From Asterias rubens (taxonomy: Eukaryota), in NCBI RefSeq assembly GCF_902459465.1, contig NC_047062.1, positions 248,001 through 312,000 of the forward strand: DNA of 64,000 bases. The letters run 5' to 3'. This document shows, one piece after another, positions 1 through 64,000 of the stretch; the first letter of the stretch is position 1, and each line of letters begins with the position of its first letter. The position numbers were made by a program, and so were the translations under genes. Below the pieces are notes generated by a model. That model saw only the letters and a program-made list of their open reading frames with translations, did not search any database and had not been told where the DNA came from.

Positions 1-2513
1 GGCATCAATGACTGTACAAGTAAGACTTTATTTGGCTGGGTGCACCTCCTGTTAGTTCTTGGCATCAATGACTGCACTAGTAAGACTTTATTTGGCTGGG
101 TGCACGTCTTGTTAGTTCTTGGCGTCAATGACTGCACTAGTAAGACTTTATTTGGCTGGGTGCACCTCTTGTTAGTTCTTGGCATCAATGACTGCACTAG
201 CAAGACTTTATTTGGCTGGGTGCACCTCTTGTTAGTTCTTGGCATCAATGACTGTACTAGTAAGACTTTATTTGGCTGGGTGCACCTCTTGTTAGTTCTT
301 GGCGTCAATGACTGCACTAGTAAGACTTTATTTGGCTGGGTGCACGTCTTGTTAGGTCTTGGCATCAATGACTGTACTAGTAAGACTTTATTTGGCTGGG
401 TGCACCTCCTGTTAGTTCTTGGCATCAATGACTGCACTAGTAAGACTTTATTTGGCTGGGTGCACGTCTTGTTAGTTCTTGGCGTCAATGACTGCACTAG
501 TAAGACTTTATTTGGCTGGGTGCACCTCTTGTTAGTTCTTGGCATCAATGACTGCACTAGCAAGACTTTATTTGGCTGGGTGCACCTCTTGTTAGTTTAT
601 GGCATCAATGACTGTACTAGTAAGACTTTATTTGGCTGGGTGCACCTCTTGTTAGTTCATGGCATCAGTGACTGTACTAGTAAGAGTGTAATTGGCTGGG
701 TGCACCTCTTGTTAGTTCTTGGCATCAATGACTGCACTAGCAAGACTTTATTTGGCTGGGTGCACCTCTTGTTAGTTCTTGGCATCAATGACTGTACTAG
801 TAAGAGTGTAATTGGCTGGGTGCACCTCTTGTTATAGTTCTTGGCATCAATGACTGCACTAGCAAGACTTTATTTGGCTGGGTGCACCTCTTGTTAGTTC
901 TTGGCATCAATGACTGTACTAGTAAGACTTTATTTGGCTGGGTGCACCTCTTGTTAGTTCTTGGCATCAATGACTGTACTAGTAAGACTTTATTTGGCTG
1001 GGTGCACGTCTTGTTAGTTCTTGGCATCAATGACTGTACTAGTAAGACTTTATTTGGCTGGGTGCACGTCTTGTTAGTTCTTGGCATCAATGACTGTACT
1101 AGTAAGAGTGTTATTGGCTGGGTGCACCTCTTGTTAGTTCTTGGCATCAATGACTGTACTAGTAAGACTTTATTTGGCTGGGTGCACCTCTTGTTAGTTC
1201 TTGGCATCAATGACTGTACTAGTAAGACTTTATTTGGCTGGGTGCACGTCTTGTTAGTTCTTGGCATCAATGACTGTACTAGTAAGAGTGTAATTGGCTG
1301 GGTGCACCTCTTGTTAGTTCTTGGCATCAATGACTGTACTAGTAAGACTTTATTTGGCTGGGTGCACCTCTTGTTAGTTCTTGGCATCAATGACTGCACT
1401 AGTAAGACTTTATTTGGCTGGGTGCACCTCTTGTTAGTTCTTAGGCATCAATGACTGCACTAGTAAGACTGTATTTGGCTGGGTGCACCTCTTGTTAGTT
1501 CTTGGCATCAATGACTGCACTAGTAAGACTGTATTTGGCTGGGTGCACCTCTTGTTAGTTCGTGGCATCAATGACTGTACTAGTAAGACTTTATTTGGCT
1601 GGGTGCACCTCTTGTTAGTTCTTGGCATCAATGACTGCACTAGTAAGACTGTATTTGGCTGGGTGCACCTCTTGTTAGTTCATGGCATCAATGACTGTAC
1701 TAGTAAGACTTTATTTGGCTGGGTGCACCTCTTGTTAGTTCTTGGCATCAATGACTGTACTAGTAAGACTGTATTTGGCTGGGTGCACCTCTTGTTAGTT
1801 CTTGGCATCAATGACTGTACTAGTAAGACTTTATTTGGCTGGGTGCACCTCTTGTTAGTTCATGGCATCAATGACTGTACTAGTAAGACTTTATTTGGCT
1901 GGGTGCACCTCTTGTTAGTTCTTGGCATCAATGACTGTACTAGTAAGACTTTATTTGGCTGGGTGCACCTCTTGTTAGTTCTTGGCATCAATGACTGTAC
2001 TAGTAAGACTTTATTTGGCTGGGTGCACCTCTTGTTAGTTTTTGGCATCAATGACTGCACTAGTAAGACTTTATTTGGCTGGTTGCACCTCTTGTTAGTT
2101 CTTGGCATCAATGACTGTACTAGTAAGACTTTATTTGGCTGGGTGCACCTCTTGTTAGTTCTTGGCATCAATGACTGTACTAGTTAGAATTTATTTGGCT
2201 GGGTGCACCTCTTGTTAGTTCTTGGCATCAATGACTGTACTAGTAAGACTTTATTTGGCTGGGTGCACCTCTTGTTAGTTTTTGGCATCAATGACTGCAC
2301 TAGTAAGACTTTATTTGGCTGGGTGCACCTCTTGTTAGTTCTTGGCATCAATGACTGTACTAGTAAGACTTTATTTGGCTGGGTGCACCTCTTGTTAGTT
2401 CTTGGCATCAATGACTGTACTAGTAAGACTTTATTTGGCTGGGTGCACCTCTTGTTAGTTCTTGGCATCAATGACTGCACTAGCAAGACTTTATTTGGCT
2501 GGGTGCACCTCTT
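1..2513. repeat. 60-bp minisatellite, ~42 copies, running off the window start; lies in a neurexin intron
   Basis: The unit GGCATCAATGACTGTACTAGTAAGACTTTATTTGGCTGGGTGCACCTCTTGTTAGTTCTT repeats with few substitutions. A +2 indel (~834) and a +1 indel (~1443) shift the register. There are no spacers. Confidence 0.98.
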
Positions 2514-3071
2514 GGTATACAGATTGAACCCGTTGTGGGTTAGATTTCCTGGGAAGGACAAGCATTGTGCCAAGTGCTTTGCTTTCACATCACTTCACTG
2601 GTTTTGATTTAAATTCAACTTTGAATTGGTTGCATTTTATATTATATTCTTTGTTTGGTTTCCAAACCAATCTGGCCAGCTGCATAATCAAATGTAAGCT
2701 CAATAATTATAGGTTTGAAAGAGTTGTTAAGACTAATTCCAAATAAAGTCAATTCAATAAAGTCAATTCAATAAAAATCTATCTTTTTGAAAGTTTGTAT
2801 ATACTCAGCGCCAAAGTACTTTGCTTGGTAGTTAGGTGCGGTATAATAGAAGACTTCAATTTTTTTTATTATTATATTATTATTTTTTATTATTATAATT
2901 TTGAACTGACCGCTCAAGTCTAACCAAGTGTCAGTTTTGAATAAGTCATTTTTAAATTTATTAATAAAAGAATTTTACATCAGTATTTCTTGTTTACCTC
3001 CAAATAATAAAGCAAAGCTTCAAACATTTTTTCAATTGATAAATACTTTTTATTGTTTCAAACAATGCAAG

Positions 3072-3430
3072 GGAAACAAGCTCGTTACTTTGATGACCAA
3101 TCAGTTGTCAACATCGGAGGACGGAGCCCTATTCCAAGTCGGCGTAAGCGTCGAGTCATCACCCATCCTTTTGCTGGCATTATCTCTGGCTTGGCCTACA
3201 ATGATCTACGAATCATGGACATGGCGGCATCTGGTGATTCAAGAATCCACTTTGAGGGTGATGTTTCACTGGTATCTTCTAATACCATTTGGGACTTTGT
3301 AACAGAGCCCTTTCCTACCATAGCACTTACTACTGCTAATGTGACTCAGGAACCAGACCAGCCTGAAATTCCTGAACCTGAACCTTCACCACATGTTGGT
3401 GGAAATAAAACAATGACTAGACCAACAAAG
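3072..3430 (+). CDS. NRXN: Neurexin exon: end of LNS6 domain and start of the Thr/Pro-rich stalk
   Basis: AG acceptor at 3070-3071 (phase 1) and GT donor at 3431 (phase 0). GKQARYFDDQSVVNIGG...PFAGIISGLAYNDLRIMDMAASGDSRIHFEGDV matches the neurexin LNS6 pattern GRQLTIFNSQATIIIGG...[21 protein letters not shown]. Confidence 0.93.
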
Positions 3431-4002
3431 GTAGGAACTCATTTTAATGGTTTGGGGATTGGGAGGAAAGGGATTAGATACACTTGTTACGTTTATCAAC
3501 TCACAAATCAGCCACAATGATTCACAGGTACATGTACTTGTACTGCAAGATTACCCTAAACTGCCTACAGAACCACTTCTTTGTTACACATACTTAAAAT
3601 AATATTCCTTAGACTTGTCCTATTCCCTGTGGGAGAGGACAGCCTCAAGCTGCTTTATATGAGCACTCAGAGCAAGATATTAATCCAAATCAATACATCC
3701 AGTTTCTAGTTTTGCACTTGGATTAAGAAAAGCACTTTGCATCAAGATCATTAGCCAGAATAGGATTCAAACCTACATTTCTATAGCTCTGTCACACCAT
3801 ATCGGAGTCCAATATACTGTCTGCAGTCCGCAACACTACTTCAGGTGTAGGGAAATTACCCTAAAATACTTTAAAAGTTTCTTCACTTTGTGAATGCCAG
3901 TAACTAGATTTCGTTGACAATAATGTCATACCAAGGACCTCAGTTAAAAACTAACTCAAAATAACTTCTATTTTGTCATGGTTGATTTGTGTGAACCCTT
4001 AG

Positions 4003-4129
4003 ATGATAATGTCTACAGCTACTACTGATGGAGAGATAGACTTTGGTACTGATGCAGAAAACATCTTTGTAACTCAATCTGGATGTGGTACTGTTGATGA
4101 TGAAGATTGCCAACATGGTGGAGCTTCAG
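4003..4129 (+). CDS. NRXN: Neurexin exon: stalk with cysteine loop
   Basis: Acceptor CCCTTAG at 4002, donor GTAAAC at 4130. Phases 0 and 1 fit the flanking exons. It encodes MIMSTATTDGEIDFGTDAENIFVTQSGCGTVDDEDCQHGGAS, like the vertebrate [21 protein letters not shown]. Confidence 0.88.
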
Positions 4130-5027
4130 GTAAACAGGTTCTTAAATAACCAACTGACTTACTACTTCCAACACTTCCTGCCTTAGTCAATCAATTAACA
4201 TTTATTGAACTTAAAAGAAACAGTGTCAGTTGAGAAATGAGTCCTGTTCAAACGACACATTTTTGTATCTCTCAAAATCTCAATATTATGTCTACTTACT
4301 TTCTGAGAAATCAATTCTGAATCCTTGTGTCACATTAACATCTGATTTAACTGATTTATCATCATCTAACAATGACAGCATTGAGATAAATGTGGGTAAA
4401 GTTGAATTTACAAATTTCAAATAAAAGCAATTTTGTTTCTCAAACTCTTAACTTTTTTGTAAAGATCAAGCCCAAAAGTCATACTGTATCATTATACAAT
4501 TTCAATTTAAACATGGTGAACGATATGATTGGTTCTGTTTGCTGGAACACTATATATAGTATTGTCCAGTTTTGATGAATAGAATTTAATTCAAATAACA
4601 AACACAAGGGAATTTAGTTCCAAACAACACATTGTCCTAAACCATACTTTTATACTCTACACAGAGGAAGGAAATGTTATCATATGGTGTCACAGTAAAT
4701 TGAAACATGAACTGGAATGAAAATGTTACCATCGCTCAGAATTAACATGCCATTTTGTCGTTCTTCCTCCTCAAAACATGTATAGCGATCTTCATGCACT
4801 GGTTATTGTGTAGAGTGATCAGGCATTGTATTCAAAACACTCAAAAGAAACACATAATTAAATTGTAGCAAAGAATATCTAGTTTGTAATCCTTATACTT
4901 TGTGTTGTTTAAACATACTTCATATTTAAGAGACAGCTTTTCATTGCTGGTGTTTCTGCATTTTCTAATTTGCAATCTCTTTTTCTTTTTATGTAATTTC
5001 TTTTTGGTGTCCAGTCACTTCTAAAGG

Positions 5028-5274
5028 TAAAACTACTTTCTGCTTTTGTGTTTGCTTTATCTTTGAATCAATTCCACCACCTCCCGTCATAAAACTACTT
5101 TCTGCTTTTGTGTTTGCTTTATCTTTGAATCAATTCCACCACCTCCCGTCATAAAACTACTTTCTGCTTTTGTGTTTGCTTTATCTTTGAATCAATTCCA
5201 CCACCTCCCGTCATAAAACTACTTTCTGCTTTTGTGTTGCTTTATCTTTGAATCAATTCCACCACCTCCCGTCA
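5028..5274. repeat. 62-bp tandem repeat, 4 copies, intronic
   Basis: The unit TAAAACTACTTTCTGCTTTTGTGTTTGCTTTATCTTTGAATCAATTCCACCACCTCCCGTCA starts at 5028, 5090, 5152 and 5214. Confidence 0.95.
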
Positions 5275-6352
5275 TGTCATTTATTTCACACAGAAACACA
5301 CATTGTCAAGTTTGAATTTGAATAAAACAGTCTCAAATCCTACTTGAAAGTAGTTTTAGCAGACAACAGTATTTAACTTGAATGTGCTTAAAAGATAGGT
5401 AATTGTTTTATATATGTCAGTAGATTGAATCTAAGTTTACATCAATTCAATAAAAACTCAGTTAGAAAATTACAAAATTACTTAATCATTTCAAAGTGAT
5501 TAAGGGATGAAATATGTCAACAATGGGGAAGAAGGATTACTAAGTGTGAGCCAAATGAAAATACATAATTAAATGTTGATATAATTCAAATACTCCGGTG
5601 AAATGTTATTTTTGTACAGTTAGTTGAATGCATGGAAAATCATTTCTGCAAATCTGCACCTTTTATATCATTTTTGCACCTTCACAATTTGTCAACTTCA
5701 ATAAACATAAATAATCTTTTAATTCTGCAAGTTGGTTTTCCAATTCCCTTTTCAGCATGTCGAAACATCTGACTTATTTTTCACACATGTCTCTTTTTTA
5801 TTTTGTTTGAATATAAACCTTCAGCATTAACTCATATTTCCTTGGTTTGGTTCACACCCATCAATTCATTCCGTGAACAGTAAGGATAAGGTGTTGGTCT
5901 AAAGTTTAAGCCTTCAAGATTGTTAAGAAAAATACTTTAAAAAAACATAGCCTCTTGTTCCCACCAGTCTGGCCACAGCCATTATATAACCCATACCCAA
6001 ATGGGTTGGATCACCCCTTACCAACAGTGCCCCTTGTTCCACTATGCCCACAGTTCCCATGTACTATACCCAGAGTGTCATTGCCGATCACCCAATACCC
6101 AAGGTTTGCCCCGTACCCCATACTTAAACAGCATTCTTGTATGGCCCTGATACTGCTTGTTTCACCTATTTACCCAAAGTGACCCTTGTACGACCCCGAT
6201 ACTCAAAGTTTGCCCTGTACCCAAAGTGCCCTTGTACAACCCTATATCGAACGTTTGCCCTTAAATCGACCCATGTGCACCCAAGTATGACCCCTGATAC
6301 TCACAGTTTGCCCTGTCCCATAGTGTTCTTGTTTCACCTATTTACCCAAAGA

Positions 6353-9302
6353 GCCCTTATACCACCCCAAACCTAAACGACATTCTTGTACGACCCTGAT
6401 ATTCAAAGTTTGCCCTTATACCACCCCAAACCTAAATGACATTCTTGTACTACCCTGATATTTAAAGTTTGCCCTTATACCACCCCAAACCTAAACAGCA
6501 TTCTTGTACTACCCTGATATTTAAAGTTTGCCCTTATACCACCCCAAACCTAAACGGCATTCTTGTTCGACCCTGATATTTTAAGTTTGCCCTTATACCA
6601 CCCCAAACCTAAACAGCATTCTTGTACGACCCTGATATTCAAAGTTTGCCCTTATACCACCCCAAACCTAAACGACATTCTTGTACGACCCTGATATTCA
6701 AAGTTTGCCCTTATACCACCCCAAACCTAAACAGCATTCTTGTACTACCCTGATATTCAAAGTTTGCCCTTATACCACCCCAAACCTAAACGGCATTCTT
6801 GTTCGACCCTGATATTCAAAGTTTGCCCTATACCACCCCAAACCTAAACAACATTCTTGTACAACCCTGATATTTAAAGTTTGCCCTTATACCACCCCAA
6901 ACCTAGACGACATTCTTGGACGACTCTGATATTCAAAGTTTGCCCTTATACCACCCCAAACCTAAACGACATTCTTCTACAACCCTGATATTTAAAGTTT
7001 GCCCTTATACCACCCCAAACCTAAACGACATTCTTGTACGACCCTGATATTCAAAGTTTGCCCTTATACCACCCCAAACCTAAACGACATTCTTGTACGA
7101 CCCTGATATTTAAAGTTTGCCCTTATACCACCCCAAACCTAAACGACATTCTTGTACGACCCTGATATTTAAAGTTTGCCCTTATACCACCCCAAACCTA
7201 AACGACATTCTTGTACGACCCTGATATTTAAAGTTTGCCCTTATACCACCCCAAACCTAAACGACATTCTTGTACGACCCTGATATTCAAAGTTTGCCCT
7301 ATACCACCCCAAACCTAAACGGCATTCTGCTACAACCCTGATACTCAAAGTTTGCCCTTATACCACCCCAAACCTAAACGACATTCTTGTACGACCCTGA
7401 TATTCAAAGTTTGCCCTATACCACCCCAAACCTTAACGGCATTCTTGTTCGACCCTGATATTCAAAGTTTGCCCCATACCACCCCAAACCTAAACGGCAT
7501 TCTTGTTCGACCCTGATATTCAAAGTTTGCCCTTATACCACCCCAAACCTAAACGACATTCTTGTTCGACCCTGATATTCAAAGTTTGCCCTTATACCAC
7601 CCCAAACCTAAACGGCATTCTTGTACGATCCTGATATTTAAAGTTTGCCCTTATACCACCCCAAACCTAAACGACATTCTTGTTCAACCCTGATATTCAA
7701 AGTTTGCCCTTATACCACCCCAATCCTAAACGACATTCTTGTACGACCCTGATACTCAAAGTTTGCCCTTATACCACCCCAAACCTAAACGACATTCTTG
7801 TACGACCCTGATATTCAAAGTTTGCCCTTATACCACCCCAAACCTAAACGACATTATTGTACGACCCTGATATTCAAAGTTTGCCCTTATACCACCCCAA
7901 ACCTAAACGACATTCTTGTTCGACCCTGATATTCAAAGTTTGCCCTTATACCACCCCAAACCTAAACGACATTCTTGTACAACTCTGATATTTAAAGTTT
8001 GCCCTTATACCACCCCAAACCTAAACGACATTATTGTACGACCCTGATATTCAAAGTTTGCCCTTATAGCACCCCAAACCTAAAAGACATTCTTGTGTAA
8101 CCCTGATTTTCAAAGTATGCCCTTATACCACCCCAAACCTAAACGGCATTCTTGTTCGACCCTGATATTTAAAGTTTGCCCTTATACCACCCCAAACCTA
8201 AACGACATTATTGTCTCCCCTGATATTTAAAGTTTGTCCTTATACCACCCCAAACCTAAACAACATTCTTGTACAACCCTGATACTCAAAGTTTGCCCTT
8301 ATACCACCCCAAACCTAGACGACATTCTTGTTCGGCCCTGATACTCAAAGTTTGCCCTTATACCACCCCAAACCTAGACGACATTCTTGTACGACCCTGA
8401 TACTCAAAGTTTGCCCTTATACCACCCCAAATCTAAACAACATTCTTGTACAACCCTGATACTCAAAGTTTGCCCTTATACCACCCCAAACCTAGACGAC
8501 ATTCTTGTTCGGCCCTGATATTCAAAGTTTACCCTTATACCACCCCAAACCTAAACGACATTATTGTACGACCCTGATATTTAAAGTTTGCCCTTATACC
8601 ACCCCAAACCTAGACGACATTCTTGTTCGACCCTGATACTCAAAGTTTGCCCTTATACCACCCCAAACCTAAACAACATTCTTGTATGACCCTGATATTC
8701 AAAGTTTGCCCTTATACCACCCCAAACCTAAACGACATTATTGTACGACCCTGATATTCAAAGTTTGCCCCATACCACCCCAAACCTAAACGACATTATT
8801 GTATGACCCTGATATTCAAAGTTTGCCCTTATACCACCCCAAACCTAAACGACATTATTGTACGACCCTGATATTCAAAGTTTGCCCCATACCACCCCAA
8901 ACCTAAACGACATTATTGTATGACCCTGATATTCAAAGTTTGCCCTTATACCACCCCAAACCTAGACGACATTCTTGTATGACCCTGATATTCAAAGTTT
9001 ACCCTTATACCACCCCAAACCTAAACGACATTCTTGTACGACCCTGATATTTAAAGTTTGCCCTTATACCACCCCAAACCTAAACGACATTCTTGTTCGA
9101 CCCTGATATTCAAAGTTTGCCCTTATACCACCCCAAACCTAAACGACATTATTGTACGACCCTGATATTCAAAGTTTACCCTTATACCACCCCAAACCTA
9201 AACAGCATTCTTGTTCGACCCTGATATTTAAAGTATGCCCTTATACCACCCCAAACCTAAACAACATTATTGTACGACCCTGATATTCAACGTTTGCCCT
9301 TA
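6353..9302. repeat. 59-bp minisatellite, ~50 copies, in the last neurexin intron
   Basis: The unit GCCCTTATACCACCCCAAACCTAAACGACATTCTTGTACGACCCTGATATTCAAAGTTT repeats with point variants. Confidence 0.98.
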
Positions 9303-9608
9303 AGTTCAATCTATGTTCATTAGATTCCATTTGGTCAGTGACTGCCCAGACAGCTAGATTTCCCCTGACCTCTGGTGTATGATATAACTTAGTCTTCTGA
9401 GTGGCTGCCAAGGCTGCCTGCCCTCCTCATGTATAATAATTAGAACAACTTCTTTGCTCTTGACAAATAATTTTCTACTCTTAAATCCAAACCTACCAAT
9501 GTGACCCCGTTGGCTGTCTTCACATCAACCTTAGTCCATTTGAATTGCCAATGGTGCCCTCTTTGATGTAAAACTTCATTTGTCTTTCACATTTTTTGCA
9601 TTTTACAG

Positions 9609-10234
9609 GTGATGAAGCAATATTTACACCTGTTGATGAGCAAGATTCAACAACAGCACCGAGTATAACAACCCCTGCTTCTACTACAATCATTACTGGT
9701 GAACTCTTTACTACTACTCCTCCCAAGCCTGATGCCACTTCTATGCCTGAGTTTTCAGGTACATTGTGTGATGGAGTGGATGACCCAGGCTGTGTAAATG
9801 GAGATACAACTCAAAGCACCGCAACAGATTTCAACTTCACTGCAATCAAGAGTACACCAAACCCTCCAGCCCCTACACCAAAAATCACAAAGATGATGTC
9901 ATCATCACCACCCAAGGTTACAATTTTTGCACCCCCACCAGAGCAGAAGCAAGGTAAAGGTTTAGGTTTCCTGGGCCAGACATGGCTAGTCATTGGGCTT
10001 GTTGCTTCTGGTGCTCTTATTTTCCTCCTCCTTGTCATTATTTTATACAAATTTAGAAATAGAAATGAGGGTTCTTATCATATAAACGAGAGTCGTAACT
10101 ACAGTGTCAGTGATGCTACACGTACTGCATTACTTCCAACCCAGCAACAGCCAAACACGAATGGCACGGTGCCCACAAAACCAATTAAACCTAAACTGCC
10201 ACCAGAGTATGCAACCAAAGAATGGTATGTCTGA
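9609..10234 (+). CDS. NRXN: Neurexin terminal exon: mucin-like stalk, transmembrane helix, cytoplasmic tail with PDZ-binding motif
   Basis: Acceptor TTTTACAG at 9608 (phase 1). TM WLVIGLVASGALIFLLLVIILY is followed by KFRNRNEGSYHINESRNY and terminal KEWYV, which are diagnostic neurexin motifs. EWYV is the invertebrate-type end. Confidence 0.96.
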
Positions 10235-13200
10235 TTTCTTACTTAGCTGCTAATTAATATTGTTGATTTAAAGACTTTTTGATTTACCACTGTATGTTAA
10301 GTTTTGTTGAAAGAGACACCTGTTAACTAAAGAAATTGTCAATTTAGTTGAATGTTAACACTTATAAATCTAAGGCAACATCTTTCTAATCAGTAGGTTA
10401 AAAAATTAAATTGAAAAAGTTGTGTCTGTGTTACACAGCATTCTACAATAACTCACAGATACAATTTTAAGTGTCAAATGTGGCACAATATCAGAAAAGG
10501 TAAGATATTTTTCCTATTTTAATCTGATTTCTGATGCTTTTGTTTTGGATAATGGAGCTGTATGATTTGGTTTAAATTTGTGTGTTTTTTACCAGAGAGA
10601 TACAAGAGTATCATCTAATACCGAAATACCTTGTTATGTACATTGCTTATCACATGGTTCCTCTTTTCTGAGCAAATAATTTGTTTTATTAAAACAAGTT
10701 GACAAAATAGTTTGACTTAATGCTGTCTTCTTTGTTAGCTATTTTGCCAGTTTTCGGCAAGTGTTTCTGTTCCTCTTTTGTTCTATAAATTGTTTATTTA
10801 TATTCTTATCATTGGACACTTTAGGTATAAAATCATTCGCTAAAAGTATAAGTCTACAGTCATCCTTTTAAAACAATATTCTTCCCTTGCCCGTGTTTAA
10901 ACTATTCTGATTTACCTAAGGAGGAGTGTAGTTTTAGACATTGTGAAAAAATATGTTGGTTAATAGTTAAACAATAATATTAAGTATAAATATGTAGAGT
11001 TGACATGTTATTTGCCGGTTCAGTGTGAATTAAGTTTTATTTATTATACTTCAAAGTGATGTTGAGTGTATTTTGTAGAAAACAAAAAGACTTTCAAAAA
11101 TAATTATACAAAATAATGTATATATGACAGTTGGAGGAAGTTCAAATATTGTAAGGATGCTTAATATTTCAGCTGAATAAATGTCAGGTTACAACATAGA
11201 TATTTTATAATGAAAAAGCTATACGATTGGTTGAGTAATGTTAAGACAGAGATCAGCTGGTTGAGTAATATAAAGACAGAGATCAGCATAAGTGAAGTTA
11301 TGTAAACGGTTCATATTTCAGCATTGATTAGACGTCAGGTTTCTTCAATTCTTGGCTGGTGTTTACTTAACTTAAATCAATATTATAATAATATAGTTGT
11401 ATTTTAATACAAATTTAAAAACTGGGAAAACAATACTACTGTATGACTTAGTGTGCGTTCCAAAAAATCTAAAGAATATTTCGAACCCACCCCTCGAAAT
11501 AAAAACCCACAGTTGCTCAAGCCAATCCAGGAACAGTGCTGTTTTATGAAAATCATTGTTCACAATATTGACGAATAGACGTTCACCATTACGAACCCTC
11601 CAGGTGCACACAGCACGCGCGCTCTTACAGGTAGTGTTTCCTTAAAGGAACACGTTGCTTTGGATCGGACGAGTTGGTCTATAAAATGTATATGATTGGA
11701 AAGACGTTTTAAAATTAGAATATAATGATCCACACAGATTTGTTTCGGTTTTCCTCTTACTTGGCGAACTAACACGGTCGGCCATTTATGGGTGTCAAAA
11801 CATTTGACTCCCATAAATGGCCGACCGTGTTAGTCGACGAGTTAAAAGGAAAACCGTGCAATTTCGAGACATGTTTGTTTGGATCATTGTATTCTACTTT
11901 TACAACATCTTTCTAACCATATGCATTTTAAAACAAACGGTTACAAACGCTTTTCAAAGACCAAATCGACCGATCCAAGGCAATGTGGTCCTTAAACAGT
12001 CAGTGTTTGTACAGTCAGTTCGAGACAATTGCCACATCGTCGCCATCTTTGTCTAGTAACACAAGCTCTACACTTTTAAGCCAGTTCCCGTATTGCGTAT
12101 TTTTTAAACCTACAAATTGTTCAATATGTGGGCCAAACAAGGTACAACTAAAGTTATGGACAAGTCCATACAGTTTGGTTGTCTAATCTTCTCCAAGCTC
12201 ACGTTTTTAGAGCAATTAACGGTGCATAATGGTAAACGGTATGGAGGGCGCAAAGTTCGGTTTTACTTTGTACTTTTCCATAAATCATACATTCATAGTT
12301 TGATAAATTGATTATTTCCTAGCCTTTCCCTTTAAATATTGTTTCGTTGACCGAATGAGCAGTATGTTTAATACCTAACTCTCATTTGAACATTAATTAA
12401 TCTAAAAAAGAATCACAGTTAGATCCGCGATTTGACCTACAGTTCTTACTCAAGTATAAAGTACTAAGTATTTTGTCCTGTACCTAATCGGTGCTATTTT
12501 GTTAATAACTTGATTAAACGGTACATCATACCTTTTGAATTTGTTAAAAGATCTCATTCCCATGTCCACTTGTATTTCGCTACGCAGTCTGTATTAGCCC
12601 TCATAATGTATTTCCTTTGTATTGGGACTACCTTTTTACTTCTGTGGACGCCTTGTATTCCTGTACATTAAGTATCAAAATGGCGCCTAAACGTATATCA
12701 CTCATAGTGATAGAACTATTTGAGAACTATTCTAAAGTGAGTTTATTAATATATCAGCACTCTTTAACTGTTGAAAAATCATGTACCATAAGAAGTGTAG
12801 AGTAAATCGATCTATGCATTCCAATGTTTATCTTTAGATTTAGAAATATTGAAGAGAGTAGTAATAAAATTCAGTTATAATAATAGCCACAACAATCAAC
12901 TCTATAGATTAAATTATAACATAAATTATAAATGTGGAAAAGGTTTTGAAGGCTGGGACTAATAGAATGCTGCGCCTGAGTTTGAATATAATATATTTAC
13001 AACAAAAACATATTGTATTGTAAAAACAAATTAGACTGAAAATTAAAAATCCGATTTGCAAATGATGAAGGAAATTAAAAGCCGTATTCTCTTAGTAACA
13101 AAAAAATAGAATAATTGAATAATAATCAATAATTTACTCCATAAATAATTTGAAAACAATATCGTATTGTTGTTAATCTGTAAAAGAAATAGTGGTCATG

Positions 13201-15438
13201 GTCGATTCATTGACTATTATTATATTATATTATTTTTAGATTTACCCAAAAGCCACCTCATTTGTTTCCATCACACTTAAGTTACAATACGATGTACGTG
13301 TTTTGGGAACCCGAAATCCCAATAATGTTTGATACGAGGGGTACGAAATTTGCATGCGAGTGTTATAACACTAGCGAAATTCAACACCAAATCATATTGC
13401 AATCTGTGATTATTATTTGACTTGGGAATATTTAATCCTCGCTATGTTTGGTATGAATCTAAAGCCAATGTGTACTGATCTTAGTGAATGGGTGGTTTAA
13501 AAAAAACACGCGTGTTTAGTACCAAATTGATGTTGATTTTTAGAAAAATTAAACTATTAATAATATTTGTATTATCTTCAGTATTTCTGAACATGGTTCT
13601 ATTGCTACAAGCAGACCGAATACTTTTTTTGTTTTAACCATTGTATAAATCTGTAGTCATATGTGCAATACGGGTTACTCTATGTTAGCCTTCATCTATA
13701 AACAATATATCAAGCAGTAAGTTTAGCCTCAGAACTAGATACGAACGTCCAGTATTATGTATACAGTAATTCAACACAATTTAGCCATACTTATAGTGTG
13801 AATTATTTGTAGTTTTTGATATGTTTCTCTGCGGTAACAAGTGGTCTCCTGAATATGCCATTGTGTAAGTTGTATGAAATTAATTGTCAAAGTTATTGCA
13901 TTTGTTTAGTGCCAATTCCTCTAATCCCAGTTTGTGCCGTAGGGTTGCATAACTCATTAATTTGAAATCATTTATTTGTTTGTTTCGTAAAACAGTGAGT
14001 ATTGTTAAGATCATACACATTAATTGTAATGTTTACACTTATATCATCACCTGTCAACAACTGCATGTAGCAAAAAAATTCAGCATTGTATTATTGACAA
14101 TGTAAGTGTGTTGCCATGGTAGTAATCAGCATGATAACTCACGTGGTTGTGATTGTTTTCTTAATTTGTAACATCAATTATTCAGTAAGTTCTAAGTTCA
14201 TATTTTTACTGCTAGCGTTTTAGGCCTATGCAATAATGAAAAATGAATGAAAAGTAAAGTCGCACCTTCAAAACACAGTGTTTAAAATTTGTTAATATCC
14301 AGGGGGGGGGGGGTGTAACCCACCAAGTTATATTAACTTAATTGAAAATTAAATGTTTTGTCGTGAATCATAAAACAAAGTAAGGTAGCATTTGTTAGTG
14401 TATGGGCTTTGATTCAATAATATCATCCTAAGTTTGTATGGATATTTGTTGCAGGTACTTTCTCATGTACACTCTTCCAAGTACAACATTCTGTTACTTA
14501 CAATGCTACGGCAAAATGCACCGGCAGACTGTTTGTGGTTGTTGGTGCAGTAAAGAATACTAATCGAACTCTGTTGAAGTTTTATTCTGAATTTTGTTTT
14601 ATAAACGTATGTAATGATCGTCTTTCAGTTTCAGCTTGGATATTTCCATGATAGTTTATAGATAATGTGTGTATCTTAATCTCAAACAGTCCTCTTATAA
14701 CTGTACATAATTTGTCAATAGTCAGTACTGCACTGGCAAGCTAGCAATAAATGTCACCAAGAAACACCAAAATGCAAGTTTTTATCTCTTACTTTATTAG
14801 TGACACGTTGTTAAGCATTTTGGAAAATTATGGCACATCGAGACCATACACCACACTGGGAACTACCTAGCCTGGGAACCTCTCCTCACTAACCACTGAA
14901 GGCTGATTGATCAACCAAAAGTGACTGCTCTGCTTGTGTAGTATCTATCTTGCGCTTATGCCGTATCCGAAGTTGCGGCTACGGCTAAAGTTGCGCGTCA
15001 TCATGCGTTGAGGTATAGGACGTCCTAAGCAACAGCCGTTGCGGCCGTAGCCGCCAGAACTAGTTCATACGTATAATCAAAGTACGTATTCTGGTGACAT
15101 TTTGTTGACGCAATACACTTCCAATGCACGAGTCGCGTGTTTACAGTTTAGTCCAAATTTCCACAGTCTTATTTTATGCTTATGATGGGATACACCACTG
15201 GTCTTTGAAAATTACCAATAGTGTACAGTGTTTAAACGCATGTTTGACCCATGACCTTTGACCCAGTTGTTTGGAAAGGGTCATTCGAGTATATAAATAA
15301 TGTTTTTTGGATTCTCAAGGTCAGGTTTCTATTCACATTTTTTTTCATAAAATGAATAAATTGAGAGATATTCACCTTAAAGTTTGATGATTACCGCCTA
15401 ATTTAAATATGCAAATTAGGTCACTTCTGGGTTGAAAC

Positions 15439-16520
15439 CAATGATCTCCATTATACTGACTGGATAGGACATTGCGCTATGCTGCGTGCATAAACAATGT
15501 CGGTCGAACAATGGCGGCGCAATTCCTTCAAACGGGTAAACTAATGTGCACTTGGTCGGGTTTGAGTCTGTCAGTTGAAGTTGTAAATTGAGAATAGAAA
15601 TTAGGGGAAACATGACGATCGATAGTTTGATAAAAGTATGAAAAGGTTTCTGATTGATAAAGATGCAAATAAAGCAAACTAATAATACTTTACATTTTTG
15701 TCTATCAAATGCCCTATTAATAATTTAATATTTTGATAATGACATTATTTTTGAACAAAAACTCGGACGAGAAACTGTATTGGGATTCAGGTACATGTTT
15801 TTTTAAATTCTTTCAGTTCATTGAGAAACTGACAAAAACCATATAAACTTACCGACAAAACAGGAGTCGCTCCTATAATTTAACATTCGAGTAGTTCTAT
15901 GCAAACTAAGACTAGAGTGAGAACTACATACTCGCTAAAATCGAGGGGAAAAGACAAGAAAGATAAAAACAAAATACATAGTGATAATTGAGAGTTGCCT
16001 CCATTATCGAATTTTAAACTTTTCATTGAAAAACAATCCCAACAGCAAAACTTCCATAACCTTTTTACTGTTTCGCTAGTCTTGGCCCAAGAGTATGGCG
16101 CTTGATTCTGGATAGTGTACTACGCGCGGTTGAATCGCCAAAGCGCGTCTCCACGGGATGATTTAGTTAATTGGACGGCTTGAAATCTAGACTACACTGG
16201 CAAGCTACCAGTGTAGTCTAGATTTCAAGCCTACCAGTGTAGTCTAGATTTCAAGCCTACCAATTAACTAAATCATACCGTGGCGGGCGCGCTTTGGCGA
16301 TTCAACCGCGCGTAGTACACTATCCAGAATCAAGCACCATAGTCTTGGGCCAAGACTACTGTTTCGCCAGAAATAAATACTTTTATTTCGGTCACAAATA
16401 ACGAAGCCGGCTATTTCTGAGACGACTGATCCTCTCAACGAACTTCTAATGTTTGTACCGTCTTAAATGCTACATAATTCGTATACTTGTCGCTCTCCCG
16501 AACTGTCAGTATAATGGAGA
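15439..16520. mobile_element. Degenerate copy of the non-autonomous TIR element at 32202-33387, in the opposite orientation, internally deleted and interrupted by a MITE
   Basis: It starts with the TIR CAATGATCTCCATTATACTGACTGGATAG. 15439-16076 and 16359-16450 are the reverse complement of about 32745-33387. The other end is only a partial TIR (GTCAGTATAATGGAGA, ~16505-16520). Confidence 0.8.
16077..16358. mobile_element. 282-bp foldback MITE with 9-bp TSD (Mutator/Foldback-like)
   Basis: The arms TAGTCTTGGCCCAAGA... and ...TCTTGGGCCAAGACTA are complementary over most of the length. CTGTTTCGC is duplicated at 16068-16076 and 16359-16367. Confidence 0.88.
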
Positions 16521-17046
16521 CCTTTCGCAAATACCGGGGCGCGCGCGTAAAGCTTGGAATTAGGTGCATTGTGGTCTTGCTGGTATCCAAATTTGATCCA
16601 TATCTATCCCACAATGCACCTCATTCAACAGTCTGCGCTTGCGCATTTGTATTTGCGATAAGGTCTATTCTTGTCCCATTTTGAAAATGTGCAAGAAGTT
16701 TTGCGGCGGTGCGTTCCGCGTCTGTGGCTAGAATGGTGCGGACAACACGGGAGACAGGCCTTTGACGACGCGCTAAATGTCACGTGCTGACGGCAACGCA
16801 CAGAAAATGTACACGGGAGATAGGCAATGGCGGTCCCCATGCTAGAACCCGCGTATGTACGCGCGGCCCGCACTTTGTTGTGCACAATTTCTACACACAC
16901 GCGCGGAACATACTTTTGTTACAAGTTAGATATGTTGTTGTTGTCATGCACGACACACAAACGAGTTTTTATTTTTATTTTGAAAACGTTGTAATTCCAC
17001 TCAACAGCACTGCATTTAAAGAGAAGTATTGTCCGTACTGCTAAAG

Positions 17047-20000
17047 ATGACAGGTAAATCGATATTTTATCCAACATTTTGACATTATTATGAGTTTTGA
17101 AGTCGTTCGATTCAACGGTTTATTAGGGCTATGGCTACAGTAGCCTATGGATTTTTAGGCCTGTGGTAATGTATGAATGAAATCAAAATCGAGATGTTGT
17201 TATCGTTTCTCTACTCCAACCAATATTACATGTATTTTTGTCGCTATCTTTCATAGATGTATAGATCTAATTATGTAGTATTTTATTCATGTGATTTCCT
17301 GCTCTCAATAATTGTTGTAAGCGTATTAGTTTTCTAATTTAGTAAAGCGTATTTAAAATGTCCTATTATTATTATTATTATTATCATTATTATTTCATTT
17401 TATCACAGCATGCAAAAGAAAGATCTCATTTTCCTTTGTGCCGGTAACTCCTCGAGCCGGGCTACGTCCCGTAGCCTTAGATCTCAAGGGTCTTTCTCAG
17501 GATCCTCGCTGTTCCCAAAAGCGCTGCCTTCTGTAATAGATCTACCCTCACATTTGTCCCTATTTCATCTAGATGTTTCCCCAGTGCTTTGGGAATGGTG
17601 CCAAGTGCTCCAACCACCACGGGGACTACTTTTACCTCTACCTGTCAAATCTTACGAAGTTCCCTGGCCAGGTCCTGGTACTTCTCGATCTTTTCCATCT
17701 CCTTCGAAGCTACCCTTATATCACCTGGCACCGCTATGTCAATGAGATGACACATCTTCTTCGTCTTATCTAATAGCACAACATCCGGACGCCTATGTTG
17801 TATAACATGATCGGTCTGAATGTTAAAGTCCCATAGGATCTTGACCTGGTCGTTCTCTACAACTTTCTCCGGAACATGGTCGTACCATTTCGCAAGTACT
17901 TTGACACCATACTTCTTACACAGATCCCAGTGAATCACCTTGGCCAGCTTGTCATGTCTTCCTTTGTACTCCGTCTGGGCCATCTTACTGCATTCGCTAA
18001 CAATATGAAATACAGTCTNNNNNNNNNNNNNNNNNNNNNNNNNNNNNNNNNNNNNNNNNNNNNNNNNNNNNNNNNNNNNNNNNNNNNNNNNNNNNNNNNN
18101 NNNNNNNNNNNNNNNNNNNNNNNNNNNNNNNNNNNNNNNNNNNNNNNNNNNNNNNNNNNNNNNNNNNNNNNNNNNNNNNNNNNNNNNNNNNNNNNNNNNN
18201 NNNNNNNNNNNNNNNNNNNNNNNNNNNNNNNNNNNNNNNNNNNNNNNNNNNNNNNNNNNNNNNNNNNNNNNNNNNNNNNNNNNNNNNNNNNNNNNNNNNN
18301 NNNNNNNNNNNNNNNNNNNNNNNNNNNNNNNNNNNNNNNNNNNNNNNNNNNNNNNNNNNNNNNNNNNNNNNNNNNNNNNNNNNNNNNNNNNNNNNNNNNN
18401 NNNNNNNNNNNNNNNNNNNNNNNNNNNNNNNNNNNNNNNNNNNNNNNNNNNNNNNNNNNNNNNNNNNNNNNNNNNNNNNNNNNNNNNNNNNNNNNNNNNN
18501 NNNNNNNNNNNNNNNNNNNNNNNNNNNNNNNNNNNNNNNNNNNNNNNNNNNNNNNNNNNNNNNNNNNNNNNNNNNNNNNNNNNNNNNNNNNNNNNNNNNN
18601 NNNNNNNNNNNNNNNNNNNNNNNNNNNNNNNNNNNNNNNNNNNNNNNNNNNNNNNNNNNNNNNNNNNNNNNNNNNNNNNNNNNNNNNNNNNNNNNNNNNN
18701 NNNNNNNNNNNNNNNNNNNNNNNNNNNNNNNNNNNNNNNNNNNNNNNNNNNNNNNNNNNNNNNNNNNNNNNNNNNNNNNNNNNNNNNCAACCCCTTGTTG
18801 ATTTTCCAGCCAATCAGCTAGCTACGCACGTCCCTGATCTGGTTATGGGGGCTAACCAGCTCAAATCCCTTCCTCGAAGCCAAAAGTTTGACGGTGTGCT
18901 CATGTTTGCAGACATTTCAGGTTAGTCAGAATCAGATAGCCATTCATTAAGCTTCTTCCGCATTTGCTTTATTTGTTCATTGAATATCAAATTCTGTTTT
19001 TAAAAGACTCTGGGCACTATTGGTAATTTTCAACGACCAGTCTTCTTAATTGGTGTATCTCAACATTTGCATAAAATAACAGACCTGTGAAAATTTGAGC
19101 TCAATCGGTCGTCAAAGTTGCGAGATAATGATGAAAGAAAAAACACCCTTGTCACACGAAGTTATGTGCTTTCAGATGCTTGATTTCGAGACCTCAAAAT
19201 TTAATTCCGAGGTCTCAAAATCAAATTCGCGGAAAATTACTTCTTTCTCCAAAACTACGTTACTTTAGAGGGAGCCATTTCTCACAATGTTTTATATTAC
19301 GAGTAATTACCAACAGAGTCCACTGCCTTTTAAAAACACTGGACACCCATGGTAAATTGTCAAAGATCAGTCTCCTCACTTGGTGTATATGTATCTCAAC
19401 ATGTTATGTACAAAATAACAAATAAGTTTTTATGCTAACAATTATTTTGAGCAATTACCAATAGTATCCAGTTCCTTTAGAACAAAGTACTACAGTTCTT
19501 GATAATTTTCTTTTATGAGATTGAATTCATTTGATGATTTTGGCGTATCGTACATACATTACTGAAAATGACAATTGTAGGCCTGTGTTAGCTTTGCGAT
19601 ATTGAAGTATCTTGTTTATATTCAAAACATTTGTAATATTTGATGTTGCAACATGTCTTTAATCCAGGATTCACTGCGCTGACTGAAAGATACAGCATGA
19701 GCTCTCGCAACAGCAGCAGTGGTGCAGAAAAACTATCTGCTGCCCTCAATAGTTACATTGGAGAAATCGTGGAGAACATCATAGGATCTGAAGGAGATAT
19801 TCTGAAATTTGCAGGTTGGGAGAAACATTCTGGATGAGTTATCTTTGAGGCCATAATGCAGTACTCGTTGCATATTGGTTCAGAACAAAAACATTATTAT
19901 CTTTCTCAAAATGCTTAGTTATTATTGTTGTCGGATGTTCATTTTCACAATGACAAACTATAGCTATTTCTACCTCCATGGACAAACAAAATGTTACCGT

Positions 20001-23000
20001 ACACAGTGGGCCTAATTGTGCGTGCGTCTTAAACTGAGGGAGTGTTTGTATGAAGACTTTTACTTCATTTTAGTCACAACTGTCACATTTCTTGAGGTTT
20101 TTGAAGGGATCAAATAGGCCTACCGGATACCAATTATTCAGGCAAATCAACAAATACCACACACACTTGATACACCACCCAGGCAACAAATAAAAGCAAA
20201 GCTAAGGGCACATAGTCCTGGGGATGTAGTCCCGAATAAACCACTTGCAAATTTTTGCATCATTCTTTGGATTAGTAAGCTGTGGAACAGATAATCAAAC
20301 ATGATACATTTCAACCATGATACAGTTTTAAGTGTCAACATTAATTACTCCTTTTTTGAAGCGTTTCAATTGTACACAAGTTAATGGTGTAACTATTTGA
20401 AGGTAATCCCGAACTATATTATGTTTGCAGACAAAAAAATACATCTCCGCCGAGATTCGAACCCAGAACCTTTGAATAAGAAGTCCAACGCGCGGATCCA
20501 TTGCGCCACAGTGACGACGTTGTGTAACGTCAAGGGCAGTTCATTTCAATACAACATTTATTTCCAATTCCTTAATCAATATAAATACAATGTTAGCAAA
20601 GTGATACAAACATTTAAAGGGAAGGTACACGTTTGGTAATTACTCAAAACAAATATTAACTTAAAAACTGACTTGGTACCTAGCATTGGAGAGCTGTTGA
20701 TAATATAAAACATTGTAGTAAACGACTCCCTCTGAAGTAACGTAATTTTTGAGAAAGAGGTGATTTCTCACTAAAATAATAAAAGACTTCTAGATAGAAG
20801 TATTTTATTCCTATCTGAAAGCACACAAATTCGTCCAACAAGGGTGTTTTTTCTTTCATCATTTTCTCCCAACTCCGATGACCAATTGAGTTCAAATTTT
20901 CACATGTTTGTTATTTTATTAATAGATACATTAAGTGGGAACACTGGTCTTTGACAATTACCAACAGTGTACCTTCCCTTTAAGGAAATTGGGGGCACAG
21001 CCATGTAAGCGCAACTTGTGTAAGGGAGTGCCAATACAAAAAATACAAACAACACAAACACAAAAGAGTTAATACAGACAGAGCAGACAAAGCACAAAGC
21101 ACATGGCCAGCGAAGACTGTGACAACAAAGACACACAGCATTCCAGTGGTTACGTCCTACACTCAAGTAAGAATGACAATGAAATCAAGATAACAGGGCG
21201 AAAAACAGGAAGTCAAGTTTGAAGAAGGTATGACTTCAGATTACGTTGAAAACTGAATAGATTCTGACTATTCGTTAAACTTACAGGTAATTCATTCCAA
21301 TGGAGAGGTCTATGGTAACTGCATTATTGATTAATAGAAGGTACAGTAACAATTATTAGGTCGTATAGATACAGATGAGGAGCTGTATTTTGAGCCTTCC
21401 GTTTATGTTTTTATACAGGTGACGCATTTCTTGCACTTTGGAAGTTGCAGCGGGATAGCCTGGATTACACACTAATGAGAGTTATCAAGTGTGGTCTCCG
21501 TATTCAGGAAAGATGTGATAACAGAGAAACTGAAGTGGGTGTCAAGCTACGCGTCAAATTAGGTACATAGTTACCAATATTAACATGGCGGCGGACAACA
21601 AGTCTTATTATACACAATTCAATGCCCTTTTGGATTGATTTTTCTATGCAGTTTTTTATTTTTACGACCCCTAGTTATTATCATTTCATATATACCCCCC
21701 CCCCCCCCCCAACGTGTTTTTTTCTTTTTTTGAATGCTCGTTGGCCGGCTACGAGTGGGTAAGAAAAGGCTTGACCACCCTTGTGCATGATGCATGGTTC
21801 TCAGTTGGTGCCCAACATTCGGCGCTCGGCAGTGTACCGTACCCCCCCCCCCCCCCACCCCGTGTCTTTATTGTGTACATTAAATCTTCTGAATGCTGTA
21901 TTATAGAGGAATTCAGTTGTAGGTATATGCCTCGTTACTTTGCTTGGTGGACCGATCATATCACTTTGGTTGGTGAGTGAACTGAACATCGTTTTGTTTA
22001 TTAGGTGTTTCCATTGGTCCTGTTCGTGTAACCACTGTGGGCAATGAGGAGTCTCGGCACTACGTTCTCAGTGGGCAGGCTGTCGATGATGCCAATAAAG
22101 CTGAGAAGTTTGCTACTTCTGGATCCCTCGTCCTATCCCCCAAGACCTGGGCTTATACCCCTGAACATCAGCTCTTTGAGTACCGCATGCTGGAGGATCG
22201 AAGACATGTATCAGTAAGTTTCTTATAAAGTATATACTCATCACTTAAACTTTGCTACTTGATTCCAAGAAATGGTTAAACCCACAGATGTTCTTAAATG
22301 TCCTCTGTGGTCATTGTTGAGGATTACGAATCGGACTTTTGGGTCTCAGATCTATCAACCTTGTTGTTAATTTGGTTCAATCTCGTTTACAAGCTTGAGT
22401 CTAGAATTTTCTCAAATGTACATTGTTTTGAAGTATTCGTTATTTTGTTGTGAAGGTGCTTTCAATTATCGCCCAACCCATTGAGACGGTAGGTGCTAAT
22501 GTTGACCCAAGCTATGGTAACCAGTACAGTAGAAACCACAAAGACAGTGGTGGCAACCTCACAGGTAAGATATAGGTTAATAGTCGGGAACAGTATTATC
22601 TTGTTTATCTGATCTACCGAATACAACACTCAGCCATTTTGAAGTGATTTTTGTTTCTTCTACTTTTTCTCTTTTTAGGTTTTTTTGTTTTTTAATTTAT
22701 TTATTTATTTATTTTCAGGGGGAGGGGGGGGGGCACGTTACTCTGATTTTCAAGAGGAACATATTTAAAATAATTTTAAATTAATAACAACGCTGATAAC
22801 TTAAAACTCTGAGGACGACCTTAGAGTATAGACATAAACACAGAACAATCTGCCTTTTCTAACAATAAGACTTTGACATACTATATAAATAAGGAGGCAA
22901 AGTGGCATACTAAATATGATCAATATTGCAACAAGTGACTTTCTTTTCATTATAGCTGGACAAAGTGTGACTGTCATTCGACTGTCATGTTCCGCTCCAG

Positions 23001-26000
23001 CATCTACTGATGAGCACCATGCTGACGCAGTGGGAAGAGGTAAAGTCATTTTTCGTTTACATCTCTTTCAACGTTTGCATTTTTGAAAACTTCCCTCTGC
23101 ATATGATTTCGAATACATAAATTTACTATGAATATCTGACGATTAAAGCTCTACGTTTTACTACACAGAACGAAGTTGGGCTTTTCGGTCCAGTACCGAC
23201 GATGAGAAAGCAAGATTAAGATTATACATCATTAAACCGGTGCTGCAAAAGGTAGATAAAACTGCATGGTTCTTAAACAGAAAAATCAAATTTAAAGCTT
23301 GAGATATTCAAAAATTAGGGTGAGGCACGCCGCCAAAATGTAGTTTTTATTGTTTGAATGACACACAGGAGTACCCGGCGTATGCGTCACCTGACTTATA
23401 TGCGGGTAACTCAAAATTAATGAATCGTGTCGTGATTCGTTCATTTGAGTGCATTGATGCATGTCAGTATAAAAGCAGCGTCCTTAGCAACAGAATCCAA
23501 TTCAGGCCGCTGCTTACTCTGCTGTAGTGTTAGTGTCGCATTTCGGCAACAGCGTATTTTATATACGATATTAAGTTCGCAATGTCAACTGATAAAGATC
23601 AACCCGCGTTCAAGAGAAACGATGTGATAAACTCAAAGAATACTTCAATCATAAATTGGAAAGCATTCAAACTTCCAGCAAAGACACAGCTGATCAAGTT
23701 AACATTAAGGAGCTCACAAATTAATTGGAGGCAAAAGTAGTGACAAGACCCGTGATGTGAACTCAGCACAATTCGAAATCATGCGGACAAGTCGGAATCA
23801 CCCACGATAAAATCAAGGCTGCCTTCGAGAAGAGCAACATTCCAGAAGCCATTGAGGCACGTAAAGGAGCCGAAGGCATCATTGCAGAAAGAAGGAGAAC
23901 AATCAAAATTGCAGACTGTAGCAATTGGCTAGCTGGGCCGATGTACGAGAGCTAGACAAGACGGGGAATAATAGAACGCCAGAAGAGGCCAAAAGAATAA
24001 TAGTAGATGAGGAAGCCGCATTAAAAGCATCGATAGAAGAAGAAAGAAGTTTAACCAATCTCAAGATAACCCCGAGTATGGCAATGGCACTGCTGCTGAT
24101 TGGTATCTTTTTCGAGGTAAAAGAAGGGACATAACACCCACCTTTTGATCTTTGTAAATTCATATGCAGTTTAACAACGGTCCACTCCCATGATTTAATA
24201 AATTCTGAAACTAAATAATGTTTTCAAGGTGTGTTTATTGTGTGTCCTACAATAAAGTATGAGCGCAGCGAAGGAGCATGAAAATGTAGTTTTTATTGTT
24301 TGAATGACACACAGGAGTACCCGGCGTATGCGTCACATGACTTATATGCGGGTAACTCAAAATGAATGAATCGTGTCGTGATTCGTTCATTTGAGTGCAT
24401 TGATGCATGTCAGTATAAAAGCAGTGTCCTTAGCAACAGAATCCAATTCAGGCCGCTGCTTACTCTGCTGTAGTGTTAGTGTCGCATTTCGGGAACAGCG
24501 TATTTTATATACGATATTAAGTTCCACATTATGGAACATATTATGTTTTCCTTTTTCTTCTGTTGGTTTTTTCAATTCTTTGTTGACAGGCATGCCGGAC
24601 GCTGACGTCTGCTACAACTGCAGAATGCAAGGACACTGGTCCAGAGAGTGACCACTCCATATCGATTAGACCAAGACCTAGAGCCAGAGCTACCCACTCA
24701 CTCGGCTACACCACAGCAGCCCTAAGTCAGCATTAAAGAGGCAAACATGTTTGACAAGTTTGTATATGTATTTAGAGGTACGATGTGACTATTAATCATG
24801 TAAAATAACGTTCTTGAAATCTGACAAATTTATGGTCAAAGAAAGACACGCACAATTTTGGTACTAATTTTGTTCATCTCAATTGATCATGTCTGTGTTA
24901 TAAATGGTTATAATATCTCGTTTATGCCGCCCCTTGGTCCTTCCGAATTAATCAGCGTTAAATGAGAAAGTTTTCGAAATAGTTTTTATCATGGAATTGT
25001 TTAATCTCAAACAATCGTAGAGAAAACAGAGCCCTCTTTCATTGCGGGTCCCTTATCAGTAGCTTATCAATCAACTGATAAGAAACGATTGATTCTAGAT
25101 TTAAGCAGACTGAACAAATTCGTTCAGAAACTTCAAAATTGGAAAATAAGGTTGCTATTTCTTTCGCAAGTTTCTCTAATGTTCTAGCCTATTAGTCGTA
25201 ATATATTTCGACTAAAGTCTGGGTACCCTATTATATCGAAATTTCACCAACAGAAATCTTGATACCTGCATGCTGTTCTTGATCATATGATCTATGTTAA
25301 TGTGTAAAAGCTGGCATTTTTATTTCCTTGGTGGCCATCCTCTGTTTTTGGCCGATTTTGTGATCTAGTTACTTAACTGGGATTTAGGAATGTAGTATAT
25401 GAAAGGCCCGAAGGCATTTAAGAGGCAAACTTGTTTGACAAGTTTGTAGATTTATTTGAGGTACGATGTTATTATTAATCATGTAAGATAACGGTCTTGA
25501 AATCTGATAAATTTATGGTCAAAGAAAGACATGCACAAATTTGGTACTAATTTTGTTCATCTCTATAGATCATGTCTGTGATTCTGACTGGTTATATCTC
25601 GTTTTGGAAATGCCGCCCCTTGGTACTTCCGAATTAACACCAATAGTTTTTATCATGGAATTGGTTTCATCTCAAATAATCGTAGAGAAAACAGAGCCCT
25701 CTTTTATTGTGGGTCCCTTATCAGTAGCTTATCAAGCAATTGGTAAGAAACGATTGATTATAGAATTAAGCAGACTGAACAAATTCGTTCAGAAAGTTCA
25801 AACTAGATGATTGTAAAATAAGGTTGCAATTTCTTTCACAAGATTCTCTATAATTCGACTAAGTTTGGTTACCACCATATCGAAATTTCATCTAATGATG
25901 CAAAGTAACTTCATGGTTGTACCACCAGTAGTCTTATGCTGTTCTCGATCATATGATACATAAGAATGCGTAAAAGCTGACATTTTTATTTCCTTGGTGG

Positions 26001-29000
26001 CTATCCTCTGTTCTTTGCCGATTTTGTGGTCTCGTTACTTAACTTGGATTAAGGAAGGTATTATATGAGTCACCCGAATGGTTTAGAACAACAAAGAAAT
26101 AAGTAATGCGAAGTTTAATTTGAGAGAGATCCCGGTAGAAACCCGGAGGGCTTAAAGAGCCATGATTCAGATGAATCAAGAGAGTTGTCAAAGGATACAA
26201 AAGAACACTTTACACATGACATAGAAAACTTGATTTAATCATTATTAATATTATAATTATTATTATTAAATAAAGTTAAACAATCCGATACAGGAGGCTT
26301 ATGAGGAACCATCATATGAATTGTTTGGAATGAACTATAATGCGAAGTTTATCTTGAGAGAGATCCCGGTAGAAACCCGGAGGGCTTAAAGAGCCATGAT
26401 TCAGATGAATCATTGAGAAACGGTGACATGTACTAACTACTAACTTATTAATAATAAACTGTTATACTAATTGTCTACAACTACACTGTATTCTAATGTT
26501 TAGTACGAACTACACTATGCAGTTTAACAACGGTCCACTCCCATGATTTAATAAATTCTGAAACTAAATAATGTTTTCAAGGTGTGTTTATTGTGTGTCC
26601 TACAATAAAGTGAAACTGTTTTTCATGCGTATGAGCGCAGCGAAGGAGCATGAAAGTACAAATTTAGCGAACGCAAATAATTTATAGGAACCACCCAACC
26701 CTGGTTGATGGACAGCCACTGTTGCATCAGCTGTACGTTGTCAACTTTAATCCATTGAATATTTTGATTGTGAGTTAAATGTGTCATATAATGTCGTTTA
26801 AATTTGATTTTGTGCAAAATTCTGTATTTATTTTCAAAACAAAATGCACAGTTTAAAATATAGTACCGGTGTCGTAGGGAAATCTGTCCGCGGAGATTCT
26901 TTCCACAGTTCTCCATTTTGGGGGACAGAATATCCAGGGGACGGAATCTCGTGTCATATTGATAGATGAGTGAGTCTTGTTTTCTTGTAGATCGATGATG
27001 ATCTTCCTTTAGAGTATCTCTCTGAGATGAGACAAGTAAGTATAGTCTTCATTAATCTCGTAGTGTCATCTTCAGACCACGAGAGTGAGAAGCGCAATCT
27101 ACATACTGCTTTCAACGTAGTATACGACGACATGAAGGAATTTCAAGGTAAATGTCTACTAGACTTCTTGCATTCTTATAGCGGTCATTGTTAAATACTG
27201 TACAATGAGTGAAACAATTTATATTTTGTTTTATTTCAAAACTCAATTATTAAATAATGAACATTCCCTTTCTTTGTTTTATCAGGTTGTCTAAACAAAG
27301 TGTTCATGTTTGACAAGGTATGTAAATAACTAGGTAAGCTAAAATAAACATCGAAACTAACAGTGACTTGGTACCTTCTTCTAATCTCCAGATCGAAAAC
27401 CATAAACGCCAACAAATTTTCACAAACTTGGTAACTCCACCAATAGTTATTAGGATTTGTCATTTATTTTTGAATAGGGATGCACATTTCTTGCTATATT
27501 TGGTCTTCCTGGTTATAAACACGAGGACGACTGCGCACGCGCACTACAATGCTCATATCGACTACTGGAACACCTAAAAGTTACCCCAAATGTCACGTAA
27601 GTATATAAATGCCGGACCGGGTGATAACCAATTTGTTACGTTGTTACTTGTCTGTTGAAGCTGTCTGTGTAAACAGATTACTATTCTGTATGTTTATGTT
27701 TGACATCTTTGACCAAACTCAACCAGCTACAATGAACAACTTCTCTATCTACGCTACATCTGCAAAACTGCTAGACGAAGTTTGGCCAAATCAAACACTA
27801 CATTACATGATGTGTATAGTCTAGTTACCTTCATTACAGTCCTTTGCGAACAAACCCTGATAAAACACTCCACTTTTTAAAACATTAATTCACATTGTGT
27901 TTTATAATACTGGGTGAATATTTCAACAGGCAAGCTTCTATCGGTGTGACAACTGGATCTACTTTCTGTGGGGTTATTGGACATATACATCGACATGAAT
28001 ACACTGGTAGGTTTATGCATACAACACGATCTATCCCCCCCCCCCAAATAAAAAAACCCCCAAAAAACCAAAAACAAAAAACAAGCAAGTAAACAAACAA
28101 ACAAACAATCGTATAAGAGCATAAAGAGGTTGTAAAATTAGGGCGTGGTTTGTTCCCCTTCCATTGACTAGCATTGCTTAGCACTCATCGACTATTGTGA
28201 AGTTTTTCCATTATTCGATTTTACCATAAACGAACTATCGTCAGTCACTCTCTGGAAGTTTTGTTGTAATTTTGTGTTAACTTTTGAAGATTATTACTTT
28301 CGTCCCGGCTAATGTGTTTTTGTGGAATTTGTTGTTCACTTTTCTTTTCCTTGTTTCGTTCTTTTAACTTGAATCCTTTGTATTTGATCAGTGATTGGGA
28401 GGAAAGTGAACATGGCTGCCAGACTCATGATGCATTATTCTGGTAGAGTATCTTGTGATCCTGAGACGTTTCATCATTCCAAACTACCAAGACACTTCTT
28501 CCGTGAACTTCCTCATAAAGAGATGAAAGGTGTCCGGAATGCTGGGGTCATCCAGGAATTTGTCCAAGGAGAAGAGTAAGAGTTACGATCAAAGTTGGTC
28601 TTTATTTATTTAGACACTTATATTCAGAACGGAGAATAGTTCATACACTTGTTAGCAACCCCAAATGTTTCCCGTTTTTTGACGCAGATCAGAGACAGTG
28701 ACAGGAAATACGGTCCCGGAGTTCGATTATCCACTTCTTGGTAAGAAACTCTGCTTGTTATCAATTTCTTGGTAATCAACTCTGCTTATTATCCACTTCT
28801 CGGTAAGAAACTCTGCTTGTTATCCACTTCTTTGTAAGAAAATCTGCTTATTATCCACTTATTGGTAAGAAACTCTGCTTGTTATCCACTTCTTGGTAAG
28901 AAACTCTGCTTGTTATCCACTTCTTTGTAAGAAACTCTGCTTATTATCCCTTTCTTGGTAAGAAACTCTGCTTATTATCCCTTTCTTGGTAAGAAACTCT

Positions 29001-32000
29001 GCTTATTATCCACTTCTCCCTAAGAAACTCTGCTTATTATCCACTTCTCCCTAAGAAACTCTGCTTATTATCCACTTCTCCCTAAGAAACTCTGCTTATT
29101 ATCCACTTCTCCCTAAGAAACTCTGCTTATTATCCACTTCTCCCTAAGAAACTCTGCTTATTATCCACTTCTTGGTAAGAAACACTGCTTGTTTTACACT
29201 TTAAACTCAAACTCCTTTCACTTTTTTGAAAAGGTCTTACTTTTTCTTTGAAACAATTAAAAAGCTCTGGGAGTGACTGTGGTCTGAATGAAAACGCACC
29301 AACAACAAGATAATCCAAAGAATGTTTTTAAATAAAGTTTCGTTGTTACTGAATCATCTCTTAATGTTTCGATATCGTTTCCAGGGCGTGATAAGGAGAT
29401 GGGTACATTTTTAAATGAGTTAGGTATGATTCGAGAACATAAGGAACGAGGTGAACATCGCCGTGTTATAGTGTTTGATGGTCAAGCAGGAATCGGTAAA
29501 ACTAGAATGCTAGACGCTGTCATCAAGAAGGCTGCCATTGAAGATAATCTGTAAGTTTTGACAATACTCTAACTCGGTCGAATCCATAAACTCACTTGGT
29601 CATATTAGTATTGATATAATACACTATGTGCACAGCCACAACCATGGCTACATTTTTTGTTACAAAGACCTTTGCAGATCTTGTATTCGACAAACTCGAG
29701 CACTTCTTATTCATCATTGACACAGCGATTGTTATAGTGATGTATAAATAACAAAGAGATACAAACTGCTACTCAGTGGGTTTTTTAATAATTATGTTCA
29801 CGTAACAAAACATGTCTACCTATGATGGTGGCTGTTCACATGATCTGAACACTTAGTTCACCAGTTACAACTTGCAAAACAAAAAACATTTTCGAGAAGG
29901 AAAACGAAAATGGTATTCGTAACCTGGTGGTAATAGAACTTTCAGAAACAAATGTTTATGTTTATATAGGATTTGAGGCATTGCATGGTGAGGTATCAAT
30001 GTATGTTTGGTTTGCGGTAACACCATGTGTGTGTCTACTTGCCAGGTAGAGTTTGTTCTTAGAGAACTGTCTTGCTTTATTCTACTGCCGCGGAGTAGAT
30101 AATCGGAGGTTCGGGAGACTAGCTTGCTCTAGTCATCATCGGAAGACTAGTCGATGACTAGAGCAAGCTAGTCGAAACGTTGAGACCAATTCAGAACTGA
30201 CTCCGCGGCAGTACAGTTAATTACGATCCTATAAGCTAAAGTAGTAGCTAGTCCAGTCTATTTTCTATACCATCCGCCCTGGTAACAGTTAAGAAGCAGG
30301 ACAGTTCTTTTCAGAACTGAGAAGTCTCCCGAACCTCCGATTATCTACTCCGCGACAGTACAATATAGCAAGACAGTTCCCTAAGAACAAACTCTACCTG
30401 GCAAGTAGATATACACATGGTATTACCGCAAACCAAATATAAAAAAAAATTTATGTTCATATTAATTTCTTTCATCCTACTTGTATGTGTGATTCTAGGG
30501 TGATATCCAGCGCTTTGACGATGACTGATGCTAATGTACCGTACTATACTGTTAAGCGTCTAGTAACCGTACTTCTACAAATGGAAGATTGCGCAAGTCA
30601 CGTGGAACGGGAGCATGCGCTGTTGGAGCACGTTCAGAACGAGGCTCTACGGGAAGATCTCTGCCTTCTGAACGACTTGTTTGTTCTTAAAGTACGATTG
30701 ATAAAAGTTCTTGCATACCATGACTGACCAGATGTTTTCCTATCAGCGTGTTAAGTCATATCATTATAATGCATTAGTTCTTGTTTTCATTACAATGTTT
30801 TCTAATGTTCAATACTCCATCACTGAACTTGTTGCCACTTTCAGCTGTTGTTCTTTATTGATTGTTTACCTTAGTTACCAACAAATCCAAGATTTCTGAA
30901 CATGACGAGTGAGCAGCGGATACGTGAGCTTCATAATCTTATTGCCAAGATCGTCCACCAGGTCAGTCAGTATTGAATAAGAATAATAGTAAAGGTCTCA
31001 GTCCTCAGTAGAATACTAAAGACACAAATCTTACTGTCACTCAAATGTCTTTCATTTATTTTGAATCGCATTTATTGTTTACGTCTAACTTTGAGTACAT
31101 TGAGTATGTTTTTAATTACATTGAGTATGTTTTTGATTAGGAGACTGATCAAAATGAAGTCCGAGGGCTCGGTTAAAAAGAGATCTCCCTTATAAAAACC
31201 ATGTGTTTTTTTTTTTTTTTGCAAATCGGTTGATTTTGATTGTTCTCCTCAATCCTAGTTCACTCTCCACCAATGTGTAATTTTTGCCGTGGACGACGCC
31301 CACTTTATCGATCCAGACTCTTGGGGCTTCTTGATTGATTTTGCTGCTGCTTCCTCAGCCGTTTGTGTTCTGACTATGAGACCCTTTAAACCCGACAAAC
31401 CACCATGCATAGCTGCCCATCGTGTTCTATCCCATCAAAACACCTTGCATATTAAACTCGGCAGTCTACGCTCTAGTGAGATGGCATCATTGGCGTGCCA
31501 GCTTCTTGATGTAGTCAGAGTGCCCCAAGATCTTGTTGGGTGAGTCATCAAAATATTTTACAAAAACTGTGTGGAAAAGCTCCAAAACATTATATGTTCA
31601 AATCATGGACTCTTGCGGAGTTTCCGTTATGAAAAGAAAATATGAACCTATTCTTTGAATTGTCGTTTCATCACACAGAATACTCCAGAAGAAGAGCCAC
31701 GGCATTGCATCTTGGTGTGAGCAGCTCGTTCAGGAGCTCATGGCAGTTAATCAACTCATGATCGTTCCTGAGGGTAGCAAACAAGCAGCCGTAGCTGATG
31801 ACGAAGCTAGTCACATAACACCGAGTATTACTGTGTTACAGAAGTCTAAAGAAAGTAGTGCCAATGGTGGCACTACTGGAGCTGGTCGCAGTCGACGATC
31901 TAGCGTAGATAGCGGGGTGGGTATACCGTTTGACATGAACTGTTAGTTGTAGGCAATAGATTCCGAAACGTATCATTAATTGGCCAGCTGCGAGCGAAAC

Positions 32001-34375
32001 AGAGTGATTTGAAAGTAAGCCAACTGCCAATTTCCGTCCGTCCCTCCGTCGTTGGGTGCGTCCAACCGTCCGGATTCAGTGGAATGTTCAAGTTTAAGCG
32101 TGAAGCTGCATCATTCAAGTATTGAGTTGTTTTTTAAATTCAAAATCCAAAATCCAAAATCTAAAATCCCATAGTGACAGTCATGTTTTGTGGTTCCCAA
32201 CCATTGATCTCCATTATACTGACTGGATAGAACATCGCGTCCAAACGCAGGCCGCGCGCGTACTTTTTGAAACGGGTGAAAACCGTTCGTCACACGAAAT
32301 GCGTTGTACACTTTTAAACGGAGTTGCTGCAAACAGGGAGAAGTTTTCGTCCTTTTAATTGTCATTTTGGGGATTTAAAATGTTGGAATCAGATCAAACA
32401 AACTAAAAATGCTTATGGTGAAGGTGTGCGCGGCTGTTAATCGCCGGAGGAGGGAAAACTGAGTCGGCAAATGGATTGTCTTTCCACAGAAGTAAGTAAG
32501 CCTTTGCATTTTTTTTTTAATGATTCATATTATTATTATATCTAACGTTACAAATATTAGACAGGAAATTTAAACTATCATTCATAAAAATAATTATTAA
32601 AGGCCAAGTATTTGTTATTTTTATCGAGCAATTATTGTTTTCACTCCGTTACAAATGGTTTTCTGGAATCGACGAGGACGGGAAGCCCGGGATCCAACAA
32701 GGTGTTTGTCATAGCATCAATAATTAAAAGGTTCGAGAAAGAAGACGGTACAAACATTAGAAGTTCGTTGAGAGGATCAGTCGTCTCAGAAATAGCCGGC
32801 TTCGTTATTTGTGACCGAAATAAAAGTATTTATTTCTGGCGATACAGTAAAAAAGGTTATGAAAGTTTTGCTGTTGGGATTGTTTCTCTTTCTTGTCCTT
32901 TTCCCTCAATTTTAGCGAGTATGTAGTTCTCACTCTAGTCTTAGTTTGCATAGAACTACTCGAATTTTAAATTATAGGAGCGACTCTTGTTTTGTCTTTA
33001 AGTTTATATGGTTTATTGTCAGTTTCTCAATGTACTGAAAGAATTAAAAAAACATGTACTTAAATCCCAATACAGTTTCTCGTCCGAGTTTTTGTTTAGA
33101 AATAATGTCATTATCATAATATTAATAGGGCATTTGATAGACAAAAATGTAAAGTATTATTAGTTTGCCTTATTTGCATTTCAATCACACATTTTTTTTT
33201 CACACTTTTCGTCATGTTTCCCCCTAATTTCTGTTCTCAATTTACAACTTCAACTGACAGACTCAAACCCGACCAAGTGCACATTAATTTACCCGTTTAA
33301 AGGAATTGCGCCGCCATTGTTCGGCCGCGTGTTTATGCACGCAGCATAGCGCAATGTCCTATCCAGTCAGTATAATGGAGATCAATGTTCCCAACCATGT
33401 TTATAAGGAAATGTAGAAGTTTTCGGGGGATAAAAGCCAAACTAAACAATGCTCTCTTGATTTTAAAGAGCCAACGTCAAAAAAATGTGGTTTTTTTTAA
33501 ACGGACTAATAACTTTAACCAATACAACCATGCCAAATTGCAGCAGACACGCACATCAAATAATTGCACATGAAACTCGGGATTATTTCTGAAAATCTCT
33601 AAGGCAATTTTTTGTTTAATGCCGTAACTCGTTGTTGTAATGAAGTGTCAGCTTGAAACTTGGACTAAATATTGCCACTATAGATTTATATATCAAAATA
33701 ATATAACTCACAAAAGGACAAGTTAATACTCAAGTTGAATGAGCTAAAACAGCAAAAGCATAAACATGTTTGAGAATAGTTTATTCCAAAAGTGCCAATT
33801 CTATTCTAGTTTTTTATTATTATCATAACTCGTGTTTCTGTCTGTGTAAGATACCAACGAGTCACCATACATCCATGCCTATTTGTATATCTTCCCTGTC
33901 GGCCCTCAGTCATCCTTTTTCACTCCCATATCGAACCAAGTATAGACAGTGGTCAAACGCAAGAATTTGTAATATCCCCACCCCTAACATCAGTTGATCA
34001 ATGATTTGTTTTTTTCTATTAATTAGTCATTGTTTATCTATGGGGCGATTTGCAGCTCGATATAGCAGCTTCACTGAACTATTAACGTTAATTTGGACAT
34101 TGTACAGTGTACTGTTATTTTAGAGAGAGAGTAAACGTGCTAAATGTTTTTTCGGTTTGTCTTTAACAGTCACCGATGTTTCAGGTACCTCAATTGGCAA
34201 CCCACATGCTAGACCAGCTACGTGAGATGCAAGAAGAAGGTTTACAAGATGATGATATAGATGAAGATGAAGAGCCTAACATGGTGTGTGTTGTAGCATC
34301 TGGAATCAAACTAGCAGATTTACAGATACCGGATTCAATGACAGGTGACAATAATATAATGCTCGTTAATATTGG

Positions 34376-34407
<32 letters not shown>

Positions 34408-37400
34408 TGTCCACTAATAATTGACACACTTTTGTAGTTGATATTTACTGAATGTGTTTGGTTCTTCATCAGGCATGATGCTGGCCCGTATCGATCACAT
34501 GAAACCATCAGAGCAAATGTTGGTAAAGTGTGCTGCCGTTCTTGGGCTAACATTCACCCGCCATATGTTGGAGATCATTGTTCCCAACACCACTGGCTGG
34601 AAGATTCGTCGCCTCCTCCATATCCTGATGAAAGGTGGAGTTTTCGAGTGTGCTACATACCACCTTACAATCCATGGGTTGAGCTATGGTGTCAACCAAC
34701 GTATAGCAAGCTCTGTCTCAAGCCATTTCGGCACTCTGGGTCACGGTAACCGACTTACGGCTGGTATTATCTGCCACTGTCCAAAAACTGCGATTCAGGA
34801 GTCTGATGTGGAGGTTCCGACTGGGTCGAGTTATATGTTCATGACAGACTGCAGCCATTTGAGATTTACCAGTGCTTTCATGCAGGAGACAGCTTATGGG
34901 TTGTTTCTCTCTGAGCAGCGACGTAAACTTCACCGACAGGCGGCAGAATATCTGGAGTCCCAAGCACATAAGTGCACGCCCTGCGGTGGAGGTGACTTCC
35001 TACCCGGTAGTCATCAATATCTTGGGGAGACTAAAATAACAACAAAGAAGACTCGAGAGGAGACTACACGTAGTAAACAAAGCTTGAAGCCGGACAAGGT
35101 TAAAGATATCACAACCGGGGAAAAACATTCGCATAATGGTAGGTTCGAGCTTCAAGTTGCTCTGTAGCATTTTGTTAATTGATTCGTATCATCGGTGTAT
35201 CTCATTGTTTGTTTTTTATGTTAAATTGAATGATTATTTTGTTAAATGACATAACATTACATTTGACTAATCATGAAACGAAATCGAATGACCCTTTTTA
35301 GTAGCATTCGATTTCGCGCGAAATAGAATAGTTTGGTGGTTAGATTGGCTGCTCATTTGCCGAAATTGACCGAGAATTGCTCATTTGCCGAAACTGACCG
35401 TGAAAACCTATAGAAAACCTATATTATAAGTTTCTCGGTCGAATTCGGCAAATGAGCAGCCAATTTCATTTTCATGCGTTCGCATTAAAGCTGTTTTGCC
35501 TCTCCAGTTGTTACTGCGTTTCAAATTCAGAATTCGGCCATTCAATTTCGTTTTAAGTCGAGTAAAATTCCTTTAGCACTATGTATGTTCAATTTAGTGT
35601 ATCGTAATTTTTTTTTCGTGGCACACACGCCTCAAGAAGCGTCTGCGAATTCGAATGCTGCTTTGATGAATTGTTAAATGGAATGATTATTTTGTTAAAT
35701 TGAATAACGCAACAATACATTTGACTAATCATAAAACAAAATCGAATAACCCTTTTCAGTAGCATTCGATTTTGCGCGAAATAGAACAGCTTGAAAGTTA
35801 ATTGCTCATTTGCCGAAGAAACTGCATCCGAAATAACATAATAAATTCTACTTGTTTACGCTGTTTGATTTGTGTGGTTGCGCCCATTTGCTGGGTACAG
35901 GCCTATACCTCTTAATTTGCTTTCGGATGCAAGGAATACACCATTAAGCGCTCATGATTCATGAAATAAAACCTAATTAGCCATATTTACAGGTATATTA
36001 CTTTAATTAGCAGTCATTCAAACTTTACTAACACAATCTTTAGTTTATTACAAGCATTCAATTTTTGAGACCTTTTATTACTATTTATAAGCCATTGGAC
36101 CCTTTCGGTTCAGAAAAAAAATAAAAGTTCACAGATTTACAAATAACTTACACGGTTTACAGAAGGCAATGGTGAAAGACTTCTCTTGAAATATTATTCT
36201 ATGAAATGCTACTTTTTGAGAAAACAGCAAAACAATATAAATTCTCGTTAACGAGAATTACGGATTTATTTTAAACACATGTCATGACACGGCGAAACGC
36301 GCGGAAACAAGGGTGGGTTTTTCCGTTGTTTTCTCCCGACTCCGATGACCGATTGAGCCTAAATTTTCACAGGTTTGTTATTTGATATAGAAGTTGTGGT
36401 ACACAAAGCGTGGGCCTTGGACAACACTGTTTACCGAAAGGGTCCAATGGCTTTAACGAAAACATGTCCTTAATTTGTTTCAGGAAGAAGTGCCCGGCAA
36501 GTCACCTTCGATGAAAACAGAGGAGGTAAACAAACAGAATACTGCCGAAACTTTGTGGAACATCTACTGTATTCCACAGCAAAATAAACTGAAACTAAAA
36601 CGATAAAGACAGTTCCTCGTCCAATTTGGATCAACAATCAACTCGTATTCATAATACATTTTGTTCCATTAATTCTAGCTTGATTTTGAGGCATTCTGAG
36701 TTCTTGATTGAATGTCTTTTTTACTCGTAATATAGAAACCGAAAACTACGTTCAGGACCACACAGACAACATGATGAACACCATTAAGAAAAGCATCAGG
36801 CGTCGTAGTGTAGCATTTGTTGCACCACACGGTGAGAACGAGTCACATGTTGTGCTGAATGATGACGAAGGTAGTGATGAAGAGGACAACAACCCGTCTA
36901 TCGCTCCGATTAAGTACCATCAATCCCGGAGAGCTACGCTTACTATACGTAAAGGATCACTAGACAACAACCTTAGCGTTATCAGGTACAATGAACACAA
37001 CAACTCTCAACAAACTTAAACTTGTTCATGTATTCAAGCTTAACTTGTGTTTATTTCGGAGACAAGGCGTATTATGTTCGAGAGTGCCAAAAAAATAACC
37101 GCATGCCTTTAACATTCTTAAGGAAACAACAAGTTAACCAAGCGTTTTTAAGATTGCACAAATTCCAGAATTGACTGCCCAAAAGTGAAATTGAATGACT
37201 AAACACACGCCTCAAAATAAACTCCTGCGAACTTTAACGCAGCTTCGATGAATTGTTAAATTGAATGGTTATTTTGTTAAATCAAATGACTTAAAAGTAG
37301 ATTTGACTTGCCTTATAAAGAAATCAATTGAATGACCCTTTTCAGTAGCATTCGATTTCGTGCGAAATAGAATAGGCTGGTAGTTAGATTGGCCGCTCAT

Positions 37401-37554
37401 TTTCCGAAATTGACCGAGAAAACCTATAATTTACAGTAAGTCTATAAAATTATTAAAAACATTGGACAACAATAGAAAAATGTTAAAAAGTAAAAGAATG
37501 CAGAATGAGTCAAAATGCAAAATAACCCCCAACATGCAAAAGCAATCCAACCCA

Positions 37555-37585
<31 letters not shown>

Positions 37586-40500
37586 AATGTATATCTAAAA
37601 ACATGAAAATGACATAATGATAGGCATGTCTAGTTTTTTGTAGTTGTATTTTTTGTTTGCCCCTACCTATAATAACGGTTGTCGAACTGCCGCCCTGTTA
37701 TATTTGTCCAGCACCTCCGAATATGTTTGGTCATAGCAAGATGGGACTCTACAAATTAATTGTATTTTTATTATTAATAATTATTTAGAAGAAAATTCCT
37801 AGAATTTGTATTTAAAAAAATATGATGATGGCAACATTACATTGAGCGTTCAATATCAGCGACATATACTTGTTGTCCTGATTATATATAGCTTTGGTGA
37901 AATCTATGAGTCGCCGATTGCCAACCGATCTGCAAGCCCAAGTTCTCTGGATTTGGAGCGAATGGATCTTCGAGAATGCCGGTGTGCTGATGTTCTAAAC
38001 ACGGTGTACCCTCAGCTAGTGCGTCATTGGAGAGCAGCCTGCTATACAGTCAAAACTGTTCATTTCCTATCTGAGGCTGGTAGTGCTGCAGTAACCACTG
38101 GCAACCATTTGCAGGTTGCATTTTGTTTATCATTCTACTACTCGTTTAATAATCAAGCATCGTTTAATCACAAATTCTTGCTTCTAATTATTAGAAGGCC
38201 TACATCACTCTGTAAAGCGGGCCAAAAAATTCTCTGCGCAACAAATTAATATGATTAGAACTCCATGAAAGAGGACTGCAGTTGTTGTTAACCTCGGAGG
38301 AGTACAGACAAAGAGTCTGGGATATTTTATTGTGTATGTGACTTGAGTTTATAGTCATAAAGCTTATATGCATTATAACGATGTATGCTCATTCATCATT
38401 AAGTGTGATATTGGTTTAACTTCAGGCTCTTTCCTACCTACATGAAGCTACCAGCATGATTAAGGATGTCGATAGTGGTCACAATCCTTTGGCAGACGAT
38501 CCAGCAACAGCTGTGACAATTGACAGGCAAGAGCGCGCCAAAATACAAAGTACAATGGGTCAAGTAAGTTTGATACGGCTATTTAATAATTGCAACTCGT
38601 TAATAACCCACTATAGTCAACCACTCTGTATACATGATGTCGTAAGATTACAATGATTAAATATATCAGGGCTCAAGTTTCACAAGTTAATTTTGGTATA
38701 TTTCATTTTCGCCCAAGTGACAAAACAGTGACATCATTGTTGTTTAAGGCCGTACGATTTGAATTGTTTCCAGTTGAAATTTGTATATAAATGTTATAAA
38801 TTGTTATGCCTATAATGCGGAACACTTATTTGACTAACAGGCTTTGTTTAAAATGGGCCGCTTAGACGAGTCCATGCCCCACTTCAACCAGGCCCTTAAA
38901 CTCCTTGGCAACAGGCAGCCGTCTTCCAGAGCAGGAGCTCACTTTAAATTGTTGATAGAGGGCGTACGTCAACTCTTTCACGTTTGGTTTCCGGAACGGG
39001 CCATCGGAAACGCCTCGTAAGTGATTAAAATTTGACTTAATTATAATAGAATTTGTAGCTGTTAACAAGGTATTCCTTATTTATTTATAAAACATCAAGT
39101 TTTCCCCCAAAACAGCCTAAGAATTATATTTTTATCGTTTATATTATAGGGGTCTGGTTTAAACACATAACCTTGACAGCCCCTGTCTGTCCATGGTCTG
39201 TCTAACTTGTAAAGCTATAGATTTAAAATAAAATAAATACAATAAAATAAGTAGGTCTAGTAGAAGATAATTTAACAGTGGATCACAGCATTACTCGTCA
39301 ATTGTTCATTCCTCCATCAGTAAGCGCATCCAGTATATTGAGCAAGCACGGTGCCTATCTAACATGTGGCATTCTTACAATCGTCAACAAGACAGTCTAC
39401 GGTGTCTTCTAGCTGCCACACAGCAGGTTAATCTAGCAGAGAAGGCCGATGAAGATTTGCACGAGGTAGACACTAGTACCTGCTATCATTGGTGTTTGTA
39501 GGTCACTGTACATGTTGGACCAAAATTATCTTTCAAACAGTTTTGATTAAATAATAAAACAAGTGGTTTTTTTTTTAATTGTGTGTTGCAATAATTAATA
39601 CAAGTTGTCTCTTGATAAACTTTGATATTCGTTAACCTTGAAAACTTTATTTCTACCGTGGCAGTTTTTAGAAACTAATCCAAACTTGTTTTATTCCTAG
39701 CTAATAAGCGCCTACAATAACATCATTGCTTCTTGTCAGATGAGAAAGTGGATAAGTACGGGCGATCACTACGAACAAGTTGCGATGAAAAGGTACAAAT
39801 TTACAGACGGGTTGCAAATGACGTCATTGACCGCCATCTTTGACAAACAATGGCACTGTGCAGCGTGTACACGGGCTGCTCGTGTTTCATAATAGCGGCC
39901 AGTTACTTTTATGGTGACTTAATTTACGGCAGTTATATAGACATGATAGCTTCTCCAATGTACAGACAAACAGATCGAAGACCAAGGAACAGGAACGGAC
40001 GGCATCTGGAGGTCGGACATATTGAACAAAGACGTAGACAAAAATATGCAAAAGAGGAAAATTTCTGAGTAACCCTGTGAGATTTTAGGGTGGCTGTCTA
40101 ATCTAATTACTTTGACTGTTTCAGATGCATCGATTCACCAGTTGGCGTTGGTCCTGATGACCTCATTACCATAGGTCAACTTTACAAAGAAAGTATGAGA
40201 GTTCGTCTTGGTAATGGTCGGATACAAGGCGCTCTAGACACGGGTTGGTTATTATACTCACTACGCATACATGGGTTTAAACAAGAAAACAAACATTTGA
40301 CTCCACATGTTGTTTTAACATAAAGCAAGTAGTTCAGTTTTGTTTAATCAAAGAGTCGTATGCAAAGTTCATGTTCTCTGACATTTTCAGCAAATTAATA
40401 ACAACCAATTTAAACGTCGCTTTTATTTTATTTCCAGATAAACTGAAATCTCAAAACGGTCATAAAGTTTAATATAATTTCTGTATAGGATATAGTGCAC

Positions 40501-43500
40501 TGAAGATAACGGAGAAGATTCACGATATTGATCTTCAAATGCAGACACTACCACTGCTCGCACATGCATTGCTGCTAGATGGAAGGTAAACAACTTTCTA
40601 ACGTTTACCGATAGTTTAAAGAGTCAAGAAGCCAATCGATAAGCCATTTCATGTGCTAACCATCTTTGACATGTTCCCTACAGTAACTTGCAGTAACAGC
40701 ACCAAATTCAAACTCTGGTGTTTCTAATCAGCAGTGTGTGGGTTCGAATCCCCGGCCGTGACACTTGTGTTCTCAAGCAAGACACTTGGCTTCGTCCATG
40801 GCTTCGTCCCATGGCTTCGTCCTTCCATCGCTTCATCCTTCGGATGGGACGTAAAGCCGTTGGTCCCATGTGTTTTGCAACGTATGTAAAAGAAGAACCC
40901 AATGCACTTGTCGAAAAGAGAAGGGATTCGCCCCGTTGCTCTTGGCTGATGTGGCTGCTAAATGCACCGTACACCTTGTAAACCCTTAAGGTGCTAAATA
41001 ATCGGATCTCAGACTTCCTATAACTTTCAATAACCTCTCTTTCTGTATAAAAATGCATACACTAAGCGTAACCTGTTGGTAGATACATGTTTTAAAACAT
41101 AAGACTTTGGTATTGGTATTATCAATTCTGTTATTATTGTTAAATGAGGCTTTCAAGACGATATCAAAGGGGGGGGGGGTTACAATACTGATGTCGTGAA
41201 GAAATGTAAATAATTTATCATATTATATGACCAGTGCAGTACTACATCTTGCTAGCTTTGTACACATGGAGTTCACACGGTTAGAACATGGAAATTTGGT
41301 CTGCCGTCTTTTTGTGTCTTCAGTAAAGTTTACTCAGCAAATAGACCAACGTTGATTTAATTTTGATAATGACTTTCAACGATTGATTTGATTGTCGCCA
41401 TAGGATAGCGCAGTGTGTAGAGATGTTGGGGAAGCTTTCATACGCAGCCATGGAGGAAGAAGATGCACAGGCACGAGCAGCGTATTACTATGGATGTTTG
41501 GATCTCATATTAGAAGCAGGTATTTCAACATCAACAACTTTAGACCAACCATTGTCCTTTAGCAATCTAGAAAATATGACATTTTAATACAGCAAGTATG
41601 GCAGGGTTAATGACTTTGATTGAATTGAACTGTCGCGTTTAACGTTTTTGTTTTGTTTATAAGCAGGAAGCTAATATTTTAACAAAAGTAACGATTCGAA
41701 TATGAAGTTTCAAAACCGTACCCATCTATTTCTACCTCCAAGGTAGGTCTATGTATGCAAAGCTCCCTTGGAATTATTAGACCCATCTAAGGACTGCCAC
41801 AGCTGCCAACATAAGCATCTTGCAATGAAGAGAGATAAAATAGATTTACAATCAACATAACGGGGAAAACGTTTCCAAAGAGAGATATATTCATCAAAAC
41901 ATTGAGAGATTGGCTTATTTTAAGGAAACATTCTTCTGTCGAATCAGTGAGATATCAGTTCTTATATTTATGTAGGCCTATAGTTTCTTATTTATAAAGA
42001 GTCACGTCGTGTTTAGGGCTACTAGAGTCAGTCTAAATTGAAACTATACCCGTTCAATCTACTTTGTCATCAGGTTTTGCGCTTGAAAGTCACCAGTCTT
42101 GTGTAGATTTTGCTACCATGGTAACTGCAGACTCTTCATATTCTGTTGATACTACACCACGATACTATCTTACAGCGTGCTTGGCACTGTGGTAAGTTAA
42201 GCCTTTTATAACCTTTAGCCAAAGTATAGTGTCAATGAGAATCATTCTTAATTCTTTAAGTCAATTAAATAACTTAACTTAACTTAAATTAACTTAAATG
42301 CATTAATAAAGCGCTTTGACACTGTTTCAAAGCGCTGTACAGTGAAGAAAAACATAAACGGGAGTAAACGGGAATTTCAAGGCTCTTAAAGTATTCCCTG
42401 TTTGAGGAGTTGGAACAAGGGAATCAATGTGTGGTGGAGAGGAGTTAGAACAAGGGAATCAATGTGTGGTGGAGAGGAGTTAGAACAAGGGAATCAATGT
42501 GTGGTGGAGAGGAGTTGGAACAAGGGAATCAATGTGTGGTGGAGAGGAGTTGGAACAAGGGAATCAATGTGTGGTGGAGAGGAGTTACTAAAACAAGGGA
42601 ATCAATGTGTGGTGGAGAGGAGTTAGAACAAGGGAATCAATGTGTGGTGGAGAGGAGTTAGAACAAGGGAATCAATGTGTGGTGGAGAGGAGTTAGAACA
42701 AGGGAATCAATGTGTGGTGGAGAGGAGTTAGAACAAGGGAATCAATGTGTGGTGGAGAGGAGTTACTAAAACAAGGGAATCAATGTGTGGTGGAGAGGAG
42801 TTAGAACAAGGGAATCAATGTGTGGTGGAGAGGAGTTAGAACAAGGGAATCAATGTGTGGTGGAGAGGAGTTAGAACAAGGGAATCAATGTGTGGTGGAG
42901 AGGAGTTAGAACAAGGGAATCAATGTGTGGTGGAGAGGAGTTAGAACAAGGGAATCAATGTGTGGTGGAGAGGAGTTAGAACAAGGGAATCAATGTGTGG
43001 TGGAGAGGAGTTAGAACAAGGGAATCAATGTGTGGTGGAGAGGAGTTAGAACAAGGGAATCAATGTGTGGTGGAGAGGAGTTAGAACAAGGGAATCAACG
43101 TGTGGTGGAGAGGAGTTAGAACAAGGGAATCAATGTGTGGTGGAGAGGAGTTAGAACAAGGGAATCAACGTGTGGTGGAGAGGAGTTAGAACAAGGGAAT
43201 CAATGTGTGGTGGAGAGGAGTTAGAACAAGGGAATCAATGTGTGGTGGAGAGGAGTTACTAAAACAAGGGAATCAATGTGTGGTGGAGAGGAGTTAGAAC
43301 AAGGGAATCAATGTGTGGTGGAGAGGAGTTAGAACAAGGGAATCAATGTGTGGTGGAGAGGAGTTAGAACAAGGGAATCAATGTGTGGTGGAGAGGAGTT
43401 ACTAAAACAAGGGAATCAATGTGTGGTGGAGAGGAGTTAGAACAAGGGAATCAATGTGTGGTGGAGAGGAGTTAGAACAAGGGAATCAATGTGTGGTGGA

Positions 43501-46500
43501 GAGGAGTTAGAACAAGGGAATCAATGTGTGGTGGAGAGGAGTTAGAACAAGGGAATCAATGTGTGGTGGAGAGGAGTTAGAACAAGGGAATCAATGTGTG
43601 GTGGAGAGGAGTTAGAACAAGGGAATCAATATGTGGTGGAGAGGAGTTGGAACAAAGGAATCAATGTGTGGTGGAGAGGAGTTGGAACAAGGGAATCAAT
43701 GTGTGGTGGAGAGGAGTTAGAACAAGGGAATCAATGTGTGGTGGAGAGGTTTTCAACTAGTTGTTTAAACCGGCGCCGAGGCCTGGACTTGATCAATTTA
43801 CCGAGACGAAGTCGAGGCATTAACCATGTACAAAACAACGCGATTTTCCCTCATTTTTGCCAACCAAAATGTTGGTGCGCACGCGCTGTGTGCAATTGAC
43901 ATATTTCATGGGAAGGGTCTATTCGAAATTGGATTTCCCGTTCATACGTCGCCAAAATAAAAACAAATACGCATTAAGTTTGCAAGGATTTGTTATTAAA
44001 TAAAATGCATTCCGTCCTAATCTCCACGATAATTTTCGTACGTTCTTTCCATAATATCACTGTCCTTTTTACATCTATGTGTTCTTTCAAGCTTGTTTTA
44101 CTCAAATTTTGAAAAAGAAGCACATTTTTCATCTTTTCGTATCAGTTTCTACCATAGAGCTATATGTGTAGATCGCTAACTTGCTCTGCGTTTTGAAGCC
44201 ACCCTAGGCGCAGACATGTTTGATGTGTTGCGTGAATTCGGAACGATTTTAATTTTAATAGAACACACATTGCATCGATTTTTTAATATTCGGCGTGTGC
44301 GCTTAACGTACGCGACTGCCCAATCGCGAACGTCCCCGCTACGAAAACCGTAACTTCGACTTGATTGCATAGAGCTATATATATTGACTAGAGCGCTAAC
44401 ACCCCGTTATACACGCACTAAGGTTTTGAAGCCGTGTGGGCGCATCCATGTTTATGTACAAACCAATACAAAAGCTTGAAATTTTGTACGGCAATTTGTA
44501 CGGCTATTTGCATGATAGTGCGTCTGTTCTTTTTTATGTGCCATCGAAGCAAAAAATGCAGTAAATGTGAACGCACAATCTGCTGATCAGCGCACAAACT
44601 GCGAGCGTCATGTGCGTCATGATTAAAAGGCGCGTTTACTTTTTTTTAGTACGGCAATCAAGTCGAAGTTACGGTTTTCATAGCGCGGACGTACGCGAGT
44701 GGACAGCTGCGTACGTATGCGCACACGCCGAATGTAAAATGATCGCGGCAAAGTGTGTTCTCTTAAAATTCCGAATTCACGCAACACACCAAACATGTCT
44801 GCGCCCAGGGTGGCTTCAAAACGCAGAGCAAGTTAGCGCTCTAGTCAATATATATAGCTCTATGCTTGATTGACGTACTTAAAAAAAAATGACGCACCCC
44901 AGTCAGCCGTTGTTCTTGACCGAGCCAATAGGAATATAATGAAGAAAATGTCTTATAAGCACAGGTGCAATTGCAAGCGCGCGTGTCAACACTTTTTACT
45001 GGTGTTATACGCCTCTCTCTTAAAGCCATTATACACTTTCGGTAAACAGTATTGTCCAAGTCCCACACTTCGTGTATCACAACTTATATATAAAACAACA
45101 AACCTGTGAAAGATTAGGCTCAATCGGTCATCGGAGTCGGGAGAAAATAACGGGAAAACCCACTCTTGTTTCCGCGCGTTTCGCCGCGTCATGACATGTG
45201 TTTAAAATAAATCCGTAATTCTCGCTAACGAGAATTTATGTTGTTTTACCGTTTTTTCAAAAAGTAAAGCATTTCATGGAACAATATTTTTTTAAGAGAA
45301 GTCTTTCACCATTACCTTCTGTAAACCCTGTAAATTATTTGTAAATCTGTGAATTTTGTTGTCTGTACCGAAAGGGTCCAATGGCTTTAATATTTATGCA
45401 TGACGTCAAAACTCTTACCCAAAATGAGGCTATGGGTGCGCGTCCCCCATCACTTGCAGTGGCCGTGCTCATCGCATTGCGACGTACCTCATTCATAAAT
45501 ATTAAGAAAGGCGTATATCATCCGCCAACCCCTTGTGATGCCCTCTCGACCAAGAATCAGTCCATTTTTATTTACATTAATACATGAGTGCGTTAACCAG
45601 AACCTGAAATATGACCCAAACTTCAAGATGCCAAATCACGGTTTCTTAACAAATATTACTGAGACCATTATAAGATTACTCTAAACCTGACTGATGTGAC
45701 TGCATCCGAAATTGCAGCAAAACCACTAAACATTGCACCTTGAAGCACCTGGTATAGCATCCTGAACGTTAACAACGCAGCAAATTTAATTAGGTAAAGA
45801 GCAGTCGAAAGTAGTGAATTTTAAAAACCTAATAAGATACAAGGTATCAAAAGATTTTTGTTTTCAATTTCCACTTCATTGTCCCAGGAATTGATGAGCA
45901 TTCTGTGTCAAGAAACAAAAACAATTCGCTTTACTGAGTTTTCTGTCCAGTTTCAGGATGAGCCAGTCATTTAATTTGTTTTTTTTTCATCATAAGGTAC
46001 ATGCGCAAAGACCGTGTAGATCTCGGTAAGCAGTGGCTAGCAACATGTGAAGAGGCTGCACCATCAAGTCGTCTGCCAAATATGACGACCGTCAGAGCAG
46101 AGTTTAAGATATTAGAATGCCGACTTCTGGCTTACTATCGTGCCCTTAAAGCTAAGAGGGACACCGCGAGGGTTAAGACCCCCGTAAAGAAGGTAAAGTA
46201 GACTCTCTTTTGTTGTTGAATGTCTCACTGTAGAGTCGGGCACGAATCATTATTAATTCTATATAGAAATAGTCAAAACTTAAATTCTAATTTGGGAATA
46301 ATTGTGAACGTGCAGATGCTGAAGAAACTGAAGAAACACACCTCACGATTCCCGGGTTTATTGCCACGTTATCTCCATATGACAGCCTACATGCACAAAC
46401 TCAACGGCTCAGATAGCAATGCTAGATCCGACCTGTTGAATTGTATTCAAACCAGCCTGAAGAATGGCAATCGTAATGAGGCATCATGGGCTGAGCATAG

Positions 46501-46642
46501 TCAGTCTGTATGGTTTGATCCTACCCACCCAATGACTCAAGACGAATTCTGGCAAAGATCTACTGAGGAAGATCTGGACTGGCATGTGGCAAGTACATTG
46601 GAACCAGATATCATTAAATTTACATTACCTTTACCGAAATAG
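17047..46642 (+). CDS. ADCY10: Soluble adenylyl cyclase type 10 (sAC), about 34 exons, about 1786 aa
   Basis: Phase-consistent GT-AG exons: 17047-17053 (inferred), 18810-18920, 19668-19814, 21419-21562, 22005-22213, 22456-22564, 22956-23039, 23169-23251, 26991-27147, 27286-27317, 27478-27596, 27930-28006, 28392-28575, 28688-28740, 29385-29550, 30499-30691, 30875-30961, 31259-31539, 31679-31916 (donor uncertain), 34170-34344, 34473-35138, 36484-36525, 36736-36985, 37892-38114, 38426-38563, 38841-39016, 39321-39465, 39701-39792, 40125-40243, 40489-40585, 41404-41519, 42074-42191, 45997-46192, 46316-46642. The sum is 5361 nt. sAC motifs seen: FADISGFT, ILKFAGDA, MFDKG, HEYTVIGRKVNMAARLM, DYPLLGR, and the P-loop GQAGIGKT. 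Confidence 0.93.
17362..18018 (-). mobile_element. 3' end of a non-LTR retrotransposon with a restriction-like endonuclease (REL; R2/R4/NeSL-type), pseudogenised; 5' part lost in the assembly gap
   Basis: HIVSECSKMAQTEYKGRHDKLA...WDFNIQTDHVIQHRRPDVVL...IDIAVPGD...EKIEKYQDL gives a zinc-knuckle remnant, RHD and PD-(D/E)xK motifs. There is an in-frame TGA at 17645-17647 and the natural stop at ~17477. An (AAT)n-like tail lies at ~17365-17392. Confidence 0.9.
18019..18787. other. Assembly gap (769 N)
   Basis: Run of N. Confidence 1.
18810..22213 (+). CDS. ADCY10: ADCY10 catalytic domain C1 exons (four exons)
   Basis: LATHVPDL...FDGVLMFADISGFTALTE...GAEKLSAALNSYIGEIVENI...GDILKFAGDAFLALW...LRVKLGVSIG...HYVLSGQAVDD aligns with human sAC C1. 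Both metal-binding Asp residues are present. Confidence 0.95.
19000..19480. mobile_element. Family A TTAA-target MITE: two adjacent partly deleted copies
   Basis: TIR-like AAGACTCTGGGCACTATTGGTAATT / AATTACCAATAGTATCCAGTTCCTTTA. The body is shared with 20614-20983, 47673-50236 and 62720-63075. Confidence 0.75.
20442..20515 (-). tRNA. tRNA-Arg(TCT)-like sequence, probably a pseudogene, antisense in an ADCY10 intron
   Basis: The minus strand GTCACTGTGGCGCAATGGATCCGCGCGTTGGACTTCTTATTCAAAGGTTCTGGGTTCGAATCTCGGCGGAGATG folds as a cloverleaf with anticodon TCT, A and B boxes, and a downstream T7 run. It has T at position 37 and several G-U or mismatched stem pairs. Confidence 0.65.
20614..20983. 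mobile_element. Family A-related MITE flanked by TTAA (Kolobok-like)
   Basis: TTAA|AGGGAAGGTACACGTTTGGTAATT ... AATTACCAACAGTGTACCTTCCCT|TTAA. Confidence 0.8.
23335..26655 (+). mobile_element. Degenerate tyrosine-recombinase (DIRS-order, Ngaro/DIRS-like) retrotransposon relic with internal duplications
   Basis: Gag-like ERRRTIKIADCS/ASWADVRE (~23880-24030), a CCHC knuckle CYNCRMQGHWSRE* (24603-24651), and two RT remnants of type PLSVA..KKRLILDLSRLNKFVQK...GYHHIEI (~25020-25250 and ~25685-25890). Direct repeats A (23335-23578, 24281-24524) and B (24163-24283, 26516-26655). Confidence 0.7.
26991..28740 (+). CDS. ADCY10: ADCY10 catalytic domain C2 exons (six exons, including a 32-nt exon)
   Basis: YLSEMRQVSIVFINL...FQGCLNKVFMFDKGCTFLAIFGLPG...ASIGVTTGSTFCGVIGHIHRHEYTVIGRKVNMAARLMMHY...ELPHKEMKGV...DYPLLG. 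Confidence 0.95.
28726..29190. repeat. 31-bp tandem repeat, 15 copies, spanning the 3' end of an ADCY10 exon and its donor site
   Basis: Unit TTATCCACTTCTTG|GTAAGAAACTCTGCTT(A/G). Donor positions recur every 31 nt from 28741 to 29175. Confidence 0.96.
29385..31916 (+). CDS. ADCY10: ADCY10 STAND-type P-loop NTPase region exons
   Basis: Walker A VFDGQAGIGKT (exon 29385-29550), Walker B-like VIFAVDDAHFID (exon 31259-31539), then ILQKKSHGIASWCEQL. Confidence 0.88.
30003..30440. mobile_element. Head-to-head inverted repeat element with ~118-bp arms and hammerhead-like remnants (Penelope pLTR-like)
   Basis: 30003-30121 is the reverse complement of 30323-30440. The centre contains GATGACTAGAGCAAGCTAGTCGAAACGTTGAG. 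Confidence 0.7.
32202..33387. mobile_element. 1186-bp non-autonomous DNA transposon with ~34-bp TIRs and 8-bp TSD (P or hAT superfamily)
   Basis: TIR CATTGATCTCCATTATACTGACTGGATAG(A/G)ACAT at both ends. TSD TTCCCAAC at 32194-32201 and 33388-33395. No transposase ORF. Confidence 0.9.
34170..46642 (+). CDS. ADCY10: ADCY10 C-terminal helical/TPR-like region exons
   Basis: IPDSMTGMMLARIDHMKPSEQMLVKCAAVLG, FMQETAYGLFLSEQRRKLHRQAAEYLE and CRCADVLNTVYPQLVRHW match the ADCY10 C-terminal pattern. Fifteen phase-consistent exons end at TAG 46640-46642. Confidence 0.85.
35215..37435. repeat. Three local copies of a ~150-220-bp dispersed repeat (about 35215-35420, 35670-35820 and 37250-37435)
   Basis: Shared TTGTTAAATTGAATGATTATTTTGTTAAAT...GACCCTTTTCAGTAGCATTCGATTTCGCGCGAAATAGAA...GCTCATTTGCCGAA. 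Confidence 0.75.
36087..36456. mobile_element. Family B TTAA-target MITE (Kolobok-like)
   Basis: TIR AAGCCATTGGACCCTTTCGGT / ACCGAAAGGGTCCAATGGCTTTAA. Inverted copies lie at 45020-45390 and 46906-47210. Confidence 0.85.
40700..41075 (+). mobile_element. tRNA-derived SINE
   Basis: B box GGGTTCGAATCCCCGG, followed by GACACTTGTGT..AGCAAGACACTT and the conserved body TCGGATGGGACGTAAAGCCGTTGGTCCC. The head is related to 60830-61075. Confidence 0.7.
42402..43749. repeat. 35-bp purine-rich minisatellite, ~38 copies with occasional 38-bp variants, in an ADCY10 intron
   Basis: Unit AGAACAAGGGAATCAATGTGTGGTGGAGAGGAGTT, with the variant ...GAGTTACTAAAACAAGG. Confidence 0.98.
44368..44864. mobile_element. 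497-bp MITE with 33-bp TIR and 8-bp TSD, inserted into an older copy of its own family (which starts at 44153)
   Basis: TIR CATAGAGCTATATATATTGACTAGAGCGCTAAC. TSD CTTGATTG at 44360-44367 and 44865-44872. Confidence 0.88.
45020..45390. mobile_element. Family B TTAA-target MITE
   Basis: Reverse-complement copy of 36087-36456, with TTAA at both ends. Confidence 0.85.
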
Positions 46643-46905
46643 ATTGGAAATATACTTCGGTACCTTCACGTGACGTCATTAAATGCGATTGAGTATGATT
46701 CTCTAAATGTTTACAAAGGAATATAGTATAAATGCAGTAATTTAGACTAGTTACTTATAGTAACAAAACAATAACTTGAAATTTAGCAAAATGAGCTTAC
46801 CCAAAAATTATATTCTACGGTAACAATTATTGTATTCTAAGTAGTTTAGTTGTGTGTTGGGCCTGATCATATTGCACAGAATGTGCAACCATCTTGCACA
46901 GAATG

Positions 46906-47210
46906 TTAAAGCCGTTATATACTTTCGGTAAACAGTATTGTCCAAGTCCCACAGTTGTGTATCACAACTAATATATAAAATAACAAACCTGTGAAAATTT
47001 AGGCTCAATCGGTCATCGGAGTCGGGAGAAAATAACGGGAAAACCCACTCTTGTTTCCGCACGTTTCGCCGTGTCATGACATGTGTTTAAAAAAATCCGT
47101 AATTCTCGCTATCGAGAATTGATATTGTTTAATGTTTTCTCAAAAAGTTATTTGTAAATCTGTTAATTTGTTCTCTTCTTTTCTGTACCGAAAGTGTATA
47201 ATGGCTTTAA
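46906..47210. mobile_element. Family B TTAA-target MITE, internally deleted
   Basis: TTAAAGCCGTTATATACTTTCGGTAAAC ... CCGAAAGTGTATAATGGCTTTAA. The body matches 45020-45390. Confidence 0.82.
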
Positions 47211-47740
47211 GCAAGTGAGGAAGTTATAATACGCATACACAAACAAGACCGGGGAAAATATATTGTTGGCAAGTTCGTTCAGATTATTTATATTTGTCAT
47301 TTATTCCTTAATTCATTGAATGATTTAAACAAACACCAAATTACAGTGAATATATATTGTTTTGTATATAATATATTACTATTGTTTGTTTTTCTTAGCT
47401 ATGGTTCTACTTATTGTTTTTTTTTTCTTGTGGCCTTTAGTGTTCATAAGGTTTCATGTGATCCTTAGTGTTTATAACTTCCATGGTTCATGGGGTCCTT
47501 TTCATACTATTGACTTGATGGTTCATGGGGTCCTTAGTGATCCTGAGGTACATAGTACATGATGTTCATGACGTACGTATAATATGGGCGTTCTTTGTGT
47601 TCATGAGGAACACGGTAAGTGACAATGGCTTCAAAACTAAACACTGTTTTTAAAATAGTCTGAGCAAGATCTTCAAAGACACTGGACACTATTGGTAATT
47701 GTCAAAGATCAGTCTTCTCACTTAGTGTATCTCAACATAT

Positions 47741-49549
47741 AATAATAATGAATAGGGTAGATGGCCTTAGCTTTCGATCCAATCCGGACCTTCTTCAGAG
47801 GCATAAAACAAGTACAAACAAATACATATCCATTTATAGAGAAAGAGAGGGGGAAAGGGATTAAGGAAAGGATCCAGAAAGAAGCGGGAAAATAACAGCC
47901 AATCAAAGTTCCTATTTCAGAAACAATATTGGTGGCTATGAACCAATGGGAGTGAAGTGGCGAGGACAAAGGATGTTTAGAATGAAAGGAAGGGTTACTG
48001 GACCATAAAAGTGGTAAACGTATTGTTCGACAACAATGCAGGGAGACATGAAAGGGTAGGATTAGAGAGCAAGTTGCATCATGATGCAACTAACAATGGT
48101 CAATTAATAAGAATAGCAAGATCAGCAAGATCAAAGGTATGATGATTTTAAAAATAGGTATGAGGGACCTGTGGAAAAAAAGGGGGGGGGGGTTACTTAC
48201 ATCAGATAGTTACAGTGATGAATTTATAAAAACAACTTTAAACTAGGTTAATTTATACTTTATGTACAGAATATATACAGCATATAAGTTCTTAGGCAGA
48301 AGTGAAGTGGAGGGTAATGAGAAGTTATTTAACACCAGTATTTATGTTAAGTCCAAAGGGTTTGACTGTCTTGAGTTGGTGAATCCAGTGTGATTCTCTA
48401 TTCTTGCGGTGTGTGTCATCACCATTGCAAGCTTCAATCACCAGAAGTTCAACATCAATGACACTATGATTGGGGCTGTTAGTGGATAGAGACTGGGTAC
48501 GGTTTCTTAGTCTTTATGGAAGAGACATGATTCGCAAAGCGAAGACTAAGTTTGGTCTTAGTCTCTCCCACATATTGTAGCCCACATCTCTTACATGATA
48601 TGACATAGACTACATTAGACGTGCTGCATTCAGAGTCGGTCTTGATGTTGTATGAAGAGCCAGTGGTATGACTCTTCACCTTAAGTGAGGGCTTAATGTG
48701 CAGACACGTTTTGCATTTGGAACGGGTACATTTGTGACAGCCCAGTATATCTGTCGGGGGTTGTGTTTGGACTGTACCTGGGGGAAGTTTGGCCCTGACT
48801 AGTATGTCACCAAGGTTCTTAGGGCGGCGGAATGCAACCATGGGAACCTCAGTGATTGCTGAGTGTAACCTGCTGGAGGAGTGAAGTATAGGCATGTTAT
48901 TATTGAGAATTGAGGGAAGTTTGGGTAGTTTGGGGTGGAAGGTGGTGACCAAATCAACTCTATTGGTAGGAGCTTTTTTAGCTCCCGTGTTAGTCAACAG
49001 AGTATGACGAGGTACGTTGAGAGCCCTGTTGATAGCAAGTTGGACCCTACGTTCGCTGTGTCCCCTAGATACAAGGTGTTTCCTTAGCTCTGATGAGCGC
49101 CTCTTGTACAGGGTATCTGTGGAACAGATACGCCTGATACGTAAGGCCTGACTGTAAGCAATTGCCTTCTTACAGTGACTAGGGTGACAGCTATTGGAGA
49201 GAAGGTACTAGTGGGTGTCGGTGGGTTTACTGTAAACATCTGTGACAAGGCCATTAGGAGACTTGGTTACTGTCACATCTAGAAAGTTCACACTGGTGAG
49301 AGATTGTTCGGTAGTGAACTTTATGGTGGGGTGAAATGAGTTGATATGGTCAATAAACTCATCCAAGCTGTCTTGGTCACCACACCAGATGGAGAAAATA
49401 TCATCAATAAATCTCCACCAAACGAGTGGTCGGTTGGGGGCGGAGGACAGGAGTCTGTCCTCCAACTGAGACATGAATAGGTTAGCATATGAGGGTGCCA
49501 TTTTGGTACCCATGGCAGTACCCTGTACCTGTAGAAAATGCCTGTCAGA
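47741..49549 (-). mobile_element. Penelope-like retroelement (Neptune-type): 5'-truncated RT plus GIY-YIG, pseudogenised
   Basis: RT FLQVQGTAMGTKMAPSYANLFM...WWRFIDDIF, a CxxC-x4-CxxC linker (CHKCTRSKCKTC), and GIY-YIG VYVISCKRCGLQYVGET..RF.NH. There is a premature TAG at 49208-49210, a frameshift at ~48481 and the natural stop at 48325-48327. Confidence 0.93.
47764..47802 (-). ncRNA. Minimal type I hammerhead ribozyme in the Penelope 3' pLTR
   Basis: Minus strand GCCT-CUGAAGA-AGGUCC-GGAUU-GGAUC-GAAA-GC-UA-AGGC. It has a 4-bp stem I (GCCU/AGGC), both conserved core boxes, stem II, a palindromic AGCU stem III and a CUA cleavage triplet. Confidence 0.8.
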
Positions 49550-49916
49550 AAATAATAATAATAATAATAATAATACAGCATTTTTAAAGCGCACTAAATC
49601 TGTAGAACATTCAAAGGCGCTGGTCAAAGAACAAAAAGAAAATTTCACTCTATATCTGCAAAGGCTTATCTGAAGAGATGGGTTTTGAGAGAATGTTGGA
49701 ATCGAGAGATGTCATGTGTGTCCTTGAGATGATGAGGCAGAGAGTTCCAGAGGCGGGGTGAAATGTTACTAAATGCCCTGTCCCCATAGCTGGATAAACG
49801 GGTCAGAGGAACATAGAGAATGCTGCCAGATGACCTCAGACCCGGCCTGACACTACGGGGCTGAATCATGTTCTGTATGTAGGTAGGGGATAGTCCATGG
49901 AGAGCCTTGAATGTCT
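49550..49916 (-). mobile_element. 3' end of an L2/CR1-group LINE with an (ATT)n tail
   Basis: TFKALHGLSPTYIQNMIQP...LRSS...YGDRAFSNISPRLWNSLP..LK....F...LKTHLFR* (stop at 49666) is a typical L2/CR1 ORF2 C-terminus. The tail lies at 49550-49574. Confidence 0.85.
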
Positions 49917-51149
49917 ATGCATAAAATAACAAACCTTTGAAAATTTGAGCTCAATTGGTCGTCGAAACTGCGAGAAAATAATGAAAGAAAAAAACACCCT
50001 TGTCGCACGACGTTGTGCGCTTTCAGATGCTTGATTTCGAGACCTCAAATTCTAAATCTTAGGTCTCGAAATCAAATTCGTTTGAAATTACTTCTTTCTA
50101 GAAAACTACGTCACTTCAGAGGGAGCCGGTTTCTCACAATGTTGTATATACTATCAACCTCTCCCCATTACTCGAATACCAAGGTTTTATGTTAATAATT
50201 ATTTTGAGTAATGACCAATAGTGTCCTCTGCCTTTAAATAGAAAAGTTGGTTGCATTGTTTAGATTAGCTTCAATACATTGTTTTATGAGTCGGGCCTAG
50301 AATGTTGGTGCGTTTCATCAATGAAGAGATGTATGTTTTAAGACCTTTGTGTTGTTTTCAGTACTTTGAATAGAGGTCTTATAATGCAATAACGAATAAA
50401 CTACCCGTTTGCATTTGAATATGACGATTTACATTAATTGCTAAAGATTTTGACAAGATGCTGTTTCATCAGATAAAAGGAATCGTATATCGAAAGGAAT
50501 CGTATATCGAAAGGAATCGTATATCAAAAAGACTTTTAATAAGTTCTTACATCCTTTTCAAAATAAAGCCACCACTCTCAAGAACATCATCTCTCTGTTA
50601 AACCACCAAAGTTTTTCGTTCCTTTTGTGACATATTAATTATTATGACGTTTGAATATTTTGGGTGTACAAAAAATGAACAAATGAAAGATGGGTTAAAA
50701 CTTGACCCAAAGAGCAAAGTCCTAAACAATACATTTAAGTTAAGACCTAAACAATACATTTAGACAAACAATACTTAAATGATCACTACCCCCGTTACTA
50801 TAACCAACAACAAAAGATACCTCTCTTAGTTCAACCATGCAAAGTATCAAGAATAAAGGAACATAATAATCCGGGTTGCAATACGGACCATCCCACATCA
50901 CAGTCTCAACCCTCAACCAAAAGGAAAACATTACGGTAACAGATGTTACTCTTATTCAAGTTATCGCTTTAGTCCTGCATGGACTTGACTCAATGAGTCC
51001 CATGATAGAGCCGTCGCCAGAAAACTATTGTTTTCGGACGTATGGTCGGCGCGTATATAGACCTGTAGGTCTACAATTTTTAATTGTAGAAGCCGAGTGG
51101 TAGTAATTTTACTAATATGCCTTGCAGTAACACTGCTGCGTTACCAAAG

Positions 51150-51411
51150 TGGTTTGGTCACCTCCAACGAATGGGAACAAATCGCATCACTAAACAACTC
51201 TACAGCTGGTCACCAACCCATGGGAAACGCAGATGAGGGCGCCCTAGAACATCATGGGAAAATGTAATCCAGAGGGACCTCTCCAGACTGGGCACTGGGT
51301 GGTCTGTGGAGGAGGCAGAAGTGGCAGCTTAAGACCGGTCTATTTTGAAGCATCTCACAAGTCAGGCAGCCGGTGCAGAATTGCATGATGCTAACCGATG
51401 ATGATGATGAT
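51150..51411 (+). mobile_element. 5'-truncated RTE-clade LINE fragment with 10-bp TSD
   Basis: WFGHLQRMGTNRITKQLYSW.P..GKRR*GRPRTSW...IQRDL, with a (GAT)n tail. TSD GTTACCAAAG at 51140-51149 and 51412-51421. Confidence 0.88.
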
Positions 51412-53425
51412 GTTACCAAAGACACGCGCACGCAGTGATGTTTTTACTCAACTTTTTCGTTCGTATTTGCTTTTAAAATACTCATCAAACATTTAAAAGT
51501 CTCGCAGCCTTTTGAAAATAAATTAAATCCATTTTGAAAACGGGTCTCAATTTCATTTGAATTGTTGCACTCTATCGTTGTAAAATGATTTCGATTTGCT
51601 TTTGTTATTTCATGATGATTAAATTTATGACGTATGAAATGGTGGATAACCTTCTTGCAGCTGATATCTTTAGTGGCAGGGAGTGATACATGGCTTCTCC
51701 ATGCTGTTTCAATGAAGGGAATGTGAAAACTGATAGAGGTGAGGGTCTGCTAAATGGGCATCATATTCAACACAGTGTTTGAATCCACGATGACCTCTGC
51801 CCATGTCTGATCGGTGATTCACCCCAAGATTAATTACGAATGACTGATGGCTGAATCTTTCATCGGGCGCAGATTGCGATTGCGATCACAGTTCGATCTT
51901 GGATCGACTGGGAGTGGTCACTGGTTCCAGTCGAAGCAGCAGAGACAACAAGGTGATTGTAACAATCTTGCCTCTGATGTTGTTTGCTCTTGGTTTTTAG
52001 ACAAGACCCAGGATTGGGCAAAAGTTGTGAAATGTTCAGATTGCGGTTTGTCTGTAGATTATGAAAATATGGATGGTGCTGATTTTACCCACATACGGTT
52101 GAGTAAGTGAGGAGTTACATTATACTTCCTATGAATTATTCACGCGTATAGTTAATCAATATCACACTAAATATGTAGCCTAGGCTTTATTCACTTGAAA
52201 TCTTTTTGCACGTAAACCAAGATTCAGGACTTGTGTGCAACGAAGCAAACACGAGTCTTCGATCAAGGACAAAGTGCAATGACCGGGAGGTGATACAACG
52301 TGTCACCCTCTGCTCCATATGAACAACTTGCTCGCATCTGCTCACTGAGCTCCGTGTCCATGCGCTCAGCGCAGGAAAATGACACTCAAAAAGACCCGTC
52401 ACTGACAACTTTCGCGAGTAAATGGAAAGTACGTCTAGGTTTCTCACCAACTCGCTACGCATTTCAAAGTTCAAAGTATTACCTTTAGCTTGGTTATTTT
52501 TTGGGTATTTATTATGCTCGGGAAAAGGGGGCTTTTTTCAGTCAAAAACGGGGTGTAAAACCTCAAAATCGGCAAAGTCAATGGAGGTCAACACGATTAT
52601 TGACCATTTTCCGGTGGGTTGCCTCACTGAATTGAACAGCACAGTCGTTCCTTTTGTCCCACAGATTCAACTCGCGCTTCTGAATAAAGTACATAAGATT
52701 TCCGTTCCACTCGTATAAGAATCATTTTGATTGGACTAGGAGAAAAAGGGGCTTTTTTGCTTCCAATCATGCAACGTCTCTCTTCTAAGACATGACCCGA
52801 TTACCATAATGCAAAGTATTTCTTTAGTCTGGCTCCATATATAATCTCTTGTAAACACGCGTATAATGTAGGTTGAACGGGGAACTAGATTAGACCACGC
52901 AGTCTTTTCGTCGAAGACGAAGCACGCCGGACGGGTGTTAGTTTTGCCCCCTTCAATGTTCATTTTCATTGATTCAATGGCTCAAAACTAAGTTCAGTGT
53001 AGGAATATAGATCTTACAACATAGGGTTTCTGTTATGTTCATAACATTCACTGGATGAGTCTTTTTTGTCGTCAATAGTAGTCGGGCCGTATCATTTTTC
53101 TTCGAGGGGTGACTGTTGAGTGTTGTTGTGATAGTCGCTATTGTCGCGTGTTTCCCCATCTCGCCTACACATAGACATGTGCACGCACACACCCCCACAG
53201 AGGAAATGGGATTTGTTGCACGAAACCAAGGTAAAGTTGTAGGTGGCAGTTACGCCATTCGCTGCGCGCCTTTTAGAAGACCAGTGATTGGCGTGGATTA
53301 CTGAAGTAGTTGCTTATTATTTAAACAAGCTATTTCATTGTCAGTCAGTCATTATCATCAAGTGCCGGAAACATCGTACCATCGTCCGAAATTAAGGGGC
53401 CACGGAGTAAAACAAACTTTTCACG

Positions 53426-56003
53426 ATGGGCGAAGCAGGACTGACGATCGGTGGTGCTGTGATCATCTCATTTATTACTTGGACTGTTTTATTCTGGTTG
53501 ATATTCTTCCTTCAACCCCATCGTAGCTACAGATGGAATGGGAGAATGGTTGCATGCATCCACGGCATCGTAATCTCACTACTCTCACTTGTTTTCGGAA
53601 TTTGGTTCAACCCTTCGCCGTTTACGGAACCTGGTGAGTAGGCCTCCCTCAGTTAAATTTCTATATTCGGACTGAAAACTACTGGTACCGTGCGTGCCGG
53701 GAATAAGTTAATTATAGTTTTCTAGTTCTCAAACAAACACATCTCACAACGAACCGTATGCGAAAGTTCCTCCAAAACAGTAGTCGTTAGAAACACATTA
53801 AATAAATAAAATTACTTTGGAGCTACAGTAAACGCGATTGATGCTCTCGTGTAAACTTGGTCACCATCAAAATTGCCTTTCATTCGTTGCTAAATTATGT
53901 TAAGATACTTTTCACTCATTAATCTTCTAACATTATCTGCTCGGTGAAAAGAACTAACAATTCAGACATTTTGTAAACTTCTAATATTCGGATGCATTTA
54001 CTGTTACGACTAAGGAAGGCATGTAGCCATAAGAAGGGACAAATGACATCGTATATTATAACAATTTAACTTCACGCATTGGCTTTTTGTACACAAAATA
54101 GCACAATGATAAATTAAGTTGTATAATGTAATAATAACTACTATATAACTGACATACAGATCCTTGTCATTTGATTGGTGGACTTACTTCACGTGACATT
54201 CACTATTACTCCCATCCGCACCGGCGATCAAAAAGACCTATTCGCCCATGGGAATAGCATTTCCCATTCAACAGTTAGGATCATCCTTGTTCCCAATGTT
54301 TTTGAGCAGTACAGCGCCGCCGCGCCGCTGCTAAACAACGGAACGCCTGTGCAAATTCGATTGCTATTAAATTTGTGCATTGTTGCCGCTACGCGGCGCT
54401 ATATGATTTACAATTGAAATCAAATACAATTTATTCCGAACAAGTAATTTGTGTGATTTTTCATAATGTTATACTTTTAAAATACATCAAATGACAAGGA
54501 TCTATAATTATGTCAGCTATATATAACAAATATTGAATGGCTTCAATTCGTGGAATGAAAGTATATTATCGCTCGGTAAAATACACTCGACTTCGCCTCG
54601 TGAAATGGAACAGTCCAAATTTTACCTTGCGATAATATTCCTCCCATTCCACTCTGAGCCACTCAATATTTGTATACTATCTACTCGCATCCGCCCTATA
54701 TGGAATAAAAATTAAGCAAATGTGTTTACAAGTAAATCAAATGCTCAAACCTGAAAGCTTTTATTTTTACGCTTTAGCTTTTACAGTCGCGTTCGCATTG
54801 GACTTAAAATGATTTACTTACCGCCGCAAATTGTTCACTTACCGGTATTAAGTCCAAGAGAGAACAGCCGGTAGCTTACCGGGGTGGTAAGTTATCTGAC
54901 CCCCAAATCCAATGCGAACGCGACTTTAAGCCTATCAATATTAACTTCGTTTGATACGATATGGAAAGGTTTGCGGTAACACCATGCGGTAACACCAAAA
55001 AGGGAAAACAAAAAGACGATCAGAGCATACTGATCGAAACGTCGAGTTGAAACCAACGGTTCTTTTCAGAACCACCCCCAACTCATTAGAGGTATAGTCA
55101 TTACATGTTTACCATGCAAAGTTTCAAATCCTACTCGTTTGTTAAATAGAAAGAAATAAATGCTTCATAATATTTGGAGTATTTGCTAGGGCTGGGTCAC
55201 TTTGAAAAGAGAAAAACATCGTGTTCAAAATGGCAGCTTTCTTGGAAAAGTGTCGCTCCAGGAAAAGGTATAATATGCACAGCGCGAAGGCAGTGTCGGG
55301 AACCACATGTAGGGCCAACACTGTTAAAGTCGATTATTGCTTTTCCAAAGTAATGCTTTTATACGTCACAGTTCGTATCCATCTGTATATTATTTATTTT
55401 CTCTTTATTACAGGAAGCGAGTCCAACGTGTATGAAGTTCTCGTCATGGTTATCTGTCTGGGCTATTTTATCTTCGACTCTTTCTGGTGTCTTTGGTCCA
55501 ACGTTTATGGCAAGGAGACCAATCTATTCATCATACATCACATGGTCGCCTTTGCGGGAATGGTGACGTCACTATACCTTGGTGTTTCTGGTACTGAAAC
55601 TAATTCCACTATATTCCTGGCTGAAGTCACAAACCCATTGATGCAGTTCCGTTGGTTCATGAGGGAAGTAGGCTTGAAGGTTCACAATGTGTGGTATGAG
55701 ATCAATGATTTCATATTCATAGTGACTTATTTAACTCTGAGAGTTGGATTGTCACTTTATCTGGCATATTGTGAGGTTATACATCCACAACCAACCGACA
55801 TCTTTAAGTTTTTAGCGGTGTCATTTACTGTGATGAACATTATTCTCTCTGTAGGTATTGCACAGTTTGCTTACAGAAAATACACTGTAATGTACAAAGA
55901 TATTAAGCAATGGAACAACACTGGTGAAAGACAGTTGTGTGTAAAAGATTATGGTCAACTTAGAAACGGTAGCACCACCTTCGACCGAGAACACGGTGAT
56001 TGA
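53426..56003 (+). CDS. TLCD5: TLC domain-containing membrane protein (TLCD5/TMEM136-like), 2 exons (53426-53633, 55414-56003), 265 aa
   Basis: HRSYRWNGRMVACIHG...PSPFTEPG|SESN...LGYFIFDSFWC...HH...GVSGTETNSTIFLAEVTNPLMQFRWFMRE matches TMEM136/TLCD5 (HRSYEWSCRLVTFTHG, PWPFTHPG, ELTNPLLQMRWFLRE). The intron is phase-1 GT-AG. Confidence 0.9.
54780..54929. mobile_element. Short palindromic MITE in the TLCD5 intron
   Basis: AGTCGCGTTCGCATTGGA ... TCCAATGCGAACGCGACT. Confidence 0.7.
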
Positions 56004-56791
56004 TACAATGTCATTTCACAAAGGCCTCGAGATAGCAGTCATTAATAAAGGTTTTTAGGCAATACTATTTAAATAGAGGTTTTTAAAGAATAACTTTATT
56101 GAAATAGAACATCTATTGAAGAAAAGCCGCAACAGGACGTTTGGGACAAATCAAATAACAGACTCGATGATTAATTATACGAATTGATATTCCAATATTA
56201 TTTGCAAACTGTGGCAAAGAATATCGTTACGTAGTTGCAGGAAATTATTGTGTACATTGCTATTAAAGCAGACAACACAATGGCAAGCCAGCCAATTATT
56301 ATTTGCTCTTGTAACGTTTGAATTTCACACACAAACAGTTTTTAGTTGTAAAAAATCATTAAGGTATGTTAAAAAATCATGGTTTCGTGCCTTTAGATTA
56401 TAGGATATAGTACATGCATCTTTTGGTTATTTAATGATGAAAGAGTGAAGATATTTAGTTTGGAGTATAAAAAGTTAGGTCTTATGTTTGTACTCAATTT
56501 TACGGGTAGTTTAAATACCCTGTAGTGATACGATGAACACAATGTAAAACACCCGCAGGAAATTATCATCATTTCAACTAATTTGAATTAACACTAAATT
56601 AATGAAAATGCTGGTATACGTGCCTTTATGCGACTATTTATAAATAATGCTTTTAAGAAAAATACGTGAGCGTTTTGACTGAAGGGCATGTTTGTGATCA
56701 TAATGTAAACACATACTGGTACAGGTGACACTTGCAGTTCGTTCCTCAGAAGTATTTGTCTTTATAATATATCATACATTGTATACTTATA

Positions 56792-59700
56792 TACGGAGCT
56801 CCAGGAGTGCCATCCCACATATTGAGATACCGACATAATTTATCTCATCAAGACGACTTATTTCGTGGTATAAGTTAACTTACCGACATATTTTATCTAG
56901 CTTAGTCGACTTATTCAAAACAATTAGTCGACTAAGCAACATAGTTTATCTCACCAAGTCGACTTAGATAAAACAAAAAGTCGACTTGCTGACATAATTT
57001 GTCTCGCCAAGTCGACTTACTGAGAGTACTAAGTCGACTTACTGACATAAATTATCTCGCCAAGTCGACTTACTGAGGGTACTAACTCGACTTACTGACA
57101 TAATTTATCTCGCCAAGTCGACTTAGATAAAACAATAAGTCAACTTGCTGACATAGTTTTTTTCAACAAGTCGACTTACTGAATGTAATAAGTCGACTTA
57201 CTGACATAATTTATCTCACCAAGTCGACTTAGATAAAACAATAAGTCAACTTGCTGACATAACTTATTTCGCCAAGTTGAATTACTGAGAATATTAAGTC
57301 GACTTTCTGACAAAATATGTATCTTCAAGTCGACTTAGATAACATAATTAGTCGACTTACTGAGAGTACTAAGTCGACTTACTGACATAATTTATCTCGC
57401 CAAGTCGACTTAGATAAAACAATAAGTCAACTTGCTGACATAATTTACCTCACCAAGTCGACTTACTGAGAGTAATAAGTCAACTTACTGATAAAAATTA
57501 TCTCACCAAGTCGACTTAGATAAAATAATAAGTCAACTTACTGATATAATTTATATCGACAAGTTGACTTACAGAAACCAAGAAGTCAACATAAATCAAT
57601 TGATGGTTAGACATGTTTGAACACGTCATCTGTACAATAGTGGCACATAATTTTATGCACCTGACAAATCTATGCATGGATATTCTTTACAAGGTTTTGT
57701 GAATAGATTCACATGGTTCGTTGAATATAAGGGGTTGGTTGTGGCGACAACAACCTTTTTATCCTTTTGACAACGGCTGATGGTTGCACTTTGGTATTGT
57801 CACTTTTCAACTCGGCTCCGTTACGTGCTGTCTGGTACCTTCCATTATACATTTTGTTGTGAAGATTTTAATTGTGTAAAGGCTTATAGTTTGATGAATA
57901 ATATGACGAAAACAAACTTTTATCCTTTTGAACTGAATTCATGATTTATTGTCTCATTCTTCTCACGTAGCCATTTAGTAGGGTCAAAACGTCAGGCCAG
58001 TAACACTATTTTGCAAGTACTACACCATGTAGTGTTAGTTGGACGCAGTTTGCTAACAGCCATTACCATTTTTTAAATAAAATCAGTAAATTAATAATTT
58101 TGCTTGTTACATAAAATAAAATTGAAGAGGATGCCTGAATTGACTAATACAATCGGAGTTGGACGAGGTGTAGACTGGATTCAAGTCTTAGATTGTGGTT
58201 ATTTTTCTGCATCCAAGGCACGAAAAACGCCCCCACATTATTAGCGATCACGCGGGCCCTAACTCGCAATCTCAATACACACACGTTGCAACGTGTGCAG
58301 GCTGTGTATAAGTAAACTTCTTAATTAGTCGACTGGTTGAGATGAATTATGTCAGTAAGTCCATTTATCATTTTATCTAGGTCGACTTGGTGAGACAATA
58401 TGTCGGTAAGTCGACTTGCCATTTTATCTATAAAGTCGACTTGGTGAGATAAATAATGTCAGTAAGTCGACTTAGTACTCTCAGTTACGGAGCTCCATGA
58501 GTGCCATCCCACTTATTGAGATACTGACATAATTTATCTCATCAAGACGACTTATTTCGTGGTATAAGTTAACTTACCGACATATTTTATCTAGCTAAGT
58601 CGACTTATTCAAAACAATCAGTCGACTATTAGCAACATAGTTTATCTCACCAAGTCGTCTTAGATAAAACAAAAGGTCGACTTGCTGACATAATTTGTCT
58701 TGCCAAGTCAACTTACTGAGAGTACTAAGCCAACTTACCGACATAACTTATCTCGCCAAGTCGACTTAGATAAAACAATAAGTCAACTTGCTGACGTAAT
58801 TTTTTTCAACAAGTCGACTTACTGAGAGTACCAAGTCGACTTACTGACATAATTTACCTCGCCAAGTCGACTTAGATAAAACAATAAGTCAACTTGCTGA
58901 CATAATTTATTTCAACAAGTCGATTTACTGAGAGTACTAAGTCGACATACTGACATAATTTACCTCGCCAAGTCGACTTAGATAAAACAATAAGTCAACT
59001 TGCTGACATAATTTACCTCACCAAGTCGACTTACTGAGAGTACTAAGTCGACATACTGACATAATTTACCTCGCCAAGTCGACTTAGATAAAACAATAAG
59101 TCAACTTGCTGACATAATTTATTTCAACAAGTCGACTTACCGAGAGTAATAAGTCGACTTACTGACATAATTTATCTCACCAAGTCGACTTTATAGATAA
59201 AATGGCAAGTCGACTTACCGACATATTGTCTCACCAAGTCGACCTAGATAAAATGATAAATGGACTTACTGACATAATTCATCTCAACCAGTCGACTAAT
59301 TAAGAAGTTTACTTATACACAGCCTGCACACGTTGCAACGTGTGTGTATTGAGATTGCGAGTTAGGGCCCGCGTGATCGCTAATAATGTGGGGGCGTTTT
59401 TCGTGCCTTGGATGCAGAAAAATAACCACAATCTAAGACTTGAATCCAGTCTACACCTCGTCCAACTCCGATTGTATTAGTCAATTCAGGCATCCTCTTC
59501 AATTTTATTTTATGTAACAAGCAAAATTATTAATTTACTGATTTTATTTAAAAAATGGTAATGGCTGTTAGCAAACTGCGTCCAACTAACACTACATGGT
59601 GTAGTACTTGCAAAATAGTGTTACTGGCCTGACGTTTTGACCCTACTAAATGGCTACGTGAGAAGAATGAGACAATAAATCATGAATTCAGTTCAAAAGG

Positions 59701-60779
59701 ATAAAAGTTTGTTTTCGTCATATTATTCATCAAACTATAAGCCTTTACACAATTAAAATCTTCACAACAAAATGTATAATGGAAGGTACCAGACAGCACG
59801 TAACGGAGCCGAGTTGAAAAGTGACAATACCAAAGTGCAACCATCAGCCGTTGTCAAAAGGATAAAAAGGTTGTTGTCGCCACAACCAACCCCTTATATT
59901 CAACGAACCATGTGAATCTATTCACAAAACCTTGTAAAGAATATCCATGCATAGATTTGTCAGGTGCATAACATTATGTGCCACTATTGTACAGATGACG
60001 TGTTCAAACATGTCTAACCATCAATTGATTTATGTTGACTTCTTGGTTTCTGTAAGTCAACTTGTCGATATAAATTATATCAGTAAGTTGACTTATTACT
60101 CTCAGTAAGTCGACTTGGTGAGGTAAATTATGTCAGCAAGTTGACTTATTGTTTTATCTAAGTCGACTTGGCGAGATAAATTATGTCAGTAAGTCGACTT
60201 AGTACTCTCAGTAAGTCGACTAATTATGTTATCTAAGTCGACTTGAAGATACATATTTTGTCAGAAAGTCGACTTAATATTCTCAGTAATTCAACTTGGC
60301 GAAATAAGTTATGTCAGCAAGTTGACTTATTGTTTTATCTAAGTCGACTTGGTGAGATAAATTATGTCAGTAAGTCGACTTATTACATTCAGTAAGTCGA
60401 CTTGTTGAAAAAAATTATGTCAGCAAGTTGACTTATTGTTTTATCTAAGTCGACTTGGCGAGATAAATTATGTCAGTAAGTCGAGTTAGTACCCTCAGTA
60501 AGTCGACTTGGCGAGATAATTTATGTCAGTAAGTCGACTTAGTACTCTCAGTAAGTCGACTTGGCGAGACAAATTATGTCAGCAAGTCGACTTTTTGTTT
60601 TATCTAAGTCGACTTGGTGAGATAAACTATGTTGCTTAGTCGACTAATTGTTTTGAATAAGTCGACTAAGCTAGATAAAATATGTCGGTAAGTTAACTTA
60701 TACCACGAAATAAGTCGTCTTGATGAGATAAATTATGTCGGTATCTCAATATGTGGGATGGCACTCCTGGAGCTCCGTA
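56792..60779. mobile_element. Nested foldback transposon pair forming a ~4-kb quasi-palindrome, with internal AAGTCGACTT arrays
   Basis: The terminus TACGGAGCTCC(A/T)GAGTGCCATCCCAC occurs at 56792 and 58486, and inverted at 60779. 56792-58485 is the near-identical reverse complement of about 59140-60779. Confidence 0.9.
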
Positions 60780-60829
60780 ATGAAGTGAAATCCATGTCGA
60801 GGTTTATCTTCGAACCTATGTGTTCTGTG

Positions 60830-61075
60830 CAGCTGAGTGTGGGTTCGAATCCCGGTCGTGATACTAACTTGTGTCCCTGAGCAAGACACTTTACTATAAT
60901 TGCTTCTATCCACCCAGGGGAAAATGGGTATCTGTAAGAGCAGACATGGTTCTTGTGGACAGGCTGTATCTATATTCCCCAGGGAGCTGAGATGGTTTAA
61001 GATGGCACAGTTAACAGGGTAATGCGCTTTAATGATGAGACATGGTGTTTAAAGCGTGATATGAAAACCGCGTAA
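60830..61075 (+). mobile_element. tRNA-derived SINE, degenerate
   Basis: B box GGGTTCGAATCCCGG, then CTTGTGTCCCTGAGCAAGACACTT and the TCCACCCAGG..AAATGGGTA core. Confidence 0.62.
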
Positions 61076-61784
61076 ACATTATTATTGGTTAGTATTATTA
61101 CTAATATTCTTGAAAATAAAGTTATCAAGAAAATGAAATAGTTTTGAAACTTGTTTTTCCTGCGTCTATCGCTGTTTGGATAGTAGGATTTTTTTTACCA
61201 AATAAAGTGTTGTACATTACACTTTTGTGTTCCAAAGAGTCCTGTGCCCAAAACAAAACACCCAAATCAAACAATCGGCAGAAAGAGATCACGGAGGAAG
61301 AATTTGGTTTTGCGATTGACCCTCCACCCACATCTAGCAATCGGAAGGTCCATGAGATAACAACCAATCAAGCATTACATTACTCGGTGAATTCGGTGTG
61401 TGTTTTTGCTATCTGGCACCCTACTCGAACCACGACAAAGTACATCAGCGCCGGAGTCACCCGGCTAAAATGGCACACTGAGGGAAAGAAAACACACCCG
61501 TCACCACATTTACCACCACTGCAATCGGAATTTTCGTGAGAAACAACCAATCAAGTGTGTGTACCCTCCTCAACATGGCGGTCAGACACTCAACACGGGA
61601 GTCACCCGACCACCAAGCAAGAGGGCACGGGTCAGAAAGGAAAGGACAAGAAGAGAACCAAGCAAGAGAAACCTGTGCAAAACAGCCATCAATCCGGAAC
61701 ACATTTCATGTCATTATTCGGGAGCACTCCGCCAGCCAAAGTCCGACCAGATTTTGAAGGGATCACTCCGCCTCCGACCAACGA

Positions 61785-62265
61785 AACCGGTGTCAGATGC
61801 AATTGTGTCCGCCATTCAATACTGTCCGCTCCGGACACTTTTGCATATGCAATCATGTCCGGGGTTATGCAAAAACTGTCCGGTGGACATGTACATGACT
61901 GTATGTGCGCGCGTAAGCAAGCGTGCATGCACTGAACCTACGTATAATTATGATTCACGTATTTTATGATTGCAGCGAGTACCCAAACGGCCGAACATTT
62001 CCCATGTCATTCATGACATGCACTTTAGCTTGTAAAAAAAATGGCAAACGTGTTCCGTTGACCAAGGGCGTTTAATTTACTGCAAGGACGGTTTTGCACG
62101 GGGCGGACACAACTGCATATGCAAATGTGTCCGGGCGGAGACAACTGCATTATGCAGCGTCCGGGCGGACACGATTGCATATGCAAAACCGTCCGGCGAA
62201 AATTATTGCATATGCAAAAGTGTCCGGAGCGGATAGTATTGCATAGAGGACACCGGCACACCCGG
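61785..62265. mobile_element. GC-rich inverted-repeat element with repeated TCCGG and TGCATATGCA motifs
   Basis: ATACTGTCCGCTCCGGACACTTTTGCATATGCAAT (61819-61853) is the reverse complement, with one mismatch, of 62205-62239. Confidence 0.7.
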
Positions 62266-62719
62266 GAAATCTGTCCGCCGGGAGCATTTGTTTCTCTATC
62301 AACAACGCCACACTTGCCGTAAGCCCATCCCTTTAAATGACTTGGGCTCTAAAATCCATAATGCATCCAAAAACAGAGTTAGTTCATCTTGCTCCATCAT
62401 CATGATTCAACCAAGGAGTATGAACTTGTGTTGTCACCCAAGCTCACTTCCTCCCATTCGTAAAATACTTGCTCTCTCTCTATAGTCTTTTTAACCATTC
62501 AGATCGACTTGAACGTGCTGTCCTTACTCCCGGAGGTAGAGGTAGGTCCTATATCCTACATCAGCAGCAGAGACGCCCAGCTATCAAGTGATCTCATCAT
62601 TGTCCGGGCAGAAGTCCCTTCCTGATACCTATCCCCCCCCCTTTACCATAGGGATCATCAGGTGTTCCAACGCTTCAATCAGGGAATATAACTCCTTCAC
62701 AAGCCAATCGATCAGGTAC

Positions 62720-63075
62720 TTAAAGCCAGTGGACACTATTGGTAATTGTCAAAGACTAGCCTTCACAGTTGGTGTATCTCAACATATGCATAAAATAACA
62801 AAACTGTGAAAATTTGAGCTCAATCGGTCATCGAACTTGCGAGATAATAATGAAAGAAAAAACACCCTTGTCACACGAGGTTCTGTGCGTTTATTAGATG
62901 GTTGGTTCTAAACTTGAGGTCTCGAAAGCAAGTTCGTGGAAAATTACTTCTTTCTCGAAAACTATGGCACTTCAGAGGGAGCCGTTTCTCACAATGTTTG
63001 ATACCATCAACCTCTCCCCATTACTCGTCACCAAGAAAGGTTTTATGCTAATAATTAATTTGAGTAATATACAAA
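62720..63075. mobile_element. Family A TTAA-target MITE, right end truncated
   Basis: TTAAAGCCAGTGGACACTATTGGTAATTGTCAAAGAC..., with the body shared with 19000-19480 and 49917-50236. Confidence 0.8.
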
Positions 63076-64000
63076 TACGCTCCGGGGATCACCGGGTAAC
63101 CATTGCACGAGTAAAAGCAGTCAATATTTGTTTTTTACTATATCTCATACATATTCATGACAGAGAGTTGAGTTCTCATTGGTCCATTCATCATCACGTG
63201 CCAGGTGTTAATTTTGCTAACTACCAAGCGCGCACTCGAGTATTCACGAAAGTGGTAAATGCGCATGACAAGTAATAGTTCCCGGGAGCTATTCTACTTG
63301 TCATGCGCACTACCATTGCGCGACGTCATCCCCGGGCGCTATTGATCGTGGCACCGTTTTGTATAGTCTGGTTCCCAGACCCAAAAATCTCCGACTAGGC
63401 TCTGTCGAATTTAGGGTCCGGTATCACCCAAAATCACGTGACCAAAAAGGAGGAATTCCTCCTCTTTCGAAGTTATCCGAAATGTTCCGAACGTGTTGTC
63501 GTCAACATTCGGACAGTATCGTTCATGTTCGGTACGGACTCGTAATGTCAGTCCTGTCGGCCGTAGATCCAGGAGTTTTTATGCCAGTTATTGCCAATGC
63601 AGGCGTTGTGCCTAAATAAAGCGTTTGCAAAGCGATGCGACAAGTTCAAAATATATAAACCTGGGAAATCGCTCCGAGATCTGGTAAGTTTTTGTCCTTT
63701 TTCTTCAAAAATATTTTTTCAAAGGTGTTTTGACTTGAGTGTTCATTAGACATTGATTGAGGATTAAGTTTCATGATTTTTAAAAGTGGTAAAAGTGGGG
63801 GAAAATCTGGTGACTAGCTGTCGAAATTATACGTGTTGAACCAGATTGTCATTAATTGACGATCAAAATAATCTCGAAACCCTCCGGCCTGGCGGCCGTT
63901 GGGAGGAGGGTTACGTTATCGCAACTGTAGTACGTGTAGACATGGTTTCCCTGGAGATGACCCCCGACCCTGACAAGTTGCGTCATGCTCTATTTTTAAC

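What the first reader, a model, noticed from the sequence alone, without database searches (positions are those of the whole stretch)
28726..29190. Tandem array of amplified 5' splice sites at the catalytic/regulatory boundary of sAC: a possible route to an sACt-like truncated cyclase
Seen: the 31-bp unit contains the last 14 nt of the exon (encoding YPLL) plus the donor GTAAGA. Of 15 copies, 10 keep GT (28741, 28772, 28803, 28834, 28865, 28896, 28927, 28958, 28989, 29175). Five consecutive copies have lost it (CCCTAAGA, 29020-29144). Only the first donor keeps the frame. Donor 2 shifts the frame, and donors 3 onward include an in-frame TAA at 28773-28775, which stops translation at about 516 aa, after C1+C2 and before the P-loop domain. 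Established: mammalian sACt is a splice-derived C1+C2-only isoform with much higher specific activity than full-length sAC. Inference: copy-number or sequence variation in this minisatellite could tune the ratio of full-length to truncated (or NMD-degraded) sAC.
Basis: partly seen in the sequence, partly recalled or inferred. Interest (0 to 1): 0.8.

Follow-up and report, generated by a model that had tools for sequence, protein, structure and literature searches.

The report
Splice-junction minisatellite in starfish sAC gene
A 31-base repeat has copied the end of one exon and its splice signal about 15 times into the next intron of a starfish soluble adenylyl cyclase gene, but the available transcripts use only the first, original signal, as in known human genes of this kind such as F7.

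Summary
A 31-bp x 15.4 tandem array (28726-29201) starts in the last 15 nt of a 53-nt coding exon (28688-28740) of a complete sAC/ADCY10 gene and repeats the donor TTG|GTAAGA into the intron. Ten copies keep GT and five (29005-29159) have lost it. Every non-first donor gives a 516/517-aa C1+C2-only product.

The exons translate exactly to the RefSeq Asterias rubens sAC protein. The unit occurs nowhere else in the 418-Mb genome. Asterias amurensis has the same array at the same junction, with 14 copies in a different order. Patiria miniata and another, unidentified relative lack it, so it arose by local amplification in the Asterias lineage.

The functional reading has no support. One 4.8-kb spliced RNA contig and the annotated proteins of both Asterias species all use the first donor. 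No truncated Asterias protein is on record, and sea urchin sperm are reported to contain only full-length sAC. The two raw RNA-seq runs had no reads on the gene, so minor donor use could not be counted.

This is a new member of a known kind. Human F7, CBS, IFI6, LMNB2 and PDGF have junction minisatellites in which the most upstream donor is used exclusively or mainly. Interest is modest.

The parts
18809..46639 (+). Complete sAC (ADCY10-like) gene, about 29 coding exons
   Evidence: tblastn of RefSeq A. rubens protein P0254 (1787 aa) maps residues 3-1787 exon by exon, mostly at 94-100% identity. The cluster representative carries PF00211 and PF13191.
28392..28575 (+). Exon encoding the end of catalytic domain C2
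   Evidence: Aligns to human ADCY10 residues 406-462 in PDB 4CLF/4OYA, E = 2.5e-15. It is a piece of the X5 spliced contig. Boundaries were resolved.
28688..28740 (+). 53-nt exon encoding (E)SETVTGNTVPEFDYPLL(G). Its last 15 nt are the exonic part of repeat copy 1.
   Evidence: Sequence. The spliced frame is open. The X5 contig has 52 + 1 nt between the flanking exons, and its bin depth equals 52 nt x 23.2. The [YF]P[LIM]LG motif is conserved in the echinoderm and amphioxus sAC proteins compared.
28741..28746 (+). Authentic 5' splice site GTAAGA (TTG|GTAAGA), the one used
   Evidence: X5 spliced contig. Annotated proteins read DYPLLG|RDKEMG.
28726..29201 (+). 31-bp minisatellite: 15 full copies (28726-29190) plus an 11-nt partial copy
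   Evidence: TRF. Register table. The unit is unique to this locus in the whole genome.
28757..29004 (+). Copies 2-9, each with a GT pseudo-donor (28772 to 28989). Copy 2 is weakened to GTAATC.
28773..28775 (+). TAA in frame with the exon when donor 1 is not used. It ends the product at 516 aa.
29005..29159 (+). Copies 10-14: five identical units with TGG changed to CCC, so they have no GT and cannot act as donors
   Evidence: The same CCC variant is present in A. amurensis copies 2, 12 and 13.
29160..29190 (+). Copy 15, the last pseudo-donor TTG|GTAAGA at 29175
   Evidence: Reproduced in the independent contig L013 and in the X3 contig.
29191..29384 (+). Unique remainder of the intron, ending in tttccAG. 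It is colinear with the whole roughly 210-nt intron of a relative that lacks the array.
29385..29550 (+). Next exon, (G)RDKEMG...GQAGIGKT..., the P-loop of the regulatory STAND-like NTPase part
   Evidence: X5 contig piece 29384-29550. Weak NACHT, AAA_16 and NB-ARC hits on the P-loop.

Best explanation
This is an exon-intron junction minisatellite in the soluble adenylyl cyclase gene of Asterias.

**Origin.** A 31-bp segment, made of the last 15 nt of a 53-nt exon plus the first 16 nt of the intron, was amplified in tandem in the Asterias lineage. This lengthened an ancestral intron of about 210 nt to 644 nt and placed 9 extra GT-bearing copies of the donor downstream of the real one. The likely mechanism is slippage or unequal exchange. 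It may have been seeded by a short resemblance between the exon end ATTATCCACTT and an intron word 31 nt downstream, GTTTTACACTT.

**Turnover.** The array has since changed by gain, loss and spread of variant units, including a donor-dead CCC variant.

**Splicing.** The most upstream donor (28741) is selected. The downstream copies are silent pseudo-sites inside the intron, as shown experimentally for the human F7 IVS7 minisatellite. The array is therefore most likely a tolerated, near-neutral repeat.

**Shown:** the anatomy, uniqueness in the genome, presence in two species and absence in outgroups, and first-donor use in the dominant mRNA.

**Inferred:** the mechanism of origin, the 5'-to-3' selection rule in a starfish, and neutrality.
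For: **Array and register:**

**Uniqueness:** all 14 genome-wide matches with up to 3 mismatches lie in the array, and the 801-bp region is single-copy.

**Gene identity and completeness:**

**First donor used:**
- The X5 spliced contig (4,799 nt, depth 23.2) has pieces 28391-28575 and 29384-29550 separated by 52 record letters plus one ambiguous G, which is the 53-nt exon.
- Its bin depths equal the exon nucleotides in every bin outside the array. There is no extra depth on copy 1's intron part or on copy 2.
- The proteins annotated for A. rubens and A. amurensis read ...EFDYPLLGRDKEMG....

**Comparative data:**
- A. amurensis locus L010 has 31 bp x 14.4 at the same junction, with the same consensus but a different order of unit variants.
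- The flanks are 95-96% identical.
- The array is absent in Patiria miniata, in L017 (intron about 210 nt) and in L015.
- Collapsing the array to one unit makes Asterias colinear with L017.

**A second silent junction duplication in the same gene:** A. amurensis has an 85 bp x 2 duplication, and the annotated proteins ignore it.

**Precedent:** in F7 IVS7, 5-9 identical donors are present and only the most upstream is used. [quoted passage not shown]
Against: - Transcript evidence is thin. It consists of one assembled contig from one run plus gene models, and contigs drop rare variants.
- Both raw RNA-seq runs had zero depth on all sAC exons, so junctions could not be counted.
- X5 shows extra low-depth contigs on the 3' half of the array (bins 28941-29254: 5.3 and 8.2, against 23.2 for the mRNA), while other introns are at 0. 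I read these as multi-copy k-mers from traces of unspliced RNA, but a minor array-containing RNA is not excluded.
- In two human precedents (CBS, IFI6) the two pseudo-sites nearest the authentic donor are used as well.
- The array has persisted across about 4-5% sequence divergence. The second copy has an impaired donor in both species, by different changes (GTAATC versus CCC). This hints at selection acting on donor competition, so the array may not be strictly neutral. The chance of that coincidence is roughly (6/14) x (3/13), about 0.1.
Confidence: 0.72

Rival explanations
1. Leaky pseudo-donors. A minority of transcripts splice from copy 3 or later, because copy 2 is weakened. This gives mRNAs with a premature stop that are degraded by NMD, so array structure modestly sets sAC dosage. 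This is the CBS 31-bp VNTR situation.
For: - Six copies have a 9-mer identical to the authentic donor, and copy 3 differs only at position -2.
- CBS and IFI6 use the two pseudo-sites nearest the authentic donor (PMC1557585 introduction).
- The copy-2 donor is impaired in both Asterias species, by different mutations.
[quoted passage not shown] 2000, seen only as a reference title).
- X5 has some array-derived contigs.
Against: - In X5 there is no extra depth on copy 1's intron part, on copy 2, or (almost none) on copies 3-7. Their unique k-mers would be required by any such transcript. This suggests such transcripts make up less than roughly 10% of the canonical mRNA in that sample (my inference).
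- Neither species has an annotated alternative isoform at this junction.
- In F7, pseudo-sites up to 91% consensus value do not compete at all.
Confidence: 0.17
2. The array is a route to a functional sACt-like 516-aa cyclase (C1+C2 only), whose level is tuned by copy number or sequence variation.
For: - Every non-first donor, and intron retention, would give the same 516/517-aa product, which ends just after the region aligned to human sAC-cat.
- Mammalian sACt is splice-derived and about 3-fold more active.
- Copy number differs between the two species, 15 versus 14.
Against: - No transcript or protein evidence was found.
- The stop would lie upstream of more than 20 exon junctions, which is the usual NMD context.
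- The array is absent from other asteroids, which would then lack this route.
- Five copies have lost GT, and the copy-2 donor is impaired in both species. If selection is involved at all, this is the direction expected of selection against use.
Confidence: 0.04
3. The reiterated U1-binding sites act positively. They could serve as an intronic enhancer that helps define the small 53-nt exon, or as U1 'telescripting' sites that suppress the intronic poly(A) signals just downstream (ATTAAA at 29250-29255, AATAAA near 29331).
For: - The exon is short.
- Poly(A)-signal hexamers lie 60-140 nt after the array.
- The array has been kept in two species.

The rest rests on general knowledge of U1 function, which is my own and was not tested here.
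Against: - Relatives without the array splice the same 53-nt exon.
- One third of the copies have lost the U1 site.
- There is no direct test.
Confidence: 0.04
4. The array is an assembly artefact.
For: The exact count of 15 copies in this species rests on one assembly. Short-read contigs break inside the array.
Against: - An independent assembly of A. amurensis has 14 copies at the same site.
- Independent contigs L013 and X3 reproduce the 3' edge, including a CCC copy followed by a standard copy.
- The units carry structured variants rather than being a collapsed or duplicated read.
Confidence: 0.02

Closest known systems
Human F7 intron 7 37-bp VNTR (Borensztajn et al. 2006, PMC1557585)
   Same: - The first monomer spans the exon-intron boundary, so the authentic donor is followed by several pseudo-sites of identical sequence.
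- Only the most upstream site is used.
- Copy number is variable.
   Different: - The unit is 37 bp with 4 nt of exon and 5-9 copies, against 31 bp with 15 nt of exon and 15 copies here.
- Here one third of the copies have lost GT and copy 2 is weakened.
- The host is an echinoderm, not a mammal.
- Pseudo-site competence and the scanning rule have not been tested here.
Human CBS 31-bp VNTR at the exon 13/intron 13 border (Yang et al. 2000 and Lievers et al. 2001, as cited in PMC1557585 and PMC2630376)
   Same: - The unit length is the same, 31 bp.
- The copy number is similar (15-21).
- It spans the exon-intron border and reiterates the donor.
- Units carry single-nucleotide variants.
   Different: - In CBS, two pseudo-sites are reported to be used, and repeat number is associated with enzyme activity. 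No such use is seen here.
- The sequences are unrelated, so the origins are independent.
Junction minisatellites of human IFI6 (6-16), LMNB2 and PDGF (listed in PMC1557585)
   Same: A tandem repeat reiterates an exon-intron junction. In LMNB2 and PDGF only the authentic donor is used.
   Different: Unit sizes differ (LMNB2 100 bp, PDGF 81 bp). IFI6 constitutively uses two extra donors that keep the frame. Here no alternative donor keeps an open frame.
Mammalian sACt isoform of ADCY10
   Same: It would be a C1+C2-only product ending at the same domain boundary. The human catalytic construct is 1-469, and the product here would be about 1-505 plus an 11-aa tail.
   Different: Mammalian sACt arises by skipping exon 12, not by choosing an alternative donor in a repeat. 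No such product has been detected in Asterias, and it is reported absent from sea urchin sperm.

Membership tests
Exon-intron junction minisatellite (F7 IVS7 / CBS type) | Head-to-tail tandem array of a unit of 10-100 bp | tested here: met
   TRF: period 31, 15.4 copies, 91% matches, no indels.
Exon-intron junction minisatellite (F7 IVS7 / CBS type) | The first monomer spans a real exon-intron boundary, so the donor is reiterated in the intron | tested here: met
   Exon 28688-28740 is defined by the spliced X5 contig and by protein models. The unit starts at 28726, 15 nt before the donor.
Exon-intron junction minisatellite (F7 IVS7 / CBS type) | Pseudo-sites identical or nearly identical to the authentic donor | tested here: met
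   Five downstream copies have the identical 9-mer TTG|GTAAGA. Three differ at position -1 or -2, one is weakened (GTAATC), and five have lost GT.
Exon-intron junction minisatellite (F7 IVS7 / CBS type) | The most upstream donor is used physiologically | tested here: met
   Met for the dominant mRNA only: the X5 spliced contig and the RefSeq proteins of two species. Minor use was not measurable.
Exon-intron junction minisatellite (F7 IVS7 / CBS type) | Copy-number polymorphism within the species (VNTR) | not tested
   Only a between-species difference was seen, 15 versus 14 copies with rearranged variants. Short-read contigs break in the array.
Exon-intron junction minisatellite (F7 IVS7 / CBS type) | Pseudo-sites are competent when upstream sites are inactivated | not testable with these tools
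   This needs a minigene or mutant analysis.
Soluble adenylyl cyclase (ADCY10) | Two class III cyclase domains followed by a P-loop STAND-like region and a long C-terminal part | tested here: met
   - The window encodes all of P0254 (1787 aa).
- The 90% cluster representative carries PF00211 and PF13191.
- The C2 end aligns to human sAC structures, E = 2.5e-15.
- The P-loop exon gives weak NTPase hits.
- An exon-wise PF00211 scan of the genome did not match in the window. I attribute this to short exons.
sACt-type truncated isoform | An mRNA with a premature stop after C2, and a protein of about 50-58 kDa | tested here: inconclusive
   No such contig or protein was found. However, the raw RNA runs had zero depth on the gene, so rare forms cannot be excluded.

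The most novel reading that the evidence does not exclude
In Asterias, leakage from the first donor to the pseudo-donors, or retention of the array-bearing intron, depends on tissue or allele. It would produce either a sACt-like 516-aa cyclase that lacks the regulatory part, or NMD-coupled down-tuning of sAC. Array composition (dead CCC units, the weakened second unit) would be under selection to set that leak.
Probability: 0.07. Interest if true: 0.6.

Novelty: new member of a known kind. Interest (0 to 1): 0.3.

Why it matters
This is a clean, natural non-mammalian example of many identical 5' splice sites competing for a single acceptor, in a gene of physiological interest: sAC, the pH/cAMP sensor of echinoderm sperm. 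Two sister species carry differently arranged arrays, and close relatives lack the array, so there is a ready comparative series. That series could test whether the 'most upstream donor wins' rule established for human F7 also holds in an invertebrate deuterostome. It could also test whether selection removes or weakens the nearest pseudo-sites. As it stands, the array does not change what is known about sAC isoforms.

Tried and rejected
- **Read laying.**
  - The two raw RNA-seq runs (X11, X12) gave zero depth on every sAC exon, so no junction counts were possible.
  - My 4.7-kb stretch included a very high-copy repeat (29569-30510). It filled the joints and loose-ends tables, so any rare joints in the array were not listed.
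- **Exon-wise PF00211 search of the genome.** No match in the window. The exons are too short and sAC domains too divergent. The gene was identified by PDB alignment and full-length proteins instead.
- **Pfam on single exons.** Only weak P-loop hits.
- **Protein fragments reading from exon E/F into the array, and truncated Asterias proteins of about 516 aa.** None found. This is weak negative evidence only.
- **The look-up of encoding contigs for the Acanthaster protein P0002.** Not on record.
- **Naming the species of GCA_014845345.1 through the literature.** No hit, so the phylogenetic bracket of the array's origin stays loose.
- **TE- or satellite-derived array.** Considered and rejected, because the unit is unique to this locus.
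- **A minus-strand gene.** Considered and rejected, because there are only short spurious ORFs.
- **A hairpin masking the donors.** The unit can form only a weak 5-bp stem around GGU, and it is present at the authentic site too. This was not computed further.
- **The search of earlier findings.** It returned only this same finding and unrelated notes.


Full report
**1. The observation**

The sequence at 28726-29190 is as described. TRF reports one array at 28726-29201, with period 31, 15.4 copies, 91% matches and no indels. In register, copies 1-9 and 15 carry GT at the expected offset, and copies 10-14 are five identical units in which TGG has become CCC, so GT is lost. A 24-nt core with up to 3 mismatches matches 14 times, against 0.00 expected in shuffles.

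The unit consists of the last 15 nt of an exon (ATTATCCACTTCTTG) followed by GTAAGAAACTCTGCTT. The acceptor of that exon is AG at 28686-7, the exon is 28688-28740 (53 nt), and the next exon starts at 29385.

I spliced each GT-bearing copy to 29385 in silico:
- Only donor 1 keeps the frame.
- Donor 2 gives ...DYPLLGKKLCLLSISWA* (517 aa).
- Donors 3-15 all stop at TAA 28773-5 (516 aa).

**2. The gene**

- Exon 28392-28575 aligns to residues 406-462 of human ADCY10 in the solved catalytic-domain structures, E = 2.5e-15.
- A profile-free scan of 1.84 billion representative proteins with the 237-aa exon 34454-35164 returned full-length sAC proteins.
- Their close relatives are named adenylate cyclase type 10-like in the starfish Acanthaster, Patiria and Asterias, and carry PF00211 and PF13191.
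- The 90% cluster of the Asterias amurensis protein contains RefSeq XP_033624542.1 of Asterias rubens (P0254).
- My eight-exon splice of the window is an exact substring of P0254.
- P0254 maps over the window from 18809 to 46639.

The window therefore holds a complete, intact sAC gene of A. rubens or something indistinguishable from it. The genome size of 417.6 Mb agrees with my memory of that species' assembly, which I did not verify.

The 53-nt exon encodes the conserved ...PEF[DE][YF]PLLG motif. The next exon carries the P-loop GQAGIGKT.

**3. Origin and age**

The 31-mer with up to 3 mismatches occurs 14 times in the 418-Mb genome, and all 14 lie in this array. The 801-bp region is single-copy. 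It is therefore neither a dispersed repeat nor a satellite.

*Present in Asterias amurensis.* The orthologous locus (L010) has the same array at the same junction, 31 bp x 14.4 with the same consensus. It has 14 copies, of which copies 2, 12 and 13 are the CCC type. The G-first and TTT|GT variants are shared but arranged differently. The flanks are 95-96% identical. The array and its main unit variants therefore predate the split of the two species and have since been reshuffled.

*Absent elsewhere.*
- Patiria miniata: single junction ...TTACTCG|GTAAGA, intron about 1.26 kb, no repeat.
- Contig L017 of GCA_014845345.1, a closer relative of unknown name: identical exon end GATTATCCACTTCTTG|GTAAGA, intron about 210 nt.
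- L015, a more distant relative.

If the Asterias array is collapsed to one unit, exon, intron and next exon align colinearly with L017 (299 versus 305 nt). The array is therefore a pure local amplification of the junction.

The partial 16th copy GTTTTACACTT resembles the unit start, and L017 has ATTTTACGAACACTT at the matching place. I infer that this short resemblance, spaced 31 nt from the exon end, seeded the first duplication.

Independent contigs (L013, X3) reproduce the 3' edge of the array.

**4. Which donor is used**

Two sequencing-run searches found no run on record as RNA among the holders. They did find runs whose contigs hold 96% of a pure-exon query but only about 30% of the exon-intron query.

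*Evidence for donor 1.* One of these runs, X5, carries a 4,799-nt contig at depth 23.2 that skips all introns.
- Its pieces 28391-28575 and 29384-29550 are separated by 52 record letters plus one ambiguous G. That is exactly the 53-nt exon, so donor 28741 is used.
- X5 bin depths equal 23.2 times the exon nucleotides in every bin. This includes the bin holding copy 1's intron part and copy 2, and the bin holding the unique 3' intron.
- The annotated proteins of both Asterias species also read DYPLLG|RDKEMG.
- The only annotated alternative in A. amurensis lies elsewhere, at residue 1108.

*What X5 shows inside the array.* Only the bins over copies 3-15 show extra depth: 0.79, 5.34 and 8.23. 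I read this as multi-copy k-mers from traces of unspliced RNA passing an assembly threshold that single-copy intron k-mers fail. On that reading, RNAs containing the unique copies 2-7 are below roughly one tenth of the mRNA in that sample. This is an inference, not a measurement.

*What could not be measured.* The two raw RNA-seq runs had no reads on any sAC exon, so real junction counts were not obtained.

*Other negative results.* Searches of a 5.8-billion-protein collection found no fragment reading from the spliced upstream exon into the array and no Asterias product of about 516 aa.

**5. Comparison with what is known**

Minisatellites whose first monomer spans an exon-intron boundary are a described class (PMC1557585):
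- F7 intron 7: 37 bp, 5-9 identical donors, only the most upstream used. The pseudo-sites are competent but do not compete, even at 91% consensus value.
- CBS: 31 bp, 15-20 copies, two pseudo-sites used.
- IFI6: 25 pseudo-sites, the two nearest the authentic donor used.
- LMNB2 and PDGF: only the authentic site used.

The Asterias array matches this class feature by feature, and it happens to match CBS in unit length and copy number.

On the sAC side, mammalian sACt arises by skipping exon 12 and has about 3-fold higher specific activity (PMC12802110). Sea urchin sperm are reported to contain only full-length sAC (PMC12867704).

**6. Interpretation**

The best-supported reading is a lineage-specific, tolerated junction minisatellite with silent pseudo-donors.

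Two details hint that donor competition has mattered:
- In both species the second copy is disabled, by different changes (GTAATC in the window, CCC in A. amurensis). Human precedents show that this copy is the one most likely to compete.
- Donor-dead units have spread.

The coincidence has a chance probability of about 0.1 ((6/14) x (3/13)), and unequal exchange can spread any variant. I treat it as a lead only.

A. amurensis also carries a second, two-copy duplication of another sAC exon-intron junction (85 bp, L010:6059-6224). It too is ignored by the annotated proteins.

It has no positive evidence, and several observations lean against it.

**7. Verdict**

- The kind is known, and this is a new member in an echinoderm.
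- Interest is modest at 0.3. The value lies mainly in offering a natural comparative model for 5' splice-site selection.

Noticed in passing
L010:6059-6224 (A. amurensis); single copy at window 22533-22617: A second exon-intron junction duplication in the same gene. An 85-bp unit, made of the last 33 nt of a C1-domain exon, GTAAGA and about 46 nt of intron, is present twice in A. amurensis but once in the window. The annotated proteins carry the exon tail (DSGGNLT) only once.
   Followed up: partly
window 29569-30510: The intron after the P-loop exon holds a very high-copy repeat. Depth is about 500-600 in both raw RNA-seq runs and above 1e5 in contig runs, with many opposite-strand joints (30100 to 30334-30341). 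This suggests a transcribed foldback or MITE-like element.
   Followed up: no
window 42404-43749: A 35-bp x 38 tandem array (96% matches) lies in the last intron of the sAC gene, between the exon at 42064-42192 and the terminal exon at 45998.
   Followed up: no
window 1-2514 and 6353-9302: Two long satellites lie upstream of the gene: 60 bp x 42 and 59 bp x 50. The window lies about 250-310 kb from the start of contig 1, so they may be subtelomeric.
   Followed up: no
window about 35158 (residue 1108 of the protein): A. amurensis isoforms X1 and X2 differ by 14 aa at the end of the large 237-aa exon. This is an annotated alternative donor unrelated to the array.
   Followed up: partly
window 29250-29255 and about 29331-29336: Poly(A)-signal hexamers (ATTAAA, AATAAA) lie 60-140 nt downstream of the array, inside the same intron. 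Both are conserved in A. amurensis. No evidence of use was found.
   Followed up: no
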